A stretch of 64,000 nucleotides of DNA, from the IMG/VR virus record IMGVR_UViG_3300027708_000057, positions 10,354 through 74,353 of that record. The stretch is one strand, 5' to 3'. Position 1 is the stretch's first letter; every line of letters begins with the position of its first letter. Below the pieces are notes generated by a model. It searched no databases. It saw only the letters and a program-made list of their open reading frames with translations, and was not told the origin of the DNA. This document shows positions 1 to 64,000 of the stretch, piece after piece. This DNA comes from a virus. Position numbers and translations under genes: made by a program.

Positions 1-207
1 AATGGTGAAAAAGTTGAAGCTAAAGAATTAGTAGTTGGTAGTTCTCTTGCAACATATAATACTGAAGATACTAATAATCTTCATATAGTTGAAACTATTG
101 AGTTTGTTCCTAATAAGATTGATGTTGGTACTCTTACTATTGATGAACATCATGAACATCATGACTATCATAACTTCGCTTTAAGTTCTGGTATATTTGT
201 AATGAAT
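1..207 (+). mobile_element. C-terminal part of a mini-intein in the portal
   Basis: Translates NGEKVEAKELVVGSSL...DVGTLTIDEHHEHHDYHNFALSSGIFVMN, followed by Ser(+1) and resumption of gp20 sequence (SKGTEITTLPGG). Confidence 0.85.
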
Positions 208-882
208 TCCAAAGGTACAGAAATCACCACACTTCCCGGCGGAGAGAATCTTTCCGAAATTGCTGATATTAATTTTTTCCAAAAGAAGTTATATCGGTCT
301 CTTAATGTACCATCTGCTCGACTTGAAGCTGATTCATTATTTGTATCTGGTCGTTCATCGGAAATTTCAAGAGAGGAAGTAAAGTTTCAAAAGTTTATTT
401 CAAGACTTCGCAAAAAGTTTTCCATAATGTTTTCAGATATGTTGCGAGTACAGTGTATCCTTAAAGGGATTATCACTTTAAAAGATTGGCCAGCAATTCG
501 AGAATGTATGGGCGTTGACTTTATTGAAGATAATTTTTATTCCGAACTTAAAGATTCTGAGATTCTCAGAAATAGATTAGAAGTACTCGAATTGATTCAA
601 CCTAGTATAGGAATATATTATTCTAACAAATGGATTCGTTCAAATGTTCTGAATATGTCTGAGCATGATGTTATTCGTATGCAAGAAGAAATGGATGAAG
701 AGAAAGCAGCTGAAGAAAAAACTCCAACAGAAGAAGAACCTTCCAGCGAGGAAGAAAAATCTGTTCCAGAAGAAGAACCAGAAGCCGAAGTTCCTGCATC
801 TGAGGAAGAAGAACCATCTCCAGAAGGAGAAGAAGAGAAGCCTGGAAAAGAATGGTCAATTAATATGAATAAGAGAGCATAA
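1..882 (+). CDS. gp20: T4-like portal protein gp20, 3' part (5'-truncated, intein-containing)
   Basis: Frame 1 is open from base 1. gp20 motifs KGTEITTLPGGENL, FQKKLYRSLNVP and EISREEVKFQKFISRLR are present, followed by an acidic C-terminal tail. The gene precedes gp67/21/22/23. Confidence 0.95.
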   Translation, partial: NGEKVEAKELVVGSSLATYNTEDTNNLHIVETIEFVPNKIDVGTLTIDEHHEHHDYHNFALSSGIFVMNSKGTEITTLPGGENLSEIADINFFQKKLYRSLNVPSARLEADSLFVSGRSSEISREEVKFQKFISRLRKKFSIMFSDMLRVQCILKGIITLKDWPAIRECMGVDFIEDNFYSELKDSEILRNRLEVLELIQPSIGIYYSNKWIRSNVLNMSEHDVIRMQEEMDEEKAAEEKTPTEEEPSSEEEKSVPEEEPEAEVPASEEEEPSPEGEEEKPGKEWSINMNKRA

Positions 883-908
883 AATTCTAAATTATTTTAT
901 TTACAAAC

Positions 909-916
909 TATAAATA
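909..916 (+). promoter_or_regulatory. T4-type late promoter TATAAATA
   Basis: Exact consensus 5 nt upstream of ORF 922. The gp55 late sigma factor is encoded in the window. Confidence 0.8.
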
Positions 917-921
917 CAAAT

Positions 922-1341
922 ATGATTGAAAACTTTTTAAATAATCTTGCTTCTGATAATACAGAAAAGACGGATGCATCATTCAATAACCTTATTATGA
1001 CCAAGGTTAATACTGTTCTTGATATTAGTCGAATCGAGTTGACTTCTGATATCTTTAATAAGCAAAAGAGTGTGTCTGAATCTGCAGATGATGCTTATAA
1101 ATGTGCTCTTGCACAAGAACAATCTAATCCACGATTTGTAGAATCTCAAGATATTATTGCTCAAGGACTTACTCCTACTCAAGCTCAAGCGTTTGATAGT
1201 ATGATTTCTCAATGGGTTATTACTGGTGGAAATCTTCAACAACTACTTCGAAATTTCTATCAAAAACTTTTACTTTCCGGTAATAATATATCAAATCCTC
1301 GTATGCAAAAGGCTTTGGCATTTGTTCTCGATAAACTATAA
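922..1341 (+). CDS. gp67-like prohead core protein paralog 1 with C-terminal extension
   Basis: Lies between gp20 and gp21. Its ~47-aa N-terminal helical motif (NLIMTKVNTVLDISRIEL) is shared with the next two ORFs. Confidence 0.6.
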   Translation: MIENFLNNLASDNTEKTDASFNNLIMTKVNTVLDISRIELTSDIFNKQKSVSESADDAYKCALAQEQSNPRFVESQDIIAQGLTPTQAQAFDSMISQWVITGGNLQQLLRNFYQKLLLSGNNISNPRMQKALAFVLDKL

Positions 1342-1347
1342 AATCTT

Positions 1348-1776
1348 ATGATTAAAAAATTCATTAAACTTATATCGGAAGATAATAAATTTGCAAAAGA
1401 TGCAATGCTTACTAATATTATTATGACTAAAGTCAATACGGCCCTTGATATTAAACGGATTGAAATGGCTGTTAGTGTATATAATGAATCGATGGAGGAT
1501 GATATAGCTTTTGGTAAGCAAGAATTTCTAAAATTAAACCTTAAAGTGGGAGCTCATACTAATGTAGGCGATTTTATTAAGTCAGATGATGATGCTGCTT
1601 ATTTTATGAATGGTCCAAATAGGAAAACTATACCATTTGGAGCAAAAGTTATTGGTGGTAAATCTACTTTTTCTAATATCCGGGTATTAACTGATATAGA
1701 ATGGGAAGAAAAACAGCAAACTCATACAGATACAATGCAAGCTCATGTGAATAGAACTCCCAAACGTATTGACTAA
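1348..1776 (+). CDS. gp67-like prohead core protein paralog 2
   Basis: N-terminus NIIMTKVNTALDIKRIEM matches paralog 1. The C-terminal domain is unrelated. Confidence 0.6.
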   Translation: MIKKFIKLISEDNKFAKDAMLTNIIMTKVNTALDIKRIEMAVSVYNESMEDDIAFGKQEFLKLNLKVGAHTNVGDFIKSDDDAAYFMNGPNRKTIPFGAKVIGGKSTFSNIRVLTDIEWEEKQQTHTDTMQAHVNRTPKRID

Positions 1777-2759
1777 TGATAAAATCTTTCTTAAATTACA
1801 TAGCAGATGATAATACTGAATTGAGCAATTCAACTCTTCATAAATTAATTAGGAAGAAGGTGAATGAATCTATCTTAGATAAAAAAGTAGAATTATCTGT
1901 TGATATTTTAAATGAAAATCCGGTAACTGATAAAGTAAAAATATTAGGTAAAGCTGGACTATATCCAAAAGATGATGAACTTGATATATTACGCAGTATA
2001 AACATTATTTCTAACGGTGGAGACCTTTCAACCATTCAAAGAAAAAAGGCTTATAATCTTTTACTTAAACTTATTGAAATTGATACAAGTTCAGATCTTT
2101 TTATTAAGATAAAACAACATCTAGAAAATGATCAAGTTAAGTTAGGGGAGAATATAATGAGAAACGAATCTATTGAAAATCCATCCATAGTTGATACTAT
2201 TGAAAATGATTCAACAAAAAAGAAATCTAGTATAGATGCTATCTTTAAAAAATTAAGAGGCAAAGATTCTGAATTAACAATGCTTGATTATAACAGATTA
2301 CATGATTTATTTTATGATGGAGATGGATCTGATAAAAATTGGTCTGATACAAAGAAAAAATTAAAGGCTATCCTTGCTGATTATTCTGAAGATGAAGAGA
2401 TTCCAGATTTAATTCAATCTTTGACTGCTGCTATTAATAAAGGAGCTAAACTTGTAATATCTCCTGAAAAGGATAATGAAGATAAAATTACTCTTGTAAA
2501 TAAGCTTGGCAATAAACTTGAGATAATTAAAGAACTTGAAGGTAAACTTGAGCCATTAGATTATGAGGATGTGTATAACATATTCTTTAGAAATAAAGCT
2601 GATATGGAAGCCGGAAAAGAAATATTGATTAGGTTAATCGCGCAATATAAAGAAAATGAAGAGGCTACAACAGTATTAAATAAATTAGCTCCAATGTTAG
2701 GAATTAAATCTAAAGAATCTCCGGAAATTGCGCCTGAGGAAGATGAAGATGAGGAATAA
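1776..2759 (+). CDS. gp67-like paralog 3 with additional helical domains (probable prohead core/internal protein)
   Basis: N-terminus KLIRKKVNESILDKKVEL. Carries a domain shared with gp22, an internal repeat (LDYNRLHDLFY / LDYEDVYNIFF) and an acidic tail. Confidence 0.55.
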   Translation: MIKSFLNYIADDNTELSNSTLHKLIRKKVNESILDKKVELSVDILNENPVTDKVKILGKAGLYPKDDELDILRSINIISNGGDLSTIQRKKAYNLLLKLIEIDTSSDLFIKIKQHLENDQVKLGENIMRNESIENPSIVDTIENDSTKKKSSIDAIFKKLRGKDSELTMLDYNRLHDLFYDGDGSDKNWSDTKKKLKAILADYSEDEEIPDLIQSLTAAINKGAKLVISPEKDNEDKITLVNKLGNKLEIIKELEGKLEPLDYEDVYNIFFRNKADMEAGKEILIRLIAQYKENEEATTVLNKLAPMLGIKSKESPEIAPEEDEDEE

Positions 2760-2781
2760 ATGCAGAAAAACATGCTAAAAC

Positions 2782-2831
2782 TATAAATAGAATTGTAATA
2801 AGTGCTTGAAAATGAGCACAAAATATAAATA
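2782..2831 (+). promoter_or_regulatory. two tandem late promoters TATAAATA (2782-2789, 2824-2831)
   Basis: Exact consensus twice, directly upstream of gp21. Confidence 0.8.
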
Positions 2832-2836
2832 AACAC

Positions 2837-3499
2837 ATGCTTTTAATAACAGAAACTCTTGATTCTACTGTAAACCACATAACCGAAATGAATGGTTCTG
2901 GAGGTCAGAATCATTATATCACTGGCTGCTATATGCAGAGTGAGGTTGAGAATCGTAATAGACGCATTTATCCACGACAGATTCTTGAAAGAGCTGTTAC
3001 AAAATATATTGATGAATATGTAAGTAAAGGCCGGGCAATTTCTGAGTTGGCTCATCCGTCTGGGCCTGCTATTAATCTTGATAAAGTATCGCATCGAATT
3101 ACTGAACTCGCTTGGGTTGGTAATGATGTTATGGGTAAGGCTTTGATTCTTAATACTCCCATGGGTCTTATCGTAAAAGGTCTGCTTGATGGTGGTTGTA
3201 AGCTTGGTGTATCTTCTCGCGGATTGGGAACGGTTTCTTCTCGTAATGGTAAGACTTATGTTAATGATGATTATGCTCTTACAGCAATTGATATTGTTCA
3301 AGATCCATCGGCTCCTGCTGCATTTGTTAATGGTATAATGGAAATGACAGAATACTTCTATGACACCAATACAGATATTGTGGCAGAAACTTCTGAAAAA
3401 TATAAGAAGTTCATGAAAAATTTAAGTTCGCCTCAATTGGTTGAACAACAGACTAAATTGTTTGCTCAATTTTTAAATGAGATAAACATAAAACTTTAA
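2837..3499 (+). CDS. gp21: prohead protease gp21
   Basis: NRNRRIYP, ELAHP (His), LGVSSRGLG (Ser) and DIVQDPSAP motifs. Confidence 0.97.
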   Translation: MLLITETLDSTVNHITEMNGSGGQNHYITGCYMQSEVENRNRRIYPRQILERAVTKYIDEYVSKGRAISELAHPSGPAINLDKVSHRITELAWVGNDVMGKALILNTPMGLIVKGLLDGGCKLGVSSRGLGTVSSRNGKTYVNDDYALTAIDIVQDPSAPAAFVNGIMEMTEYFYDTNTDIVAETSEKYKKFMKNLSSPQLVEQQTKLFAQFLNEINIKL

Positions 3500-3627
3500 C
3501 TATGGAGACCAACGTTGTTGTGAAGTGAATATTGGTATGGAACTAGTGAAAATAAACATGAGACTGAAAGCTAAAGAAATTGTTCTTTAATTTCCTCTCC
3601 AACTCAAACAAACAAAAGTAATAAAAT

Positions 3628-5019
3628 ATGAAGCATAAAACAAATATTGAAGACGAGGATACCATTGAAGATATCTCCGAAAATACATTACTTTCTCTTG
3701 ATGAGCTTGCAGGAATTGCAAAGGCAATTGCGGAAGCCAAAGGTAAGAAGAAAGATGATAAAGATAGTGATGAGGAAATAGATGCAAAGCTTGGTCCTAA
3801 GGATGAAGCTAAAAAGTCTAAGTCTAAAAAGATTACATCTGACGAAGATGAAGATAATTCAGATGATGAAGATGATGAAGATGAAGAAAATTCAGATGAT
3901 GAAGATGAAGAAAATTCAGATGATGAAGATGATGAAGATGATGAAGATGACGAGAATTTAAATGAAGATGAAGAAAATTCAGATGATGAAGAAGAAGCTG
4001 AAAAAACTAAACAGTTGAAGCAAACTGGTTTGTTTAGTGATGCTGATATTAAGAAAGTCATTATTACCCTTAAACTAATTAAGGATGAGGAAGAAGTTAG
4101 CCAAGAACAAAAAGACTTGGTTGTTTCAGTATTTCTCAAATTAGTTGGTTTAGTTACTGGTGATGAAGATGTATTCGAAAAGCTTAAAAAAACTATAAAG
4201 AGTGCCGAAGAAAATTCAGAAAACAAGAAGTCTAAGAAAGAAGAATCCATCAAAGTTGATCATTCTGATATCACTCGTCTAGTTGAATCTGAAGAAGGTC
4301 TTACAGAAGAATTCAAGGAACGTGCTACTATTATTTTTGAAGCAGCAGTTCTTTCTAAGGTTTCTGAAATTAGATCTAATCTTGAAGAAGAATATGAAAC
4401 TCGTTTGAGTGAAGAAACTGAAACTATTAAAGATAATCTCATTGAAAAGATTGATAATTATCTCACTTATGCAGTTGAGGCTTGGGTAGAAGAAAACAAA
4501 GTCGCCATTGAATCAAGTTTGCGTACTGAAATTGCAGAGAACTTCATTACTTCTTTAAAATCTGTATTCGTCGAACATTATATTGAAGTGCCTGAAAGTA
4601 AGGTTGATCTGTTTGCTAATCTAGAAGCAGAAGTAATCAAGCTTAAAAAAGATGTACGTGAAGCTGAACGAATTTCTGAATCCTTAGCCGCCGGAGTAAT
4701 CACTCTGACCCGCGAAAAGATTATGCAGGAATCATTCTCTGATCTTGCTGATACACAGGTAGAAAAACTAAAGTCACTTGTCGAAGACGTTGAGTTTGTT
4801 AATGCATCTTCTTACAAAAAGAAGATTGATACAATTAAGAAATTCTATATTACCGGATTAGATAATGACACAGAAACATTGCACGAAGACTACGATGATA
4901 ATGCATATGTTAGTACTGAAACCATTGTAGAAAATGAAACCATGGATGAAGATTACGTATCTCCAATCATGTCAAGATATTTAACCGCTATCTCACGTTC
5001 AGCTAAGGCTGCAAGCTAA
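3628..5019 (+). CDS. gp22: prohead scaffold protein gp22 with long acidic N-terminal extension
   Basis: EEFKERATIIFEAAV, IDNYLTYAVEAWVEENKVAIE, FVEHYIEVP and C-terminal MSRYLTAISR. Lies between gp21 and gp23. Confidence 0.95.
   Translation: MKHKTNIEDEDTIEDISENTLLSLDELAGIAKAIAEAKGKKKDDKDSDEEIDAKLGPKDEAKKSKSKKITSDEDEDNSDDEDDEDEENSDDEDEENSDDEDDEDDEDDENLNEDEENSDDEEEAEKTKQLKQTGLFSDADIKKVIITLKLIKDEEEVSQEQKDLVVSVFLKLVGLVTGDEDVFEKLKKTIKSAEENSENKKSKKEESIKVDHSDITRLVESEEGLTEEFKERATIIFEAAVLSKVSEIRSNLEEEYETRLSEETETIKDNLIEKIDNYLTYAVEAWVEENKVAIESSLRTEIAENFITSLKSVFVEHYIEVPESKVDLFANLEAEVIKLKKDVREAERISESLAAGVITLTREKIMQESFSDLADTQVEKLKSLVEDVEFVNASSYKKKIDTIKKFYITGLDNDTETLHEDYDDNAYVSTETIVENETMDEDYVSPIMSRYLTAISRSAKAAS
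3840..3995 (+). repeat. low-complexity Asp/Glu tandem repeat (EDEENSDD) in gp22
   Basis: Repeated gaagatgaagaaaattcagatgat and gatgaagat units. Confidence 0.85.
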
Positions 5020-5077
5020 AGCAACATGAAATAAGGTTCTAACCAAAACAACAACAACAACAAAATAGAATAAAAAT

Positions 5078-6493
5078 ATGTTCAACTCAGAACAACTCGA
5101 AAAGAAGTGGGCTCCTGTACTAGAAACTCGTGATGCTCCAAAGTTCAAGGATAACTATCGTCGTGCTATCACTGCGGTTCTCCTAGAAAATCAAGAAAAG
5201 GCGATGCATGAAGAAAATTCGGCATCTAATTTCCTCAACGAAAGTAATACTATCGGTGGTTCAGCTATCGGTGGTGGTACTGGTGCAGTTAAGACTTGGG
5301 ACCCTGTCCTTATTAGTCTTGTGCGTCGCGCAATGCCAAACATTGTTGCGTATGATATTGCTGGCGTTCAGCCAATGACCATGCCTACTGGCTTGATCTT
5401 TGCTATGCGTTCTCAATACCAAGATAAAGACGGTGCTAATACAGTTGAAGCATTGTATAACACTCCTGATACTAGTTTCTCTGGTGATGACCAAGTTGGT
5501 GGCCGTCAAGGTCTTACTACTGCTATTGGTGAAACTCTATCTGGCAACTCAGCTTCTAATACAACAACATGGGTCGATCCAAATGCTGCTAATGGATATC
5601 GTACAGATGGTGGTACTGCTGCAACATATAACCTCGGTCAAACTAATGGTGCTAGCGGCGGCGCTGCTGGTGGTTTCGGTCAAATGGGTTTCACTGTCGA
5701 TAAAACAACTGTTACTGCTAAGACTCGCGCCCTTAAGGCTGAGTACACAATGGAATTGGCCCAAGACCTTAAGGCCGTTCACGGTCTTGATGCTGAAGCT
5801 GAACTTGCTAACATCCTATCGGTTGAAATCCTTGCAGAAATTAATCGCGAAGTACTTAGCACTGTTAATGCCAAAGCAAAGCTTGGTGGTATTATCTCCA
5901 ATGGAACTCCTTCTGGCTACTTCGATATCAATGAAGATGCAGATGGTCGCTGGGCCGTTGAAAAATTCAAGTCATTAATCTATCAGATTGAGCTTGAAGC
6001 TAATGCAGTCGCCAAAGCAACACGTAGAGGGAAAGGTAACATTGTTATCTGTTCATCTAATGTAGCCTCAGCACTTGCTGCCGCTGGTGTTATGGACTAT
6101 GCTCCTGCTATGTCAACCAACTTGAATGTTGATGATACTGGTAATGTATTCACAGGTATGATCAATGGTCGTCTCAAGGTGTTCATTGACCCATATGCTG
6201 ATACTGATTATATCAATGTTGGTTATCGTGGTTCTAATGCATATGATGCAGGTATCTTTTACTGCCCATATGTCCCTCTAACCATGGTGCGTGCCGTCAA
6301 TCCTGAAACCTTTCAACCAAAGATCGGCTTTAAGACACGTTATGGTCTTGTTGCCAATCCTTTCGCTGGTGGTGCAGCTTCAACTGAAACTGGTGCTAAT
6401 CGCGCCAACCCTTACTTCCGTATCTTCGGAGTAACTGGTCTTGGTCAAGGTTCTGATATTCCTACTGGCCGTAGTAACAAATACGGTTACTAA
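5078..6493 (+). CDS. gp23: major capsid protein gp23
   Basis: WDPVLISLVRRAMP, GVQPMTMPTGLIFAMR, KTRALKAEYTMELAQDLKAVHGLDAE, FYCPYVPL and FQPKIGFKTRYG. Confidence 0.99.
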   Translation: MFNSEQLEKKWAPVLETRDAPKFKDNYRRAITAVLLENQEKAMHEENSASNFLNESNTIGGSAIGGGTGAVKTWDPVLISLVRRAMPNIVAYDIAGVQPMTMPTGLIFAMRSQYQDKDGANTVEALYNTPDTSFSGDDQVGGRQGLTTAIGETLSGNSASNTTTWVDPNAANGYRTDGGTAATYNLGQTNGASGGAAGGFGQMGFTVDKTTVTAKTRALKAEYTMELAQDLKAVHGLDAEAELANILSVEILAEINREVLSTVNAKAKLGGIISNGTPSGYFDINEDADGRWAVEKFKSLIYQIELEANAVAKATRRGKGNIVICSSNVASALAAAGVMDYAPAMSTNLNVDDTGNVFTGMINGRLKVFIDPYADTDYINVGYRGSNAYDAGIFYCPYVPLTMVRAVNPETFQPKIGFKTRYGLVANPFAGGAASTETGANRANPYFRIFGVTGLGQGSDIPTGRSNKYGY

Positions 6494-6545
6494 GCTAATT
6501 AGTAACAGATTATATTTCTAAAGTATAATCTGATTACGAAAATTC

Positions 6546-6582
6546 AAAGGGTCTCCTGTAAAAAGGAGATCCTTTTTTGTTT
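6546..6582 (+). terminator. rho-independent terminator after gp23
   Basis: aaagggtctcc-tgtaaaaa-ggagatccttt stem followed by a T run. Confidence 0.85.
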
Positions 6583-6676
6583 TATAATATCGGAAATTCA
6601 TATAGGTTAATTCTATGAGGAATTGGAAGATAATCAAGTTTAGATGTGCAATCAAGAAATTCGTTCCAATATACAT

Positions 6677-6716
6677 GAGCTTATAGTTACAATTTTTAAT
6701 AAAAATTGTAACTATT
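6677..6716 (+). mobile_element. collapsed remnant of the tnpB-element right end (perfect palindrome)
   Basis: gagcttatagt...aataaaaattgtaactat matches the 3' ends of both tnpB copies. It forms the inverted repeat atagttacaattttt-aat-aaaaattgtaactat. Confidence 0.6.
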
Positions 6717-6782
6717 CATATATGATGTTCTTATGTTTTATTCATTATAGAGCAAAGAATAATTTAATAAAGACTTATCATA

Positions 6783-6790
6783 TATAAATA
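6783..6790 (+). promoter_or_regulatory. late promoter TATAAATA
   Basis: Exact consensus 7 nt upstream of ORF 6798. Confidence 0.8.
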
Positions 6791-6797
6791 ATACCAT

Positions 6798-8651
6798 ATG
6801 ATATCATTTCGCCAATTTATTTCCGAAGATGTAGCTTCTCAAGAACGTCAAGCTCTTAACATTCTTAATAGAAACCATATTAAAGATCCTGAAGACGTTT
6901 TTAATGATCTTAAAGCTATTACCGAACCATATCAGGCCGGTGATAATATAACAAGACCTGCAAGAAATCAAGCTCATCTTCCTAAACTTGCTGAATTTCT
7001 TTCGAAAGGAAAAATTAAGATTAACACTTTAAAGGCCTATTATGATAGGTATATTAAGAATCCAAAATTAAATAAGACGGCAATAGTTAACTTTAAAGAC
7101 TTTAGAGAGTTTGAACAATTTGTTGATGAAAATGAGGTAGTTAAGATGTCAGATCATGATTCTAGAAATAATAAAATTTCCGAAAAGAATGCTATCTATC
7201 ATGATAGCGAAATAGATGTTTATCTTGGAGACACCAAGCAAGCCTGTATGCTTTATGGGCAAGGATCTAAGTTTAATTTATGTATTTCCAGAAATGATTC
7301 TAGTAATCTATTTCATGATTATAGATGGAAACATGAACTTACTACTTACTTTGTATACTTTAAAGAAGCCGGGGTTAATAATCCTAATTTTATTATCGTA
7401 GATGCTTCTAAAAAATCTCCTAAAACGTTTAGCTATAATATAATCAAACCTAATTCTGATAAAAATATATCAAAGGAAAATCTTATTACGAAATTCCCGC
7501 AATTAAAAACCGCAATGGAAAAGGGTATCTTTAAACATAAGAAAATTGAAGGAGATGAAAAGAAATATTATATAAAATATCATGGTAAATCTATTACAGA
7601 TTTTTCAACTCTAGATGATAGAATTAACTTTATTGAAATGGGGGAAGAAATTGAAGGTAATCAATGGTCTAAATTAGGAGATATGGTTCCTAAACTGTTA
7701 CCTTATTATATTGAAATCGGACATGATATTCCAAAGGAAGTACTTGATAAGAATACATCTTTTAAAAAACGATATGAACAAAAGTTACAACAAAGAGTTC
7801 AAATGAATCTTGATGATAATACTGATCTTGATGATTATACAAAAGATGAACTAGAATATGCTTTAAGAAATAATGATAGGGTAAAAGATAAGATAAAGCA
7901 GATAAGCAAACTAGAAGAACTTAAAATAAGAAACGAACTAGTTAATGGGATATATAAAGGAGATATAAGAATTAAATCTAAATATATATTACCAAATCTA
8001 TCTGATATTGTAGTTAGTGGAGATTTTTATTGTCCTTATAATAAACTTACATCTTTAGAAGGAGCTCCTAAAGAAGTTGGTGGAGATTTTAATTGTTCTA
8101 GTAATAAACTTACATCTTTAGAAGGAGCTCCTAAAGAAGTTGGTGGAGATTTTTATTGTGATAATAATAACCTTACATCTTTAGAAGGAGCTCCTAAAGA
8201 AGTTGGTGGAGATTTTTATTGTTCTAGTAATAAACTTACATCTTTAGAAGGGGGTCCAAAAGAAGTTGGTGGATATTTTAATTGTGATAATAATAACCTT
8301 ACATCTTTAGAAGGGGGTCCAAAAGAAGTTGGTGGATATTTTAATTGTTCTGATAATAAACTTACTTCTTTAGAAGGATCTCCGCAAAAAGTTGGTGGAT
8401 ATTTTAATTGTTCTGATAATAAACTTACTTCTTTAGAAGGATCTCCGCAAAAAGTTGGTGGATATTTTAATTGTTCTGATAATAAACTTACATCTTTAGA
8501 AGGAGCTCCTAAAGAAGTTGGTGGAGATTTTAATTGTTCTGATAATAAACTTACATCTTTAGAAGGAGCTCCTAAAGAAGTTGGTAGAGATTTTTATTGT
8601 TCTAATAATCTAGTCAAATTAGACTATAAAGCATGGTTGACAAAACAATAA
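6798..8651 (+). CDS. late protein with C-terminal leucine-rich-repeat array; possibly head-packaged
   Basis: Nine 21-aa repeats GxFxCxxNxLTSLEGxPxxVG plus a cap. N-terminus MISFRQFISE resembles the T4 capsid-targeting sequence. Confidence 0.8.
   Translation: MISFRQFISEDVASQERQALNILNRNHIKDPEDVFNDLKAITEPYQAGDNITRPARNQAHLPKLAEFLSKGKIKINTLKAYYDRYIKNPKLNKTAIVNFKDFREFEQFVDENEVVKMSDHDSRNNKISEKNAIYHDSEIDVYLGDTKQACMLYGQGSKFNLCISRNDSSNLFHDYRWKHELTTYFVYFKEAGVNNPNFIIVDASKKSPKTFSYNIIKPNSDKNISKENLITKFPQLKTAMEKGIFKHKKIEGDEKKYYIKYHGKSITDFSTLDDRINFIEMGEEIEGNQWSKLGDMVPKLLPYYIEIGHDIPKEVLDKNTSFKKRYEQKLQQRVQMNLDDNTDLDDYTKDELEYALRNNDRVKDKIKQISKLEELKIRNELVNGIYKGDIRIKSKYILPNLSDIVVSGDFYCPYNKLTSLEGAPKEVGGDFNCSSNKLTSLEGAPKEVGGDFYCDNNNLTSLEGAPKEVGGDFYCSSNKLTSLEGGPKEVGGYFNCDNNNLTSLEGGPKEVGGYFNCSDNKLTSLEGSPQKVGGYFNCSDNKLTSLEGSPQKVGGYFNCSDNKLTSLEGAPKEVGGDFNCSDNKLTSLEGAPKEVGRDFYCSNNLVKLDYKAWLTKQ
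8019..8585 (+). repeat. 9 x 63-bp coding tandem repeat (LRR copy 1)
   Basis: Unit gga-NNt-ttt-Nat-tgt-NNt-NNt-aat-aaM-ctt-acW-tct-tta-gaa-gg...gtt-ggt. Confidence 0.97.
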
Positions 8652-8658
8652 TCTTATT

Positions 8659-9108
8659 ATGAATAATAATCTTCTTCCACTTACAGGGTTCAAACTATCC
8701 GTTGGCACAGACCAATTTAAACATCTCCGACACTTTGCTGTATCGGCTAATATGCCCGGTTGTAATATTGGAGAAGTATCTACGACATACCGAAATTTAT
8801 CCGGGTATGTTCCATCTGATCATATATCGTATGATTCTTTGAATATTCGGTTTGCCGTCGATGAAAGTATGGTTGTATATGATGAAGTATTCCAATGGTT
8901 ATCATCATGTACATCCTCTAATGTAATACCTGTACATGATATTGTCTTAAACTTTTTAACAAGTAAATTTAATATATCCCGAAGTGTAAGCTTTAGTAAT
9001 GTATTTCCATCAAGTATTTCGGGTATTAATTTTGATGTACAAAATACCGAAGTTGAGTATGCTTATATCGATGTTATATTTAGATATGACAATTTTGTGT
9101 TTGTATAA
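8659..9108 (+). CDS. gp3: tail tube terminator / tail completion protein gp3-like
   Basis: NLLPLTGFKL, SANMPG, YDSLNIRFAVDE, FSNVFPSSISGINF and FRYD. Follows gp23 as in many T4-like phages. Confidence 0.8.
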   Translation: MNNNLLPLTGFKLSVGTDQFKHLRHFAVSANMPGCNIGEVSTTYRNLSGYVPSDHISYDSLNIRFAVDESMVVYDEVFQWLSSCTSSNVIPVHDIVLNFLTSKFNISRSVSFSNVFPSSISGINFDVQNTEVEYAYIDVIFRYDNFVFV

Positions 9109-9128
9109 CAAATTATCTGACATAATCG

Positions 9129-9176
9129 AAAACCCCCCTCATTACTTTTTATGGTAATGAGGGGGTTTTATTTTTA
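9129..9176. terminator. bidirectional terminator between convergent modules
   Basis: aaaacccccctcattac-tttttatg-gtaatgagggggtttt. Confidence 0.85.
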
Positions 9177-9228
9177 TTGTAATTATATATTATTCAGATT
9201 CTAAATAGCGATAAGGATCAACAAATAT

Positions 9229-10215
9229 TTATACCTTCTTTTTTCCTTTGGGAAACACTTTATCATATACTTCCGTGATAGATATAATATTTCCACGTCC
9301 ACCTCTAGGGCTTATGTTTAATCTAGTATTTGGAATACCATAATCAGATCTATCTCCACCTTTATGAGTAGCCATTAATACAGGTTGATATTCATATATG
9401 GCTAAATCACCATTATAATATATGTGATTCGCCTTAATTTCATATATGCCATTAGAATTAATAAGAACAATATCTCCTTGTATGATTAAAGATACATTAT
9501 TCCTTCCCATACTTTTGCCATAATCCTTACCATACATTGCCAATAATTGTAATTTTTTATTAACTATATTTTCATATACAGTTGTATTAGGAGGCAATCC
9601 ATTAGGATATAATAGCTTTATGTTTTCAATAAAAGTTTTAGTTTCTAATTGTTTTGCTATTATTTCCTCTTCTCTTAAAGAAATACCACCCCATTGATGA
9701 AAATCATTAGCTTTAGAACCTGACTTATGCGATATCCATACTATTTCTTTTCCATCAATATCAATTAAATGAAAATCAGATTTTGCATTGGGAGGATTTG
9801 ATCTTGGAGTTGATTTTACGGCAGATACTTCATATATCTTACCTTTAATTTTAATTTTAATACTCGAATATCCTTCAGTCTCTTTTGCTTTATCAATTTG
9901 TTTATTCAATGATTCTATTACTTTATCTTCATTAGAAACTCTATAATATATATCTTTTCCTATGAACTCAGTATTCAATAGTATTGATTTAAACATATAA
10001 GATGACTTACAATCCGTGGATAATAGAATTAAATCATCTATAGATTTACTTTGATTTTCTATTGCCTCTATAATAGTAGGAAGAATTTCAAATACAACTT
10101 TTTTTCTATCACTTAATTCAAACGGTTCTTTAGCTTTATATTTTCTAAGAAATACAGTCGAAGTCCATGTATATTGTTTTCTCGTTATGTCCGAAAAAGT
10201 TTCTAAAATAGCCAT
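9229..10215 (-). CDS. putative PD-(D/E)xK-like nuclease-fold protein
   Basis: AKSDFHL...WISHKSG...FHQWGG pattern resembles a variant restriction-endonuclease active site. Confidence 0.45.
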   Translation of the reverse strand: MAILETFSDITRKQYTWTSTVFLRKYKAKEPFELSDRKKVVFEILPTIIEAIENQSKSIDDLILLSTDCKSSYMFKSILLNTEFIGKDIYYRVSNEDKVIESLNKQIDKAKETEGYSSIKIKIKGKIYEVSAVKSTPRSNPPNAKSDFHLIDIDGKEIVWISHKSGSKANDFHQWGGISLREEEIIAKQLETKTFIENIKLLYPNGLPPNTTVYENIVNKKLQLLAMYGKDYGKSMGRNNVSLIIQGDIVLINSNGIYEIKANHIYYNGDLAIYEYQPVLMATHKGGDRSDYGIPNTRLNISPRGGRGNIISITEVYDKVFPKGKKKV

Positions 10216-10216
10216 A

Positions 10217-10699
10217 TTATTTTAGATTGTAGATATTTCCTATATATGCATCAAACTCTATATGATGCTTTCTAAAAGAAAGCGTTAACTTCTTTTCTAA
10301 ATGTTCAGCTTCATATTCCCATGGATATTCAGATGTATAAACTATATCTTTTTCAAATCTTTCTTTTTTCCATTTAGTATGTTTTGAAAAAAATACAAGT
10401 TCTCTTTTATCAAATTGTTTTACATGAACCATTTCATGAGCAAGAGTTCTAATAGTTTCATACGGAGACATATCAGCATTCAACTGAATTATATATTTAG
10501 AAGGATTGATTTTATTACTATAGTTATAACATTCACCATAAGCTTTTTCCTTCTTAACTAGATTATTCACAATCTTAACTATAATATCAATATTGTGTTT
10601 GTTTGGTAACAACTGATTCAAAAAATAAACAGATGCCCTAGATAAACACTTCTTGAGAAGTTTATCATTAGAGCATCCGTATATTTTGAGATTAATCAT
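10217..10699 (-). CDS. HExxH zinc metallopeptidase-like protein
   Basis: RTLAHEMVHVKQ...PWEYEA. Confidence 0.8.
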   Translation of the reverse strand: MINLKIYGCSNDKLLKKCLSRASVYFLNQLLPNKHNIDIIVKIVNNLVKKEKAYGECYNYSNKINPSKYIIQLNADMSPYETIRTLAHEMVHVKQFDKRELVFFSKHTKWKKERFEKDIVYTSEYPWEYEAEHLEKKLTLSFRKHHIEFDAYIGNIYNLK

Positions 10700-10701
10700 T
10701 A

Positions 10702-11775
10702 TTATGCATACGCCATGATTAGCCGAGTAAGATCATCATCTTTAATAGAAACTCCGGCAGCGACAGCACCACCGGCAATAGCAAGACCTCGGGATAATTT
10801 GCGAAGATTGGCGGATTGTTTAGAGTTGCCTTTACGAAGTAATTCAACTACATGTTTACGTTGAGCTAATGTTAATTGTAGACCATCTTCTAACTCCATA
10901 TCTCCTACAATCTTATCCATGAAGTCATAAATCTCTTCTACTGTTGGATCAATGTCAATGATAAATGCTCTTGTACGAAGAGCTTTATCTGGATCTAATT
11001 TATCAAGAGACATATTAGAAATAAATATAATCTTTCCAGTAAATTCAAAATATCTAGGAATCATCCCAGCATCAAGAATTTCATCATCTGTCATTGTATC
11101 TGGATCAACGACGTTCTTACCCATCTTATTCCATACGAGCTTGCGTTTTTTCTTAGTATCTGTTGCAGCTTTTAGAATATTACGTCCTTCTGTATCCCCA
11201 AAGACATCATCTGAATCATCGAATAGAATAATTTTATCCTTATATCTGAATAACAGTGAATATAGACCAGCAGCCGAAGCAGAACCTGTATTTTTGAAAT
11301 ACCCCTTACCATCCTTAAGCCCCATGGAATGTAGGACTTTTTCAGTTGTGTGAGTTTTACCGGTATTGTGATGACAAATACCATTTGCTGTAAAATATAG
11401 ATGATCGGCTGAATCAATTTCAACATCATAATAATCCGAAACAGAATCTGAAATTATTATATTAATAATTTTCACATAAGATCCATCTTGCGTCATCACT
11501 TCATCCCCAATTACTAAATCTCTTACTTGTAAACTTCCTTTACTTGTAGTTAATAGATGTACATCCGAACATTTAATAATTCGATCATCTTCAAATTTAA
11601 CCAATGTATCTTTACCAGGTTTAATAACAAATGATACAATCTTTGAACTTCCAGAAGGAGTATCGATTTTTATATTTAAGGAAGAAATATCATAAAATTT
11701 GAAATGTTCTAGATAATCGCCATACAATTTTTCTGTAAGGTCTTTAATATCTTGTATTGTGTTAAGTTTTTTCAT
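10702..11775 (-). CDS. split-intein C-precursor: IntC (137 aa) fused to the C-terminal 220 aa of a P-loop/AAA-type ATPase
   Basis: Intein blocks KCSDVH and YYDVEI...YFTANGICHHN, then T(+1)GKT. Walker B IILFDDSD, IIFISN and ALRTRA follow. Confidence 0.92.
   Translation of the reverse strand: MKKLNTIQDIKDLTEKLYGDYLEHFKFYDISSLNIKIDTPSGSSKIVSFVIKPGKDTLVKFEDDRIIKCSDVHLLTTSKGSLQVRDLVIGDEVMTQDGSYVKIINIIISDSVSDYYDVEIDSADHLYFTANGICHHNTGKTHTTEKVLHSMGLKDGKGYFKNTGSASAAGLYSLLFRYKDKIILFDDSDDVFGDTEGRNILKAATDTKKKRKLVWNKMGKNVVDPDTMTDDEILDAGMIPRYFEFTGKIIFISNMSLDKLDPDKALRTRAFIIDIDPTVEEIYDFMDKIVGDMELEDGLQLTLAQRKHVVELLRKGNSKQSANLRKLSRGLAIAGGAVAAGVSIKDDDLTRLIMAYA
11365..11775 (-). mobile_element. IntC fragment of atypically split intein
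   Basis: Starts at Met without a Cys1 block A. Ends HHN with Thr as +1. Confidence 0.9.
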
Positions 11776-11805
11776 TGATTAAATTTGATTTGGTCTCTAT
11801 GATGT

Positions 11806-11813
11806 TATTTATA
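11806..11813 (-). promoter_or_regulatory. late promoter for the IntC-ATPase gene
   Basis: TATAAATA on the - strand, 30 nt upstream of ATG 11775. Confidence 0.75.
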
Positions 11814-11919
11814 TATTCCTAACAATCCTTCATTACATCTTCTAATAAAGAATTTTAGTACTTCAACCCATCCGAATATAACAATAAAAGAAACAAATAA
11901 TATAAAGATATTTAATACT

Positions 11920-12804
11920 TTATTCCATAGTAGCATTAATTTCCGTATCTGCTGATAAACAACCCCCAACACCAGATACAAATATTGCGTTAGACGCCCC
12001 TGATATTGTTAATTTAAGGAGATGTTCTAAGTCTGCCAACTGTTGTTCAAACGTAAGTTTATCAATCTTAGTTTCAAGAGTATCAATATCTTGAATATCT
12101 TCATAAGTTTCTTTTGAAGAACCTTTAGTAATCTTACCTGTAACGATACCAATAGAATCTGTAATATCATCAAGATCCTTCATAATATTTTGAAGTTGTT
12201 TTGGTGTGCCTGTCCATTCATAATCAACACCATTCTTAACGATTTCCTTTGAATATGTTGTAAGAAGATAATCAAAAATCTTAATTCCAGGTGATGCATA
12301 TTTAGCTCTTACATCCCCTTTGCTTGCGCCTGGACCAGAAATCATATCGAGTATACCAGAAAGAATATCTTTTGGTGTATCTCCTCTAGCTTCATTCAGA
12401 GGAATTCCATCAGGCATTGTATTAATTTCTCCAGTATAACCGTTAGCTGATATAATATCTGCAATAACAGGAAGTGTCTTTATAAGCGATACTTCTTTAT
12501 CAAACTCTATATGATATGGTCTGGCACTTTCTCCATTCCAGAAATCAACAGATTCTAAACCACTTAATCCGATAGAATTGGATAACGACCAATTGAATCG
12601 GATAGATTTACTATCTTTAGTACTATAAAACCGAATACCTCGACCCTTACCAGACTCGTTTTGATATACTTCGACCCCGGCAGATTTAAAGAATAATAAT
12701 CCGGTTTTCTTTTGAAGATATTTTGTAATGATCAGACCAGCCTTCTCAGCTGAACTTGAAGTCATTGCTTCGACAATACATGGTTTGAAACTTAAATTGC
12801 TCAT
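11920..12804 (-). CDS. split-intein N-precursor: 281-aa ATPase N-extein plus 13-aa IntN
   Basis: Ends AIFVSGVGG|CLSADTEINATME-stop. Joining to TGKT rebuilds Walker A SGVGGTGKT. Confidence 0.92.
   Translation of the reverse strand: MSNLSFKPCIVEAMTSSSAEKAGLIITKYLQKKTGLLFFKSAGVEVYQNESGKGRGIRFYSTKDSKSIRFNWSLSNSIGLSGLESVDFWNGESARPYHIEFDKEVSLIKTLPVIADIISANGYTGEINTMPDGIPLNEARGDTPKDILSGILDMISGPGASKGDVRAKYASPGIKIFDYLLTTYSKEIVKNGVDYEWTGTPKQLQNIMKDLDDITDSIGIVTGKITKGSSKETYEDIQDIDTLETKIDKLTFEQQLADLEHLLKLTISGASNAIFVSGVGGCLSADTEINATME
11923..11961 (-). mobile_element. IntN fragment (CLSADTEINATME)
   Basis: Intein block A (CL..DT.I) immediately followed by TAA. Confidence 0.88.
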
Positions 12805-12812
12805 ATATGTTA

Positions 12813-12820
12813 TATTTATA
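12813..12820 (-). promoter_or_regulatory. late promoter for the IntN-ATPase gene
   Basis: TATAAATA on the - strand, 8 nt upstream of ATG 12804. Confidence 0.75.
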
Positions 12821-12832
12821 TATTGAGAAGAA

Positions 12833-14230
12833 TTACATCTTAAAATCCTTGAAATTACCTTTAGGTTTGGAACCTAGTATAAATGGGGTTTGCTTTACAT
12901 CTGGTAATGCTGGTGCAGAATCATTCATGATATTAGCTGTAGGATCGGCAATATCATAAAGCCGCATTTTGCATCGTTCTATACCAACAGTGAATCTTCG
13001 GTTTTCAGCTAAACTATCATAACGATTCTTCAACTGCTTAAACATTATTTGATTCATTTTTTCTAATTGTTCTGTAGAAATAATAGATAAAAACAAATCT
13101 ACAGTAAAAACAAGTCCGATTGATTCACTAACATCTGTTAATTCTGTATCCGATGCTAATTGAGATCCCCGGTTTGACTGAGTTGCGCTCCAAATTGGAA
13201 CATTAAATTCTACAGCAAGACCGCGAATTTCTTCTGCAATAGATTTAATTAAACCATAAGTACCGACGCTTCCAGATACACCTCCTTTAATTCTTGAAGA
13301 TGCGCAAATATTCAAATAATCAATAAATATGAGTTCCGGTATAAAGTTTTTCTTTAGTCTTAATTCTTGAAGTAATGCTCTGAAATGTCCAACATGAGCC
13401 GCAGCTGTTGGATATTCCTTAATAATCAATTTACCATGAGTTTTAGATTTTATTCCTGCGACTTTTTTTGTAAATGAATCTTTAGATAGATTAAATATCT
13501 GTTTAATATCAACATCGAATAAATTAGCATCTATACGTTCTGCTATTTTTTCTTCACTCATTTCCATTGTAATATATAATACATTTTTACCTGCAGCTAA
13601 TGCAGCGGAAGCAAAATGACACATTACAAGACTTTTCCCAACTCCGGTTCCCGCCATGAGTACGGAAAGAGTTTTCTTAGAAATTCCTCCATTCGTGATT
13701 TTATTAAGTATTTCAATATCAAACTTGATTTTCTCTTCATGTCGATGATAGAAATCATAACGAGCTTCTCCATCCTCCAAAAAATCATGTCCAACATTCG
13801 TATCAAATGAAACTGATAGAGCATTTGATAAAATCTCTGGTATAGATCCAGTCGCAAGAGTTTTATCAGAGCCATCAATAATTTCTACAGATTTCATGAT
13901 GGCTAGATTTATGGCTCTATCTTTACACCATTTTTCCGTTTCTGTAAGAAGCCAATCCATATCAACCTGAGTCTCTTCTGATAATAATTTGATGGTATGA
14001 AGGATTTCATTTCTATCTTGCCGATTAATATGATTTGAAGATCTATAATCAATATCTAGTGTAGACGAATTCGGAAGCTTGTTATACTTCGAGATAAAAT
14101 TAAGAATCAATTCATATATTACTCGATATTGATTAGAAAAATAATCAAGTTTTAAATGAGGAATTGCCTTTCGTACAAATGGTTCATTATGGCATAGATT
14201 ATTAAGTATAATTAGTTCTAGATTTTCCAT
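12833..14230 (-). CDS. gp41: replicative DnaB-like helicase gp41
   Basis: MAGTGVGKS, VLYITMEMSEE, LIIKEYPTAAAHVGHFR, IFIDYLNIC and WSATQ. Confidence 0.97.
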   Translation of the reverse strand: MENLELIILNNLCHNEPFVRKAIPHLKLDYFSNQYRVIYELILNFISKYNKLPNSSTLDIDYRSSNHINRQDRNEILHTIKLLSEETQVDMDWLLTETEKWCKDRAINLAIMKSVEIIDGSDKTLATGSIPEILSNALSVSFDTNVGHDFLEDGEARYDFYHRHEEKIKFDIEILNKITNGGISKKTLSVLMAGTGVGKSLVMCHFASAALAAGKNVLYITMEMSEEKIAERIDANLFDVDIKQIFNLSKDSFTKKVAGIKSKTHGKLIIKEYPTAAAHVGHFRALLQELRLKKNFIPELIFIDYLNICASSRIKGGVSGSVGTYGLIKSIAEEIRGLAVEFNVPIWSATQSNRGSQLASDTELTDVSESIGLVFTVDLFLSIISTEQLEKMNQIMFKQLKNRYDSLAENRRFTVGIERCKMRLYDIADPTANIMNDSAPALPDVKQTPFILGSKPKGNFKDFKM

Positions 14231-14268
14231 TATTGATTATATATTATTTTGTGAGACCTGTAAATGCA

Positions 14269-14310
14269 AATAACCTATGTTAGATCGAGAGACCATAACA
14301 TAGGTTATTT
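14269..14310 (-). terminator. hairpin, probable terminator
   Basis: aataacctatgtta...taacataggttatt inverted repeat. Confidence 0.6.
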
Positions 14311-14324
14311 CTAATTCGAGACTA

Positions 14325-14627
14325 TTAAGAAGAAAGTTTACCAATTTTGAAATCATTACAAAGAATACTATTCAAAATATTACCCATGTGTTCTTTAAAC
14401 TCTGGATTCTTTTTTAGAGATTCCTCCGAAATATCAATTGGAGTTTCGATAATTTCATAATCAAATGAAACTCTCAATTGTTTTTTCTCTTCATGAAACT
14501 TAACAGATCCATATTTGTAGATAACATCTGTATATTTACCTTTAATAATTTGAACATGGTACTGATTTTCAGAATCAATACTTTCAATTAGTTTGTAATC
14601 AACAGTTTCACGTAAGTTCATCTTCAA
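14325..14627 (-). CDS. gp40: gp40-like head vertex assembly chaperone
   Basis: Lies between uvsX and gp41. Motifs GKYTDVIYKYGSV...SFDYEII...MGNIL. Confidence 0.6.
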   Translation of the reverse strand: MKMNLRETVDYKLIESIDSENQYHVQIIKGKYTDVIYKYGSVKFHEEKKQLRVSFDYEIIETPIDISEESLKKNPEFKEHMGNILNSILCNDFKIGKLSS

Positions 14628-15687
14628 TGACTTCAGCTGGTTCTACTTTATCAAATGCTAACAAATCTTTCAAAGATATAGTAAAGTGTTTTTTAACGGC
14701 TTGTTTAAAATCTGTCACATTAAAAATTGTATCTTCCCAAAACTCCTTAGTCATTGTTGCAGCTACTCGAAGATTTCCTGTAAGGGCTGTTTGAGTTTTT
14801 GGATCAAATGCGTAATACCATCCTTGTTTTTCAGACTTAACATATCCTAACTCTTTTGCCACATCAAGGAGTCCTGAGTATTTCTCAATACCATTTTTCC
14901 AAGAAATAGAAATCGGAATTTTAGATTTTTCTTTAACAAACCTAGATTTTTCCACATTAATAACGAAATTATATCCAGTAATATCGGTCCCGAATTTTTC
15001 TTGCTGACGCCCAATGAAAAAGATAGAATTTGCCCCATAATAATTTCCAGTTCCCCCGCTCATAATATCTTTCGGGTATAAGGATTGTTCTTTGTATGTA
15101 TGATTTACTACAATTAGAGGAATATCATTAATTTCCAAATATGGAACGATCATTCGAAAAAGACTTTTCAACGCCTTTGCCCTCGTCATATCTCCTACTG
15201 ATTTTTCTGCTAATGTATCTTCGATTTCCTTTTTACTAGCCACGTTACCTACGGAATCTATAATAATAATGACTTTATCGGCCCGATTGATATTCTCTAA
15301 TTGTCCAACTAAATCGAATTTCAGTTCCTCTAAATTCTTCACAGGAATATGCAGTACTCGATTTAGATCAATTCCACAACTAGTAAAATATGATTGAGGC
15401 GCACCAAATTCTGTATCATAGAACATCAAAATCGCATCTTTATCTTTTTTAAGATACGCGGAAGCAATAATTAAAGAGTATAGACTTTTTAGATGCTTAC
15501 TTGGTCCAGCAAATGTAGTTACGCCAGATGTTAACCCTCCATCAATATCTCCTGATAATGCCACATTTAGCATTGGAATTCCTGTTGAAGTGAAATCTTT
15601 GATTCCAAAGAATTTGGAGTCAGCTAGTACATCTGCTTCTTTGATCTTACAATTTTTTTTTAATTTTTCTAGTAATGAATTTGACAT
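14608..15687 (-). CDS. uvsX: RecA-like recombinase UvsX
   Basis: LNVALSG, FAGPSKH, FYDTEFG, IDSVGNVASKKE, DMTRAKALKSLFR and VEKSRFVKEK. Confidence 0.97.
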   Translation of the reverse strand: MSNSLLEKLKKNCKIKEADVLADSKFFGIKDFTSTGIPMLNVALSGDIDGGLTSGVTTFAGPSKHLKSLYSLIIASAYLKKDKDAILMFYDTEFGAPQSYFTSCGIDLNRVLHIPVKNLEELKFDLVGQLENINRADKVIIIIDSVGNVASKKEIEDTLAEKSVGDMTRAKALKSLFRMIVPYLEINDIPLIVVNHTYKEQSLYPKDIMSGGTGNYYGANSIFFIGRQQEKFGTDITGYNFVINVEKSRFVKEKSKIPISISWKNGIEKYSGLLDVAKELGYVKSEKQGWYYAFDPKTQTALTGNLRVAATMTKEFWEDTIFNVTDFKQAVKKHFTISLKDLLAFDKVEPAEVIEDELT

Positions 15688-15719
15688 ATGTTTATATATT
15701 GTATTCTTTTATTGTTAAA

Positions 15720-16124
15720 TCAAGCAGGGTCATTTGTTAAGAAAAAATGATTAATAATATAATCATCTCCAATTAATCCATCTTTCACAGTTCCCATTCC
15801 AGAAGGTCTTAGAAATAAAGTTTTATTGAACTGCGATTCAAATGACGGAAGATGAATCGGAAAATGTTTTGATAATAATACCGGAGAAAACTCAGCTTCT
15901 CCAATTAAGTTATCACCTTCAATTTTAATATCGGTAATCATTCCAACAGCATCTTCTAAATTCACTTCAGATCTTTCCAATGATAGATGTGATGTTACAA
16001 ATAACCTTCGTTCTTCCATATCTTTCCTCGATTTTTCAATTGCTTTTTCAATGACTTCGCTTGGGTAAATTCGGTCATTATGGTTCGGAGAATTTAGTGT
16101 AAGTAAAGTAGTTGTATATTTCAT
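15720..16124 (-). CDS. short divergent paralog of prohead protease gp21
   Basis: NHNDRIYPSEVIEKAI, VNLEDA..ITDI..EGD.LIG, SGMGTV..G..DDY and terminal DPA align to gp21 (2837-3499). Confidence 0.7.
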   Translation of the reverse strand: MKYTTTLLTLNSPNHNDRIYPSEVIEKAIEKSRKDMEERRLFVTSHLSLERSEVNLEDAVGMITDIKIEGDNLIGEAEFSPVLLSKHFPIHLPSFESQFNKTLFLRPSGMGTVKDGLIGDDYIINHFFLTNDPA

Positions 16125-17017
16125 TTGGTTATATTGATTTTTAGAAGAACTTTAGGATTTTTCGGAATATCAATTGATATTTTGTAGTCAGTGATTATTC
16201 CTGATAACAAACCATTCGTTAAATCTTTTTCAAGAAGTTGCGTAACTAATTTTTCAATTTCTGATATTGAAACAGGAATATCATTATATAAAATGGAGAA
16301 ACTCTTTTGTAAATATGCAACAGCACACGCAATAAGATGACACCGTTTTTTCTCTTCTACAGTCATAATTATTAACCTTCTAGATATTTCTCTAAAGTCA
16401 ATTCATGTTTGTGAAAACTCTCCTCAATGAAACATCCATATTCGCTTTTATACTGCACCCACCAACAATTAGGATTTGTCAAATATAAGGACGTAATTAC
16501 TCCCCAACAATTGACGGAGCCGCCATATCCACATGCATCAATATCCTGATGCGAAATCCACACATTATCTCCGATTTTCATTTTCGAATTAGTAAAAGTT
16601 TAATGAGATTGAAAGTGACAATACACATTTCAATTATAAGTACACTAATAATTGCCACAACAACACCAAGCCAAAAATTTTCACAAAGTTTTCCATATTG
16701 AATTAACCATGGTGGTACATTAATTACCAAAGTGGTAAATGGTATTGAAATCAGTGATGTGGCAAGGAATAGTGTAACAATCAATGCTAAGATATTACTA
16801 ATGATTTTCATATTATTTCGTTGGTAGATTTCGAGTAGATTCATAACCTTTACGGCAAGCATCAATTACTTTTGGATGAATATAATGTTCTGGTACAGTA
16901 GCTTCATGATCATTAATTCTACACCAATCACCATCATCAGTTCCAAAATAGTACGCAATCCTAAGATCGTGAACATTAGGTTCTTCGTCAATTGCACATG
17001 TTGAATGCATTAGATTA

Positions 17018-17371
17018 TTAATTATTCCCATGATTGTTAAAGATGTGTTTTCTATATCGCATAATATTAGTAAGATAAAGTAAATCCATATCTTCTAAAT
17101 CTTGTTCATACGTCTTCATATTTTTTGAAGTCAATTCAGCTTTAATGATAGAATCGATATGTACTCCTCGATCTCGCTCGATATACTCCTTAAATTCTTC
17201 AAAAAACCCTTGTTCAAACGACGAAAACTTTCTCGAGGAGAATTCCCTAGATTTAATAAATTCCATTGTACAAGCAAATAGAATATTTAAAATTGGATCT
17301 TCATTAGTAGTTGCAGATGCGGAGAACATCTCAGAAAGACGTTCATATAACGATTGTGTTTTATTTTTCAT
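17018..17371 (-). CDS. hypothetical protein
   Basis: ORF in the co-oriented small-gene array. Its ATG abuts the tnpB right end. Confidence 0.6.
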   Translation of the reverse strand: MKNKTQSLYERLSEMFSASATTNEDPILNILFACTMEFIKSREFSSRKFSSFEQGFFEEFKEYIERDRGVHIDSIIKAELTSKNMKTYEQDLEDMDLLYLTNIMRYRKHIFNNHGNN

Positions 17372-18599
17372 AGTTACAATTTTTATTGAAAATTTTCAGT
17401 AAGATTGTTTTTAGTATCCGGGGCTATAAGCTCCGAACCATCAATCTTAAATAAACCTTCTGGTTTCCAAAAGAAACCCTTGCCTAAGTTAAGACCTTTG
17501 CCTAAAAAGTTAAACGGAATCGGTTCAAGATCACATTCATGATTCATAGCGGCGTTAAAGTCGGCATCACCGACCCATCCGCAGTTTTTACATGAATACT
17601 CCTTCCCTTCCTATTAGCCTTCCGGACCAGACTGTATTGATGGCATCTTTGAGACCGATAAACACTTTCTTGCAAAACAACTGGAACCTCCAGTTCTTCA
17701 CAACGCCATAAAACCTTATCTCTTATCTCAGGATTCGACCAATGAGTCATACTTCTGGAAGTTTTAACACCTTTATTGATGTTGACGATCTTTTCCAACC
17801 TAACTTCCGATAGGTTAGAAAAATCCAATTGGTTTATGCTCCAATTGACAAAATTTTTACGATGGGTTTGAGCTTTCTTAAAGCCTTTAGAACCCTTCTT
17901 TTTTCTTGATAACTTTTTGATTACTGATTGTAATGAATGGCCATGGCAATCGGCATCTGGTGTGGTTTGACCATCGGAAAGAGTTGCAACTGTTTTAAGA
18001 CCTTGATCAATACCAATAATCTTATCACCTTGTGCTTTTGGACTCTTTTCTACCTTCCAAGCAAGCTGAAAATGATTCTTGAAAATCTTAATGGAATTAC
18101 AGATAGTTCCGTTCTTACTCCACTTTTGGAAAGGTTTTGTTTTATCAATAGGAATATTAATATGACCAAATACTTTCCCTAAAGATTTTAGTCTGGCAAA
18201 TCCAGCAAACTCTTTACTTTTATCAAATTCGAAGTCTAAACATAATCAACTCAGTTGAGGATATATGATATTCTTTATTTCAGGTTTTGAATATACTGAA
18301 TTTAAATTCTTCCCATACTTTTCATTTATGAATAATCGCCGTTTTTGCTTTTCAATAGTTCCCGCAACAATTCCTCTTGCTTGATCAATGCAACGCCTTA
18401 AAGCTCTAGCAGACATGCCAGTTTTATCGACATAAGAAGTATCTAGATATTTTGCGATTACTAAATTGTCTGGTAAATTATCCCAAATATTATTAATAGC
18501 AATTCTACATATCTTATCATACTTATGAACAAATGCTTCCAGACGAGAATCCTTTCCGAGATTCAATTTCTTGAAGGAATGCCTTGTGGAACCCATCAT
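17372..18599 (-). pseudogene. tnpB: tnpB pseudogene (IS200/IS605- or IS607-type element, no tnpA)
   Basis: RuvC-I IIGIDQG, RuvC-II VRLEKI, Zn finger SQRCH...CKNC and RuvC-III DADFNAAMN. In-frame TGA at 18246-18248 and a frameshift near 17605. Confidence 0.88.
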
Positions 18600-18615
18600 G
18601 GTAAAATGGTCCCTT

Positions 18616-19695
18616 TCAAGGATATAAATAAGTTATTACTGAGCTTTTAAGTTTATTTTGAAACCATGTAGCTGCCTTTTTAGATACAGCTCCTGTAATT
18701 TCCTTTCGGGAAATATCAGATGCTAACAATGAATCAGATTCTTCATTCCAGATATCTTCAACAACCCATTTAATAAAATTGGCAATTTTCTGAGGAACTG
18801 CATCTGCGGGAGATGATACTACAATACCATAACCTTGCTCAAGTCTATCTTCATTACAATAAGTCTCTACCGCAACTTGTATTGAATCCAGCTTTACAAC
18901 CTCAACTGTTATTGTCTTTTTTACATGAGATTTTGAATGAGATTCACCCTTAACTTTAAAAGCTCTTGAAAAGCTAGGATCATCAATGGGTTTAAAAACA
19001 ATACCTTCTCCATGGCCTGAAATATCGAAAGTTTTTGCGAAAGGGCATTCCTTATCAATACTATCAACCCATTGATTCATGATCTCAATAGATTTATTGG
19101 CTTGATTCAAATCAACTTCAATAATATATGGTTTTGTTCGGCGAACATTAAATACTCCGATATCAGGATTCTCGTAGGATGTAGAACTCCATACAGAAGT
19201 AACTTCTTCATTACTATTGTCAGTTGTAAACACTTGCTTAACTCCAAAGATAACAAACATTTTTTGCATAGAACTGAGAGCAACTCCCCCTTGAATTGAG
19301 CCCCCACACCATTCGCCATAAACAATAGTTCTTACCCCATCATTATCTGACTTAAAATGAGGGACGATCTTATACCCATCCTTGGCGACCCAATGAGCAA
19401 ATCCTGCATTATCTTTAATCTGATCAATTACATTTTCTCGGGATTGACAGTAATATGTCCCATCAGAATTAATTACGATTGCTGCATTAGTGCCATGAAG
19501 TTTTACAAAACCTTCAAATGTTATAATGGGCAATTCTTTTGTATCATCATAGATTGGATCTCCTTTCTCATCAACTCCTGAGAATTGGTAAGACAGTTTT
19601 AAGCTTTGTAATACTTGATGATATTGTCGAATTTTTGGGAACGCGTAGTGTTTCATATTAGTAGTTATTGGTGAGTGACTCTTATTAATTTTCAT
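18616..19695 (-). CDS. RNA ligase, Rnl2-like nucleotidyltransferase
   Basis: Motif I VKLHGTN, CQSRE, VYGEWCG, FVIFGV, GEGIVFK and FKVKG. Confidence 0.88.
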   Translation of the reverse strand: MKINKSHSPITTNMKHYAFPKIRQYHQVLQSLKLSYQFSGVDEKGDPIYDDTKELPIITFEGFVKLHGTNAAIVINSDGTYYCQSRENVIDQIKDNAGFAHWVAKDGYKIVPHFKSDNDGVRTIVYGEWCGGSIQGGVALSSMQKMFVIFGVKQVFTTDNSNEEVTSVWSSTSYENPDIGVFNVRRTKPYIIEVDLNQANKSIEIMNQWVDSIDKECPFAKTFDISGHGEGIVFKPIDDPSFSRAFKVKGESHSKSHVKKTITVEVVKLDSIQVAVETYCNEDRLEQGYGIVVSSPADAVPQKIANFIKWVVEDIWNEESDSLLASDISRKEITGAVSKKAATWFQNKLKSSVITYLYP

Positions 19696-20159
19696 TTTGT
19701 TTGTTTTTTAGATTGGTTTAATATATTTTACAGCTAATGGATTTTCAAATTGAGCAATTCGTATTCGATTATGTCTTGCCCGAATTCGTTGACCATCAAT
19801 TGTAATATTGTGCCCACGACCACCGTCAGTGAAATCGGAAATCGCATAAACCATTAAAGAAGCTTTTTCAATTCTTGAATCATAATCAGAGCCAAGAATA
19901 TGCTTGTAATATAATTTATAGAGATAATGGATCATAATTTTGTTAGAGAGATTACTTAGAATTAGTTGCGATTTCAGTAAGTAAATTTTTAGACGAATAT
20001 CCCTATTCTGATGCAGATTCTTCTGAATCCTTGGAAATCTTCTTAAGAAATGCGGCTTCTAACTCTGCGCATTCTTCAGGAGACTTTCCTATACATTCCT
20101 CAACCAATTTTTTAGTGAGAATCTTTGCGAGCTGTTTTGTGCCCGTGTGTCTAATATAT

Positions 20160-20609
20160 TTACTTTTGCTCATTCTGTTTTTTATTATTTGTTTCACTTC
20201 TTTTCACTATGATCTCCATATATTCAGGCATTGTTCGGGCTAATTTTTTCATTTCAGCTCTATTTTTACAAAATATATCAAAAACATATTTACTATCCTT
20301 TTTTCCACCAGCTGCCGTTTTTCTTGTTACCGCCGGTCCTCTATCTTCTACGATATATTCATGTCCTAATTTTGGAATAATGATGTGAGTCCCAAATTTA
20401 AAGTTAGGGTGTGCAGCAACCGTATGATTAGGAGTAGCTTTCTTTACATTAGCTTGAGCAACATGTGAACCAAAAGGTTCCTCAGCACAATAATAAGTGA
20501 TCCTAGCTTTGATGGTTTGATCTGTAGATTCAATGTTTGTTTGTGGTGATGCAATAGAACTACAGGACGATAGTATTAAAAACATAAGTGTTGATAATAG
20601 ATATTTCAT
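20160..20609 (-). CDS. lipoprotein with 3D (MltA-like) cell-wall-active domain
   Basis: Signal peptide and lipobox LSSC. ARITYY, VAAHP..KFGT, VEDRGPAV and FDIF. Confidence 0.75.
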   Translation of the reverse strand: MKYLLSTLMFLILSSCSSIASPQTNIESTDQTIKARITYYCAEEPFGSHVAQANVKKATPNHTVAAHPNFKFGTHIIIPKLGHEYIVEDRGPAVTRKTAAGGKKDSKYVFDIFCKNRAEMKKLARTMPEYMEIIVKRSETNNKKQNEQK

Positions 20610-20782
20610 ATTTGTTTATGGTTGAAGGCATTTAAATTCCCATAAAAGGAAATTATATCATATGCCATTGTTATTGTACATGAAGAAATAAATCATCACA
20701 CACTAGACTTCAATCACGATGCCGAAATGCATCTATCGAATATTCTACATTACCAACTTATAGTAAATGCAGCTATTTTTAT

Positions 20783-21508
20783 TTATAACTTAGAATCTGA
20801 TAAATACTCAGATTTCACCAAAATATATTTCATTTTCTTTGCCATTTTTGGAGATAAAGTTTTGTACCAACTATATCCTTCAGCTTTTTTGTATAATTTT
20901 CCAGGCTCTCCTGAAATTTCACATGTTTTTGAAGATAAATTCTCAACTAATCGTACCATACCTGCAACAACCTGATCTCCGCCTGAGTAGTAGAAGCGAA
21001 GTTCTCCAAATTTTTCCTTAATTTGGTTTATAACTACTTTAGGAACTTTTTCTATATGCCACTTATAATGTGGTCGAAACCAGGAGAAAAAATATTGGGT
21101 ATTTGTAAAAATTGATAATCTCCAAGGATGTTTTTCTTTTATTAATTCTAAAATCTCAGGTTTAATAAGCCAATATTCATCGGTCTTATCTGATTTTGTT
21201 TTATATTTTTTATATGGATCAAGCAATCTATAGAAAACTTCACCTAAGGGTCTAATAAATTTATTATAGATAAACAGTTTAATAGTAAACAACATTTTAT
21301 TTTTCTGAGTATGGCTTTCTCCAAATGTTGTATAATTATTAATGGATGCACAAAGATTTTCCACAAGAAATTTCCATCCATCTGGGACATAAATTCCACA
21401 ATCTGTGCAAATTGGTTTATTCTCACAATCTTTATTAAAAAGATTGGGATAAAGGTTCATAAGATGCTCTTCGAATGATATTTCTGGTTGTGTTATTTTT
21501 TTACTCAT
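20783..21508 (-). CDS. conserved phage hypothetical protein (QIKEKFG-LRFY, CxxxG motif)
   Basis: QIKEKFGELRFYYSGG...SKTCEISGEPG. Likely start MSKKITQ at 21508. Confidence 0.6.
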   Translation of the reverse strand: MSKKITQPEISFEEHLMNLYPNLFNKDCENKPICTDCGIYVPDGWKFLVENLCASINNYTTFGESHTQKNKMLFTIKLFIYNKFIRPLGEVFYRLLDPYKKYKTKSDKTDEYWLIKPEILELIKEKHPWRLSIFTNTQYFFSWFRPHYKWHIEKVPKVVINQIKEKFGELRFYYSGGDQVVAGMVRLVENLSSKTCEISGEPGKLYKKAEGYSWYKTLSPKMAKKMKYILVKSEYLSDSKL

Positions 21509-21702
21509 AATTAACATTGGGGGGTTAAAAAGGATGTGGGATATTCGGAACAAGTGGTAAATGAAACAGTGGAAGAACTTTACAATCTGAATAAAACAGA
21601 ATCGAAGGGTTAGGAGGATTATTTCTGAATTCCTCAAATTCTTTCCGAAGATATGCAAGTTCTTTACGTAGATCCTCAATTTCTTTAAGTAATTCTGATT
21701 TT

Positions 21703-22521
21703 TTATGTCCATAGATATCCAACATTTTTTGTGATTACTCCCATAGCCCATTGATCTTTCTCTTCGATCAATGCTTCAATCCGATTAGTCTCTGCATAAA
21801 TTTTTTCATACGTTGCTCCAAATCGTTCTTCACAAGACTTAAGTACTGTAAATGAAATCCCATTTACAATCTTTTTATCTTTTTGAATCCAATCATCAGA
21901 AAAAGTACTTTCCGGATATGATGCATTAAGATCAATCTCTAATTGCGGCCGTTCGGTCTTTACATATTCATATGCTTTTTTAAGATCACCATATAATTTA
22001 TTGATATTATCGACATACTCTTGTGTTGCATATCCTTTCTCAATATCTTCACTCCAGTCCATATCGAGCTGATCCAAACAATTTTCTTCTTCAACGAAGT
22101 TTATCAAACAAGTGAATAGAAGATTTGGAATTAAATCAACTTTATCCGTCCAAGTTTTTGGAATGGAATTTCTCAACCAATCTTGGCAATCTTCATTATC
22201 TTCACTAGTTTCTGTTTTTGTAGAAGGTTTCTCCATCAATGCAGCCTTTAATTCCTCAACTATTTTTTTCTGATAAATGAGTTCATTCCTATAAGCTTGA
22301 ATTAGATTATTAGCATTATGAGTATCTGTTAAAAGAGCTTTATCGACTTCTTTTAGCCACAATTGACATATTGGATCAGACAGTTTAAATTCATACTCTT
22401 CTGGTTCGGTGTAATTTGAATCACTTGTATATTTACACATAATAGCTTCTCGTACTTCTTTAGGATATGCATAATCAGTAGGTTCAAATTTATAATCCGT
22501 CGGTTTAAATTTGGAATTCAT
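21703..22521 (-). CDS. hypothetical protein
   Basis: 272-aa ORF ending in phage-typical ...GYLWT. Confidence 0.6.
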   Translation of the reverse strand: MNSKFKPTDYKFEPTDYAYPKEVREAIMCKYTSDSNYTEPEEYEFKLSDPICQLWLKEVDKALLTDTHNANNLIQAYRNELIYQKKIVEELKAALMEKPSTKTETSEDNEDCQDWLRNSIPKTWTDKVDLIPNLLFTCLINFVEEENCLDQLDMDWSEDIEKGYATQEYVDNINKLYGDLKKAYEYVKTERPQLEIDLNASYPESTFSDDWIQKDKKIVNGISFTVLKSCEERFGATYEKIYAETNRIEALIEEKDQWAMGVITKNVGYLWT

Positions 22522-22535
22522 ATTATTATTATAAA

Positions 22536-23111
22536 CTAATTTTGATGCTTTGTAAATGCGTATTTTCTAACCCACCCTATAATATCTCCAAGTAGATTTT
22601 TCCCAGACCAAAGTGTTTGATCAAAACATGCAGGATCATCAATATCAATTCCAGTTCCCCAAACGAGATCAATTGCAGTAGATTCTGCAAATTTTGTGTC
22701 ATAAGGAAATTGCATTATGAAGTTTTTAAGATGTTCATTTTGTGTGAATTTTTGAAAATTTCCAATAGAAACTAATTCGAATTTCATACTATCCCAAATC
22801 TCCTGATCATAATTCTTAACTTGTCTGCCGAGCGCTTGCATTTCCCGAGGATTTCTTTCATTCATGATCTTTTCAAGAGTCTCTTTATCACCAAACAATT
22901 TAGCCTTTGCTGCCATCATAAATTGTTCTGCGCACATATAAGTGATCGGAGGATCATCCCAGTTATCACATAATTTATGACTTGTAAAGTTTGATGATTG
23001 ATTAGAGAAACACCCCCACCATTGGGAAAAAGGGCTTGTTTTGAAAAGACATACTCTGTTCTCAATTTTGCACCCGTATTCTTCGGGACTCTTCAATGTT
23101 TCTATTTTCAT
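22536..23111 (-). CDS. NADAR (YbiA-like) family protein
   Basis: PFSQWW, AEQFMMAAKAKLFGD, LGRQVKNYD, KFTQN, DLVWGTG and GKNLLG. Confidence 0.92.
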   Translation of the reverse strand: MKIETLKSPEEYGCKIENRVCLFKTSPFSQWWGCFSNQSSNFTSHKLCDNWDDPPITYMCAEQFMMAAKAKLFGDKETLEKIMNERNPREMQALGRQVKNYDQEIWDSMKFELVSIGNFQKFTQNEHLKNFIMQFPYDTKFAESTAIDLVWGTGIDIDDPACFDQTLWSGKNLLGDIIGWVRKYAFTKHQN

Positions 23112-23115
23112 ATTG

Positions 23116-23490
23116 TTAATTAAATTTCCGCGTTTGACTTTGATTGAATTGTGGAATCCCCAAAGCATCTTTACCTGAACTCTTCGATCCCTTTATAAGA
23201 TAGTATCCAGCATTACTCCATTCCTCATAAGACATTGCCGTATCATCCATTTCTAATTTTAAACTCTTTAGATTTTTAACTCCTCCTCTTGGTAATATAT
23301 AACCATCTTTATGATAATGGAATAAAAACTTATCTTCTTTAACTTTCTTCTGTTTTGCTACTGTACTCGCCGACAATAATTCATGATCAATTGGTTGGGT
23401 CTCGAAAAAGTCCATTCCAGAATCATCATGAAATAATTCTGGAAGTTTTAATGGAGAATGATCACATAGGAAATCAAGTAGATTGTTCAC
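23116..23490 (-). CDS. hypothetical protein, probably the 3' part of a gene split by the tnpB insertion
   Basis: Appears to join the 5' part at 24140-24203 (MKITEQ...LIDRG) to give LIDRGYSVNNLLDF. Confidence 0.5.
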   Translation of the reverse strand: MNNLLDFLCDHSPLKLPELFHDDSGMDFFETQPIDHELLSASTVAKQKKVKEDKFLFHYHKDGYILPRGGVKNLKSLKLEMDDTAMSYEEWSNAGYYLIKGSKSSGKDALGIPQFNQSQTRKFN

Positions 23491-23496
23491 AGATTA

Positions 23497-24139
23497 TAAT
23501 GAGATGTTTCAAAACAGTTGCTACTTTATCCGATGGCCAAACTACACCGGATACAGATCGCCATGGGCATTCCTTGCAATCAGTAATTAAAAAGTTATCA
23601 AGAAAAAAGAAGGGATCTAAAGTATTTAAACTGGCTCAAACCCATCGTAAGAATTTTGTCAATTAGTCTATCAACCAATTGGATTTTTCAGGTCTGAAGG
23701 AAGTCAGACTAGAAAAGATTGTCAACATCAAAAAAGGTGTTAAAACTTCCAGAAGTATGGCTCATTGGTCTAATCCTGAGATTAGAGATAAGATAAAACA
23801 CAGATGTGAAGAATTGGAGGTTCCAGTTGTAGAACAATCATGTGCTTATCGGTCTCAAAGGTGTCACCAATGTTCTCAGGTCCGAAAGGTTAATAGGAAA
23901 GGTAAAGAATATTCATGTAGTAATTGCGGATGGGTCGGCGACGCCGACTTTAACGCATCTAAGAATCATGAATGTAATCTTACACCAATTCCATTTAGTC
24001 TTGTCGGCAAAGGTCTTAATTTAGGCTCGGGTTTCTTTTGGAAACCAGAAGGCTTATTTAAGATTGATGGTTCGGAGCTTATAGTCTCGGATACTAAAAA
24101 CAATTTTTATTGAAAATTTTCAATAAAAATTGTAACTAT
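23497..24139 (+). pseudogene. tnpB: second, 5'-truncated tnpB remnant, inverted relative to the first
   Basis: KTVATLSDGQTTPD...DADFNASKNHEC closely parallels 17372-18000. TGG>TAG at 23664. Same terminus aaaattttcaataaaaattgtaactat. Confidence 0.88.
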
Positions 24140-24250
24140 AACCACGATCAATTAGTTTTTCAAGTACTTCTCGCACTTCGGAATATTGTTCGGTTATTTT
24201 CATATATGAATATTCTATATTATTTTTGAAGCTTTGTAAATAATAAATTA

Positions 24251-24511
24251 TCAATAATCACATATATAAGGAAGCAGTCGTGTATCCTCATCCGGTCGCG
24301 ACTTGAGAGAAAGAGATTCACTTTCGCCAGTACATTTACCCCATCGAATAAATCCTGCAGAAATTGGTTTACGTGTTACTCGTTCCCAAGAACCCCACGA
24401 TTGATCTCGCATGTGAGAAATACTTTCAGCCATAATGTTATGCGGTACCGATTCAGGAAAGATAAAGATTTCTTCCATGCCAGCATCTTGGGTAGTTACA
24501 ATATATTTCAT
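24251..24511 (-). CDS. small hypothetical protein (paralog of 24508-24760)
   Basis: MKYIV..IFP..V.H...SAGFI...C.G.S.SL. Confidence 0.65.
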   Translation of the reverse strand: MKYIVTTQDAGMEEIFIFPESVPHNIMAESISHMRDQSWGSWERVTRKPISAGFIRWGKCTGESESLSLKSRPDEDTRLLPYICDY

Positions 24512-24760
24512 TCTTGAATTTTTAAGTTAAGTTCTTCTGCAATTGTTTCATCATCAAAAGATCCTCCAGATTCAATTCCTAGAGAATGCGAAGATCCATG
24601 GCAATGGATCTTTCCTTCATTATCAAAGTCAATATAACCGGCTCCAGTAATTGCTGAATGCGCAGATTGCTTGAGTAATGTTCCTGCATCAATGTGTTGT
24701 ACATATTCAGGAAAAATCATGAATCCTCCCAGCTCGTCTATTACATATTTAAGATTTTTC
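24508..24760 (-). CDS. small hypothetical protein (paralog of 24251-24511)
   Basis: LKYVI..IFP..V.H...GAGYI...C.G.S.SL. Confidence 0.65.
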
Positions 24761-24764
24761 ATAA

Positions 24765-25037
24765 TTATTCTTTTATAGTTGACCTTGTGCATAATGGGAA
24801 TGTACAACCCAGCATGAATCCAAAGTCATATAAATGGCCTGTATTAGAAACTGCATAAATCACAACATTAGAATCAAAAAAAGATATTAGAAATGAAATT
24901 GGAAGGATCATACCATGCCAAACCCCATGGAAGAATCCAGGAATATCAGTGGATACAACATTTGCAGAATCTGCACAACTCGATAAAAGTAGAGCAAATA
25001 ATACAAGGAATATTTTTGTCATTGTTTTGTTTTTCAT
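24765..25037 (-). CDS. small membrane lipoprotein
   Basis: Lipobox LSSC. PGFFHGVWHGMILP...NTG..YDFGF. Confidence 0.65.
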   Translation of the reverse strand: MKNKTMTKIFLVLFALLLSSCADSANVVSTDIPGFFHGVWHGMILPISFLISFFDSNVVIYAVSNTGHLYDFGFMLGCTFPLCTRSTIKE

Positions 25038-25134
25038 ATGTTTGTTTTTATGTAGGAAATTATTAAGTCTTGATGCGGGAACATGCTAATACACTCATAA
25101 TTTAACGTGGTTAAGTTGTGGTTTCCTTGCGGAA

Positions 25135-25899
25135 TTATTCTACACTATTTCTGACCCAGTGTAAACAAAAAAGTGTATAAAACTGAATTATTTTTTCACC
25201 GTTGATTTTCGACGGCTTACGCAATTTCTTTAGGTATTCCCACCCTTTTTCCAGAAAAATCCCGTATTTCATGAATTCTTTTGACTCGCCATACCAGCCA
25301 ATACCGAACGGGTTATGACATTCCACAATGATGATTTCTCCGGATTTCAGCTCTGCTACATCAATCGTTCCACACCAACTTTTCGGAATCTCAAGACCAA
25401 CTGGTAATGGCGGAGATTCCGATTCTTCCTCCTTCGGATCATGAGAGTACCAGCCATCACAAATCATTTCTCCATGGACAATATAATAACGTCCTTCTTT
25501 TACGATTTCAACAAGGGTTTGCAATTCATATGGTCCAACGGGAAGTTCATCATATACTTTTAAAGGATCATAGATAAATCCATCAAATCTCTTAAATGCA
25601 TCCGCAGGTTTCACAAACGTTTTTTCGTGAATATTATCAAGATCATTAGCGTACCAAATTTTCCGACCAGCAAATTCTTTTGTAAATTCTGGAAAATAAT
25701 CTGGAACAAATGTTCGATTCAGAGCTTTTTGAACAATCTCAACAGAACCAGAAATCATTACACCTTCTTCAATATCTTCATATGGAATTTCTGATAAATC
25801 TCTAAATAATCTTAATCTTCGATCAGTTTCCATTGCATATCTTGCTAATGCTTGAGATTCTCTAGAACCTCCATCAAACAAATGCCAAATATTTTTCAT
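25135..25899 (-). CDS. ATP-grasp domain protein (DUF4343/R2K-like)
   Basis: PDYFPE, TFVKP..KRFDG, EGRYYIVHG, GTIDVA, IIVECHN and GWYG. Confidence 0.75.
   Translation of the reverse strand: MKNIWHLFDGGSRESQALARYAMETDRRLRLFRDLSEIPYEDIEEGVMISGSVEIVQKALNRTFVPDYFPEFTKEFAGRKIWYANDLDNIHEKTFVKPADAFKRFDGFIYDPLKVYDELPVGPYELQTLVEIVKEGRYYIVHGEMICDGWYSHDPKEEESESPPLPVGLEIPKSWCGTIDVAELKSGEIIIVECHNPFGIGWYGESKEFMKYGIFLEKGWEYLKKLRKPSKINGEKIIQFYTLFCLHWVRNSVE
25137..25166 (-). promoter_or_regulatory. early-type sigma70 promoter
   Basis: GTTTACA-17-TAGAAT with upstream T tract. Confidence 0.7.
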
Positions 25900-25903
25900 A
25901 TTA

Positions 25904-26959
25904 TTAAATCTCAATGAAATCTTTCCAGATATATGCAGAATTTTTTACATACTTTTTTAGACCTCTTTTATGGAGATACACATTAATCTTTGGGAATGTA
26001 TATGATAAGCAAAGAGCATCAATCATACTTTTATGATCTGTCGCCTTTGCAGAAAACATTCTTGATGCCCATGGGATTTCTTTATGAGTAACAATTATTG
26101 GAACATTACAACTAATAAAATCTGCAGATACTATATTGAACGTCTCACTTAAACTTATTTGCATACCCATATCCATTGTCGCACATAATTCAAGGAATTC
26201 TGTCCGAGGGAGCCAATCATGACATATCAATTTATGCCCAATAGAATTCAAATGCTTGAACATCTCAAATAGATTCTTCATCGCACTATCACCTTTTTGT
26301 TCAATGCGACTACTATTAATATGAAAATGTAGTTTCTTTCCAATAATATTGACAAAATCTAATGCAGCAATAGCTTGTGCCAAATGATTCTTGAGAGGAC
26401 GAATAGCGCCAAAGCAAGCAATGTCAATATGGTCTTTACACTTATTAAGGTTCTTACAAGATAAATCATATACAGGATAGTAATTCGGTAAATAAACGAT
26501 CTTATCCTCAATATTATGAGTATGAAGAATTGTTTTAAGTACAATCTCCAGGGAATGTTCCATCCGGGGAGAATTAACCCCAACCATAACATTTGGAATA
26601 TGACAATATTCTCCAATCCATTTCAAAGCAATACCTTCACCTGCAAGAAATGGAACTTCAGAATGAATACGAACAACCCACTTGATTTTAGGATATAGTC
26701 TCTGGAGTTGTGCAAGTTTCTCAGGTGTTACCCATAAAGCTTCTATAATAACAAGAGTAGCCCTATGCTTTACAATTTCGTGTTCAATAGAGTTGGCATC
26801 ATGCACAACAGAAATATTACTAATATATCCATTCTCGATAAGCATATCGGAAACATATTTTGCTGAGTTATAAAGACCTGAACTTAAACTCAGATTACTA
26901 GAACTTTTCTCATTATAGATTTCACGATGTTTGAGAATGAAGAGAATAGATTGCGTCAT
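25904..26959 (-). CDS. GT-B (GT4-like) glycosyltransferase
   Basis: IACFGAIRPLKNH and MQISLSETFNIVSAD. Late promoter TATAAATA at 26969-26976. Confidence 0.75.
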   Translation of the reverse strand: MTQSILFILKHREIYNEKSSSNLSLSSGLYNSAKYVSDMLIENGYISNISVVHDANSIEHEIVKHRATLVIIEALWVTPEKLAQLQRLYPKIKWVVRIHSEVPFLAGEGIALKWIGEYCHIPNVMVGVNSPRMEHSLEIVLKTILHTHNIEDKIVYLPNYYPVYDLSCKNLNKCKDHIDIACFGAIRPLKNHLAQAIAALDFVNIIGKKLHFHINSSRIEQKGDSAMKNLFEMFKHLNSIGHKLICHDWLPRTEFLELCATMDMGMQISLSETFNIVSADFISCNVPIIVTHKEIPWASRMFSAKATDHKSMIDALCLSYTFPKINVYLHKRGLKKYVKNSAYIWKDFIEI

Positions 26960-26980
26960 ATATGAAACTATTTATACTAA

Positions 26981-27016
26981 GAAAGGATTCATTTGTTTTT
27001 CTTCATGAATCCTTTC
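26981..27016 (-). terminator. hairpin, probable terminator
   Basis: gaaaggattcat...atgaatcctttc. Confidence 0.65.
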
Positions 27017-27103
27017 TCATGTTATTAATTTAGAAGTTAATCAATTACTTTAATGAAATTTGTAACTATTGTATATATTCTCGTGTCATATTGTTTATGT
27101 TTG

Positions 27104-27556
27104 TTATTTCAAAATTTCCAGGATCTTTACTGAAACTGTTTTAGGATCTGCATGCCCATCTGCAATTTCCAGAACTTTCTTAATCACTATTCACACGTGT
27201 TTTCGGCCAGTTGCATTTTCTTCTGTAATCACTCTATTAATAATTTCTACAATTTCACAATCTTCTAATTGTTGTGGTAGAAATGATTCTAGAATTGCAA
27301 CTTTTAACTTTTCTTTTAATGCAAGTTCGGGTCGATTACCATTTGTAAATTGGGTAATACTATCTTTTCCTGAAGCAATCTTTTTTCGAATTACTCCAAG
27401 AACTTCGGCATCTGTTAATTCAGTATTTACATTCCCTTTTCGTAAAGATGCATGGATCAATTCGGTTTTCAATGCCCGAAGTACAGTAAGTCGAGTATTT
27501 CCTGAATCTCGATTCTTGATTGATCGAGTTATTTCTAAGTCTATATTTAAAATCAT
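27104..27556 (-). pseudogene. YqeY/GatB-domain protein with premature TGA
   Basis: RLTVLRALKTEL, SITQF..GNR.ELA.KE and FLPQQL. Homology continues after the TGA at 27191-27193 (IVIKKVL..ADG.AD.K.VS). Confidence 0.7.
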
Positions 27557-28092
27557 AATTTGTTTTCTAGTTTATTCAAAGCTTCAAAGAGGAGTCTTGC
27601 ACTTAATCGAGAATCCGCAAGAGGTTCATGCGCAGGTAATTCATTAGGAAGTCGATCATATGTTTTCATTGGATCCATTCCCGCACAGAGCATTACAGTT
27701 GCAATTTCATGCATAGGATATGGACTATCCTGGGATCGAGATGATATCATCTCATTATCAATACACACCCTTACAAAATTAGTTTCCACAGGAAAACCAC
27801 ACTCGACAAACACGACAGCATCATAAATAAGATTTGCATATATCCATTCATTCCAGAATACATCCTGAATTCTACATGGGCTGTTAAATTCAATTGAAGA
27901 TTCATGAACGGTCACATTATCATTAATCCATTGTCTATCTTCAAAAGAACCACCAGATGCATTACCAGAAAAACAATGAAACGCGAATTCTTTTATACAT
28001 GAACCATCTCTTCTATAAATTCCCCCAGCAACTGCAAATCCTTCCCCATATAAACCAACCGACTCTACATCAAAAATAAAATAATTCTTCAT
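27553..28092 (-). CDS. DEDDh 3'-5' exonuclease-like protein
   Basis: FIFDVESVG...HEPLADS. Confidence 0.7.
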   Translation of the reverse strand: MKNYFIFDVESVGLYGEGFAVAGGIYRRDGSCIKEFAFHCFSGNASGGSFEDRQWINDNVTVHESSIEFNSPCRIQDVFWNEWIYANLIYDAVVFVECGFPVETNFVRVCIDNEMISSRSQDSPYPMHEIATVMLCAGMDPMKTYDRLPNELPAHEPLADSRLSARLLFEALNKLENKL

Positions 28093-28168
28093 AGTTTCAA
28101 AAATTTATAAGATATATAAAAAATAATTATCCAAACAATTATTTCACAAAAGGTTATTACTAAGTTTT

Positions 28169-28480
28169 TTAACATAATTTTGGAACGGTCTCCATCAGAT
28201 ACACTGAATTCATTGTCTTAAATCCATTTTCTGTAATTTCTGTAATAGGTGATGTTGCAAAGACCCCAGGAATTTCGACATCATTTCGGATATATCTAAA
28301 CATCCTCAAAGATTCTCCGATGATAGGTCCATCTAAAATTTCTCCAATAACCCAATAATCAACATTGGGGGAAAGACCAATATCATCTATAAGAGATTCT
28401 CTATATTCATCATGTGATACGGCTGTGGTAACTTGAAAGTTCACAGTTGGTTTAATTTTTGTTATTTTATGTAGTTTCAT
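28169..28480 (-). CDS. hypothetical protein
   Basis: 103-aa ORF with C-terminal TSPI...FKTMNSVY. Confidence 0.55.
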   Translation of the reverse strand: MKLHKITKIKPTVNFQVTTAVSHDEYRESLIDDIGLSPNVDYWVIGEILDGPIIGESLRMFRYIRNDVEIPGVFATSPITEITENGFKTMNSVYLMETVPKLC

Positions 28481-29314
28481 ATTTGTTTATCATATATTGG
28501 TGCCAAGCTTCAGCAGCTTCTTCGGCAGAATTGTAATCTTCTCTGAGATCAGTTATATATGCAGATGCATCATGAATCTGGGCTCGGTTATCAAGTTCTT
28601 TTATTAGAAGCCAAATGTTTTCTCGAACTTCATTAATGTGAGCTAGTGTAGCCTGATCATGTTGTAATAGATTATCATTCATATATTATTTAATAGATTT
28701 TTGCAATCAATCAGTGATTCTCATAGTAATTTTAATTCAGTAAATAGTTGTATACAAAATAAACATCAAGCCCCAATAAGATTATCAAACCTGTTAGTAT
28801 TTTTCTATTATCGAATTGATGATCACCTGATAAAAAAGATAGCAAATACTTCTTCATATTAAAAATCAAATTGAAGTTGTTTATGAGTTTTCAAACAATC
28901 TCTTTTCAATTCATGTTTAATCATTTCAGATAAGTCTTGCAATATCTCCGAAATATCATGATCTGTGTATTCAAGTTTTGTAGGAATACTAGATCCCATG
29001 CGGAATACAGTATTGATATTAGTGTCTTTGATTATTACTTTAATTCGGTTCATATTAAGGATTCTTTGTGAAATAGTCAATCATACATTTTGTGGAACAG
29101 AAATCAAATTGGGATTTTGTATGAGGAACCCATAGTGTTGTGCTTTCGTTTACAATATTCACATCAACCCAATCATTGAGTGCACTACCCCCCATATTGA
29201 GGATTATTCTCAAATTTACAATTGTCACAAATACTTCGTGTTTGTTTCATAGTAGTGGTAAATGAGTTGTAATTCCTTCAAAACAGTAATCCCAAGCAGG
29301 TCCAATGGCAATAC

Positions 29315-29689
29315 TCATAGATTTGAAAAGTAATAGAATGTACCAAATAAGGTAATGTAATGAATCATTTGATCAGCACCAATGATAACAAATGCATTGT
29401 GATAATCGTTCTCTTTGAATAGTAGAGATGATGCTTGGGATGTGCAATAATCAGTGAAGAAATGTGCAACACTATTAACTACTAACCAAAATGACACATG
29501 TAACCAATTATGAAAATATATCGAGTTTAAAACTGTCATACAACATAGACCACTAATGTAAACATTAATATGTTCCCAAAGAGCTAAATTGGACTTGGAT
29601 TTATTCTTCGCCATTTCATCTGTTTGTAGAAAAAAGTCAAAGATCCAATGAATAATTAGAAATGTAAAAATAGTGTAAAGCGAGATCAT
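29315..29689 (-). CDS. DUF3307-like membrane protein
   Basis: HWIFDFFLQT..MAKNK, HFFTDY and IGADQMIH. Confidence 0.8.
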   Translation of the reverse strand: MISLYTIFTFLIIHWIFDFFLQTDEMAKNKSKSNLALWEHINVYISGLCCMTVLNSIYFHNWLHVSFWLVVNSVAHFFTDYCTSQASSLLFKENDYHNAFVIIGADQMIHYITLFGTFYYFSNL

Positions 29690-29700
29690 AATTTTTAACT

Positions 29701-30237
29701 TTATTTCTCATTATAAGCTTCTTCAAGACGACGATAATCCTTCCAAAGAGTTGCTAATTCCAGTTTGAGCATTAGATTATCTTCACAGAGTTCTTTTTGA
29801 TCAAGCTTCTCAACATCCTTCCAGTCCAATGCTTTATTAGCCAAGTCTTGAGCATATTCTGTACCATCTCGAATCATTTCAAGAGTTTCTTTATATATAC
29901 AGTAATCATTTTGAAGACATTCGATAGTTTTCTCAACTTGGTCAATGTCAATATCTAGTCCAAGTATATCACACAACCTTTCTTCGGCTTCTGCATACTT
30001 AGAATATTTCTCAACAAAGAAACCAATTCGTTCAGAAAGATTTTCGGGCTTGTGTGTAGTTACATTACCTACAGGAATCTCTCTCATACAATCATTGATA
30101 ATCTTCGATTGTTCAATAACTAATTTAGCAAGAGTTTCCCCAGCTTTTTTGTACTCTGCTATCTTTCGGTCAGCGTTTGCGAGTTGCTGATTAAGATTTG
30201 CTATCATTTCTAACGTATTTATTTGTATTGTTTTCAT
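29701..30237 (-). CDS. coiled-coil hypothetical protein
   Basis: Long ORF with heptad-rich sequence. Confidence 0.5.
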   Translation of the reverse strand: MKTIQINTLEMIANLNQQLANADRKIAEYKKAGETLAKLVIEQSKIINDCMREIPVGNVTTHKPENLSERIGFFVEKYSKYAEAEERLCDILGLDIDIDQVEKTIECLQNDYCIYKETLEMIRDGTEYAQDLANKALDWKDVEKLDQKELCEDNLMLKLELATLWKDYRRLEEAYNEK

Positions 30238-30469
30238 ATTATTTTTAATTAAAGTTTTCAGAATTGTCTCGGAATAACATATCAATAGTGGCAAGCTCAG
30301 CCAGAACTTCCTCTTGGTTTAAAGCTATATTTCGATAAATATAGATTCTTCCGCAAATATCTTTGAGAATTATCAGTTGTTCTTCGGGTGTGTAATCAAG
30401 AATATTTTTTAGTTTCTCTTTTTCCATGGATTATTATATCACATTTTTCAAGGAGCGTAAATAAAATAA

Positions 30470-31549
30470 TCAGCAATTAAAATACCACCCTCGATCAGTA
30501 AGTGTTAGTATTTGTTCAAATGCTGTTGTATATTGTTTACCACAAGTTTCAAGACTATACCTTGATCGTGCAATTTCAGCTACTTTACTACGATCTATAT
30601 CAGAACATTTTTCAATCGCTTCCAACCATTGTTGCAACATTTTACAGCGATAACCTGTAACTCCTTCAATTGAATTTGTTTCTTGAAAACAACCGTAATC
30701 AACACTAATCATTGGAGTTCCACAAAGAGCTGCTTCGATATTACTACCGCCTAGAGGTTCTATGTACTCAGTAGGAGCAAGAATTGCTCTCGCATTACCC
30801 AAAAACTTAGATCTGTCTTTGCCAGTAATAGGATCTCGAAATATAATTTTAGATTCCCTCCATGGAGTAGTATCACCTTGGCCACATGCAATAACTGGAA
30901 GGTTTATACGATTAGCAATTTCAGCGACGGTATTTAATCCTTTGGCTGAACAGATTCTCCCAAAGTATGCAATATATCCTTCAGGATTTAAATTAATATC
31001 CCAATCATCAATATCAAAATAATTCGGAATTACAAAATCAAAGTTCTTTCCAGAACTATTACTTTTGCCATAACAGAAATTACGCCATGCATGTGATTCA
31101 AAAATTTTAAAAGTTGATTCCATTTGATCTGGATAACCGATTCCACTTTCCACATGATAACAGTTCGGAAACAAAGAAACTACCTTTGAATGTGCAGTAC
31201 CAAATGGATGGCAAATTATATCTCCATCCTTAACATTATTAAGTAATGCAATTAATAATCTTTTTTCAAATTCTATATGATGTGGAGAACCAATTGTTGC
31301 AACGTCTCCATGGAAAATACTTTCTTTTCCAATAAGGGATTTGAGTTCGGTTTCAGAAAGAATTTGAATAATTCTATTACACCCCGATTCACTGTTTCCA
31401 TTCGAGTATTCAATACAATCCCAACCTTCTCGCTGCATCATTTTTGCCCATCTCAAGACTTTTCCTGTAAATGCACAATGAGAATATTCTTGATTTGGAA
31501 TTGTGTGAAACAATCCAATCATGTGAAGAGATGTCCTATTATTGCTCAT
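30470..31549 (-). CDS. GT-B (GT4-like) glycosyltransferase
   Basis: YFGRICSAKG and APTEYIEPLGGSNIEAALCGTP. Confidence 0.85.
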   Translation of the reverse strand: MSNNRTSLHMIGLFHTIPNQEYSHCAFTGKVLRWAKMMQREGWDCIEYSNGNSESGCNRIIQILSETELKSLIGKESIFHGDVATIGSPHHIEFEKRLLIALLNNVKDGDIICHPFGTAHSKVVSLFPNCYHVESGIGYPDQMESTFKIFESHAWRNFCYGKSNSSGKNFDFVIPNYFDIDDWDINLNPEGYIAYFGRICSAKGLNTVAEIANRINLPVIACGQGDTTPWRESKIIFRDPITGKDRSKFLGNARAILAPTEYIEPLGGSNIEAALCGTPMISVDYGCFQETNSIEGVTGYRCKMLQQWLEAIEKCSDIDRSKVAEIARSRYSLETCGKQYTTAFEQILTLTDRGWYFNC

Positions 31550-32063
31550 TATGAAGTTGAATTAGAAATTCTGTAACATCCAAAAATTCACCATTCCCAT
31601 ATTCTACTCCATAGAAATCATCACATTGATAATAACGATCTGTATCGATCCCGATCAAATCAATCTTATTCATATTATATTTCCATGGTAGATTATCGAT
31701 AAGAACATTATTTTTATGAGCCATAGCGCATGGACAAGTTGTTCCTCCTCCGTATACAGTTGATGCCCAATGATTGTTAATCATTTCTTTATGGAAAATA
31801 TGATCTTCATCAAACCCGAATTTACCCAGCTCATTAACTTTGGTAGCATAATCCTTGGTGGCAACAGTCAAAATATATACATTATCACGTCCAACGAGAT
31901 TACGAGAAAATTCAATAAGATCCAATGCTCTGGGATGAATGATTGAAAAATATCGTAATGCTCGTTCTCCAAGCACGAATGTGATATGATCCTGTTCTGG
32001 AGCAGGATATAAAGTATGAATTAGAGTCTCATCAAGGTCTATAAAAATACAATTGATTGCCAT
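31539..32063 (-). CDS. HAD-superfamily (NIF/FCP1-like) phosphatase
   Basis: IFIDLDETLIH and VLIDN. Confidence 0.75.
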   Translation of the reverse strand: MAINCIFIDLDETLIHTLYPAPEQDHITFVLGERALRYFSIIHPRALDLIEFSRNLVGRDNVYILTVATKDYATKVNELGKFGFDEDHIFHKEMINNHWASTVYGGGTTCPCAMAHKNNVLIDNLPWKYNMNKIDLIGIDTDRYYQCDDFYGVEYGNGEFLDVTEFLIQLHNEQ

Positions 32064-32916
32064 TAATTTATTATATCAGGATTGGCTTGTAAAGGATAAT
32101 TTATTAAGAAATGATATCCCAATTATGAAGAAATTCTTTAAAGCTTCCTTCCCATCTAAAATCTCGATCTGTATTTACTAGAACGAAATCTCCATTTAAA
32201 TCTGCAGCAATTAATGTAGCAATAACTTCAGGATCAAGACTATATGAAGAATAGTTACGACCAAGCAATATTGAATATTTTTTACACAATTCGATTTTTT
32301 CGGAATTATTCATGAGTTTCAAATTCTATATCATCTGAGATTCCACACTCTTTACAACTATCCCAAAGAAGACTAAATTTATCATCACTAAAATCTCCTT
32401 GTTTTAGAAAATGACAGAAACCATTTGCTTGTTTTGGAAATTGTAATATTTTATCCCAGAAAGGGCATTGTTTATAAGTACCATCTTCGCCTCGACTATA
32501 ACAATAAAGTGTATTCTTTGGAATAAATGAATGAGCTTCTTCTTCTGTCAATGCAGCTTCGATTACACATTCTTCATTAAGACTTGGCCAGATACCCAGT
32601 GGATGTACTCCAGCATCAAGCAATTCTTGTTTGGTCGCATAGAGCCAATATAAATTTCTATTTGTGTAGAAATCATTAGGATAGTCTTGATAGTTCATAT
32701 TATTAACAGTATGGTTGTTTAAATTTAACAAAGTAATCTTCACTAACTAATTCAAAGAAATGAGTCTTAATCATATTTCGTTTTTGAGCTTCTTTGACTA
32801 TAGCAGCAATAGATTCTTCACTTTCAGCTTCTTTCATGGTGTTCCAATAAAAGTTATGGAATTTCTCCCAGGTTTTATTATCTGTTGAACAAATGACTAT
32901 AGTCTTTAAAGCTTTT

Positions 32917-33366
32917 TTAGTTCCTTTGATTTTCATAATCTGATAAAACTTTTGCAATATTTACAGCACCAACCGAATTTGCACTATGTACATGCCATAC
33001 AGGAAGTGCTACATTAGCTTCTTTACATTTCTGCACTAACAATTGAGCACAATGATATCCGGTACTTTTTGGACTTAGATTTCCATATTCAATAAGATTA
33101 GTAAGTTGTGTAACTTTAAAGTAATGTTGAATATGTTCAAATGATAAATCATGATCAAATGAAACCATGGAAGGAATTCCATATTCATTAATAGCATTTT
33201 CAAATTCAGAATATGATCTTACAATATCCCAATCATGTGATTCAGTACTCGTTAGAACAAGTAATGAAATAGTTGCAACAAGACCTAAATCTTTTCTACG
33301 TACTCCCGACACAAATGCATCGGAAGGATTTCTCAGATCATCTAGAAAGAGATTGAATGGTTTCAT
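32917..33366 (-). CDS. cyclic-phosphate-processing receiver-like domain protein
   Basis: LFLDDLR, WDIVRSY, SFDHDL, TGY and VHSAN. Confidence 0.8.
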   Translation of the reverse strand: MKPFNLFLDDLRNPSDAFVSGVRRKDLGLVATISLLVLTSTESHDWDIVRSYSEFENAINEYGIPSMVSFDHDLSFEHIQHYFKVTQLTNLIEYGNLSPKSTGYHCAQLLVQKCKEANVALPVWHVHSANSVGAVNIAKVLSDYENQRN

Positions 33367-33914
33367 GTGAATTGTTTATCTAATTGATAATGGCAATTTT
33401 CAATAGCTTTAAAAATATCTTCATTCGAACAATTAAACATATTATATACAGGAATCCCTAAATCTTGTGCAATACGGATTGCTTGTCCGGTCCCTCCAAC
33501 AATCTCTCCTCCAGGTGTCCAACAAAGCACAAATTCTGAATTAGCTTCTCCATTACGTCCAACTATCTGTCGATAGTTTCTTGCCATCAATTTCAGACTG
33601 TTTGAATTTAGACTATTCATTTTAGGATGATACTTGGCGATAGATGCAAATGCTTCCTTATCATCAGGAAAAATTACTTCATAGATATGTTTAGGATATC
33701 TATTAGAAAATCCCTTATTGAATCCATAATATGGTAACCAAATCTGAGCTTCACTTTTAACTCCTGATGAAAATGCTTGATCTGAACCAATAGCATTTCC
33801 GGATCGTAATGTGTAACCTTTAATTTCGAGAACAATTGCTATTGCCCACATTCGATCTTGAATATCTTGTGGAGCTTTTCGGCTTCCAATACCAGCATAG
33901 AATTTTTTACTCAT
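33363..33914 (-). CDS. SLOG/DprA-like nucleotide-binding protein
   Basis: YAGIGSR, LRSGNAIGSD, RNYRQIVG and GGTGQAIRIA. Confidence 0.8.
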   Translation of the reverse strand: MSKKFYAGIGSRKAPQDIQDRMWAIAIVLEIKGYTLRSGNAIGSDQAFSSGVKSEAQIWLPYYGFNKGFSNRYPKHIYEVIFPDDKEAFASIAKYHPKMNSLNSNSLKLMARNYRQIVGRNGEANSEFVLCWTPGGEIVGGTGQAIRIAQDLGIPVYNMFNCSNEDIFKAIENCHYQLDKQFT

Positions 33915-34132
33915 ATAGACTATTTCTCAAAAATATGTTCTTCAGCAAGTTCTGGGTTCCAGGTCGGATTCATCACGTAATCCCATAACCAATTCTTCTC
34001 ACTTTTAGAAAGGTGATCAGGTAATGATTCTTCAAGATCAATATATTTCAAATCAATTGCTGATTGTAATACTTCAATTTCATTTTTTACAAAATCAACC
34101 CGCTCTTTTTGTTCTTTGTTTAATTTCATATT

Positions 34133-34831
34133 TTATTTCCAAATGTCGAATTGTTTTCTGTATTCGATAATGATATCCTCTATATTATTCAGTTTTGAAA
34201 CCATGCCCCATTCATCATGAATACATTCAGGAGAATGGATAATATCCATGATTGAATCTATCAATTTTTGTTCAGGGGTTGGATATTTCGATCTACTTTG
34301 TCGAAGATTATTTTCAAGTTCTGCTCTTTGAATCTTAAACTTAATTTCATTTTCTTGAATCTGTTCTTCACTATATTCAATAGGATCTTCAACTAAAAAC
34401 AATTCAATTGTTTGAAGAAGTCCTTGATAAAATATAGCTTTATATTCAACCCACCCAGTTTCAAATTTATGCTGATTATTAATATCAATCTTATAATTAA
34501 GATGATGCCAAACTTCATAGAAATTGATAGTTCCAGTAAATAATACAGGTTCCCACCAAGTCTTAGTTCTAATATAAGAACCTAAAGCTTTTAATTTTTC
34601 ATGACACGAGGCAGATTCTATATTTTCTACTGGGTCACTTTCAGACCAAACCCCTTCATATTTTTCCAATAGAAGAATACCACTCGATTCAATCTTATAG
34701 TAAGATATTGAATTGTCAATATCTTTCGTTTGCCACATTATTTCAGAAGAATTGCCGCCACGGTGTGCTAAAAATTCTAAAGGTAAGTTTGGTAATGTAA
34801 ATTCACACAAGATATAATCGAACATTGACAT
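34133..34831 (-). CDS. hypothetical protein
   Basis: MSMFDYI.C...WQTKD...FTGTINFY...WVEYKA.F..G phage-type pattern. Confidence 0.6.
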   Translation of the reverse strand: MSMFDYILCEFTLPNLPLEFLAHRGGNSSEIMWQTKDIDNSISYYKIESSGILLLEKYEGVWSESDPVENIESASCHEKLKALGSYIRTKTWWEPVLFTGTINFYEVWHHLNYKIDINNQHKFETGWVEYKAIFYQGLLQTIELFLVEDPIEYSEEQIQENEIKFKIQRAELENNLRQSRSKYPTPEQKLIDSIMDIIHSPECIHDEWGMVSKLNNIEDIIIEYRKQFDIWK

Positions 34832-35327
34832 AAAAATATCTATACAATAGAAATATCCCTTGGATCACAATCCCCATAATCATCTTCATCATCATCTTGA
34901 AATAATTTATCGGATTGTAATTGCTTCTTTCCAAGAAGTCTATGACAAAGACACAATTGAATAAGCTCAGAAATTGAAATCTTTACAAGCCTATTACTAT
35001 TTTCTTCACTAAATTGTACATGTGTATTATAAATAGTCATAGTTCTGTCAATGAAGTTAGAAGACGATTTAGAGCGTTTGGAAATTGTTTTTCATATTCT
35101 TTATTTGGATCTCCTAAGGAATACATTGAACCTGATTTAGTTACAATGAAATCTTTATATCTACCCTTGATTGTAGAAGTAATAATTGGATCTCCATCCT
35201 TAAAATTTTGTCGGTCCGTAACAAACCCAGCAATTGCCATTCGACGTAGTTCGGGGGCTAGACACGGGTTTTGATCGTCAAGAGCAATAATAGACCAATC
35301 GTTAATTTTTGGAAAATAATTCATTTT

Positions 35328-35777
35328 TTAATGTGTTAAAATATATTGGCTCATTCGATATTTATCGAGAAGTGTTCCCGGGTTTAAATCATATGCGTTA
35401 TGTTCATTATCTGCCCATTTCACACGCCGAGCAAAGTAATTATCTTTTGCGCGAAGAACTGCATTGATATATGGTTCTTCACTATGTTTGGTCAATGCAT
35501 CAACGGCATCAGCAATGATAGAACCGAAACGACTATAAAGTTCATGACGATCCACCCAACTAACATCTTCAATAGTGTCATGTAAAAGTGCTACTGTATA
35601 CAAGATATCCCCCTCTAGAGTACTAAAGGGTTCGAACACTTTATCACATTTAGCCAAAACAATTTCTGCAGCCGCAATAGGATGAGTGATATAAGGAAGT
35701 CCAGAACCATTTCGTAATTGTCCTTGATGAGCAATTGTTGCAAATTCTAAAGCGTGTTCTTTGAGTGATTGTTTCAT
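35328..35777 (-). CDS. stand-alone RelA/SpoT-type HD hydrolase (small alarmone hydrolase-like)
   Basis: AHQGQLR.GSGLPYITHP, ALLHDTIED and VKWADNEHN. Confidence 0.85.
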   Translation of the reverse strand: MKQSLKEHALEFATIAHQGQLRNGSGLPYITHPIAAAEIVLAKCDKVFEPFSTLEGDILYTVALLHDTIEDVSWVDRHELYSRFGSIIADAVDALTKHSEEPYINAVLRAKDNYFARRVKWADNEHNAYDLNPGTLLDKYRMSQYILTH

Positions 35778-35778
35778 A

Positions 35779-36237
35779 TTAAAGTCGAATACTACTTTTC
35801 TTTAATTGTTCAAATTCTTCAAGAATATCAAATTCGTCGATATCCACTGTTTCTGTATTCTTTTTCACGTAGAGATCCTTAACTAAATTACGCTCAGTCA
35901 TGTGACGTTTGACAATCTTAGCAATCAAATTTTTGCGAGCAAGCAAGGTTTCTTCTGAAATTTCAGTCTCTGTCTTGATATGCTTTAGAATCTTCGGGGC
36001 TTTTGGAGTTTTTGGACTCTTCGTCTTTTTATAAGTCTTTTCAGCGACGATTGCGCTTTCTACTGCATACTTGCCAGGACTTATTTTCTTAGAATTTCCA
36101 AGAAATAGTTCTCGAATAATACGGCCAGGCACCTTGAAAGTTTTCGCAGTATTAAATAGAAATACTGGCGAAAACCCCAAGTCAGAATTTGGGAGCGCCT
36201 TCAAATAGGTAATCATCGAATCGAATTTATTTTGCAT
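35779..36237 (-). CDS. basic hypothetical (early) protein
   Basis: Lys-rich ORF downstream of a strong early promoter. Confidence 0.55.
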   Translation of the reverse strand: MQNKFDSMITYLKALPNSDLGFSPVFLFNTAKTFKVPGRIIRELFLGNSKKISPGKYAVESAIVAEKTYKKTKSPKTPKAPKILKHIKTETEISEETLLARKNLIAKIVKRHMTERNLVKDLYVKKNTETVDIDEFDILEEFEQLKKSSIRL

Positions 36238-36273
36238 AATTTAGCTTTGGTTGTAGTATTGTTTTGAGATTTT

Positions 36274-36627
36274 TCAATAATCACAAACGGTTCCACGATT
36301 TGCAGGATTGGAATCCCATGCGAATTGCCGCGCCATATCCTCTTCTTGCCAAGCAACTGATCCATAAACCGAAAATGTTTCGGACCAAAGACCTGGAGAA
36401 ATTGCACCCACATTCTTAATTCGAGTAACCAGCTTTTGAGCTTTTTTAATTTCTTCAAGATTGAATTGAATTCCCGAAAGAATATACCGACGACCATCCG
36501 AAGTGGTTGCACTAATAAACAAGGCTTTATCATATCTGTCACCATTCGGATTACCCATATCGGAATATTCCGAATCTGAGTCGAAAATATACTCGTCTTC
36601 AAATAGAACGACATCATGAATTCTCAT
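36274..36627 (-). CDS. hypothetical early protein
   Basis: First ORF after the promoter at 36660-36689. Confidence 0.6.
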   Translation of the reverse strand: MRIHDVVLFEDEYIFDSDSEYSDMGNPNGDRYDKALFISATTSDGRRYILSGIQFNLEEIKKAQKLVTRIKNVGAISPGLWSETFSVYGSVAWQEEDMARQFAWDSNPANRGTVCDY

Positions 36628-36659
36628 GGTAGTGGTGTTTGAGGTTTCCGTACGGGCTC

Positions 36660-36689
36660 ACTATACCACAAAAACCAGTTCCTGTAAAC
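36660..36689 (-). promoter_or_regulatory. T4-early-like promoter
   Basis: GTTTACA-17-TATAGT with TGTGG extended -10. Confidence 0.8.
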
Positions 36690-36832
36690 AAAAAAGTGTG
36701 TAAAAAGAGAAAATAATTTTGACCATTGATTTACAACGAGTTACGTCCAAAATTCCGAGTTTTTTCTATTCCTCAAAGAAAAGAGACGCAGTGGACGCAT
36801 TTTCTGTGCTGGGAAACCAGATTCGAGGAGCG

Positions 36833-37963
36833 TTAGGAGAAGAATTGATCTAAGGAGTTACGAATTTGTGATGCAATTGGAATGCTTGAGTCTTGTCCTG
36901 TCCAATATGGGTAGAACTCACGACTAAGATGAATTGATTTAGGAGTTTCCATATATGCAAAATCGAGTTCGCCACTTGCATTAATAAGGTAATTAGTCCA
37001 TTTCTTAAAGGTAATAGTAGGATGAGAATCACATAGATTTTCAAGAGTATTATTAAATTCTGTCCGAACTGCATTTCGCTCAAGCCATGTTCCCCAAAAT
37101 GGCTTTCCTTTATAGAACCCGGTCTTAGGAATCTTTCGAGATGGATTTTCAATAGGTAACAATTCATACAATACAATATTAGGAATTGTTAATTCTTTTG
37201 CGGCATTAAAATAGCGTGTTGCTAATTCCTTTGCATTATGAATATGATTGCCTTCTAGACGGCATAGGTGATGGCGAACATCAATATTTCCAAAATAACA
37301 TTCTAAATATTTAACTTCATTTAGCGGACGAATTTCTTCAACAAATGAACTTAATCCGCTGGTCAATGCACCATTCAATGTTTTAGACTTAACAGAGTTA
37401 ACTGTCCAGCCTGGGCGATACATACAAATTGCGTGAGAATCACCAATTACAACCTTATCAGTAATGTGAGGAAATGGAACACATTGCATAGATTCGACCA
37501 TTTTACCCAGATTATCCATGTCTACATCATACCAACCTGGTTGAATAACCCAAGTACCTTTAACTTCTGCTGAATGTAGCCTTCTTTTAAGAAGCGTATG
37601 ATATTCTGGGCATTGTACTCCCAAAGAGTATACTTTTCCTTTAAATTTTGATACATTGATAACATTGGATAGATATAGAAATCCGTATACTCCATTATAT
37701 AAATTTATAACTTTATTCCAATCAGATCCATGGTAAAGGAACATATCATCAAACTCATTATGATTTGTTATTGTTTTAGCTCGCCAATCAATAACAACTT
37801 CATCATACTTACCAGATTGTTTGATCATATCAGCATAGATGACACCTAAGGCTGATCTATGAGAACCCAATATAGATGTAATTGGAACAAACGGACATGT
37901 AACTAGTGCTCTTCTTGTAGTAGTCATATATGTTAGGAAAATATTAGAGTAGCATATGTCCAA
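36833..37963 (-). CDS. protein with C-terminal SGNH/GDSL-like domain, DNA-modification operon
   Basis: VIGDSHA, YFGNIDVRHH and terminal SIHLS. Confidence 0.55.
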   Translation of the reverse strand: MDICYSNIFLTYMTTTRRALVTCPFVPITSILGSHRSALGVIYADMIKQSGKYDEVVIDWRAKTITNHNEFDDMFLYHGSDWNKVINLYNGVYGFLYLSNVINVSKFKGKVYSLGVQCPEYHTLLKRRLHSAEVKGTWVIQPGWYDVDMDNLGKMVESMQCVPFPHITDKVVIGDSHAICMYRPGWTVNSVKSKTLNGALTSGLSSFVEEIRPLNEVKYLECYFGNIDVRHHLCRLEGNHIHNAKELATRYFNAAKELTIPNIVLYELLPIENPSRKIPKTGFYKGKPFWGTWLERNAVRTEFNNTLENLCDSHPTITFKKWTNYLINASGELDFAYMETPKSIHLSREFYPYWTGQDSSIPIASQIRNSLDQFFS

Positions 37964-39138
37964 TCTGAATATTGAGGAAGTTCCTTTACCTTTTTTATAT
38001 ATTGGATAGGGGTTAATCCAGCAGATCGTATTACTTGATCTGAGAAAAATCCTCCAGAAAGATTATTAAAAGATTTTACCAATCCTAAATCCAGCATAGC
38101 CTTTTGCCTGCCGTATGGATGAATAAGTTTACTTGAATTCCATAAAGTATCACCATCAATATGATTATAATCAGAACCTGAACGGTAATAATTTGTAATG
38201 TATCGAATAAAATCACAAGCAACATCTTCTGCATTATAAGGCTCTGACCCAGTATCTTCAAAGATTTGCATCATAATAGCATCCAACAAATCATCTGTTT
38301 TCATTTTAACCTTAGTTTTTGCAAGGTATGAAATACATTCTGTTGCATTACTACCATAATAAAATAAAGAATTTCGATTAACATACTGAGGAAACCAATC
38401 TGCAATATCAGAGATTGTTGCTGCATACTGGAAGAAGTATTTTCTAAGACCATTCTTAACATTCCAATCTAGCATAAAAGTACCAATCTCACGCAGGTCT
38501 TTTTTATTACCCTTTACCAACCAATCTGCTAATTCTCTTGCAAGACGAGGAGCATACTCACATAAGTAATAATCACCACCCCGTTTATATTCGGATGGTG
38601 GTTTAGGAAATGCTGGAAATTGATATCCAACTGAAGAATAAAAAGAATTCTTTTCGTTTTTAATCATATGACACATCTTTTCAATACTATCGGCTCGATA
38701 AAGTTTTGATAATATTGTATTGTAATACCCCGACGGTCTTAATGAATAATTAATACCTGAGCCACATACACGATGTAAAATGAATATGTATAGCCATTCA
38801 GGTAAACCAAACTGTGATTGTTTGCCGGTCCAATCATGTGCTATAACATTCCTCTGTTCACAATAAAGACCGGCGCTCATCTTTTTCCAATACGGATGAT
38901 CTTCTGACCAACCATAAAAACAATCATGTATAATCTGTGAAAATCCTGCATATGATCTTTCAACAACATCATATAACTCAATCTGCTCCATAAGGTCATC
39001 TCCTATACCAGATTGAGCATGTGGAATCATTCCATACGGAGGATCTTGTGAAACATTACATTTCTTCTGTTGTTCCTTGGCGAAATTATAATAACGAATA
39101 AATTCATTATAATATTCAGTTTTTTCAATTAAAGACAT
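37933..39138 (-). CDS. putative DNA base hypermodification enzyme (aGPT-Pplase/HhH-like)
   Basis: LHRVCGSG, GYQFPAFPKP and C-terminal NAEDVACDF resembling the ExxxC motif. Operon context with gp42. Confidence 0.5.
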   Translation of the reverse strand: MSLIEKTEYYNEFIRYYNFAKEQQKKCNVSQDPPYGMIPHAQSGIGDDLMEQIELYDVVERSYAGFSQIIHDCFYGWSEDHPYWKKMSAGLYCEQRNVIAHDWTGKQSQFGLPEWLYIFILHRVCGSGINYSLRPSGYYNTILSKLYRADSIEKMCHMIKNEKNSFYSSVGYQFPAFPKPPSEYKRGGDYYLCEYAPRLARELADWLVKGNKKDLREIGTFMLDWNVKNGLRKYFFQYAATISDIADWFPQYVNRNSLFYYGSNATECISYLAKTKVKMKTDDLLDAIMMQIFEDTGSEPYNAEDVACDFIRYITNYYRSGSDYNHIDGDTLWNSSKLIHPYGRQKAMLDLGLVKSFNNLSGGFFSDQVIRSAGLTPIQYIKKVKELPQYSDWTYATLIFS

Positions 39139-39139
39139 A

Positions 39140-39490
39140 TTAATCTTTTTTGTAAGGGCGATTTAGAAAATCATGATCTAGATTTTGACCATTAATCTTT
39201 CCACGAGAATATGCAATTGCGAAAGATAGGTAATTAATTGCATCCTTAAAACTGTCTTCAAAAGATTCAAAATTAGGTTCATATGTAGGATCATTTGTCA
39301 TGGCTTCAATAACAGATCGAGCTCTAAGAATCTTAGCATGTACAATATCAACAATTGTAGATACACCATTGAGATAGTAGTCGGCTTGTTTAATCCGCGA
39401 ATATGGATTTTGATAATCTCGAGATTTTAATTTTTGAGTCTCAATACATTCTTTGAGAACTGTTACAGATTCAGCTTGAATTTGATTCAT
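39140..39490 (-). CDS. nucleotide-modification-associated small helical protein (DUF1599/Nmad-like)
   Basis: KSRDYQ, K..R and ESFEDSFKDAINY. Confidence 0.6.
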   Translation of the reverse strand: MNQIQAESVTVLKECIETQKLKSRDYQNPYSRIKQADYYLNGVSTIVDIVHAKILRARSVIEAMTNDPTYEPNFESFEDSFKDAINYLSFAIAYSRGKINGQNLDHDFLNRPYKKD

Positions 39491-39538
39491 TTAGTTTTAG
39501 TTATAGAGATTTTAAGAAGCGATTTGGGACTCTTAGGT

Positions 39539-40243
39539 TCAACAATATGTGATATTATTTACTAAGTAAAGATAGTCTTCAATATATTTGAAATGACGTT
39601 CATATAAATGTAGTGATCCTACCTGCCAAGTAATGTTCCCTTTTAAGAGAGGATTATCTCCATTAACTCCATTGTAATCACTAATAAGAGAATTAAGCAT
39701 ATATTCCTGCCATGCATAATCATTGGCATATCCGAAGATGAGATCATTGCTCCTCATTTGCACAACTGCATGCATTTTACTACTACGAATTAGATATTGA
39801 ACAGTATTTGTGCAAATAAAATCAGACATACCATCCTTATTATAATCAGTATGCATGGTAGGCCTTGTGTAAATCATGACAGCACGACGACTATGGGGAT
39901 TAATAAGCAGTTCGTTAAGAACGTTTATATATTGATCTCCGTTTTTATATGAATCAACAAGGTATCCATAATTCGAATTGATGAGACCTTCAGGAGATGC
40001 GACTTCTTGCCAAATCTTAGGCGTAACACCGCGAATATCATTCACGTTAAGAGATTGAGATTGATACCATTCAAGTTCTCTCGCAATATATTCTATATTA
40101 GGTTTACCAAAAATAGCCGGTTCATCTGCAATAAAACTTGTACCAACCAATTCAATAGTTTTTACTCCGCTCTTATCAATTACAAATTCACTTGTTTGAT
40201 ACTTTACTAATAATTGGCGTCGTATTGATTCTACATTATCCAT
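39539..40243 (-). CDS. gp42: dCMP hydroxymethylase (gp42-like, thymidylate synthase fold)
   Basis: INSNYG, MSDFICTNTVQYLIR, MRSNDLIFGYANDYAWQ (Asp at the pyrimidine-specificity position) and GSLHLYERH. Confidence 0.88.
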   Translation of the reverse strand: MDNVESIRRQLLVKYQTSEFVIDKSGVKTIELVGTSFIADEPAIFGKPNIEYIARELEWYQSQSLNVNDIRGVTPKIWQEVASPEGLINSNYGYLVDSYKNGDQYINVLNELLINPHSRRAVMIYTRPTMHTDYNKDGMSDFICTNTVQYLIRSSKMHAVVQMRSNDLIFGYANDYAWQEYMLNSLISDYNGVNGDNPLLKGNITWQVGSLHLYERHFKYIEDYLYLVNNITYC

Positions 40244-40420
40244 ATGTATTTAATATTATACGTTATTTTTATCTAATAGTAAACAACAAAAACGAAAATA
40301 ATTGACTCACTACTATAAACAAGCGGCTTAGGAAGATGGTAAAAATCCATGAGACTTTCAATTCCTTTATCTTATCGGATATTCTACTGTAGATGGTTGT
40401 AAGTTGTCTCAAACTATGGG

Positions 40421-41362
40421 TTATAACGACTTACACACGAAAGCTAGCGCTCTAACTGCCTCAGTTTCGAGAGGCCGATTTTTGTACCATCCACCAGTGG
40501 CTGTATCAATTTCCGAACAAAGAACAGCAATCTCGTGTGATGAAATTGGATACCCTCGGCGCATAGCCGATGATGCGATTGACACCATTATCTGATACAT
40601 CTTGCTATACCAACCTGTTTCTGATATATGTCGATATTCAGCAATGAGTGTATGATTGACGAAAGGACAATCTAAGTATGACTTCCAAGAATATGATGTA
40701 TTAGTCAGTTTCTCTTTTCGATATGCAATAATTCGTTCACGTATTTCTGGTGATAGACTATCCACTAATGAGTTTGAACTCATAGAAATGAATGGATGGG
40801 TTTCCATTAGCTCATTAGGATTAATCATAGAAGCATCCTTATGAGAGAATATGAATTGGTATGAATCTGGATATTGTGCCGGGATGTAGTACATTCTAGA
40901 TAAATCCTTTGTTTGTGGATCACTCAATGATTTAAATTCCTTATTCAATGCATATACGAAATGACGAATTTTATTTGCAGGAACAGATGATAGTAAAGGA
41001 AGTACTACTCGAAATTTTGGTTTTTTGTATGTACTAGAAGATGTTGAATAACATACAAACCTATTTGTTTTAAATACAGCAACAGCATCTTCAAAAGGTG
41101 TATCATAATTATCAACATCCATACATGCCCATGACGCCCATTCTAAAACATTTTCATTTTTTCGGGTAGTACCTTCTTTAAAGATAGCCGGAGTAATTAA
41201 AGGAGATGCATTTTTAATGCGCTCTCCCTTTTTAGGTTTATATCCTGGTTCTTTAGATAGGTTATACAACAAAGTCTCAAACATATCCCAGGAATTAAAA
41301 TCCATACGTCGATGGGTTTTATTATCAAAGATTGACGTAAAGATTGTTAATGAATACTTCAT
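40421..41362 (-). CDS. AEP-type primase-like protein
   Basis: MDVD, YSTSSS, KFRVVLPL and DPQTKDLSRMYYIP. Confidence 0.7.
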   Translation of the reverse strand: MKYSLTIFTSIFDNKTHRRMDFNSWDMFETLLYNLSKEPGYKPKKGERIKNASPLITPAIFKEGTTRKNENVLEWASWACMDVDNYDTPFEDAVAVFKTNRFVCYSTSSSTYKKPKFRVVLPLLSSVPANKIRHFVYALNKEFKSLSDPQTKDLSRMYYIPAQYPDSYQFIFSHKDASMINPNELMETHPFISMSSNSLVDSLSPEIRERIIAYRKEKLTNTSYSWKSYLDCPFVNHTLIAEYRHISETGWYSKMYQIMVSIASSAMRRGYPISSHEIAVLCSEIDTATGGWYKNRPLETEAVRALAFVCKSL

Positions 41363-41363
41363 A

Positions 41364-41870
41364 TTAGGTTGTATGATTTAGAGCAGTTTGAATTACTCCC
41401 AAGTTATCTTTATGACAAGGAGCCTGCCACCCAAACTCCTTGATAAGATCCGGTAATGAAAGTGGATTTGGTCTACTTGCTTTAATACCTACTTTTTTAT
41501 TCATATTAGCAATCAATACTTTATTCCAGGCTGTTCTAAAGTCAACTCCAAGAAGATCTAACGTGCCTACGGCAACAACAACGAGGTCAATAATGCTATC
41601 AACAACTCCGTCTCCATCTTTGTCATCAATCGCTTTAAACCCTTCTGTAACTTCCTCTTGAAGGAATCGGAAGCGGAATGAAATAAATTCCTTAAGTTGT
41701 TCTGGACTAAGTTTTTCCATCGCTTGATGAATACCATAATAAGAGTGCATAAGATTCATATCATCTTGTACTACTCCTGGATTAATAATACTATTCTCAT
41801 ATTCATCATTTCTGATAAATGCTTCTTTTTTGTAACCCCATTTTATTTGTGCTTGTTCAATTGTCATCAT
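41364..41870 (-). CDS. MazG-like/PRA-PH NTP pyrophosphohydrolase (candidate dCTPase)
   Basis: FLQEEVTE, VVDSIIDLVVVAVG, ANMNK and PDLIK..GWQAP. Confidence 0.8.
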   Translation of the reverse strand: MMTIEQAQIKWGYKKEAFIRNDEYENSIINPGVVQDDMNLMHSYYGIHQAMEKLSPEQLKEFISFRFRFLQEEVTEGFKAIDDKDGDGVVDSIIDLVVVAVGTLDLLGVDFRTAWNKVLIANMNKKVGIKASRPNPLSLPDLIKEFGWQAPCHKDNLGVIQTALNHTT

Positions 41871-41916
41871 ATAGATATTATATATTTTATTATAGTGTTT
41901 GTAAATATAAAAGATA

Positions 41917-42919
41917 TTAACAAAAGAAATCACTAAGATCAGATAATGGTATAGCCTTCCAGTTAATTGCGTCCAAAATTAATTGTAATGGGGAGATAAA
42001 TGTCTTTTCGAATAATAAATCTCTATCTACATATTTGTCAAGATCAAATTCTGTTGGAAGTTTATCAAGGAACGCAATTACGTTTTCTCCTGTAGGATTG
42101 CCTTTACGAAGGAAGATATATTTAATACGATCACCTCCTTTAATATATTGGTGCTTGTTTGTCAATCCCATAGTTTTTATTAAGTGATTATACATGATAG
42201 ATGCCCTACTATTCATAGGGGTTCCTTTGATATATGGAACTTTAATTCCATTTGCTCCTACCTTTTGAATATATTTTTTAATATTAGTAAGACCACGAGG
42301 AAATGCAATCTTTTCAATTGGTTCTTGTTCAAACTCTTCTCGAAATCGTTCCACCTCTGTCTGAATTTCCAATTCAGATGCTGCCATAAGAAGTTTAAAT
42401 AACTTTTTAAATTCAGTTCGACAAATCTTAGGTGTTGAAGATTTAATAGCCTCAATACCTTTCATAACAAGTTTAGGTTCTTTATAGACTACCCCTTCAC
42501 TTGAAATTACATTGAATATGTATCTTTTTTTCGCTTGGATAATTCCAACAGAACAAATTTTTTCTGTTTTCATAACCATAGTGTTCTTATATGTATTAAC
42601 TTTCAAAGCTAATTCAGAATATGCTTTTTCAATAACAGGTTCTAAAGCACTTCTTCCAAAATCTAAAAGAAATTGATGAGGATCTCTTGGCTTGCATTTA
42701 TCAACGACATCTCCGAGATGAGTGGCAATTGAATCAGTGTCGGACATAAGGATTCGATCATTAAAAGTAGAATCTTTTAATGAGGTTGATAAGAAATTAT
42801 TTACGGCATGTTCAGCTGTTTGTACTGCTAATTGACCAGATAACGTAATAGCTTCTGCAATGTCAATATTATAATATCGGAAAAACCTATTTGAAAATGC
42901 TCCATAGCAGGAATTTAAT
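41917..42919 (-). CDS. gp43B: DNA polymerase gp43B, exon 2
   Basis: Frame is open from 42918: LNSCYGAFSNRFFRYY...AEAITLSGQ...DTDS (motif C), KKRY, KGIEAIKSSTP and C-terminal clamp-binding LSDFF. Confidence 0.92.
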
Positions 42920-43164
42920 CATTTATGTTAAGTATGATTCGTTAATTTCATACTCAGTATTACTACTGCTTATAGTTTCCTATAAGATCAGACTATATCT
43001 TCAACTCAGAGAGTTGTCATGCGCTTCCACTCACTTGAGTGTACTCCTTACGGATAGTCGTTGCACCTTCTATTTCTAGCTTGGCTCAGGATTAGCATAT
43101 TAAAGCCTTCCCTGAATTCACATGAAGTTTACCTCTATATTGCTATAGAGGGTCCCATTAGTTT
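42920..43164 (-). ncRNA. group I intron (245 nt, no ORF) in gp43B motif B
   Basis: Exon ends in U and intron ends in G. P1 UCCU/GGGA, P10 UAAU/AUUA, P2 CCUCUAUA-GCAA-UAUAGAGG, P GAAUUCAGGGAA, Q AAUCCUGAGC, R GUGCAACGACUA, S AAGAUAUAGUC. Splicing restores KILLNSCYG. Confidence 0.93.
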
Positions 43165-43244
43165 AGGATTTTAAGACCCATTTGTTCATTATTAAGTCGA
43201 TCAATTTCAATTTCCAATTCTCTTTTTCTTTTTTCTATATTCAT
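43165..43244 (-). CDS. gp43B: DNA polymerase gp43B, exon 1
   Basis: MNIEKRKRELEIEIDRLNNEQMGLKI(L), the second fingers helix leading into motif B. Confidence 0.88.
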
Positions 43245-43446
43245 ATTATTTTGTTTACGTTTTTCAAAATGATACCTGGTCATATTGCTAACTTTACTAT
43301 GACAGTCGCAATGGGGACTTATCATTAACTTTAAATTTCTAGGATTATGCAGATACGGTGTGGTTTTTTAATATGATTTAGAGACATATCTGGGCATAAT
43401 ATGATGCTTTTATAAAAACACATCATACTAAATTCTCTATATGGGA
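43245..43446 (-). pseudogene. relic of an HNH (Mob-like) homing endonuclease
   Basis: One frame reads *KHHIMPRYVSKSY*KTTPYLHNPRNLKLMISPHCDCHSKVSNMTRYHFEKRK: an HHIxP..N..NL HNH start fused to a CPHC..M.RYHF tail. Confidence 0.7.
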
Positions 43447-44940
43447 TTATTTTAACAATTCTAATTCTTTCTGAGCTTCAATCATTCGTCTCTTTACAAG
43501 AACTCTATTCATATAGATATCTTCCATAAGAGCTCCAAGAAACCCCTGTTTATCTCGTTTAAAGCAACAACCATTTGCTGCTATTGCTAAGTTTTCCTCA
43601 GGAGACCATTGTTTTCTATCAATATTTTCTAATATCTTTTCTGGTGTAATTCCCGGAACTTTCATATGAGGTACAATAGTTTCTGGGCTCATATTATATT
43701 GAATGATAGTATTTGGATATAGACTATTTAAATCATATGTCATTACCCAATCAAACCGGCCTTTGTGAGCTTCTTTAACATAACCTCCTTCATATTCAGT
43801 TTTAAAAGAAACTTCATTTTGAGGAATTGCAATACGTTTATTAGCAAGATATCTAAAGATAATAGCATCCCAAATTGCAACAGTTCCTAATGTATCATTA
43901 TAATTAGTACCTGCATAATATGATAAAGTAAATACTAGATTGATTGTTCCTAGCTTTTCTTCAAGCTTTGTAATAAGTTCAATATCGACGAGATTGTATG
44001 AACAGTAGAAATCATAATCCTTTTCATATAGTTCAGTAAGATTTGAATAGCCAGATTCTCCATAATTAATCTTACCTTCTCCAAGGACGAGATCGGCAAT
44101 AAAATCTAGCTTGTGTGACTCTTGTTTACCGTAAGTATTTAAACTGAATTTAATAAATAAATCAAGATAATCTAATTGTTGAACTCCACTGATATCAAAG
44201 AATGTACAGTCCTTGCCAGTTTTATCTATCTTAGTTCTTTGAGAAATATTATTCCATGGAGATAATCTTTTAGCTTCATCTGATCCTAAAACTCTTGATA
44301 ATCGATTGATTAAATATGGAACATCATATAATTTTGTATTCCATCCAGTAATTACATCAGGTGTATTCATGGGGTCAGACCACCATGTAATAAAATCTGA
44401 TAACATTTCGTGTTCAGAATCAAATTCTCTACGCTCAAGATTAATATGAGGAACTAGAGACTTGTCTTGATCGAAATGTTTTGTCCCCCACTGAATATAA
44501 TGAGAATGAGTAGATGCTTTCAAACCGATGAGAGTAATTTCTTGATCGGCAACTGTAGACTCCGTAAATTCTCCCGTAGAAGAAACCATATTTTCTATAT
44601 CTAGGAAGCAAATCTCAATTCTGCTTGACTTAAATTGAATCTTATCTGGAAACTTTTCTTGAATATATGATATGATATGCCGATCATTTCCATAAATCTT
44701 AAAAGACTTGATATCTTCATAAGTCTTTTGAAAGTTTCTACAATCACTCATTGACTCAAATTTCATTTCTTCAACTGGTGTACCTTCAAGTGTATGCCAA
44801 AGAGTATCTGAACTTTTTGCTTCGAGATACATTGTAGGCTTATACTTGATTTTATTGTAAATCTTTCGTCCATCTGCATCATATCCTCTATAGAGAATAT
44901 TATTCATATGGCGGTCAACACAAGTGTAAAATTCAATCAT
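43447..44940 (-). CDS. gp43A: DNA polymerase gp43A (exonuclease, motif A, first fingers helix)
   Basis: FLDIE, GWNTKLYDVPY, YNLVD, YEGGYV and DLNSLYPNTI. Stops after RRMIEAQKELELLK. Confidence 0.95.
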   Translation of the reverse strand: MIEFYTCVDRHMNNILYRGYDADGRKIYNKIKYKPTMYLEAKSSDTLWHTLEGTPVEEMKFESMSDCRNFQKTYEDIKSFKIYGNDRHIISYIQEKFPDKIQFKSSRIEICFLDIENMVSSTGEFTESTVADQEITLIGLKASTHSHYIQWGTKHFDQDKSLVPHINLERREFDSEHEMLSDFITWWSDPMNTPDVITGWNTKLYDVPYLINRLSRVLGSDEAKRLSPWNNISQRTKIDKTGKDCTFFDISGVQQLDYLDLFIKFSLNTYGKQESHKLDFIADLVLGEGKINYGESGYSNLTELYEKDYDFYCSYNLVDIELITKLEEKLGTINLVFTLSYYAGTNYNDTLGTVAIWDAIIFRYLANKRIAIPQNEVSFKTEYEGGYVKEAHKGRFDWVMTYDLNSLYPNTIIQYNMSPETIVPHMKVPGITPEKILENIDRKQWSPEENLAIAANGCCFKRDKQGFLGALMEDIYMNRVLVKRRMIEAQKELELLK

Positions 44941-44955
44941 GTGTTATTATAACAT

Positions 44956-44996
44956 AAAGGGCTCACTCTGTAAATATCAAAGTGAGCCCTTTTTTA
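44956..44996 (-). terminator. terminator after hsp20 overlapping a gp43A promoter
   Basis: aaagggctcact...agtgagcccttt. TTTACA-17-TATAAT on the - strand spans the hairpin. Confidence 0.7.
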
Positions 44997-45009
44997 AGTT
45001 AGATTATAA

Positions 45010-45423
45010 TTAGTATTCAATTGCAATATTGCGCGGTTTCTTTTCTTCAGGAATTTCCAATTTTAAAGAAACTCCAAGAATACCATTCGCTAATGTCGCA
45101 TTTTCGACAATAACTTGCTCAGCCAATTTAAAAGATCGTTCAAATGCACGCGTACCAATCCCTTTATGAGAATAATTACGTTCATCTTTATCCGTCTTCT
45201 TGCCTGTTATAGTTAATGTGTTGTTTTTCACCTCAATGTTTAACTCATTCCCAGAGAAGCCTGCTACCGCAAGTTCTACGAGGAATTCATTGCCTTCATT
45301 TCCTATTCGCACAATATTATGTGGTGGATAGGATAAAGCAGGACCAACTGCGAGGGCTTGTTCAAATTCAGTAAAGAATCGTTCAAATCCGATACCGAAA
45401 TTACTATTGTTTATGTATTTCAT
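45010..45423 (-). CDS. hsp20: small heat shock protein Hsp20/IbpA-like
   Basis: SYPPHNI, ELAVAGF, HKGIGTRAFERSF, NGIL and IPEEKKPR. Confidence 0.95.
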   Translation of the reverse strand: MKYINNSNFGIGFERFFTEFEQALAVGPALSYPPHNIVRIGNEGNEFLVELAVAGFSGNELNIEVKNNTLTITGKKTDKDERNYSHKGIGTRAFERSFKLAEQVIVENATLANGILGVSLKLEIPEEKKPRNIAIEY

Positions 45424-45518
45424 TTTTAACTTCAATTTATGCTAGTTATTTTGTTGGTTATTCTACACATGACCCAAAGGCATCATATGTTTTATGACCG
45501 CAACAACACGATCAGAAA

Positions 45519-46424
45519 TTATTTCTTTACAAAATCCTTGAAACTCAAAAGCTTACGATTAGAAATGATCTCAAAGAAAGTCTTATTTTTTTCATTAGAA
45601 AGTTTGTGATAGCAAAATTCGACAGACGAATATATTGGAGTATAATGTAAAGTACTTTCTGCAGGAACTACCAATAAAGTTCCAGTTGTAACCATATCTC
45701 CTTTTTTAGGATCCCCGGTACGAATTGGATTCATGAAGGGATCCTTACTCGGGCTTTGGTTTAAAGCATCTAATAATCCCTTTGGGTTTGTTATATCATT
45801 ATCTCTCAAATAGTTATTTACTATTTTCCATCTTGATTCAGAACTTTCTCGGCATTTTTTGATATAAGGATCCTTAGAATCTTTTACATATCCTAACATG
45901 GGCATATCAATTCCATGATTAGTACGTACTGCATAATTAGCTTCCTTGGTAATTTCTTTTAGATTGTAAATATAATCCCTAGGATAATCTTTAGTTGCCT
46001 TCTTTTTTCTGATAGTAAAACCTCCTTCAAGAAGATAACATATGTCTCTATTAAAAATGAAGGTGGCTCCAGCTAATTGTTTATTAATCAAATATTCTGC
46101 AGCTTTCTTAGGATCTTTTAATAATAAAGCATTACGAATTGCAAGACCGTCTGGAGATATAATAGGTTTTTTGGTTTTCTTTTTCAATAATATTTTTTTA
46201 CCTTCCTTCTCATCATCAGCTACAGAAAAGGATGCAGATATAATTGATAAGCCTGTTTCATTTAAACCTTCAGTCCAACGAGTTGTCTGATCATCAATAT
46301 AAAGTCTTTGAATTGAATCTCTATTCGAATTAATGATTTTAATGAAACACGGATAATTTCTATCTCTGCATTTGGCTCCAACAAAACCAATATCTTTTAA
46401 AAATTTCACAGCAATGCAGCACAT
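45519..46424 (-). CDS. putative Ntn-hydrolase (N-terminal Cys) late protein
   Basis: MCCIAV, KCRDRNY, TEGLNETG and VRTNHG. Late promoter at 46431-46438. Confidence 0.6.
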   Translation of the reverse strand: MCCIAVKFLKDIGFVGAKCRDRNYPCFIKIINSNRDSIQRLYIDDQTTRWTEGLNETGLSIISASFSVADDEKEGKKILLKKKTKKPIISPDGLAIRNALLLKDPKKAAEYLINKQLAGATFIFNRDICYLLEGGFTIRKKKATKDYPRDYIYNLKEITKEANYAVRTNHGIDMPMLGYVKDSKDPYIKKCRESSESRWKIVNNYLRDNDITNPKGLLDALNQSPSKDPFMNPIRTGDPKKGDMVTTGTLLVVPAESTLHYTPIYSSVEFCYHKLSNEKNKTFFEIISNRKLLSFKDFVKK

Positions 46425-46447
46425 ATCTATTATTTATAAAAATAAGA

Positions 46448-46870
46448 TCATTTCTTACCTATTGAATATTTTACGCGAAATTCCCAATTACATTTATCTT
46501 TATGTGGTACAATCTTAATTTTTTTTAAATCTGATACTGGAACAGCTTTCGATATATCTGCAATTTTCAATAAATTCCAATCTTGTAAAAGAACTGCAAT
46601 GGTATTTCTGCGTGAAATATCTTCCTTAGTGATTGTAGTAATTTTACCATCTAGGGCAAACATCTCTTTAAAGGATACAATATAATAATGACCTCTCTTA
46701 TGAAGTATATGGCAACTTTGAAATAATACATTAGGTTCTCGTTTAGACTCAATACCTATCCTAGAAAGAGTTTCCTTAACTTTTAGAAAGTTATCGGGAG
46801 TTTCCAAAATAATTTCAAGCATTATAGAGGAAGACCAGTTTATAACACTATCTTGTGGAGAATGATTCAT
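46448..46870 (-). CDS. regA: translational repressor RegA
   Basis: DNFLKVKETLSRIG, QSCHILHKRG.YYIV.FKE.F.LDG and RRNTIA.LL.DW. Confidence 0.97.
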   Translation of the reverse strand: MNHSPQDSVINWSSSIMLEIILETPDNFLKVKETLSRIGIESKREPNVLFQSCHILHKRGHYYIVSFKEMFALDGKITTITKEDISRRNTIAVLLQDWNLLKIADISKAVPVSDLKKIKIVPHKDKCNWEFRVKYSIGKK

Positions 46871-47134
46871 AATAAGTAAATTTATTTATATGCAAAATTT
46901 GCATAGTTTTACTTACGATGTTGCTGCCGTCGATGCCTCGATTTTCTTGAAACTTTCGATGCTGCCCGTCTCTTAGAAAATCTCTTGGGAGATAAATTCT
47001 TTTTTGACTTGCATATCGGCTGAGCTTTGCTAAGTTTAATCTCAGGTTTGGAATTAAGATATTCCGAATTCATATGACTCCGACTATCTGTCGAGTTTGG
47101 ATCATATGTTTCTATCATAGTACTATTATTCATG

Positions 47135-47608
47135 CTATTGCTTTCCTCCTTTATCAACTCTTTTCCGCAACACAATCATCTGATCTTCCGTTAAACATGG
47201 CAACGCAGCACGAGCTTTTTCTGCACTATAATTATACAATTCCATTAGAACTGCAACATCTCCAGAATTATCACTTGCTTTACCCCATTTTGCAAATCTT
47301 TTTTTAGGTCGAATAGTATTCCTTAAAAATTCATATTGCATTTTATGAGGAAGACCTGGATATGAATTTAATACATTTGCAAGGAGAATAGTGTCTGAAA
47401 AATTTGAGAAATTTCGATTGATTAGAAATGAATTGTATAATTTCTCAATTTCAGTTTTTGCATTTTCAGATTGATCTGCTGAGCAATCCTTCATTAAGTT
47501 TTCACCCCGAATCCCTTCATTGATATTAAATACAATATCAAAAACTCCAAAAGATTTAATCTTCGGAGGAAGTTGAGACTTTTCCTCTACTTTCTTTTTT
47601 GCAGCCAT
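47135..47608 (-). CDS. gp62: clamp loader small subunit gp62
   Basis: YNSFLINR.FS...DTIL, MQYEFL...RPKKRF.KW and YNYS.EKA. Lies between gp44 and regA. Confidence 0.9.
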   Translation of the reverse strand: MAAKKKVEEKSQLPPKIKSFGVFDIVFNINEGIRGENLMKDCSADQSENAKTEIEKLYNSFLINRNFSNFSDTILLANVLNSYPGLPHKMQYEFLRNTIRPKKRFAKWGKASDNSGDVAVLMELYNYSAEKARAALPCLTEDQMIVLRKRVDKGGKQ

Positions 47609-47615
47609 GATATAA

Positions 47616-48569
47616 TTAGTGCTTCCAATTAATGCTTCCCATAATTTCTGTACAAGCCGCAACTAATTGTAACTCCTTATCAACTGTATTTTGTGACTTG
47701 AAACTATACTCTGCAAGAATTAGAACAGCACTAGGAATACTTGAAGCTTCAACATGTTCAGATAGAGCGTCATAGATTTTATGATATACAACTGTAGAAT
47801 CTAAACTTGAATTAGTTGCGACCCATGAACGCATTTTTCCAAAGTCTTTTGTTTTCAGATACGTAATAAGTTCACCTAAATTCTCATCAGAACTTCCAAC
47901 AAGAATATCAGATGTAATTTCCCCAGATACTGAATAACGTTGACATTCTCCCAAGACTCGACGCCAATCCGGAGCAAATTTAAGAATAAGTTCGACAAGG
48001 ATTTTATCATCAGCACATTTAATATTTTCAGTTTTGAGAATAAACTTCATGCGCTTCATAAACTGCTGAGCAAGAGATACGATATCTTTTTTTGAAGGAT
48101 TAAAATCAATTATAGTACAACGGCTTTGAATAGCATCTAAAATTTTACCTTGAAAGTTTGCGGTAAAAATGAAACGAGTGTTTAAAGCGAATGTTTCAAT
48201 ACTAGATTTGAGCGCCATCTGGAAGGCTGACGTAAGTCCGCAAGCTTCATCAATTATTACAACCTTAACGCCACCTCCAAATGAAACAGTTGATGAAAAT
48301 TGAGTTATCTTATTTCTAAGGATGTCAACTCCATTTTCCGAGGATCCATTTATGAAGATATAATCCAATCCCATTGCTTTACACATAGAAATTGCGCTTG
48401 CCGATTTTCCGCAACCGCTTTTTCCAACTAAAAGCATATTTGGAATATCCCTAGACTTTACTATTTCACTTAGAGTATTTTTAATGCTTTGTGGTAAAAT
48501 ACAATCCTCAATTATTTGCGGACGATATTTTTCTACCCACAATGATTCATTTAAGTTAATTTTTTTCAT
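47616..48569 (-). CDS. gp44: clamp loader large subunit gp44
   Basis: LWVEKYRP, GKSGCGKS, IIDEA, SRC and PDWRR. Confidence 0.97.
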   Translation of the reverse strand: MKKINLNESLWVEKYRPQIIEDCILPQSIKNTLSEIVKSRDIPNMLLVGKSGCGKSASAISMCKAMGLDYIFINGSSENGVDILRNKITQFSSTVSFGGGVKVVIIDEACGLTSAFQMALKSSIETFALNTRFIFTANFQGKILDAIQSRCTIIDFNPSKKDIVSLAQQFMKRMKFILKTENIKCADDKILVELILKFAPDWRRVLGECQRYSVSGEITSDILVGSSDENLGELITYLKTKDFGKMRSWVATNSSLDSTVVYHKIYDALSEHVEASSIPSAVLILAEYSFKSQNTVDKELQLVAACTEIMGSINWKH

Positions 48570-48632
48570 GTTTTGTATAAATAGATTATATATTAAGTTA
48601 TGTGATTTGTAAATAACCTTTCATATAAATAA

Positions 48633-49585
48633 TATATACCCGAAGGTTTAACATGTAAAGATCCTTATGTTTATGGGATACGACACAGACCGTCCATGGA
48701 ATTATATATAGAATCTAAATATTCAAAATTTACATGTGATTCTTCAATATTGATGATGAAATTTGGATATTTAACATCATCAGAATATATCAAAAAATAC
48801 ATTGAAAGGGACGGATTAGATTCATTTGAAATCTTATTCATTAAGCATTTTGCAACAGGTCCTGAAGCTATTGCATATGAAACATGGTCTTTTACAACAG
48901 TTAATGCCGCAAGACATCCTAGATATACAAATAAATCCAATGGTGGTATTTCATTTTATTGTATAACTCGTACCGAAGAGGCGAACCGCAAAATTACAGA
49001 ATTTCAAAATAACAGTCCCTATTGGACTAATGGAACTGTAAACAAGCGAGCGAGAACATCTCCCGGACCTGATTTTTATAAAGGGTTTACTACATCAGAA
49101 GATTTTCATACAAGATTGCATGATATTAATATAGATATGATCTTATGGACTAATGGTACTATATCAACATATTCAAAAGAGTGTCCAGGTCCTGATTATA
49201 TTAAGGGTCACCATGATCGTGAAAATATAAATCAAAAACAGAGTAAAGCTAAACAGGGTATGTTAGTTGGACCAATGGAACTATTAATAAATTTTGTATA
49301 GAATGCCCCGATTCTAATTATATATTAGGAATTACAGTGTCAGAGGCTTCTCTAGAAATAAGAAGAAATAAAAAACTTAATATAAGATGCTGGAATAATG
49401 GGATAATTAATATAAGCTCACTTGATTGTCCAGGAGAGGATTTCTCTTTAGGTAAGATAGTTTCAATTGAAGAAAATCAAAATAGAGCCAAAGCTAGAAA
49501 AGGTAAAAAACTCTATGATAAAGAAGGTGAGGGTCAACAATATTTCTTTGAACAACCAGAAGATACGGCATGGGTTCTTAGATAA
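48633..49585 (+). pseudogene. decayed Seg-like GIY-YIG homing endonuclease
   Basis: PYVYGI...LYIESK (YIG>YIE), YLTSS, YTNK.NG and four W(T/N)NG..CPG repeats. No ATG, frameshift near 49266, late promoter at 48624-48631, opposite strand to neighbours. Confidence 0.75.
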
Positions 49586-49598
49586 TCAAAATAAAAAA

Positions 49599-49629
49599 AC
49601 TCTTGAAAGACATAATGATCTTTCAAGAG
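49599..49629. terminator. hairpin between convergent genes
   Basis: ctcttgaaaga-cataatga-tctttcaagag. Confidence 0.65.
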
Positions 49630-49644
49630 GCTATTTCGTATCTT

Positions 49645-49905
49645 TTAAGGCTGCGGCTTCGTAATCGCAGAATATAACTCCTTAACTTCTCCAACTTCAG
49701 CTTCAAACAATGCCACAGTTCTACTGTGAAACAACTTTGCTACCTTTCGCAGTGTTTTCTTTTCTAGCTCGAACGCCGCCGAACTTGTGTCAATGATCTC
49801 CTTAATTTGCTCTCTCGCATCGTCAATCTTCGACATCTCTAGAGAGATTTCACGAATAGAATCAAGAATTTCTTGGTTCTTTTTAGGGTCTGTTAGATCA
49901 ATCAT
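49645..49905 (-). CDS. dsbA: DsbA-like double-stranded DNA-binding protein
   Basis: I.EIS..M.KID...EQIKEI...KTLRKVAKLFH...FEAE..E..ELY. Confidence 0.7.
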   Translation of the reverse strand: MIDLTDPKKNQEILDSIREISLEMSKIDDAREQIKEIIDTSSAAFELEKKTLRKVAKLFHSRTVALFEAEVGEVKELYSAITKPQP

Positions 49906-49911
49906 ATATGT

Positions 49912-50415
49912 TTATTCTTGATGTTGTTTGAGAAATTCTAAGGCTTGGGAAGTAATATCTTTCATATCATTTGTTGTAACGTTCATAATTTCTTTATAGA
50001 ACACTTCAAAGGCTTCTTCTTTACTACGTGTAACCTCTAAATCTTGTACACGTTTTAGACTATATGTAACAATAGTGTTATCCTCTTGGCCGATAACACT
50101 AATCATAGGCATGAATGTATTGCAATCTATAAAGCGAAGAATTCTAAATGGTGGTCTAGTTTCTGTTAGGAGTTTACGGCAATGATCTTGGAGATGATCA
50201 ATTGCTTCAAGGACAAGTTCCTTTTCTTCTTCTGTTGATGCAGCAATTTCAACTTTTCGCAACAATTCAAAAACAAAATTCTGATTAAATAATCCCGGAT
50301 GAATTGGATCCATATCAACTTTAACAAGTAATTGATTATCCTTTTCACGTAATGTCATTACTCCGAGACGCCGCTGATGATTATCGACTGAAATGATCTT
50401 ATACGAGTTTTTCAT
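49912..50415 (-). CDS. hypothetical protein
   Basis: 167-aa ORF in the operon. Confidence 0.55.
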   Translation of the reverse strand: MKNSYKIISVDNHQRRLGVMTLREKDNQLLVKVDMDPIHPGLFNQNFVFELLRKVEIAASTEEEKELVLEAIDHLQDHCRKLLTETRPPFRILRFIDCNTFMPMISVIGQEDNTIVTYSLKRVQDLEVTRSKEEAFEVFYKEIMNVTTNDMKDITSQALEFLKQHQE

Positions 50416-50672
50416 ATTAATTGGTTAGTTTATAATCAGTATCTTCAACAAGCCCATTAGCTTTCAAAGTCATCATCGCTTGAGTAATAGCACCTGTCGT
50501 GAAAAACTTCAAAACAGTTTCAGAATCAAATGAATCAAAGCAGACATTTCCAATAAGACAAGCTTTTGCAATGTTCAATGATTGTGTATTCATAAATTTA
50601 AGAAATAACATAATAATTATAGATAGAAGGGCATATCAATATAAAATCAATATGCCCTTCTGGGTTAGCCTC

Positions 50673-50948
50673 TTAGGCTTTAACTCCCGTGAAATCGATG
50701 GAAATTACATTTGATTCTTTTTCTGAATTCACGGTATCTAATGTAGTAGGTACTTGTTCAGTATCAGAAGAATCGTCTTCATTCTCTTGAACTGGTAGAA
50801 ATGCACGAAGTCGTTCAAAGAACGCTCCAACCACACTAAATTCCTCAGGAGCAATTGCTCCACGTCGACTAACTGTAGAAATAATGGAAACCATTAATGA
50901 GATATCTTCTAGACTAAGTGCTACTGTATTTTGTGTTTCTTGTGTCAT
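50673..50948 (-). CDS. conserved small hypothetical protein
   Basis: LSLEDI...II..VSRRGAI..EE...VG..FERL..FL. Followed by a hairpin at 50626-50662. Confidence 0.65.
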   Translation of the reverse strand: MTQETQNTVALSLEDISLMVSIISTVSRRGAIAPEEFSVVGAFFERLRAFLPVQENEDDSSDTEQVPTTLDTVNSEKESNVISIDFTGVKA

Positions 50949-51246
50949 ATTATGTTTTGTTTTTGTTTATTGTGAGATTTTATCAGAATCGAGAAGGATT
51001 AATACGTTGTTTTGGAGCAATACTTGGTCCGCCAGTTGGTGTTGCATTAATGTTCACATCAACTTCTTCAGAAAAAACCAGCTGTTCAATATCAAGGGTA
51101 ATACAATCTGTAGGCATACCATCTTTCAATACTTTCGGCTGAAAACTTACCCTTCGACCAATGCGATACACAAACCACAACTCCAGATGCTCCTGTAATT
51201 TTATCAGTTGCAAGATGGCCTAATTTCAATTCGTTTTTCATAATTA

Positions 51247-51921
51247 TTAGATAGTAAATGTTGAGCTTTTTTCAAGAGCAAGATAATATTGTACTGGAAC
51301 TGTTGCATGAGTCCAATGAGAAATCAATTTGGATGAAATATTAACAGTATAATCTCCAGAAATTACTTTCAAGTTTGAGATTAGAAATTCAAGAGAGAAA
51401 ACACTTTTGCAATCATTATTTTCATCAATAAGAATATCAAAACTATTAGCTGAACTATTCTTGGGATCCATCACTGATAATGAAATTACGCCATTATCTC
51501 CCTTGATTGAAACCACACTGTGCGATAATGCACTTGCAGCTTTTCTGACTTGCGCAATATCTTCTGCAGTGATCGTAAGTGTCAGATCAGATGCAGGCAT
51601 TTTTACCGCTGACTTTGGAGTTGTAAGAATACTAATATCTGCAAATCGGAAATTAGCCTTACTACGACCACACGAAAATTGAACCGAGCTTTCGTTAAAT
51701 TCAAGTTCCGGGGAATCTCCAGTAAGATTATAAATTGCTAGGAATTCATTCAAAGAATAAATACCAAATTCTTGTGGAAAAGAATCTGTAAGTTCTGCAA
51801 TTGAAATCACATTCTTCGCTTCAGAAATTGAAGAAATAGTAGAGCCTTGCTTTACTACAAGATTTTCATTGATTGTACTAAAATTCTTGAGAATATCTAG
51901 AGTTTGTTGAGATAACTTCAT
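51247..51921 (-). CDS. gp45: sliding clamp gp45
   Basis: MKLS..TL.ILKNFSTIN, FGIY.LNEFL, NLKVISGDY.V and YYLALE. Confidence 0.97.
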   Translation of the reverse strand: MKLSQQTLDILKNFSTINENLVVKQGSTISSISEAKNVISIAELTDSFPQEFGIYSLNEFLAIYNLTGDSPELEFNESSVQFSCGRSKANFRFADISILTTPKSAVKMPASDLTLTITAEDIAQVRKAASALSHSVVSIKGDNGVISLSVMDPKNSSANSFDILIDENNDCKSVFSLEFLISNLKVISGDYTVNISSKLISHWTHATVPVQYYLALEKSSTFTI

Positions 51922-51982
51922 ATTTTATATTATTGAGTGTTTATGTTAAAATTATTATATACTATTTTGAGAGAATTGTAAA

Positions 51983-52309
51983 TTACTTTGTTATATTTCC
52001 GGGATGAGATAGTTCATACAGAAACATCAGATTACACAATGCATGAGCTAAATGAGAAAACCCTGATTCTGGATCATTTGTTTCTCCGCGTTTCCATGCC
52101 CAAAGGTGTCTATTGATTGCAGCAAAATATCTCGTTTCTCCATTATCGACATGCCGCCAATTATCTGGAGAATATTTTGCGGCACCATGTGTAAGTACGG
52201 CTACCATAGAATCCAGCGCAAAAGGAGGAATCAAATCATACCGATGTTTTTCGGTATCATATTTAATTCCAACTTCTTTTATCGGTACTGCAGTATCTTT
52301 GCTTTTCAT
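51983..52309 (-). CDS. dATP/dGTP diphosphohydrolase-domain protein (DUF5664-like)
   Basis: GIKYDTEK.RYDLIP, GAAKY..DNW, RH and DPESGFSHLAHA.CN. Confidence 0.85.
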   Translation of the reverse strand: MKSKDTAVPIKEVGIKYDTEKHRYDLIPPFALDSMVAVLTHGAAKYSPDNWRHVDNGETRYFAAINRHLWAWKRGETNDPESGFSHLAHALCNLMFLYELSHPGNITK

Positions 52310-52412
52310 TCGGGAAAATTTGTAACTATATTATTGATCAAGTTGAATTATAAAGGATATAATTGCTGATTTCTATTTCATAATATAGAGACTCTGTGAT
52401 GTTTATCTAAGA

Positions 52413-52451
52413 AGGAGACGGTATTGCACACCACACACAATACCGTCTCCT
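52413..52451 (-). terminator. hairpin terminator
   Basis: aggagacggtattg...caataccgtctcct. Confidence 0.75.
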
Positions 52452-52466
52452 ATTTTACCCTACCAA

Positions 52467-52715
52467 TTAGTAATTTTCGCCAAGGGAATAAACTGTGGTA
52501 GTTGTACCATCGCGAAGAGTACGGCGGCTAGAATTGATTTTGATGCCATGCTCTGTGCGCAGTTTATTCACTACACGCTTCGGATCCTTGACTGCTACCG
52601 ACTTTGCATCGGTTGCAGCCAGCTCATTTCCCGCAGCAAGGAATGCATACACAGATTCCTTTTGGGTGTACTTCGAGAGTAGAGCGGTCAACTTCTTAGT
52701 TTGTGGCTTTGTCAT
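52467..52715 (-). CDS. small basic winged-helix-like protein
   Basis: TQKE.V...L..G...V..P...V..LR...YSLG. Confidence 0.55.
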   Translation of the reverse strand: MTKPQTKKLTALLSKYTQKESVYAFLAAGNELAATDAKSVAVKDPKRVVNKLRTEHGIKINSSRRTLRDGTTTTVYSLGENY

Positions 52716-52797
52716 ATCGTTTTTTATTTTTGTTGTTTTTGTTTTATGTGAGATAGTATTATAAACTATTCTTTATGATTTGCAAATAAAATTTTGA

Positions 52798-54042
52798 TTA
52801 AACCAGAACTTCATCCAAAGTATCAGTTTCTGCAACTAGTTCCATACTTTCTGAATTATCAGCTTTGATTAGATTTGCATCAATTTTCTGATAAAGATCC
52901 AAAAAGGCTTCACGGACTTCGACTTCAAATCGAGCAATACACATTGAGATTGCGATAAGACGATCTTGGAAAACCGAATATGTTTTTGCAATATGGCAAA
53001 GCCGACGAGTGCTAATCAGTTCGTCAACACCTTCATCTGCATAAGTTTTGCGAATAACTGAAGACCATGAGACCAGCTTATCAGTAAATTCTTCATCATT
53101 ACAACCATAAGCTTTCATGTGTTTTGCGAGAATATTACGCTCGATCTTAAACCCAGGATATGGTTGATCGATTGTGGCGACAAAGCGTTCAAGGAAAGCT
53201 TCATCAATAATAGTCGCTGCGGTATAATGATTATCATCACCATACCCACGACCCTTTGTATTTGCCGTTGCAATAACATTGAATCCTTGGGCTGGATGAA
53301 TAATTTCTCCAGTTTGAGGAATCATAATAGGTTTGCCTTCAAGTGCCCCATTTAGTGCGAAGTATGCCTTATTATTTCCACGGTCAATTTCGTCGATTAG
53401 AAGAATTGCTCCAGCTTCCATAGCTTTTACCAAAGGTCCTTTATGGAAAAATGTCTCTCCATTAATAAGTCGAAATCCTCCTAAAATTTGGTCATTATCA
53501 GTTTCAGGTGTAATTTGAAGTCGAATATATTCACGACCAAGCTTTGCACAACATTGTTCCACAGAAATAGTTTTGCCTCCCCCGCTTAAACCAAAAATAT
53601 ACACAGGAAAGAACATACGAGATTCAATGATTTTCTTGATATTCTTATATTCTCCCCATGCAACAAATGTTGGATCGATTGCAGGTACAAAAACGCCATT
53701 ATTTGAAATAGACACTATTTTTTGAGCTTGATCTGAAACCAATCCAGCACTTAATTCAAGAACTTTGGAGGTTTGTACTAGTTTGGTCACCGTTTGAAGT
53801 TTTGAAACTCGCTCCTTACGTTTACGATTTCCAATATTTGGAATATTGGAATCATCCAGAAGAGGCGTGATATCAAATCGGCCACGCCCAACCTTGAATT
53901 TATCAGGCATGAAAATTTCCTTGATTTGGGCAAATGTCAAATCATGTTGACGAGCAACTCGATTAATATCGTTATAAGAGATAAAACGAGTGACCCCATT
54001 AGAGAATAATTCATTCAGTACATTTTTAACTTTATCGGTCAT
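52798..54042 (-). CDS. CobS/MoxR-like AAA+ ATPase
   Basis: GLSGGGKT, LLIDEID, ATANTKGRG, DEAFLERF and ISTRRL. Confidence 0.92.
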   Translation of the reverse strand: MTDKVKNVLNELFSNGVTRFISYNDINRVARQHDLTFAQIKEIFMPDKFKVGRGRFDITPLLDDSNIPNIGNRKRKERVSKLQTVTKLVQTSKVLELSAGLVSDQAQKIVSISNNGVFVPAIDPTFVAWGEYKNIKKIIESRMFFPVYIFGLSGGGKTISVEQCCAKLGREYIRLQITPETDNDQILGGFRLINGETFFHKGPLVKAMEAGAILLIDEIDRGNNKAYFALNGALEGKPIMIPQTGEIIHPAQGFNVIATANTKGRGYGDDNHYTAATIIDEAFLERFVATIDQPYPGFKIERNILAKHMKAYGCNDEEFTDKLVSWSSVIRKTYADEGVDELISTRRLCHIAKTYSVFQDRLIAISMCIARFEVEVREAFLDLYQKIDANLIKADNSESMELVAETDTLDEVLV

Positions 54043-54073
54043 GGTGTGGTGTGTCTTTTATTGGTGACGACTT

Positions 54074-54103
54074 ATTGTAGCACAATTTTCAGGGATTGTA
54101 AAC
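54074..54103 (-). promoter_or_regulatory. early-type promoter
   Basis: GTTTACA-17-TACAAT with TG extension. Confidence 0.75.
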
Positions 54104-54128
54104 AAAAAAGTTCATATTTTCTCAATTT

Positions 54129-56525
54129 TCAAGCAATAATTTCAATGAATTTGTCAAGAAAGACTCGAGAAATTCGTCTTTCCTTGTTGAATTTGGAGAA
54201 TTCCTTTGCCAATTTATTTTGAGAAGAAGTATCTCCGAAGTTTCCGTCATCGGAAGAAAGCTCTGATGTAAACTCTTCTTTATCTGAAATATTCAAAGAA
54301 TTTCCTTTATCAAAAACGAAGTATGCATCATACCGATAACCATTTTCAATAATCATACATCGCTCTTTTTTAGCGGATACATTATTCTTTTTAAAAATTT
54401 CCACACATTCATAATAAGGAGTAATAACTCCTTTTGAGGAAGAATTTCGAATAGCGTTAATTGCAGTTTCTTTGTAAGATCTATCATTATTGGCAATGAA
54501 GAACCCAGTCACAGTGGTGTTACAAGTAACTTTAAGATTTTCAATCAATTGAGCATAAAGATTATAAAGTACATTTTCACAGGCATATTCTGGATAAATC
54601 CTAATTTCTTTGCCGCCATTGATTTTCAATTTGGTGGGAGCAGCCCGAGATTCTTTTTTCAAAGGTATAATATGCTCATTATTATCCTTGGTGATAAGCA
54701 TTGAATGAGCAGCCCCATCAGAAAGAATCAAAGTATTCATCTTTTGAATATTATGTTTTGCTCTAAATCTTTTTACTAATTCATGAGCAATAATAATAGT
54801 TTCATAGAGAGGTGTCATTCCGAGAATTTCGTATTTACCGCCAAGTGGCATTGTAATAAGATTAACTTCTTTCTTATGCAACCCTGAACCAAAAGCACAC
54901 GATTGAGCTTTGAGTTCTTTTAAAGCCAAATCATAATCAGCTTTTTTCATGGAAGAATTGAGCAGCTCGAATAATTTAACATGATTGAATGAAATATTAT
55001 ATCCCGGGATTGTTTCCTCTTTATTATAGTCTGTGGCGTAAATATTTCCTCCAGTAAATCCATAAATTTCGAACGGAATTCCAACGGCTTTACAAAAGAG
55101 AACTAGTTGTAATGTCTGATCAATAACACTGGTTATTGTACATCTCATTGATGCGGAGTAATCAATAAAGAACATCATGCCGTGATTCTTAGCATCAGCC
55201 AAATTCGTGATACTCTTAAAAAGCCGATCCGTAAATTTATAGGAGTAAAGTCGCTTTGCATCAAGTACACCACAATTTGATTGTTGTGCTCGGCTATATT
55301 GAAAAACCGCCTTCTTACGTTCAAATTCCTTGACCAGAACTTCCAGATGTTTTTTAGATGATTCCTTGAATTTCTTCCAATCTTTCTTCACCATATCGGA
55401 ATTCATAATTCTTTCATAATTATACATATCAGCTCTCCGACTAGCCATAATTTCTTTGATAGGAACAATTGTTGACATCATATCTTTCAAGTTGGGTTGA
55501 TTTCCGACATGATAATCTGTAATAATCTCCTTGAGAGAATCTAGATTTTGAGAAAGCGCATCGAGTGTATCCGCTTGAAATTGATCTTGCCCAGAATAAT
55601 CTGGTTCCCAATCAGAGCCTGTCACATTTCCAGCAGCAAGTGAAGAATCTGGTTCCCAATCAGAGCCTGTCACATTTCCAGCAGCAAGTGAAGAATCATT
55701 AGACTTCTCAGAATCTTCATCTTCTTCAAGATTCTCTATACCGTTATTTGTAGGATCTTGTTCATCTTCCGATTTAGGGTTTTTTTCGACTTTATTTTTC
55801 GCGGACTTCTCAGAATCTTCATCTTCTTCAAGATTCTCTATACCGTTATTTGTAGGATCTTGTTCATCTTCCGATTTAGGGTTTTTTTCGACTTTATTTT
55901 TCGGCTGCTTTTCTTTCGCGGGCTTCTCAAGTTCAGTCTTGATCATTTCGTAAATATCTTTACAAATCTCAATGACTTCATCGAAGGTTTCAGCAGCGTA
56001 ACACCGATCATAAATTTTCTTTTCTTTTATAGAAAGAGGAACCTCAATTTGGTTACCAATCTTCCCGTGAATATTAAGCCGATCAGCGAAATTAAGTTTT
56101 CTTAGATCAGCGCCTTTAATTTTAAAGAAATCTTTTTCAATAAATTGCCGATAACCATCTTTGAAAGAATGCACAAGACCAGGATAATTCCGTTGAATCA
56201 TGCGCTCAATCCGAATATCTTCTACAATATTCATAATTCCGAATGGAATTTTCGAACAGGTAGTTTTAAACTTTTCAATATCTTCAAACGAAGTATAAAG
56301 AGCATGCCCAACCTCGTGACCAACTAACAAATCCGATACCGACTTAGAGTCAGTATTCCAAGTGGGAAGTCCTAAAAGACGCTTCTTAGGATCAAAGAAT
56401 GCTGTGGAATAATTACCAACAGAAACAGTAATATTCTCCTTAGCCAGAAGTTTGGCCAGAAGTTTTTGGGATTCAGGATTAATCCTTGCTCTGGTAGTTT
56501 TGGTTTGTGGTGGTGTAATTTGCAT
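54129..56525 (-). CDS. CobT-like HExxH + vWA-domain partner of the MoxR ATPase
   Basis: LAKLLAKENITV, HEVGHALYT, NIVEDIRIE, MIDAS-like DYSASM, TPL and LSDG. Confidence 0.88.
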   Translation of the reverse strand: MQITPPQTKTTRARINPESQKLLAKLLAKENITVSVGNYSTAFFDPKKRLLGLPTWNTDSKSVSDLLVGHEVGHALYTSFEDIEKFKTTCSKIPFGIMNIVEDIRIERMIQRNYPGLVHSFKDGYRQFIEKDFFKIKGADLRKLNFADRLNIHGKIGNQIEVPLSIKEKKIYDRCYAAETFDEVIEICKDIYEMIKTELEKPAKEKQPKNKVEKNPKSEDEQDPTNNGIENLEEDEDSEKSAKNKVEKNPKSEDEQDPTNNGIENLEEDEDSEKSNDSSLAAGNVTGSDWEPDSSLAAGNVTGSDWEPDYSGQDQFQADTLDALSQNLDSLKEIITDYHVGNQPNLKDMMSTIVPIKEIMASRRADMYNYERIMNSDMVKKDWKKFKESSKKHLEVLVKEFERKKAVFQYSRAQQSNCGVLDAKRLYSYKFTDRLFKSITNLADAKNHGMMFFIDYSASMRCTITSVIDQTLQLVLFCKAVGIPFEIYGFTGGNIYATDYNKEETIPGYNISFNHVKLFELLNSSMKKADYDLALKELKAQSCAFGSGLHKKEVNLITMPLGGKYEILGMTPLYETIIIAHELVKRFRAKHNIQKMNTLILSDGAAHSMLITKDNNEHIIPLKKESRAAPTKLKINGGKEIRIYPEYACENVLYNLYAQLIENLKVTCNTTVTGFFIANNDRSYKETAINAIRNSSSKGVITPYYECVEIFKKNNVSAKKERCMIIENGYRYDAYFVFDKGNSLNISDKEEFTSELSSDDGNFGDTSSQNKLAKEFSKFNKERRISRVFLDKFIEIIA
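55598..55902. repeat. two adjacent in-frame tandem duplications (2x48 bp, 2x102 bp)
   Basis: DSSLAAGNVTGSDWEP x2 and KNKVEKNPKSEDEQDPTNNGIENLEEDEDSEKS x2, nucleotide-identical. Confidence 0.95.
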
Positions 56526-56533
56526 GCAAGGGC

Positions 56534-56563
56534 AATTTATCACAAAATCTAGAGCTTGTAAAC
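56534..56563 (-). promoter_or_regulatory. early-type promoter
   Basis: GTTTACA-17-TAAATT with TGTG extension. Confidence 0.7.
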
Positions 56564-56776
56564 ATAAAAATGATTAAATTTTGAAGTTTTTTAAGCCGTT
56601 CATTTGCAACGACTTATGGAGACGAAAAATAAGCAGCTTTAAACGACGTTTTTAATAGGGAAACCCACACGAATCCGAAAAAACTACAAATTCTCATTCA
56701 TAACTCATTGATTTGCAATGGATTATGACGCAGAAACCTTGACCTTTTAAGAAGATCTGATCTTTTTCAAACTGCG

Positions 56777-58507
56777 TCAATTTCCTTCAAGAGTTTCATA
56801 CACTGAGAAATTTCCAGGCTTGGTCACATTGATTCTCCGATTAAACCTAGAATCAGAAACTTCTGTTTTATGACTAATAATGAATACTCTTACGGCAGGA
56901 TCTAAAGAATTTAGAATAGACATAAGATTTTCAATTCCAGTTTCATCTAAAGATCCATCAAAAACTTCATCGAGTATTAACAAATTTGTATCGCTACTAT
57001 TTTTCATCTTCGCAATAGCTCGCCATGAAAATAATAAGGCTAGATTAATTCTACTGCGTTCGCCTTCTGAAAAGCTTCCATAACTAAATTCATCTCGATG
57101 CCTTGAACGAATAGTTTCTGAAAAGTTTTCATCTAATTCAAAGCTGATAAAGAAATCAAGAATTTGCAGATATTGATTAATCAACTTATTCATGACAGGA
57201 AGATATTGACGAATAACCTTTGTTTTAATACCTGTATCCTTTAATAATTCTGCTATAACTTCATTATAGGTTTTGGTTTCTTGTTGTACTAATTTAAGAT
57301 CTACGAGAGTATCACGTGCATCTCTAAAGTTTGATAAATCAGTTATCACAGCACTAATATCAATCTGATCTATCGTAGAATCCTTGATTTTATTCAGATC
57401 TACAATTCTCTTTTCAAAATTAGATATGAGACTTTGATTAGATCTAATTATATTCTGAGATTTTAAAAGTTCACTTAATTGATTTTCAGCATCGGTTAAA
57501 GATTGTATAGATTCTTTTAAAGATATCGAAAGTTGTTCATAACCTTCTTCCAACTCTTTCTTCTTATTTGTACATTCTCCAATCTTTAAATTGCGTAGAT
57601 TATCATTAATCACTTGCGAACAAGTTGGGCATTTTTTATTCAATTCATAAAAATGATAATCATCATCTATTCGTTTGATATTATCGTTAATCTGTAATTC
57701 ATATGATTGCAATTTTATCTTATTCTTATTTGTCTTATCAAACTTAGATTTGATCTTGCCGTAATTCTTATCATAATTATCAAGAAGAGAATCATTGTTT
57801 GCTATTAAAGCTTCAATTTGTTTTTTTAAATCTAGAATCTCCACATCATATTTGATAGATGCTGAACTTGCAATACTTTTCAGATTGTCAATATGAGTAT
57901 TTTGTAAAGTAATCTTATCCTTTATACTACTCAATTGATATTCTGTATCTTTAATATTATCTTTGAGTTTTGAATGTTGCTCCTTGAGAATAACATTCAT
58001 CTTTGAAAAAATACCGATATCCAATAAATCTTCAATAACTTCTCTTCTATTACCAGCACTCAATTGCATGAATGGTATAAAGTTACCAGATCCTAAAACA
58101 ACTATCTGATGAAATGTTTTGTGATTAAGTTTGAGAATATTAGTTTCAAGCAGCTTTTGATAATCTCGAACATGGGATTCCTGATTGATCATTACTCCGT
58201 TACACCATATCTCAAAAATATTTGGTTTGATTCCTCGTACAATTTTATAATCAGAAACTCCATTGGAAAACTCAAGAGTTACTAATAGATTTTTACAATT
58301 AACACTATTGACTAATTGAGATTTATTAATACTTCTATGAGGTTTTCCGAAGGCTGCAAATGATAAACCGTCAATCAATGGACCACTTTTTCCATTACCA
58401 TTTTTTCCAACTATCAAAGTAGTTCTTACTTCATCTAAATGAAATACAGTAGGAGTATTTCCAATACTTAGAAAATTCTGTACAGTTAATGTCTTAAAAA
58501 TAATCAT
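56777..58507 (-). CDS. gp46: Rad50/SbcC-like recombination ATPase gp46
   Basis: NFLSIGN, GKNGNGKS, CPTC hook, FSEGE and LILDEVFDGSLD. Confidence 0.97.
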   Translation of the reverse strand: MIIFKTLTVQNFLSIGNTPTVFHLDEVRTTLIVGKNGNGKSGPLIDGLSFAAFGKPHRSINKSQLVNSVNCKNLLVTLEFSNGVSDYKIVRGIKPNIFEIWCNGVMINQESHVRDYQKLLETNILKLNHKTFHQIVVLGSGNFIPFMQLSAGNRREVIEDLLDIGIFSKMNVILKEQHSKLKDNIKDTEYQLSSIKDKITLQNTHIDNLKSIASSASIKYDVEILDLKKQIEALIANNDSLLDNYDKNYGKIKSKFDKTNKNKIKLQSYELQINDNIKRIDDDYHFYELNKKCPTCSQVINDNLRNLKIGECTNKKKELEEGYEQLSISLKESIQSLTDAENQLSELLKSQNIIRSNQSLISNFEKRIVDLNKIKDSTIDQIDISAVITDLSNFRDARDTLVDLKLVQQETKTYNEVIAELLKDTGIKTKVIRQYLPVMNKLINQYLQILDFFISFELDENFSETIRSRHRDEFSYGSFSEGERSRINLALLFSWRAIAKMKNSSDTNLLILDEVFDGSLDETGIENLMSILNSLDPAVRVFIISHKTEVSDSRFNRRINVTKPGNFSVYETLEGN

Positions 58508-59577
58508 AAGGTGTCTAAATTCTGAGCTTCTGTATATAACTCCTGCAATCGGATTTTAATTCGATCTTTATCCAAATCAGTTTCAACTGATTCAACATAG
58601 GAATTTAATAATGATGGTGTATCCGACAAAGCAATAATATCATCTTCTACATTTTCCGAATTATACTCTTGCAGATTTTCTACTATTTTATATTCAAAAG
58701 GATTGGTCGCGATAACCTTATCAAGAAATTTCTCAAATATGATTGGATCTTTCTTGGCAGCCACTATTATCTTAACAAATCCATTTTTAATGTGAGAAAG
58801 ATTTACTCGTAAAATATCTTCTTCGGATAAAATACTATCATCGTATATTAATCTATGATAGATACAATTCTTATTACGAATCGATTTTAACTTGCGTGTT
58901 TCAGTATCAAGAATATGAAAAAACTTTGGATCATTACAATCCGACCAGGTTTGTTCAAAAGCCACACCAAGATAATGAATATTTCCTTTCGAGGACTTTG
59001 TGTGATAATGGCCAGATAAAACCATTTCAAATCGTGAAAATATACTCGCATCCATGCCATGAGATGCGGCACCACAACCTTTCATCATTTCAAATCCTGA
59101 TAATTCAAGATGAGCTCCAATAATAGGAGCTGCGCATGTTTGAATGAAATTTAAAGTATCGTTATAATTCTCTTCATTGATCCATGGAATTAATCCAAGT
59201 TTTAATCCGTCATAATCAAGTACAGTTGGTTCCATGTAAATATTAACATTGTTTGGACAATACTTGAGAATCTCTGTGAGAGAACAGAGTGAATTTGTTG
59301 TTCTATAAAAACAGTCATGATTACCTGGAATGATATCCATGATCATTCCATATTCAACCAACTTCTCCAGAAACATTGTTCTGTTGCGATTCAGAGCTTT
59401 ATAGTTTACGTATCGTCTATGATCAAAGTAATCACCAAGATGAAGAATCCTTTTAATTCCCTCCTTTAACAAATAAGGAAAGAATACCTCGGAATAGAAT
59501 TGTTCTGCATAATTAAGAAAAATATCAGATCCATTCTTAATTCCCAGATGTGTATCTGTGCAAATTGCTAATTTCAT
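58504..59577 (-). CDS. gp47: Mre11/SbcD-like nuclease gp47
   Basis: DTHLG, LGDYFD, GNHD and SGHYH. Confidence 0.97.
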   Translation of the reverse strand: MKLAICTDTHLGIKNGSDIFLNYAEQFYSEVFFPYLLKEGIKRILHLGDYFDHRRYVNYKALNRNRTMFLEKLVEYGMIMDIIPGNHDCFYRTTNSLCSLTEILKYCPNNVNIYMEPTVLDYDGLKLGLIPWINEENYNDTLNFIQTCAAPIIGAHLELSGFEMMKGCGAASHGMDASIFSRFEMVLSGHYHTKSSKGNIHYLGVAFEQTWSDCNDPKFFHILDTETRKLKSIRNKNCIYHRLIYDDSILSEEDILRVNLSHIKNGFVKIIVAAKKDPIIFEKFLDKVIATNPFEYKIVENLQEYNSENVEDDIIALSDTPSLLNSYVESVETDLDKDRIKIRLQELYTEAQNLDTL

Positions 59578-60245
59578 ACACCTTCTTCAATATCTACCAT
59601 ATCATAATCAAATAATGCAGCAAGAGGATGAACTTCCTTCTTTGCTGATCGTCTTGTTGACATTCGTTTTGGTTTGGAAATCTCAAAAATAGGAGCTAGT
59701 TCATTTTCTATTTTATAAAAAGTATCGTTTTTTTGTCTAATTCTTTCTACCATACTTTCTCCCACCATGGAATGCATATCAGAATTTTCATCAAAATCTG
59801 CAAATGAATCAATACCTCCATGTTCAGTAAATTCTTGCTTAATTTTTGTCTGCTTCTTTTCTTTTTCAATTCGACGCAAGAATGCAAAAAATGTCATTTG
59901 TGTAAAATATGAAAATGGATTAGGCTTTCCGGTTCTTGTAGGTGTTGACTTGTCATAATTGAGAATAGCTTTTAAACAATTCTCAACTCCATCCATAACC
60001 ATATCTTCCCTATAGGTATAGGAAGTAAATGAAGGGGAACGGGATAAACCATTACAAATTTTAAGAAAACATTCCGCAATATAATTTGGTACCATGGGAG
60101 GTTCTAAACCTTCTGCAATAGCATTCTTAGCTATTGAAACATAATCACTTACGGCTATTGAAAATTGTTCATTATCCACGTAATCGGCATCGTTTTTCTT
60201 TCTAGTCTTCCTGGTCTTTTGTTTAGATTCTATTGATATTTCCAT
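59574..60245 (-). CDS. gp55: late-transcription sigma factor gp55
   Basis: YVDN..F, F..YTYREDM..DG.ENC and NPFSYFTQ..FAFLRRI.KEK. Confidence 0.97.
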   Translation of the reverse strand: MEISIESKQKTRKTRKKNDADYVDNEQFSIAVSDYVSIAKNAIAEGLEPPMVPNYIAECFLKICNGLSRSPSFTSYTYREDMVMDGVENCLKAILNYDKSTPTRTGKPNPFSYFTQMTFFAFLRRIEKEKKQTKIKQEFTEHGGIDSFADFDENSDMHSMVGESMVERIRQKNDTFYKIENELAPIFEISKPKRMSTRRSAKKEVHPLAALFDYDMVDIEEGV

Positions 60246-60568
60246 AATTTCATTATACTATAAGATATGAAGAAAGTAAATCATTTTTTGTTATATCTAA
60301 TCAAATTTATTTTTAGATTTGATCATTTTTTGCTTTACATCAATTTGAAAAACCGTTATAATTATTATAGAAAATATTAAAAATTCAATAAAAATTCTAT
60401 GTGAATCATGTTGAAACCAATAAAACAAAATCAATAAAAACTTAATAAAATAACCTGAAAATATCCCGAAGGGATAGCAGCAGGCTAATTTAAGTAACAT
60501 GATATCTTATAAAACATTAATTATCCCTTCGGGATCATCCTACGGATGAAGTTCAAGTAATAATTACA

Positions 60569-60976
60569 TTACTTCTTCCAATTATCTATAACTGATTTAA
60601 AATAGTCATCAGATTCCTCCAAAGAATCATTGGATTGTTTATTATCTAGTTCTAATCCTTCAATCATTAATTCCAATTGATTATAAATTAGTTGATCACA
60701 ATAGACCTTCTTGAGTCTTATATCAGCTATAGTTTCAGATTCAATCGCAGTTGAACTTAATTTAATACATGAACTATTTTCTATTACTGGAGGAACCAAG
60801 GTAATTATACTTTTCTTACTCTCTTGATCATAAGATTTAATAAATTGTAAAGGTGAATGTAAAATAATCCTTTTATTTTCGTCAAACTCTACTTCTCCTA
60901 TTAATTGTCTGCCAGATATAGTTGTAAACACTCTAACATCAAGTTTATTAACATATTCTAAAAGTTCTTTACTCAT
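60569..60976 (-). CDS. conserved hypothetical (Sm-like fold?) between uvsW and gp55
   Basis: FTTISGRQLIGEV...LHSPL. Conserved position. Confidence 0.55.
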   Translation of the reverse strand: MSKELLEYVNKLDVRVFTTISGRQLIGEVEFDENKRIILHSPLQFIKSYDQESKKSIITLVPPVIENSSCIKLSSTAIESETIADIRLKKVYCDQLIYNQLELMIEGLELDNKQSNDSLEESDDYFKSVIDNWKK

Positions 60977-62874
60977 TATGGTAGATCTATTTCAAAAATT
61001 TTATAATCAAATTGTTCTCTATTGTATATATCAATTCTTTCTTTGGCATGTTTCATAGTGAAGTTTTTCTTTGATTTCCATGAGAAGTTATCGGATATAT
61101 CATAAAGAGTTGTTGATTTACCGTTATCGGATTTTCTAAGACCTCTTCCAATTGATTGAAGAACCCTTACTTGAGATTTAGTAGGAGCTGCAAAAATAAT
61201 AGTATGAATATTTTTTAAATTCGTTCCCGTTGCAAAAACCACAGATGCCAATATGATACAATTACTTTCTTTATCAGCAATAGCTCTAATTTCTTCTCTT
61301 GTCTTTGCATTGACTTCTCCGGATACATAAAAGATTTTTCTATCGGGATAATTTATTGAAGCTATATCACATACCTTTTTATATAGAGGTTTCCCGTGAT
61401 CTTCAATCCGATTGAATAAAACTAATGTATTACCCTTTTGATCTATGGCTAACTTAGTGATAAAATCATTTCTTCCAACATGACTTATAATAGCATTGAT
61501 TTCATCTTGATATTCCATTTTTGATACAATCTTTTTAAGTTCATTATTATGATTGAGAACAAGACATCTAATTTTCAATTGAGCAATTGTATCAGAATCC
61601 ATTAACTCTTTTGTTGTAATAACTCTATTGACTGGACCAAAGTTACCAACAAGAACTAGTTCATTACATTTAGCTCCATCAAGAGTACCTGTTGTGCCAA
61701 TTCTATATTGAGCGTTGGTTAGATTATTCATGATAGTATTAAGACTTTTTGCGACTGCGAGATGTACCTCATCACAAATTGCCATACCAAATTTCAAGAA
61801 TTGATTTCGGGGTTGTGTATGGATGGATTGCCACGTTGAAATTAAAATTCTTTGTGAAACATCTAATTTCTCTTGACCTGAATAAATCAAATGAATTTCA
61901 GATTCAACATCAAAATTGTCATCACTTGAACTATAATCTTCAAAGTCTAACTTCATTTGATGACAAAGTGAAACTGATGGCACAATAATTAGTATTTTTT
62001 CATTACAATTATCTAGATACCATCGAATCAAAGTATAGATAATTAGACTTTTACCAGAATTATGATGAAGTATTCCATTTTGATAATAGCATTCTTTATC
62101 ATAATCTAAACTAAAATCATACCAATCTTGAGGAGGTACTGGAATAATTTTAGATATTCTTGAATTTTTATGATCTAAAATATCGTGTACTTTTAAAGAT
62201 TCTAGTGTAACAAATTTACCTTCTTTTTGAACCTGATGATAATCTGATCCTATAGTTTCAGTACCATCGCTAAACTCAATCTTTCTTCCCGGACCATATT
62301 TTTTGTATGCTCCTATAACAGATTTCCATCCATCTGGAGTCGGAAATTTTATAATAATTCCATTGTTATATTCATTATACAATTCCTTAAACTTATAATA
62401 ATAAGGAGATTTATTGATTTCTGCAATGATTTCTGTATTACCATCAAGACAAGCCGTAGGACTTAAAGTTAAACTTCGACCTTCTTGAATCGCATGAATG
62501 AATGCATCTAATTGGTAATCACGCATTTCCACAGGTTCTCCTCGGACTGTAAGTTTTAAAGACTTAATGTAATCTATAAGAGATTGTCTAGTTATGACAG
62601 GTTTATTACTAACTTCTTTATCAATATCAAATGTATAATTTCTAACTTCACAAAACTTAATAAGTTCGAAAAGTAGTCCATACGGAAGTAATCTTGTTTG
62701 AGCTGAAAAGATAGAAATTTTTCCTGACCATAATTTAGCTTTAAACTTTGGATGAAATCTAGCTCCCGGTACTTCAAATGTAAAGTATTCATTAATTTCC
62801 TGAATAATGCTAGAATCATCTGAGTTAATTCTCAAATGAACTTCATTAACTTTTGTAATTTGAATATCTTTCAT
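60976..62874 (-). CDS. uvsW: SF2 helicase UvsW with mini-intein
   Basis: RDYQ, SPTA|intein|SGKS, DEVH, TTGT and QSIGRGLR. Confidence 0.96.
   Translation of the reverse strand: MKDIQITKVNEVHLRINSDDSSIIQEINEYFTFEVPGARFHPKFKAKLWSGKISIFSAQTRLLPYGLLFELIKFCEVRNYTFDIDKEVSNKPVITRQSLIDYIKSLKLTVRGEPVEMRDYQLDAFIHAIQEGRSLTLSPTACLDGNTEIIAEINKSPYYYKFKELYNEYNNGIIIKFPTPDGWKSVIGAYKKYGPGRKIEFSDGTETIGSDYHQVQKEGKFVTLESLKVHDILDHKNSRISKIIPVPPQDWYDFSLDYDKECYYQNGILHHNSGKSLIIYTLIRWYLDNCNEKILIIVPSVSLCHQMKLDFEDYSSSDDNFDVESEIHLIYSGQEKLDVSQRILISTWQSIHTQPRNQFLKFGMAICDEVHLAVAKSLNTIMNNLTNAQYRIGTTGTLDGAKCNELVLVGNFGPVNRVITTKELMDSDTIAQLKIRCLVLNHNNELKKIVSKMEYQDEINAIISHVGRNDFITKLAIDQKGNTLVLFNRIEDHGKPLYKKVCDIASINYPDRKIFYVSGEVNAKTREEIRAIADKESNCIILASVVFATGTNLKNIHTIIFAAPTKSQVRVLQSIGRGLRKSDNGKSTTLYDISDNFSWKSKKNFTMKHAKERIDIYNREQFDYKIFEIDLP
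62059..62451 (-). mobile_element. 131-aa mini-intein in UvsW Walker A
   Basis: CLDGNTEI...GSDYH...WYDFSL...YYQNGILHHN|S. Confidence 0.93.
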
Positions 62875-62877
62875 ATA

Positions 62878-63324
62878 TTAACATCCAGCCATAAATTTCT
62901 GTGCATCAAGAATAGTTTTAATTGTGGAATGTCTCCATTTAATAGTATCCATAATTTCTTTAAGAGCTTCCACAACAGTAGTTTGATAATCCATTTGAAT
63001 TTTCAATTTTGAAATATCTGGATCAGTAGAATAAAACATATCCATATCAGATTTCAAGGGTTTTACAAGTCCGTTAAATGGATCATATGGCCAACCAAAC
63101 TTATCCATTTCCTCTTTAGATAGTTTACCATTATAATATAACCATTTATCTTTTTTAAGAACTGCCATAGTCCAATCTAACTTTTTTAATTGAAGCTTTG
63201 CTACTGAATATAGTTCAAGATACTTTGCATGAAGCAAAGCCGATTTAATTGCAGTAGTATCAAGATTCTTAGGATCTATCTTGGAGTCATCTGCCCAAAT
63301 TGTGATAATTTCATTCAATGTCAT
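62878..63324 (-). CDS. uvsY: recombination mediator UvsY
   Basis: W..DSKID, LHAKYL, KWLYYNGK, K.R...IK and KFMAG. Upstream of uvsW. Confidence 0.93.
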   Translation of the reverse strand: MTLNEIITIWADDSKIDPKNLDTTAIKSALLHAKYLELYSVAKLQLKKLDWTMAVLKKDKWLYYNGKLSKEEMDKFGWPYDPFNGLVKPLKSDMDMFYSTDPDISKLKIQMDYQTTVVEALKEIMDTIKWRHSTIKTILDAQKFMAGC

Positions 63325-63346
63325 ATATTATATATGGATCATAAGA

Positions 63347-64000
63347 TTATTGTTTTGTCAACCATGCTTTATAGTCTAATTTGACTAGATTATTAAAACA
63401 ATAAAAATATCCACCAACTTTTTGCGGAGCTCCTTCTAAAGATGTAAGGTTATTATCATCACAATAAAAATCTCTACCAACTTTTTGCGGAGATCCTTCT
63501 AAAGATGTAAGGTTATTATTATCACAATTAAAATTTCCACCAACTTCTTTAGGAGCTCCTTCTAAAGATGTAAGTTTATTACTAGAACAATAAAAATTTC
63601 CACCAACTTTTTGCGGAGCTCCTTCTAAAGATGTAAGGTTATTATCATCACAATAAAAATATCCACCAACTTCTTTAGGAGCTCCTTCTAAAGATGTAAG
63701 GTTATTATCATCACAATTAAAATTTCCACCAACTTCTTTAGGAGCTCCTTCTAAAGATGTAAGGTTATTATCATCACAATTAAAATTTCCACCAACTTTT
63801 TGCGGAGCTCCTTCTAAAGATGTAAGTTTATTACTAGAACAATTAAAATTTCCACCAACTTCTTTAGGAGCTCCTTCTAAAGATGTAAGTTTATTACTAG
63901 AACAATTAAAATATCCACTAACTACAATATCAGATAGATTTGGTAATATATATTTAGATTTAATTCTTATATCTCCTTTATATATCCCATTAACTAGTTC
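63347..64000 (-). CDS. second LRR-array protein, 3' part (runs off the window; absent from the ORF track)
   Basis: Open frame ELVNGIYKGDIRIKSKYILPNLSDIVVS + 8 x 21-aa repeats + NNLVKLDYKAWLTKQ-stop. Flanks identical to ORF 6798-8651. Confidence 0.93.
   Translation of the reverse strand, partial: ELVNGIYKGDIRIKSKYILPNLSDIVVSGYFNCSSNKLTSLEGAPKEVGGNFNCSSNKLTSLEGAPQKVGGNFNCDDNNLTSLEGAPKEVGGNFNCDDNNLTSLEGAPKEVGGYFYCDDNNLTSLEGAPQKVGGNFYCSSNKLTSLEGAPKEVGGNFNCDNNNLTSLEGSPQKVGRDFYCDDNNLTSLEGAPQKVGGYFYCFNNLVKLDYKAWLTKQ

Follow-up and report, generated by a model that had tools for sequence, protein, structure and literature searches.

A putative S1-type split intein with a 13-residue N-terminal part in the P-loop of a predicted NrdC.10-like ATPase of a freshwater T4-like phage

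The window (the whole stretch of DNA analyzed, 64,000 nt) belongs to a 74,353-bp IMG/VR virus record (CheckV completeness 41%) whose source is a freshwater T4-like phage; the runs holding the stretch were freshwater and lake metagenomes. It contains two ORFs on the minus strand, separated by a short spacer, the first ending and the second beginning with part of an intein (designated IntN and IntC; the adjoining host sequences are the N-extein and the C-extein). The features of the locus, with reference to two related loci (L004 and L177), are:

10702-11775, minus strand: C-half ORF, 357 aa, beginning with 137 aa of intein followed by TGKTHTTEK
10705-11364, minus strand: C-extein, 220 aa, with Thr+1, GKT, Walker B (ILFDDSDD), AAA+ core and lid
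11365-11775, minus strand: IntC, 137 aa with the start Met counted, closing with ...GICHHN
11776-11919, minus strand: spacer between the halves, 144 nt
11806-11818, minus strand: GAATATATAAATA, a 13-nt block with the T4 late-promoter-like TATAAATA inside, putative promoter
11920-11922, minus strand: TAA stop of the N-half gene, in the same place in L004 (TAG) and L177 (TAA)
11920-12804, minus strand: N-half ORF, 294 aa, ending ...NAIFVSGVGG, then CLSADTEINATME, then TAA
11923-11961, minus strand: IntN, 13 codons, CLSADTEINATME
11962-12804, minus strand: N-extein, 281 aa, comprising the ATPase's N-terminal domain and closing with ...FVSGVGG, which supplies the first half of Walker A
12813-12820, minus strand: TATAAATA before the N-half, 8 nt upstream of its ATG, arranged likewise in L004; function presumed
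12833-14230: gene for a DnaB/gp41-type helicase (phrog_19, E 4e-111), with the split-ATPase locus directly downstream
14608-15687: 359-aa ORF, further upstream of the split-ATPase locus than the helicase gene

Both ORFs were found as an earlier reading of the sequence alone had described them, with respect to their ends, the intein C-part of 137 aa, and HHN followed by TGKT; its description of Cys1, the 13-aa IntN, Thr+1 and the terminal His-Asn also held. When the exteins were joined, a protein of 501 aa (281 + 220) containing SGVGGTGKT and KIILFDDSDD resulted, that is, with a Walker A of the form GxxGxGKT after the predicted splicing and a Walker B of the form hhhhDD. The intein so removed amounts to 150 aa (13 + 137). 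Its nucleophile at position 1, as in class-1 inteins, is Cys1 within CLSADT, a motif invariant in the five closest N-halves; C1 and L2 were present in all N-halves listed. IntC carries SDVH (block B) and YYDVEI plus HLYFTANGICHHN (blocks F/G). Block B, of the pattern (T/S)xxH, reads CSDVH, and its S70 and H73 are invariant in five alleles; YYDVEI...HLYFTANGICHHN is followed by T at +1, and the His-Asn end and this T are likewise invariant. Taken together, C1, L2, the block-B His, HHN and T+1 did not vary among the five closest alleles.

Scanning viral and metagenome contigs yielded 160 loci related to the C-half. Among the IMG/VR loci, 78 of 80 had the two exteins fused in frame with a 0-nt gap at the predicted junction, and the same zero-gap fusion was present in 73 of the 74 metagenome loci holding both halves, a regularity that exceeds chance. 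The uninterrupted gene encodes ~500–520 aa in ~150 related loci and shows no indel compared with the predicted spliced product, so that the search for uninterrupted ATPase homologs, proposed earlier as a check, was answered by colinearity at the junction. The N-extein is 36–58% identical to the N-terminal 280–300 aa of these homologs, and the alignment stops exactly at GG; the C-extein is 66–80% identical. The homologs read ...FVSG[KR]GG[VI]GKTHTTEK, and the window, without the 13 + 137 residues, reads ...FVSGVGG-T-GKTHTTEK. Because removal of these residues leaves the exteins colinear without an indel, the borders of the intein are exact. The Walker A of the relatives is G[KR]GG[VI]GKT, or GRGGTGKT in a deeper branch; Thr+1 in place of the usual Val/Ile is as expected, since the intein-bearing allele needs a nucleophile. 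The claim of a ~501-aa ATPase with a rebuilt Walker A and a Walker B is thus backed by joining the exteins and by colinear homologs. The intein-bearing allele is rare, being present in 2 of ~155 loci with DNA context (IMG/VR and metagenome collection). A DNA search of the phage collection gave no match, nor did a scan of viral contigs with the N-half alone, the peptide patterns of which were too specific.

The C-extein matched phrog_1250 (E 5.5e-23) and T4 NrdC.10 (34% identity over 155 aa, E 5e-16). The fold was taken from the AlphaFold model of an uninterrupted homolog (P0009, pLDDT 76), for which Foldseek returned NorQ (E 5e-8), then CbbQ, p97 and Rpt. The host protein is a T4 NrdC.10-like AAA+ ATPase with a fold of the MoxR/NorQ/CbbQ type. 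The likeness to T4 NrdC.10 and phrog_1250 lies in the C-extein, whereas the aquatic homologs have an extra N-terminal domain of ~280 aa, which gave no family match. TerL split inteins of the AceL-TerL/GOS-TerL/Cat kind are also present in the same phage record, and a UvsW cis-intein is present in the window; the P-loop intein is one more in an intein-rich phage and, as such, biologically unsurprising.

A search with IntC of 1.84 billion representative proteins gave 252 matches at E <= 0.001, and among the matches listed, C-halves beginning with a long IntC made up at least 14 clusters at 50% identity. Nine N-halves, including that of the window, ended in a 13-aa IntN starting with CL (P0005, which is the window, P0006, P0007, P0008, which is L004, P0021, P0187, P0191, P0220 and L177), and N-extein identity among these alleles falls to 30%. 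In L004 (= L086; 81% identical), a stop in the same place follows a 13-aa IntN (CLSADTAIVATQD), then comes an insert of 1281 nt, and then an IntC beginning at the same residue as that of the window. A third DNA context came from L177, where the 13-aa IntN ends at a TAA stop and 93 nt separate the halves. One further N-half (P0198) has an apparent IntN of 11 aa, the end of which may be a stop or the contig edge, and two others (P0196 and P0204) have a 32-aa form consisting of the 13-aa core and a 19-aa tail. Contiguous inteins of 148–151 aa at the same GG|C...HHN|TGK site were present in P0023, P0024, P0033 and P0068 (among the matches listed). The split form (150 aa) aligned with them over its complete length, and the break lies in the turn after the second strand (CL..DT.I...), which by this alignment corresponds to the S1 site as defined in PMC13014065. 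With a stop and a restart in the window, L004, L177 and many protein clusters, the split is real, conserved and old.

The spacer has seven stops in the frame of the N-half ORF, in keeping with the many in-frame stops ascribed to it before, and stops in both other frames as well. That the apparent split is an artefact of assembly or sequencing, or that a contiguous intein is joined at the RNA level by an intron, a frameshift or read-through, is effectively refuted and the least probable of the alternatives considered here. Nothing was found in its favor. The full-length DNA contigs of runs X1 and X2, which match the whole stretch, are not independent, as the window may have been derived from them. 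Contigs of a separate low-depth sample (X4) tile 11132-12027, spacer included, with 0 differences, and the same break occurs in L004 and L177, in spite of their different intervening lengths, and in many protein clusters of other samples; a single sequencing error, already argued against in the sequence-only reading, does not account for this. Joints were seen in none of the runs (gaps in the coverage of the stretch by X4 and X5 are uninformative). Neither Rfam families nor intron-like RNA were found in 10500-13000.

Between the halves of L004 lies a free-standing ORF of 413 aa (counted from its ATG); the window's phage has a related ORF (34% identity, E 3e-22) between its TerL split-intein halves. 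Pfam and PHROGs at default thresholds gave no name for the L004 ORF, and a PDB sequence search gave no match. T5orf172 was the Pfam model to which it came near (E 0.094, below cut-off), and it had an Atlas score of 0.89 to a cluster with T5orf172 in 45% of its members, which weakly suggests a nuclease-like protein. A trace of this gene persists in the window. The translated spacer (11777-11854) matched residues 383–409 of the L004 ORF with a score of 79, reached by 0 of 300 shuffles (mean 28, maximum 44). The match to the last ~36 residues of the ORF contains an in-frame stop and a frameshift; a preceding FGW.EV match lies in another frame and was reached by 3 of 300 shuffles. A local alignment of the spacer with the L004 insert at the nucleotide level did not rise above shuffles, the homology becoming visible only after translation. 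By this comparison, ~100 nt of the spacer, proximal to the putative promoter, are the decayed relic of the 3′ end of the nuclease-like gene.

The copy of TATAAATA within the spacer is situated at 11806-11813 on the minus strand, 30 nt upstream of the IntC ATG, and both the 13-nt block GAATATATAAATA and its 30-nt spacing to this ATG are identical in L004. The presence of the motif, which had been brought forward as an argument for a genuine spacer, was thus confirmed; as an argument taken alone it is weak, because TATAAATA by itself shows no enrichment in the window (15 matches compared with 12.6 expected). For the same reason, the motif may at most suggest late transcription of the C-half on its own. 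The sole contig from an RNA library spans 11637-11873, which neither proves transcription nor sets the transcript start.

Between the window and L004, dN/dS was 0.12 for IntC (at a dS of 0.96), about equal to that of the C-extein (0.115), and 0.26 for both the N-extein and IntN, the latter value being derived from 13 codons only. Both intein parts and both halves are under strong purifying selection. This bears on the possibility that the locus is no more than a pseudogene, dead since a nuclease gene fractured the intein-containing ATPase gene into ORFs that are no longer joined or functional. Such a fate would agree with the rarity of the intein-bearing allele among relatives, with the decay of the nuclease gene in the window and with L177, which appears broken under the standard code. 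We nevertheless regard it as very unlikely: at a dS of ~1, dN/dS lies between 0.12 and 0.26 for the halves as well as for the intein parts; none of the catalytic residues has been lost from the five closest alleles; and an IntN of 13 aa turns up again in alleles with only 30% extein identity. As to L177, every interruption is a TAG codon, whereas its genuine stop is TAA; this suggests a recoded and not a decaying gene.

In PDB, phmmer gave significant sequence matches of IntC to solved inteins, namely CatC (6dsl_B, E 4e-5), gp41-1 and, weakly, VidaL (6vgv_A, E 0.04). The intein models of Pfam remained below cut-off, both Hint_2 (E 0.0046; 17.8 bits compared with 28.4) and Intein_splicing (13.6 compared with 35.8); block A is absent from IntC on its own. 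A PDB search with the 30-aa tail of the N-half returned a chance match only. A complex was modeled from the last 40 residues of the N-half and residues 1–150 of IntC, together with three controls. Taken at face value, the model favors binding, with an ipSAE of 0.74 compared with 0.00 for the best control; 58 of 80 solved complexes attained this mark, as did 2 of 110 mismatched pairs. Because the solved VidaL and Cat complexes resemble the model, its score shows likeness to solved complexes and not binding of this particular copy. The runs agreed in at least 78% of contacts, with a partner pLDDT of at least 54. The modeled interface is formed by IntN residues 279–294 and IntC residues 1–11, 33–38, 67–74 (block B), 113–117, 128–131 and 135–138 (HHN and T+1), IntC 1–11 strand-pairing with IntN 284–291.

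Association of the two halves through the intein parts would also be compatible with a non-covalent two-subunit ATPase, or with cleavage that is not followed by ligation, and some split inteins indeed mostly show cleavage side reactions (up to 25% C-cleavage for PolB16; PMC13014065). In either case, however, Walker A would remain interrupted by 150 residues. Moreover, Cys1, His-Asn and Thr+1 are conserved despite the fact that intein-free alleles mostly have Val or Ile at +1, which indicates selection for ligation. We therefore consider this alternative unlikely, if slightly less so than a pseudogene.

Very probably, then, a single NrdC.10-like ATPase gene is divided between the two ORFs; its P-loop is broken by a class-1 mini-intein of 150 residues that is itself split after residue 13. 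The intein is almost certainly functional and of the naturally split S1 type, as far as can be judged from its sequence and that of its relatives. The halves would be translated separately, and the 13-residue IntN (strands 1 and 2) would dock on the 137-residue IntC and complete the HINT fold. Cys1 and Thr+1 would then perform protein trans-splicing with the help of the His in block B and of the terminal His-Asn, the product being an ATPase of 501 aa with an intact Walker A (GVGGTGKT). Historically, a free-standing nuclease gene may have inserted itself into a contiguous mini-intein, in the turn following strand 2 (giving a "fractured gene"); the inserted gene would have been kept in L004 and would have decayed to the ~100-nt relic in the window.

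The ATPase P-loop intein family might, in addition, be a panel of natural inteins capable of trans-splicing with an IntN of 13 residues (in one apparent case, 11), a proposition that we put forward tentatively, at somewhat less than even odds. If true, its IntN would be the shortest natural one, at or near a limit so far reached only by lab-evolved splits, and would show how little of strands 1 and 2 suffices for high-affinity capture. The panel would comprise at least nine diverged 13-aa alleles, with cis-spliced relatives for comparison; so many diverged natural variants would be useful with regard to orthogonality and engineering. Atypically split inteins are sought for N-terminal protein labeling and semisynthesis because a short IntN can be made by peptide synthesis, and the present ones, if fast and extein-tolerant, would lend themselves directly to peptide-based protein semisynthesis. 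The contiguous relatives at the same site constitute a natural before-and-after pair for intein splitting, and the nuclease-like gene of L004 and its relic in the window together document steps of the gene-fracturing model at an S1 site.

Published natural IntN measure 15 aa in PolB16 ("shortest characterized," PMC10189870; "record-short," PMC13014065), 16 aa in VidaL and 25 aa in AceL-TerL (both PMC13014065), and 37 aa in GOS-TerL (PMC11766414); that of Cat (30 aa) is an engineered consensus (PMC13014065). The natural minimum is still put at 15–16 aa, and more natural examples have been called for (PMC10189870; PMC13014065). Measured against PolB16 and VidaL, the window harbors a new member of the atypically split inteins of S1 type, its IntN being slightly shorter, and the sequence-only reading was right, within the literature covered, to place 13 aa at or below the shortest natural IntN known; a literature search, conducted without intein databases, found no report of a natural IntN of 13 aa. 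Its assignment as a natural, atypically split intein is likewise borne out by the conserved alleles, the S1 break and the uninterrupted homologs. The gain over the published natural minimum is two residues and not a new principle, hence conceptually incremental: VidaL and PolB16 had already established the S1 split type, and an artificial S1 split with an 11-aa IntN exists in Ssp DnaB M86 (PMC13014065; PMC3620165). M86 shares the split position and the peptide-length IntN, but was engineered and evolved in the laboratory.

VidaL (PDB 6vgv/6vgw) resembles the intein of the window in its natural S1 split after strand 2, its dependence on Cys1 and its long IntC, according to the account of Burton et al. 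(2020) given in PMC13014065; the C-extein of the crystal construct starts with SGK, which we take to be a P-loop too. It differs in the length of IntN (16 compared with 13 aa) and in Ser+1 instead of Thr+1, and with ~25% identity the two are not the same allele. The UvsW cis-intein of the window was considered as the VidaL allele and rejected, as it is no closer to VidaL (E 0.02) than the split intein is. PolB16 OarG, too, is naturally split in the S1 manner and has a very short IntN, of 15 aa (PMC10189870), but it is cysteine-independent (Ser1/Ser+1), its IntC measures 168 aa, and the PolB gene in which it resides comes from the metagenome of a sheep gut, whereas the intein described here has Cys1/Thr+1 and 13 + 137 aa and resides in an AAA+ ATPase. 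AceL-TerL, GOS-TerL and Cat (PDB 6dsl) are atypically split and found in phage genes as well, and CatC was the best PDB sequence match; unlike the present intein, in which the first helix belongs to IntC, they are split at S2, after this helix, and have an IntN of 25–37 aa.

The relic of the intervening ORF fits the model of fractured genes, in which loss of the endonuclease gene is one of the steps (Dassa et al. 2009; PMC2677866). There, gene loss leaves the halves adjacent (step III), the state found in the window; a nuclease gene between the halves is absent in the window except for the ~100-nt relic, and is represented in L004 by the 413-aa ORF. The fractured genes of Dassa et al. have canonical splits with a long IntN and endonucleases that are GIY-YIG or Vsr-like, whereas here the split is at S1 and the intervening gene is weakly T5orf172-like. 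With its break after strand 2, an IntN of 13 aa and an IntC of more than 100 aa (137 aa), the intein of the window fits the description of the S1 type.

The split intein of the NrdC.10-like ATPase varies among relatives in the length of its IntN and possibly in its position. Four ATPase C-halves (related proteins P0039, P0050, P0066 and P0156) read HHN/T[YFT]xxE across the IntC junction (here and below, slashes mark insertion junctions), GK being absent after the +1 residue. This arrangement suggests, from the protein sequences, a second intein insertion site in the same P-loop, three residues downstream (after GK and before T). The N-half P0198 (JGI, 306 aa) ends ...AGRGG/CLDPMTEIELA, so that its IntN comprises only 11 aa, provided that the end of the protein is a real stop. 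Two others, P0196 and P0204, carry a 13-aa IntN-like core, CLRSSEMLNIRTT, which is devoid of the usual D/T motif and is followed by a 19-aa tail (32 aa in total); this form may have arisen through loss of the stop codon, or the allele may be decaying.

Among the uninterrupted ATPase alleles, those at loci L169-L176 read GRGG/TGKT, the threonine occupying the position equal to +1 of the intein-bearing alleles. Such alleles might represent footprints left by the loss of an intein, or else ready-made homing sites. Several relatives (loci L007, L050-L054, L063, L069-L071, L087, L092, L103, L109 and L121) show a weak match to IntC (22-26% identity) at a distance of ∼1-2 kb upstream of their ATPase gene; the corresponding upstream position in the window is occupied by a gp41-type helicase gene.

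One further split ATPase contains in-frame TAG codons:
L177:3959-6040 (IMGVR_UViG_3300035661_000023, 97-kb contig), split ATPase.
Four of its five in-frame TAGs are in the N-half and one is in the IntC. At the matching positions relatives have Ser, Ala, Gly, Asp or Lys, and the true stop after the IntN is TAA; TAG therefore appears to specify an amino acid here.

The window also encodes a contiguous intein in a P-loop:
60976-62874, minus strand, UvsW-like helicase, bearing an intein in its P-loop.
62059-62451, minus strand, contiguous mini-intein of 131 aa within that P-loop (SPTA/CLDGNTEI...GILHHN/SGKS).
In sequence comparison, the split IntC of the ATPase is 27% identical to this mini-intein (E 8e-8), and CatC is the top PDB match of both. 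At the end of the window, an ORF on the minus strand (63347-64000) runs off the edge; it consists of tandem, leucine-rich-repeat-like repeats of about 20 residues (NCxxNxLTSLEGAPxxVGGxF).

The large terminase of the same phage is encoded in three pieces:
L003 (G000:C1:1299-4556), upstream of the window, large terminase.
Piece 1 ends, after RQSSK, with a 45-aa IntN and is followed by a 346-aa T5orf172-like ORF. A long IntC opens both piece 2, which harbors a cis mini-intein and ends with a 30-aa IntN, and piece 3; this layout resembles that of AceL-TerL and GOS-TerL.

What the first reader, a model, noticed from the sequence alone, without database searches (positions are those of the whole stretch)
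36833..41870. dCMP-hydroxymethylase operon with aGPT-like and SGNH-like partners: candidate new cytosine hypermodification
Seen: tightly linked gp42-like enzyme (RSNDLIFGYAND, Asp = cytosine type), Nmad-like protein, a 401-aa ExxxC protein and a GDSH/SGNH-like protein, downstream of gp43, MazG and a primase-like gene. No glucosyltransferase or obvious kinase is in the cluster. Known: aGPT-Pplase-like enzymes are described mainly on hmU DNA, while T4 hmC is glucosylated. Inference: hmC is decorated by a different chemistry (amino acid, amine or acyl group).
Basis: partly seen in the sequence, partly recalled or inferred. Interest (0 to 1): 0.72.

Follow-up and report, generated by a model that had tools for sequence, protein, structure and literature searches.

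The report
Kinase-less hydroxymethylcytosine DNA decoration module
An uncultured freshwater T4-like phage makes hydroxymethylcytosine as T4 does, but next to that gene it has, instead of a sugar-adding enzyme, a conserved pair of enzymes (a relative of the amino-acid:DNA transferases of thymine-modifying phages, and an acetyl-esterase-fold protein), so its DNA probably carries a cytosine decoration that nobody has yet identified chemically.

Summary
On the minus strand, tightly packed behind a split gp43, lie six genes:
- a MazG-like pyrophosphatase;
- a primase-like gene;
- a true T4-type dCMP hydroxymethylase. It is 58-61% identical to T-even gp42 and keeps the RSND/ND/DFxC residues, so it is not the 5-hydroxycytosine type;
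- a weak DUF1599/Nmad1 protein;
- a 401-aa protein;
- a 364-aa protein.

The 364-aa protein has an SGNH acetyl-esterase/O-acetyltransferase-fold domain with Ser, Gly, Asn and His invariant, behind an unassigned N-terminal domain.

The two are fused in other phages, including cultured Aeromonas phage 44RR2.8t. That phage has a T4-type gp42 and, according to the literature, no glucosyltransferase.

Most of the 586+ related viral loci add a second transferase paralogue and/or a homologue of the M6 PLP decarboxylase. This window has the bare two-gene form. I found no DNA kinase.

Best reading: post-replicative substitution at the hydroxymethyl of hmC. The product is unknown.

The scan reached the same reading before on other genomes. 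This is a new variant of a known kind.

The parts
41364..41933 (-). MazG-like nucleotide pyrophosphohydrolase (189 aa by the GTG start). It is probably the dCTP-depleting enzyme, a functional analogue of T4 gp56.
   Evidence: Pfam PRA-PH E 3.6e-6 and phrog_671. The closest phage relatives are annotated as MazG-like pyrophosphohydrolases in Rhizobium, Ochrobactrum and Microbacterium phages. It is syntenic in 28 of the 80 related loci. The dCTPase role is inferred.
40421..41362 (-). Primase-like 313-aa protein, conserved in the synteny. It probably belongs to replication rather than to modification.
   Evidence: phrog_9765 'DNA primase' E 1.4e-50, no Pfam match. Found between the MazG and Nmad1 genes in 18 loci.
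39539..40243 (-). T4-type dCMP hydroxymethylase (gp42 homologue), which makes 5-hydroxymethyl-dCMP.
   Evidence: 61% identical to gp42 of Tequatrovirus phages. 58% identical to RB32 gp42 and only 25% to the RB69 5hoC synthase. It keeps RSND (ThyA D169), Asp at the N177 position and DFICTN (Asp at the L143 position and the catalytic Cys).
39140..39490 (-). 116-aa all-helical DUF1599/Nmad1-like protein. Role unknown.
   Evidence: PF07659 E 0.003, 18.3 bits, below the cut-off of 25. phrog_1485 E 1.4e-9. Syntenic in 41 of 80 loci, and also present in a T7-like contig.
37933..39138 (-). 401-aa HhH-glycosylase-fold enzyme of the aGPT-Pplase/AADT/HMUDK_hel superfamily, with invariant E304 and C308. 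It is the predicted hmC-DNA group transferase.
36833..37927 (-). 364-aa two-domain protein. The N-terminal alpha/beta domain (1-148) is unassigned. The C-terminal part (about 150-343) is an SGNH hydrolase/acyltransferase domain with S164, G186, N214 and H333 invariant. An alternative TTG start lies at 37963.
41917..44940 (-). Split family-B DNA polymerase gp43 (N part 44940-43447, C part 42747-41917) at the head of the gene row. Context only.
   Evidence: Pfam DNA_pol_B and phrog_262.

Best explanation
The cluster is a pathway that decorates 5-hydroxymethylcytosine in phage DNA after replication.

Steps with direct support or a close precedent:
- The MazG-like enzyme and the gp42 homologue replace dCTP by hm-dCTP. 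The phage polymerase then builds hmC DNA, as in T4.

Inferred steps:
- The 401-aa enzyme flips out hmC.
- Cys308 adds to C6 of the base, with Glu304 as the general acid.
- The C5-CH2-O-X group leaves, giving an exocyclic methylene intermediate.
- A nucleophile (an amine, an amino acid or a similar group) is added. This is the mechanism shown for PaMx11 gp46, M6 gp51 and ViI gp247 on phosphorylated hmU.

Role of the SGNH protein: it is the obligate partner, fused to the transferase in other phages. It stands where the thymine systems have a P-loop DNA kinase. My preferred sub-hypothesis, which is weaker, is that it makes the hydroxyl a leaving group by O-acylation, most likely acetylation. Less likely, it trims the adduct.

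Most relatives mature the adduct with a PLP decarboxylase and/or carry a second transferase paralogue. This window has only the two-enzyme core, so its end product should be the unprocessed adduct.
For: hmC supply:
- T4-type residues, and 58-61% identity to T-even gp42. The criterion comes from PMC13326640.

Transferase:
- BFVD hits include a 56%-identical protein named 'Amino acid:DNA transferase domain-containing' and several 5-hmdU DNA kinase helical-domain proteins, at probabilities of 0.95 to 1.0.
- E304 and C308 are invariant in 51 diverse homologues. They match the ExxxC that is invariant in clade-2 AADTs and present in three of four clade-1 proteins (the Cys is invariant in all four). 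This motif is essential in M6 gp51 and ViI gp247 (PMC8989533) and is the C6 nucleophile in PUGT (PMC11472151).

Partnership of the two proteins:
- Gene fusions.
- Adjacency or near-adjacency in 65 of the 80 loci.

Amino-acid chemistry:
- The recurrent inserted gene fam1 is homologous to the M6 gp52 decarboxylase (hhalign 95%, E 2.8e-8).
- It occurs with the core alone in the L052 and L072 types of cluster. In those clusters the core itself must install its substrate.

Base specificity:
- The module travels with cytosine-type synthases in T4-like phages and in a T7-like podovirus. A complete 225-kb phage also holds a synthase homologue, whose type I did not determine.

No kinase and no T4 glucosyltransferases in two complete relatives.

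All SGNH matches are enzymes that handle acetyl esters.
Against: - There are no chemical data on any phage with this module.
- The 401-aa family is not detected by Pfam ADDT or HMUDK_hel. hhalign against small AADT and HMUDK_hel profiles is not significant.
- I could not see the residue-level structural superposition of E304/C308 on E243/C247.
- SGNH enzymes are not known to act on DNA, and no acyl donor is evident.
- The window lacks the PLP enzyme that supports the amino-acid reading in relatives.
- The kinase search used a two-sequence profile and had no positive control.
- The record is only 41% complete.
Confidence: 0.6

Rival explanations
1. The two-gene core is an hmC-DNA O-acyltransferase and nothing more. 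The SGNH domain transfers an acetyl or other acyl group to the hydroxymethyl. The 401-aa helical protein is only the DNA-binding, base-flipping partner, as the HMUDK_hel protein is for the 5-hmdU DNA kinase. In this window the end product would then be 5-acyloxymethylcytosine. Substitution by an amine would happen only in relatives that carry the second paralogue (fam0).
For: - The C-terminal motif of the 401-aa protein (E-D-x-x-C-D-F-x-R-Y) is closer to clade-1 HMUDK_hel (E-H-T-L-C-E-F-D-K-Y) than to clade-2 AADT.
- ESM-Atlas neighbours carry HMUDK_hel, not ADDT.
- The C-terminal part of 44RR ORF233c hits HMUDK_hel weakly (E 0.0036).
- The architecture, a catalytic domain plus a helical domain, mirrors that of the SP10 5-hmdU DNA kinase.
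- A second ExxxC paralogue exists in many relatives (hhalign 96%).
- 5-carbamoyloxymethylcytosine is a precedent for an O-substituted hmC (PMC8670742).
Against: - Clusters with the core plus the PLP decarboxylase homologue but without fam0 (L052 and L072 types) need an amino-acid adduct, and only the core could make it.
- An invariant Glu/Cys pair would be unnecessary in a mere binding subunit.
- An acetoxymethyl pyrimidine is a reactive ester and may be too labile for a packaged genome. This last point rests on chemical reasoning, not on a test.
Confidence: 0.2
2. The pair does not modify the phage's own DNA. It could be a counter-defence or repair function. For example, the HhH-fold protein could act as a DNA glycosylase or lyase, or as a binder of modified bases, and the SGNH protein could be an esterase acting on a host molecule such as a signalling nucleotide, a cell-wall acetyl group or a lipid.
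For: - SGNH relatives act on sugars, lipids and peptidoglycan.
- Neighbouring genes include HD, cREC and SLOG-like proteins of possible signalling roles.
Against: - The best matches are DNA-base transferases rather than glycosylases, and the ExxxC motif of those transferases is invariant.
- The pair sits next to the hmC synthase across T4-like lineages, and within 7 kb of one in a T7-like phage.
- Relatives carry a homologue of a DNA-acting PLP decarboxylase.
Confidence: 0.1
3. The chemistry acts on free nucleotides before replication. hm-dCMP or hm-dCTP would be derivatised by the pair and then incorporated, with the Nmad1 and MazG-like proteins handling the nucleotide pools.
For: The cluster is embedded among nucleotide-metabolism genes: MazG, the synthase, a dCMP deaminase in L013, and a thymidylate-kinase-like gene in L102.
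Against: - All characterised members of the superfamily act on DNA polymers (PMC8989533, PMC11472151).
- The 401-aa fold is that of DNA base-flipping enzymes.
- A polymerase would have to accept a bulky C5 adduct.
Confidence: 0.07

Closest known systems
Thymidine hypermodification pathways of phages PaMx11, M6, ViI, PhiW-14 and SP10: dUMP hydroxymethylase, 5-hmdU DNA kinase with an HMUDK_hel helical domain, amino-acid:DNA transferase (AADT, or aGPT-Pplase clade 2), and PLP decarboxylase and other tailoring enzymes
   Same: - A thymidylate-synthase-type hydroxymethylase supplies a C5-hydroxymethyl pyrimidine.
- A helical HhH-glycosylase-fold enzyme with an essential ExxxC motif is present.
- Relatives carry a homologue of the M6 gp52 PLP decarboxylase and two helical paralogues.
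   Different: - The base is cytosine, not uracil.
- No P-loop DNA kinase was found. An SGNH-fold two-domain protein, often fused to the helical enzyme, stands in its place.
- The 401-aa family lies outside the Pfam models ADDT and HMUDK_hel.
- This window lacks the tailoring enzymes.
T4 hmC glucosylation (gp42, gp56, alpha- and beta-glucosyltransferase)
   Same: - The same hmC synthase type, 58-61% identical.
- The same genomic position: in T4 the gene after gene 42 is b-gt, and in RB32 it is the beta-alpha-glucosyltransferase gene.
- There is a faint resemblance between the N-domain of the SGNH protein and T4 beta-GT residues 28-101 (hhalign 23%, E 9e-4). This is a lead only.
   Different: - No AGT or BGT family match over the cut-off in this record or in two complete relatives.
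- The partner enzymes have transferase and esterase folds, not the GT-B fold.
5-hydroxymethylcytosine carbamoyltransferase, which makes 5-carbamoyloxymethylcytosine (MetaGPA study, PMC8670742)
   Same: A non-sugar decoration of hmC in DNA of environmental phages that carry a dCMP hydroxymethylase.
   Different: A different enzyme family. The paper does not mention SGNH, DUF1599 or Nmad proteins. No carbamoyltransferase is present here.
Arabinosyl-5-hydroxycytosine pathway of RB69 and DLP3 (PMC13326640)
   Same: A T4-like phage with a thymidylate-synthase homologue and downstream modification genes in place of the T4 glucosyltransferases.
   Different: Those synthases carry Asn at ThyA position 169 and make 5-hydroxycytosine. 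This one keeps Asp and is only 25% identical to RB69 gp48. No arabinose-pathway genes are present in the cluster.

Membership tests
T4-type dCMP hydroxymethylase (gp42) | High sequence similarity to experimentally characterised T-even gp42 | tested here: met
   61% identity over 95% of the protein to gp42 of Tequatrovirus phages. 58% identity to RB32 gp42. Pfam Thymidylat_synt E 5e-17.
T4-type dCMP hydroxymethylase (gp42) | Asp at ThyA N177 (cytosine specificity), an acidic residue at ThyA L143 (water access), the catalytic Cys, and Asp kept at ThyA D169 (Asn here marks 5hoC synthases) | tested here: met
   The alignment shows MRSNDLIFGYANDY and SDFICTN, the same pattern as RB32 gp42. RB69 gp48 has RSQN instead. 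The criteria come from PMC13326640.
Amino-acid:DNA transferase (AADT, aGPT-Pplase clade 2, Pfam PF18724) | Match to the family's sequence profile | tested here: not met
   No PF18724 hit for the protein, for 51 homologues or in the six-frame search of the record. hhalign against a 9-sequence AADT profile gives probability 1.9%. A 56%-identical UniProt protein does carry the name 'Amino acid:DNA transferase domain-containing'.
Amino-acid:DNA transferase (AADT, aGPT-Pplase clade 2, Pfam PF18724) | The fold of PaMx11 gp46 (two helix bundles, HhH-glycosylase-like) | tested here: met
Amino-acid:DNA transferase (AADT, aGPT-Pplase clade 2, Pfam PF18724) | Essential Glu-x3-Cys on a C-terminal helix (E243/C247 in PUGT) | tested here: met
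   E304 and C308 are invariant in 51 homologues and lie on helix 300-314. E243, T244 and C247 are invariant in the AADT alignment. I could not inspect the residue-level superposition.
Amino-acid:DNA transferase (AADT, aGPT-Pplase clade 2, Pfam PF18724) | Transfers an amino acid or amine to an activated C5-hydroxymethyl pyrimidine in DNA | not testable with these tools
   This needs an enzyme assay or nucleoside mass spectrometry.
5-hmdU DNA kinase helical domain (HMUDK_hel, aGPT-Pplase clade 1, Pfam PF18723) | Match to the family's sequence profile | tested here: inconclusive
   One of 51 homologues hits at E 0.01, and there is none in the record. The 44RR fusion protein hits at E 0.0036, below the cut-off. 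hhalign against a 4-sequence profile is not significant but does align the E-x3-C-[DE]-F-x-[KR]-Y motifs. 11-14% of members of the neighbouring ESM-Atlas clusters carry PF18723. BFVD structural hits to HMUDK_hel proteins have probabilities of 0.95-0.99.
5-hmdU DNA kinase helical domain (HMUDK_hel, aGPT-Pplase clade 1, Pfam PF18723) | Partnered with, or fused to, a P-loop DNA kinase | tested here: not met
   No P-loop kinase lies in the cluster. No M6/PaMx11-type kinase turned up in the record, in two complete relatives or in 44RR (the profile is shallow). The partner is an SGNH protein instead.
SGNH/GDSL hydrolase-acyltransferase superfamily | SGNH fold (a three-layer alpha/beta/alpha, flavodoxin-like arrangement) | tested here: met
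SGNH/GDSL hydrolase-acyltransferase superfamily | Catalytic Ser (block I, GDS), Gly (block II), Asn (block III) and His (block V) | tested here: met
   G162-D-S164-H, G186, G213-N214-I-D216 and S331-I-H333 are invariant in 30 homologues, including the fused forms. The usual Asp three residues before the His is not conserved. I assigned the blocks by pattern, not from a residue-level superposition.
Nmad1 / DUF1599 (PF07659) | Match to the family profile above Pfam's gathering score | tested here: not met
   18.3 bits against a cut-off of 25. 17.8 bits, E 2.8e-4 for the record. So it is a probable distant relative only. The equivalent gene in L072 matches DUF6378.
T4 alpha- and beta-glucosyltransferases (PF11440, PF09198) | Presence of a family member in the phage | tested here: not met
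   No match over the cut-off in this record, in G002 (99% complete) or in G004 (100% complete). This record is only 41% complete, so absence from this phage itself is not proven.

The most novel reading that the evidence does not exclude
The SGNH protein would be the first DNA-base O-acyltransferase. It would activate the hydroxymethyl of hmC as an ester, doing the job of the ATP-dependent DNA kinase of the thymine pathways. The ExxxC enzyme would then swap the ester for an amine or an amino acid. This would make an ATP-independent, acyl-activated route to a new class of aminated cytosines. The route would be widespread in aquatic T4-like and T7-like phages and present in the cultured Aeromonas phages 44RR2.8t, 31 and 25. 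The N-terminal domain of the SGNH protein may descend from the DNA-binding half of T4 beta-glucosyltransferase.
Probability: 0.3. Interest if true: 0.85.

Novelty: new variant of a known kind. Interest (0 to 1): 0.74.

Why it matters
- **Gap in known chemistry.** Known cytosine hypermodifications in phage DNA are sugars on hmC or 5hoC, and a carbamoyl group on hmC. Amino-acid or amine transfer is known only for thymine. This module would extend that chemistry to cytosine and would do without the DNA kinase.
- **It is not rare.** About 940 protein clusters match at E <= 0.001, and at least 586 IMG/VR loci encode a relative. They come from freshwater and marine T4-like phages. The module also occurs in a T7-like podovirus and in a 225-kb phage.
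- **A question from 2010.** Petrov et al. 2010 (PMC2993671) noted that Aeromonas phages 44RR, 31 and 25 carry gene 42 but no glucosyltransferase. The same review left open, for such gt-less phages (it named RB69 and JS98), whether their hmC is further modified. Those Aeromonas phages encode the fused form of this enzyme pair and a T4-type gp42. They are cultured, so the question is directly testable.
- **Practical reach.** New DNA base chemistry affects restriction and CRISPR evasion, sequencing bias in viromes, and enzymatic tools for labelling hmC.

Tried and rejected
**Close relatives among sequenced phages.**
- Megablast of the cluster and tblastn of the 401-aa protein against 50,697 phage records found nothing.

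**Sequence-level family assignment of the 401-aa protein.**
- Pfam on the protein and on 51 homologues gave nothing usable.
- A profile search of PDB sequences gave no hit.
- Six-frame searches of the record with PF18724 and PF18723 gave no hit.
- hhalign against M6 gp51 alone, against a 9-sequence AADT profile and against a 4-sequence HMUDK_hel profile was not significant in any case.
- The superfamily assignment therefore rests on fold, motif and context.

**The 5-hydroxycytosine reading (RB69 type).** Rejected, because ThyA D169 is kept and identity to RB69 gp48 is 25%.

**The GT4 glycosyltransferase at 30470-31549 as the hmC glycosyltransferase.** Set aside. It is absent from all 80 related loci, and its closest relatives are in cyanophages. 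It is not excluded.

**C-terminal half of 44RR ORF233c against the 401-aa family.** BLASTP and hhalign were negative. Only the weak HMUDK_hel Pfam hit links them.

**A guess at a third aGPT Pfam accession.** PF18725 turned out to be an unrelated HEPN family.

**Papers.**
- Iyer et al. 2013 (NAR), which defined the aGPT-Pplase and Nmad families, is not held. What I say about it comes from citations in PMC8989533.
- Searches for hydroxymethylcytosine with SGNH found no paper.

**Tools and coverage.**
P0173 found no locus there.
Both VIA searches were filled by the SGNH domain.
- The promoter and terminator scan was uninformative.

Full report
**What is there.**

The window is part of a 74-kb viral contig, estimated at 41% complete, from a T4-like phage with about 32% G+C. 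It has no close relative among 50,697 sequenced phages.

On the minus strand a tightly packed gene row reads as follows.

| Gene | Coordinates | Evidence |
|---|---|---|
| gp43 N part | 44940-43447 | Pfam DNA_pol_B, phrog_262 |
| gp43 C part | 42747-41917 | same |
| MazG-like pyrophosphohydrolase | 41933-41364 | PRA-PH E 3.6e-6 |
| Primase-like protein, 313 aa | 41362-40421 | phrog_9765 E 1.4e-50 |
| Thymidylate-synthase homologue, 234 aa | 40243-39539 | see below |
| Helical protein, 116 aa | 39490-39140 | DUF1599/Nmad1 match below the cut-off: 18 bits against 25 |
| 401-aa protein | 39138-37933 | see below |
| 364-aa protein | 37927-36833 | see below |

For the last gene a TTG at 37963 gives 376 aa. 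Homologues start at the ATG at 37927.

The spacing is -17 to 177 nt. There is no terminator-like site on the coding strand.

**The synthase makes hmC, not 5-hydroxycytosine.**

This had to be checked. Lee et al. 2026 (PMC13326640) showed that many 'gp42-like' enzymes of T4 relatives, including RB69 gp48, are flavin-dependent 5-hydroxy-dCMP synthases. They are recognisable by Asn at ThyA position 169.

The window's enzyme is 61% identical to gp42 of true T-even phages. It is 58% identical to RB32 gp42 and 25% identical to RB69 gp48.

It has R-S-N-D (Asp169 kept) and Asp at the N177 position, which marks cytosine specificity. It also has D-F-I-C-T-N, with an acidic residue at the L143 position and the catalytic Cys. 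This is exactly the T4 pattern. RB69 has R-S-Q-N.

**The 401-aa protein.**

- It has no Pfam or PHROG match.
- It belongs to a large, well conserved family. About 940 protein clusters match at E <= 0.001, most at 60-70% identity. There are 141 representatives at the 50% clustering level.
- The AlphaFold model built from 51 diverse homologues is very confident: pLDDT 95.9, pTM 0.93.
- Foldseek's best solved match is PaMx11 gp46 (PUGT, 8z2n), the 5-phosphomethyl-dU glycinyltransferase, at probability 0.90.
- Among predicted viral structures, a 56%-identical protein carries the UniProt name 'Amino acid:DNA transferase domain-containing protein' (E 1.9e-39). The next named hits are the SP10 5-hmdU DNA kinase and the helical-domain proteins of phiRSL1 and PhiW-14, at probabilities 0.95-0.99.
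- The family's invariant residues include E304 and C308 on helix 300-314.
- In PUGT, E243 coordinates the metal that contacts O4, and C247 is proposed to attack C6.
- In M6 gp51 and ViI gp247, mutating either residue abolishes activity.
- I confirmed that E243, T244 and C247 are invariant in nine diverse AADTs.
- Clade-1 proteins (M6 gp55, PaMx11 gp50 and others) end in E-H-T-L-C-E-F-D-K-Y. This resembles the window's E-D-V-A-C-D-F-I-R-Y even more closely.

Sequence-profile tests, however, fail. Pfam ADDT and HMUDK_hel do not hit. hhalign against my small AADT and HMUDK_hel profiles is not significant.

I therefore place the protein in the superfamily by fold, motif and context. It is a new clade, not a member of either Pfam family.

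**The 364-aa protein.**

- The model has pLDDT 89.
- In an unbiased comparison with 48,161 chains, every one of the top 50 rows is an SGNH enzyme. They are overwhelmingly acetyl-esterases (PAF acetylhydrolase, sialate and xylan acetylesterases) and O-acetyltransferases (OatA, PatB, OafB).
- The residues that give the family its name are invariant in 30 homologues: S164 in G-D-S-H, G186, N214 in G-N-I-D, and H333 in S-I-H-L-S.
- The N-terminal alpha/beta domain (1-148; invariant S22, H23, N75, G79) is unassigned.
- There is a faint lead for that domain. hhalign aligns residues 33-106 with T4 beta-glucosyltransferase residues 28-101 (probability 23%, E 9e-4), matching N-L-[FY]-G-G to I-N-F-F-G-G. 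Pfam's T4 beta-GT model also touches the same domain of a relative at 15 bits, below the cut-off.
- From memory, Asn70 of beta-GT is involved in base flipping. I did not verify this.

**The two proteins work together.**

- In seven metagenomic proteins of 639-790 aa, the SGNH protein is fused N-terminally to the 401-aa family.
- Of the 80 IMG/VR loci fetched (586 of 597 candidates were confirmed), 65 have both genes within a few kb of each other on the same strand.
- The usual order is polN, polC, MazG, primase-like, Nmad1, hydroxymethylase, 401-aa gene, 0-3 inserted genes, SGNH gene.

**What the inserted genes say.**

Two families recur between the two core genes.

- fam1 (about 300 aa, 40 loci) is a fold-type II PLP enzyme. 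It is homologous to M6 gp52, the PLP decarboxylase that acts on the amino acid attached to DNA (hhalign 95%, E 2.8e-8 over 215 columns). It also shows weak similarity to cysteine synthase.
- fam0 (about 330 aa, 47 loci) is a paralogue of the 401-aa family, with its own E-D-K-x-C (hhalign 96%, E 4e-9).

Some clusters have the core plus fam1 only (L052 and L072 types). Some have the core plus fam0 only (L048 type). Many have both. This window and its 93%-identical relative L003 have neither. tblastn with family representatives finds nothing elsewhere in the window.

Where fam1 occurs with the core alone, the core itself must install the amino-acid adduct that a decarboxylase needs. This is my main reason for preferring 'transferase' over 'mere binding subunit' for the 401-aa protein.

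**The module follows cytosine-type synthases across phage lineages.**

- A T7-like podovirus contig (L102/L103) has a single-subunit RNA polymerase, T7-type SSB, endonuclease I, primase-helicase, family-A polymerase and an integrase. It carries Nmad1, SGNH, the 401-aa homologue and fam1. It also carries a thymidylate-kinase-like gene and a synthase with R-S-S-D ... Y-D and K-D-I-P-C-T, which is again the cytosine and hydroxymethyl pattern.
- Two complete relatives both encode a synthase homologue: G002 (160 kb, 99% complete) and G004 (225 kb, with terminal repeats).
- Neither has a T4 alpha- or beta-glucosyltransferase over the cut-off.
- Neither matches an M6/PaMx11 DNA-kinase profile. That profile is shallow and the search had no positive control.

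**Link to cultured phages.**

- The SGNH protein has homologues at 26-31% identity in 38 Aeromonas T4-like phages (44RR2.8t, 31, 25, Aes508 and others), in Stenotrophomonas IME13 and in Tenacibaculum phages.
- In 44RR2.8t it forms the N-terminal 340 residues of ORF233c (795 aa), which lies next to a sodium:solute symporter.
- The C-terminal part of ORF233c gives a weak HMUDK_hel match (E 0.0036, profile positions 198-275).
- 44RR2.8t has a T4-type gp42: M-R-S-N-D ... R-N-D and D-F-M-C-T-N, 56% identical to the window's enzyme.
- Petrov et al. 2010 listed 44RR, 31 and 25 among phages that have genes 42 and 56 but no glucosyltransferase. The review called it unknown, for such phages (naming RB69 and JS98), whether the hmC carries another modification.
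- The RB69 case has since been resolved as arabinosyl-5hoC. The Aeromonas case, as far as I could find, has not.

**Mechanism.**

Supported by close homology: hmC is supplied as in T4.

Inferred from the fold, the invariant Glu/Cys pair and the precedent of PUGT, M6 gp51 and ViI gp247:
1. The 401-aa enzyme flips out hmC.
2. Cys308 adds to C6.
3. The substituent on the C5 methylene is expelled.
4. A nucleophile is captured.

The thymine systems make the hydroxyl a leaving group by phosphorylation. Here no kinase is found, and an SGNH protein is the constant partner. All its structural relatives make or break acetyl esters. I therefore propose activation by O-acylation, at about 0.3 confidence.

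The main alternative is that the acyl ester is itself the product in this minimal cluster, with the helical protein acting as the base-flipping partner, as HMUDK_hel does for the kinase.

The nucleophile, the acyl donor and the role of the Nmad1-like protein are unknown.

**Novelty and standing.**

I found no paper that describes this pathway. The MetaGPA study, which discovered 5-carbamoyloxymethylcytosine, does not mention these families.

The scan has met the same module before on other genomes, and earlier follow-ups reached the same reading. I reached mine before I read them.

This window adds four things:
- the bare two-gene form of the module;
- the explicit exclusion of the 5hoC type of synthase;
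- the T7-like carrier;
- the tie to the cultured Aeromonas phages and to the 2010 question.

It is a new variant of a known kind of system. Everything rests on computation; no chemical evidence exists yet.

Noticed in passing
window 30470-32063 (-): A GT4-type glycosyltransferase (359 aa) overlaps a NIF/HAD-type phosphatase (174 aa). The glycosyltransferase is 53% identical to one in the freshwater cyanophage S-CBWM1 and 29% to those of ACG-2014f cyanophages. It is absent from all 80 related loci. Its target is unknown; it could be DNA, a virion protein or host glycan.
   Followed up: partly
window 32917-33914 and 35328-35777 (-): A cREC_REC 'cyclic-phosphate processing receiver' domain protein (E 2e-18) overlaps a 183-aa SLOG/DprA-like protein. 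An HD_4 domain protein, of the (p)ppGpp-hydrolase type, lies 1.4 kb upstream. Together they may be a nucleotide-signal or counter-defence set.
   Followed up: no
window 18616-26959 (-): This is a run of RNA-repair or ADP-ribose-type genes: an RNA ligase (18616-19695), a NADAR domain protein (22536-23168, E 4.5e-38) and an R2K ATP-grasp protein (25135-25914). Several 270-350-aa ORFs among them have no family match.
   Followed up: no
L001 4441-8421 (Aeromonas phage 44RR2.8t, record 160422-164402): In the cultured Aeromonas phage the fused SGNH-helical protein ORF233c sits directly after a 507-aa sodium:solute symporter (SSF, E 6e-53). A symporter is an odd gene for a phage. It may import the group that is attached to DNA.
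   Followed up: partly
L013 9546-9998 and 15943-17145: One relative has a dCMP deaminase between the hydroxymethylase and the transferase genes. It also has a C5-cytosine DNA methyltransferase directly after the SGNH gene. A methyltransferase is unexpected in a genome that should contain no plain cytosine.
   Followed up: no
L102 1-11352 and L103: A T7-like podovirus contig of 37 kb, with an integrase next to the RNA polymerase, carries the module (Nmad1, SGNH, transferase, PLP enzyme) plus a cytosine-type synthase and a thymidylate-kinase-like gene. The module therefore moves between phage families.
   Followed up: partly
window 36833-37927, residues 33-106 of the protein: The N-terminal domain of the SGNH protein aligns weakly with T4 beta-glucosyltransferase residues 28-101 (hhalign 23%, N-L-F-G-G against I-N-F-F-G-G). 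It occupies the genomic place that b-gt has in T4. It may be a remnant of the DNA-binding half of a glucosyltransferase.
   Followed up: partly
L072 7665-8762: In the variant gene order (SGNH, transferase, PLP enzyme, polymerase), the genes upstream are a calcineurin-like phosphoesterase and a DUF6378 protein. The DUF6378 protein takes the place of the Nmad1-like gene.
   Followed up: no

Follow-up and report, generated by a model that had tools for sequence, protein, structure and literature searches.

[quoted passage not shown] The intron itself, at 43164..42920, is confirmed: its membership of a known RNA family, the restoration of an open reading frame by its excision, the conservation and covariation of its helices and its patchy distribution at a single site were all computed here. 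The window is part of an IMG/VR record of 74,353 bases (~41% complete by CheckV) and derives from an uncultured freshwater phage showing ~40-45% protein identity to cultured T4-like phages. The polymerase gene and the intron both lie on the minus strand (Table 1).

Table 1. Coordinates of gene 43 and of the intron elements within the window.
Feature	Position	Strand	Description
Gene 43A	43447..44940	(-)	497 aa; N-terminal part, exonuclease and first half of palm/fingers (ORF list)
Intercistronic gap	43245..43446	(-)	202 nt; stops in all frames
Gene 43B exon 1	43165..43244	(-)	80 nt; MNIEKRKRELEIEIDRLNNEQMGLKI plus CU of the Leu codon
Gene 43B exon 2	41917..42919	(-)	(L)LNSCYGAF..., via motif C (SDTDS) and thumb to the stop codon
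Group I intron	42920..43164	(-)	245 nt, no ORF; phage IA2-like with P7.1/P7.2; A43164 first, G42920 last
Internal guide 5′-UAAUGGGA-3′	43153..43160	(-)	GGGA for P1, UAAU for P10
P2	43132..43151	(-)	8 bp, GCAA tetraloop (read from the sequence)
Rival P1 strand GGGUCU	43174..43179	(-)	In exon 1; pairs with GGACCC (43155-43150)
3′ peripheral hairpins	42931..42968	(-)	Past the Rfam match; P9.1, P9.2, then tail UAACAUAAAUG (MFE fold)

The T4-type family B polymerase (PolB) gene 43, the one PolB found in the record, consists of three coding pieces, namely 43A and the two exons of 43B. The 43A product, which has Pfam matches to DNA_pol_B_exo1 and DNA_pol_B and is 43% identical to residues 5-450 of the gp43 of Synechococcus phage S-T4, ends with ...AQKELELLK just past the first fingers helix (stop codon TAA, 43449-43447). 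Following the gap, we place the start of 43B at the ATG at 43244, which reads MNIEKRKRELEIEIDR..., because of its alignment with unsplit relatives (ITDKKTKRHSELLIEIDR... and ...AQKELEITDKKTKRHSELLIEIDR...) and because of the equivalent ATG in a related contig, Ga0114951_10006485 (L154; MNNIEKRKRELEIE); the ATG given by the ORF finder, at 43325, falls inside the gap. The second exon matches Pfam DNA_pol_B and is 45% identical to residues 457-805 of S-T4 gp43. The polymerase is hence split at the tip of the fingers by the stop codon ending at 43447, the gap and the ATG at 43244. The 43A coding region ends at the same point in eight more distant relatives, the split gene occurs in three of the 80 best IMG/VR relatives, and natural finger-tip splits of gp43 are among those described in PMC3061061. 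For annotation, the intron and the split together explain gene calls of 497 aa and 276 aa, both labeled as polymerase, with the 80-nt exon missed.

A cmscan search matched the region 43183..42969 of the minus strand to the group I family RF00028 over the full model (positions 1-253) with 96.3 bits (E 1.3e-23; gathering score 50 bits), the sole Rfam match in the window and the single match of its kind in the record. The intron boundaries are canonical, the 5′ exon ending in U and the intron in G: exon 1 closes with ...AAA AUC CU (U at 43165) and exon 2 opens with A UUA AAU UCC at 42919. Once the exons are joined (...NEQMGLKILLNSCYGAF... / ...NEQMGLKILLNSCYGAFSNRFFRYYN...), the CU/A junction restores the frame exactly to the base as K-I-L-L-N-S-C-Y-G, and the product aligns without a gap to S-T4 gp43 (...NIQMAKKISLNSAYGAIGNQYFRYYK..., KISLNSAYG) at 45% identity over 356 residues. 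The closest IMG/VR relatives, L007 and L008 (82% identical in exon 2), read uninterrupted through the site (...NEQMGIKILLNSCYGAL...), and a continuous KILLNSCYGA is encoded in 22 IMG/VR contigs; we regard all of these as natural intron-minus alleles. Such comparisons support the junction AAAATCCT/ATTAAATTCC as the only one that would restore a polymerase collinear with its homologues. Excision and the junction at KIL^LNS are in our view well-supported predictions, and the transcript is presumably spliced there. If it were left unspliced, the RNA would read CUA AAC UAA (KILN-stop), with an in-frame UAA at 43160-43158, that is, at nucleotides 5-7 of the intron, and the ORF finder accordingly lists a 55-aa ORF with this ending; complete gp43B thus requires splicing. 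These results bear out much of a preliminary description of the window, which had placed an ORF-less group I intron of 245 nt at exactly 42920-43164 (leaving its strand, the minus strand, unstated), had named Infernal with group I models as a means of checking it, and had read both the split Leu codon of K-I-L-L-N-S-C-Y-G and the stop two codons past it in unspliced RNA. Its further claim that replication must depend on splicing agrees with the fact that the only PolB found in the record needs splicing to unite the invariant motif B lysine with the rest of the enzyme.

The catalytic core of the intron is complete. The P, Q, R and S elements (AAUUCAGGGAAGG, AAUCCUGAGCCAAGC, GUGCAACGACUAU and AAGAUAUAGUCU) all align to the Rfam consensus, and the pairs of the core (P3-P4-P6 and P7-P8-P9) are kept with compensatory changes in related introns. 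The insert after GACUA folds into P7.1 and P7.2 (UCC-GUAA-GGA and CACUC-AAGU-GAGUG), as expected for subgroup IA; both helices are kept by compensatory changes in L154, in a second contig with an intron at this site (L080) and in the introns of T-even phages, and, together with a homologous intron of Aeromonas phage 25 annotated as group IA2, they point to a phage IA2-like element. Past the Rfam match, the peripheral hairpins P9.1 (42968-42955, with a GUAA loop) and P9.2 (42954-42931) show compensatory changes in L080, and this 3′ region has a UUAACGA motif in common with the gp43 introns of T-even phages and phage 25. The MFE z-score of the intron is -4.06. RNAalifold returned 67 pairs, 18 of them compensatory, for three introns at the same site, and 46 consensus pairs, 20 of them compensatory, for five related introns that included those of T-even phages and of Pseudoalteromonas phage pYD6-A. 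Compensatory pair changes across lineages are strong evidence that the RNA has been selected for its fold.

From family membership, covariation and precedent we infer that the intron is catalytic, that it is spliced in vivo and that it came by homing. The intron interrupts K-I-L^L-N-S-C-Y-G between the second and third bases of the Leu codon. Within the guide, GGGA can pair with UCCU of exon 1 (43168-43165) to form a P1 of 4 bp (-2.7 kcal/mol) that includes the wobble U43165.G43156, and UAAU (43160-43157) can pair with AUUA of exon 2 (42919-42916) to form a P10 that adjoins P1 on the guide; with the ligated exons, UCCU/AUUA, the guide forms 8 continuous bp at -8.6 kcal/mol. In this manner the guide would hold four bases on either side of the exon junction, exogenous guanosine would attack after U43165, and the terminal G42920 would direct exon ligation to give AAAAUCCU joined to AUUAAAUUCC and, with it, complete gp43B. 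In L154 and L080, the sequence of the P2 helix is wholly different, and yet it still comprises 8 bp with a GNRA loop. The wobble in P1, P10, P2 and the P/Q and R/S elements had been called all intact in the preliminary description; all of them are indeed present, but P1 is weak at only 4 bp and is rivaled by a helix upstream.

Introns at the same site were sought by means of a junction pattern and a survey of the 80 IMG/VR relatives. Homologous introns occupy the identical CU/A position in L154 (245 nt, 92% identical) and in two IMG/VR contigs, L080/L185 and L186 (254 nt, 70% identical); identity to the 43A of the window is 74% for L154 and 56% for L080. All of these introns begin with AAACUAAU and finish with ...UUAACAUAAUG (...UUAACAU(A)AAUG). 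P1 is kept in all three lineages, with 3 bp in L080, and P10 is kept as AUUG/UAAU in L154, with a G.U pair, and as AAU/AUU in L080, by compensation. The sequences of P2, P7.1, P7.2, P8, P9 and P9.1 differ among them, while pairing and GNRA loops are retained. Scans of IMG/VR with 43A peptide patterns and with the intron-specific 17-mer AAACTAATGGGACCCTC produced no matches, and Rfam detected no group I intron in nine contigs in which LNSCYG lacks a preceding K-x-x. A scan of metagenomes with the junction 19-mer AARATCCTAAACTAATKGG produced 36 matches, among which a polymerase intron was found only in L154; the other 35 are taken to be due to chance since they have no polymerase context. Separately, ~40 nt of the intron (AAGAUAUAGUC core, 42964-43006) are matched on their own, with unlike flanks, by many unrelated contigs in four metagenome runs. 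IA-type introns akin to this one seem to be plentiful in these freshwater communities.

The 43A-43B gap of 202 nt is apparently what an internal deletion has left of a free-standing gene for an HNH-type homing endonuclease, the homology to endonucleases being confined to a short tail of ~30 residues; what the window retains at this position is a relic of ~30 codons rather than an intact endonuclease. The frame that survives in it, ...NPRNLKLMISPHCDCHSKVSNMTRYHFEKRKQNN, continues into the 43B ATG, so that gp43B would be 27 residues longer if translation began at the ATG at 43325. The tail can be aligned to the C-terminal end of a frameshifted HNH-like ORF located between 43A and 43B in L154 (KPRNLKLVICPYCECQGKGGNMTRYHFEHCKENK; NPRNLKLMISPHCDCHSKVSNMTRYHFEK vs KPRNLKLVICPYCECQGKGGNMTRYHFEHC), and also with the Seg-type HEG tails found between 43A and 43B in phage 25 and in phage G2285, such that a tail module PHC/PYC...NMTRYHF is common to HNH-type (L154) and GIY-YIG Seg-type (phage 25, G2285) genes at the same gene position. 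The Pfam HNH match of the L154 ORF is weak (E 0.03-0.05), and its assignment rests on the visible motif ENHHIIP...REHYIAH. Other lineages carry other free-standing endonucleases between 43A and 43B: DUF559/Vsr-like in L080 and L081, and HNH with NUMOD3 in L133. No similarity was found between the gap of the window and the DUF559/Vsr-like ORFs of L080 and L081 or an ORF of L007 that is described below. L081 (IMGVR_UViG_3300042458_002038, positions 6016-6830), which is close to L080, has the split and a 249-aa DUF559/Vsr-like ORF but no intron (continuous ...TEQMCLKILLNSLYG...), so the endonuclease can occur without the intron.

A contig from a 2025 aquatic metagenome (run X5) skips 154 nt of the gap (43274-43427) and contains 5 additional nt between 43249 and 43248. 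Arranged by state, the sequences suggest a series of decay that leads from an intact endonuclease gene (L133) through a frameshifted one (L154) and the 202-nt relic of the window to the ~53 nt left in X5. We also observe that, if the 43A frame of X5 is open past the stop codon used in the window, it would end at a TGA overlapping the 43B ATG (ATGA).

Patterns of divergence speak to how the intron was acquired. Aligned with L154, 43A and exon 2 of the window reach 79.6% and 75.2% identity, respectively, as opposed to 91% for exon 1 and 92% for the intron. Relative to X5, 3 of 304 nt differ over the 5′ part of the intron and exon 1 (~99% identical), as opposed to 149 of 928 nt over 43A (~84% identical), with the caveat that Logan contigs such as X5 can be chimeric. 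Both the split and the intron are missing from the relatives whose proteins are most similar, P0004 (73%) and L007 (70%). All of this fits co-conversion and the lateral spread of a cassette in which the intron is accompanied by exon 1 and an endonuclease gene, although structural constraint, rather than recent transfer, might account for part of the higher identity seen in the intron. Having no mobility gene of its own, the intron would most likely have moved by homing in trans (“collaborative” homing), as has been proposed for Aeromonas phage 25, along with the exon 1 of 80 nt and a free-standing endonuclease gene that lay between 43A and 43B. Since only a 202-nt relic of the endonuclease gene is left here, the intron has probably lost its mobility.

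The most unusual detail of the locus is the helix that competes with P1, whose use might delete the catalytic lysine in frame. In the Rfam alignment, GGGUCU(UA) (43179-43172) is paired with (UG)GGACCC (43157-43150), which makes U43174, 9 nt upstream of U43165, the consensus splice-site U; at -9.4 kcal/mol, this helix is 6.7 kcal/mol stronger than the 4-bp P1. One could therefore suppose that the ribozyme mainly or substantially uses U43174.G43155, in which case the mRNA would be 9 nt shorter, with its frame preserved, and loss of K-I-L would amount to mis-splicing that reduces the amount of active polymerase or produces an inactive form. For the T4 td intron, Chandry and Belfort are said to have described, back in 1987, just such cryptic upstream 5′ splice sites reached via alternative P1 pairing. 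Nevertheless, we regard this as quite unlikely. The product would be devoid of a lysine that is found in every homologue examined, and P10 would be impossible at this site because A+1 would face G43156. C43151 and C43150 of the rival helix are needed for the 8-bp P2. Neither is the helix a conserved element, since it is absent in L154 (GGGGCU) and in L080 (nothing comparable), both of which keep UCCU/GGGA and P10; in L080, the Rfam model itself sets the splice-site U at KIL^. Reading of the sequence, furthermore, revealed no alternative 3′ splice site with an open frame that would rescue the upstream 5′ site. GGGUCU/GGACCC was thus rejected as the functional P1 on account of the missing P10, the loss of the invariant lysine and the lack of conservation in L154 and L080, and we retain it as a plausible cryptic 5′ splice site, in this phage only. 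With its two competing helices, the locus is a simple natural system in which to test how a 5′ splice site is chosen; splicing at U43165 is predicted to give the 18-nt junction AAAATCCTATTAAATTCC.

Further alternatives concern the nature of the element as such. Although the neighboring endonuclease is clearly decayed, the gene is in three pieces and P1 is short, it is very improbable that we are looking at a decayed, non-splicing relic in a polymerase pseudogene of a defective or dependent phage, given that the core is preserved in all its elements, with a score of 96 bits, that the helices change by compensation and not randomly across lineages, that all three coding pieces are open and conserved, and that the identical sequence occurs in four freshwater-metagenome runs, with a near-identical intron in the 2025 sample. 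Hardly credible is an assembly artefact in the form of a chimeric join with the intron of another phage. The core of 35-40 nt (42964-43006) present in many unrelated contigs of the same runs could indeed mislead an assembler, but a 756-nt contig from an independent sample (run X4) covers 42973-43728, from the 5′ part of the intron through exon 1 and the gap into the end of 43A, with 0 differences, which excludes a one-off misassembly; in addition, a homologous intron with a matching guide interrupts the same codon position in three contigs assembled from other samples, and excision is exact to the base. A more far-reaching view would see motif B as a hot spot for one IA2-like lineage, with two sites 23 nt apart (see below), colonized by a cassette of endonuclease gene, micro-exon and intron in which the endonuclease was swapped among HNH, DUF559/Vsr-like and GIY-YIG types, and in which the stronger P1 adds a dead gp43B deleted for K-I-L. 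If this were true, splice-site choice would modulate polymerase output; as a whole, however, we deem it unlikely.

Introns in gene 43 have been known since 2010. The fourth group I intron of the T4 family resides in gene 43 of Aeromonas phage 25 (25.g43B); it is HEG-less and predicted to use a free-standing endonuclease (PMC2993671). According to two reviews (PMC2993671, PMC2988022), this 43B intron, the subject of Petrov, Ratnayaka and Karam (2010, J Mol Biol 395:457), is self-splicing. Phage 25 also has a split 43A/43B with an intercistronic untranslated sequence and the GIY-YIG gene seg43(25) (PMC2988022, PMC2677866), and another putative gene 43 intron is reported for Escherichia phage JSE (PMC2993671). 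In our alignments, the gp43 introns of phage 25 (NC_008208), PSD2002 and G2285 are all inserted at YGAL^GN, 23 nt downstream of the site in the window, and the gp43 of JSE is interrupted in motif A (SFDLTSL^...), ~130 codons upstream of motif B. With the known introns lying at YGAL^GN or in motif A, KIL^LNS becomes the third documented insertion site in gene 43, directly after the catalytic lysine codon by our account. The preliminary description had regarded phage polymerase introns as best known in family A, thereby passing over the T4-type family B introns of phage 25, JSE, G2285 and PSD2002, and had spoken of an unusual site in a gp43-type family B polymerase; the exact site does differ from the known ones, but gene 43 was already an established host. 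Overall identity between the intron of the window and the known gp43 introns is 59-65%, and they have the core, P7.1/P7.2 and the 3′ motif UUAACGA in common.

Phage 25 provides the closest parallel in arrangement, for it likewise has a T4-type PolB split at the fingers tip, an endonuclease gene in the place of the relic, a short 43B exon and an ORF-less intron, which belongs to the same sequence family as that of the window (59% identity overall); the relic tail of the window, moreover, resembles the tail of seg43(25). The two differ in the insertion site (KIL^LNS, phase 2, in the window, and YGAL^GN, phase 1, in phage 25), in intron length (245 nt vs 347 nt) and in the endonuclease, which is GIY-YIG in phage 25 as against HNH type in the lineage of the window (now a relic) and DUF559/Vsr-like in L080. 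That the closest relatives of the window are unsplit suggests an independent acquisition. The introns of the T-even E. coli phages vB_EcoM_G2285 (MK327933) and PSD2002 (OK335775) are also ORF-less, IA2-like and located in the motif B region, and they are 63-65% identical to ours over the whole intron, yet they sit at YGAL^GN and not at KIL^LNS; G2285 has a GIY-YIG ORF upstream inside the gene. JSE likewise has a group I intron in a T4-type PolB, but at its motif A site and with a truncated endonuclease gene reported in the intron. [quoted passage not shown]

Among cultured phages, the closest intron by sequence is that in the DNA polymerase I gene of phage pYD6-A (JF974296), with 75% identity over intron nucleotides 20-208 and 80% over the core; unlike in the window, the host gene encodes a family A polymerase of an N4-like podovirus, and P1 and P10 are unrelated. 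In the same phage (L003), a CDS for a 230-aa “hypothetical protein” (2237-2929) stops exactly where the Rfam intron match within the joined DNA polymerase I CDS begins, and may represent another endonuclease, encoded either immediately before a related intron or in that intron's 5′ portion. Collaborative homing, in which a free-standing endonuclease mobilises an HEG-less intron, has been described for cyanophage psbA (Zeng, Bonocora and Shub 2009; Bonocora and Shub 2009), as summarized in PMC2993671 and PMC2988022. The window shares with that case an HEG-less intron with an endonuclease gene, or its relic, shortly upstream; it differs in that the endonuclease is no longer intact, and homing here is putative.

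Taken together, we argue that a composite arrangement like that of phage 25 is found again in uncultured aquatic phages only distantly related to it, where it involves other endonuclease families and every stage of decay. We look upon KIL^LNS as a new insertion site of an ordinary mobile element in a gene already known as a host, and the current understanding of group I introns and of homing is unchanged by it.

Polymerase genes of the relatives display other oddities. In L007 (IMGVR_UViG_3300009684_000092, 140-4319), and also in L008 and L026, motif B is unsplit and intronless and the polymerase is broken at motif C instead. The first ORF of L007 ends with ...SDTDS/VTGDTIIS..., which looks like the N-part of an intein, the third reads ...NNICVHN/SVMIGLSDVIDK, which looks like a C-part, and between these polymerase pieces lies a free ORF of 374 aa with a weak match to REase_MTES_1575. 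The arrangement looks like the “fractured gene” split inteins of Dassa et al. 2009 (PMC2677866). In L086 (IMGVR_UViG_3300006805_000549, ~5816), the PolB ORF stops early (...KVIMTGDEI*) and the tblastn match to 43B continues to the end of 43B, which may reflect a frameshift or another insertion.
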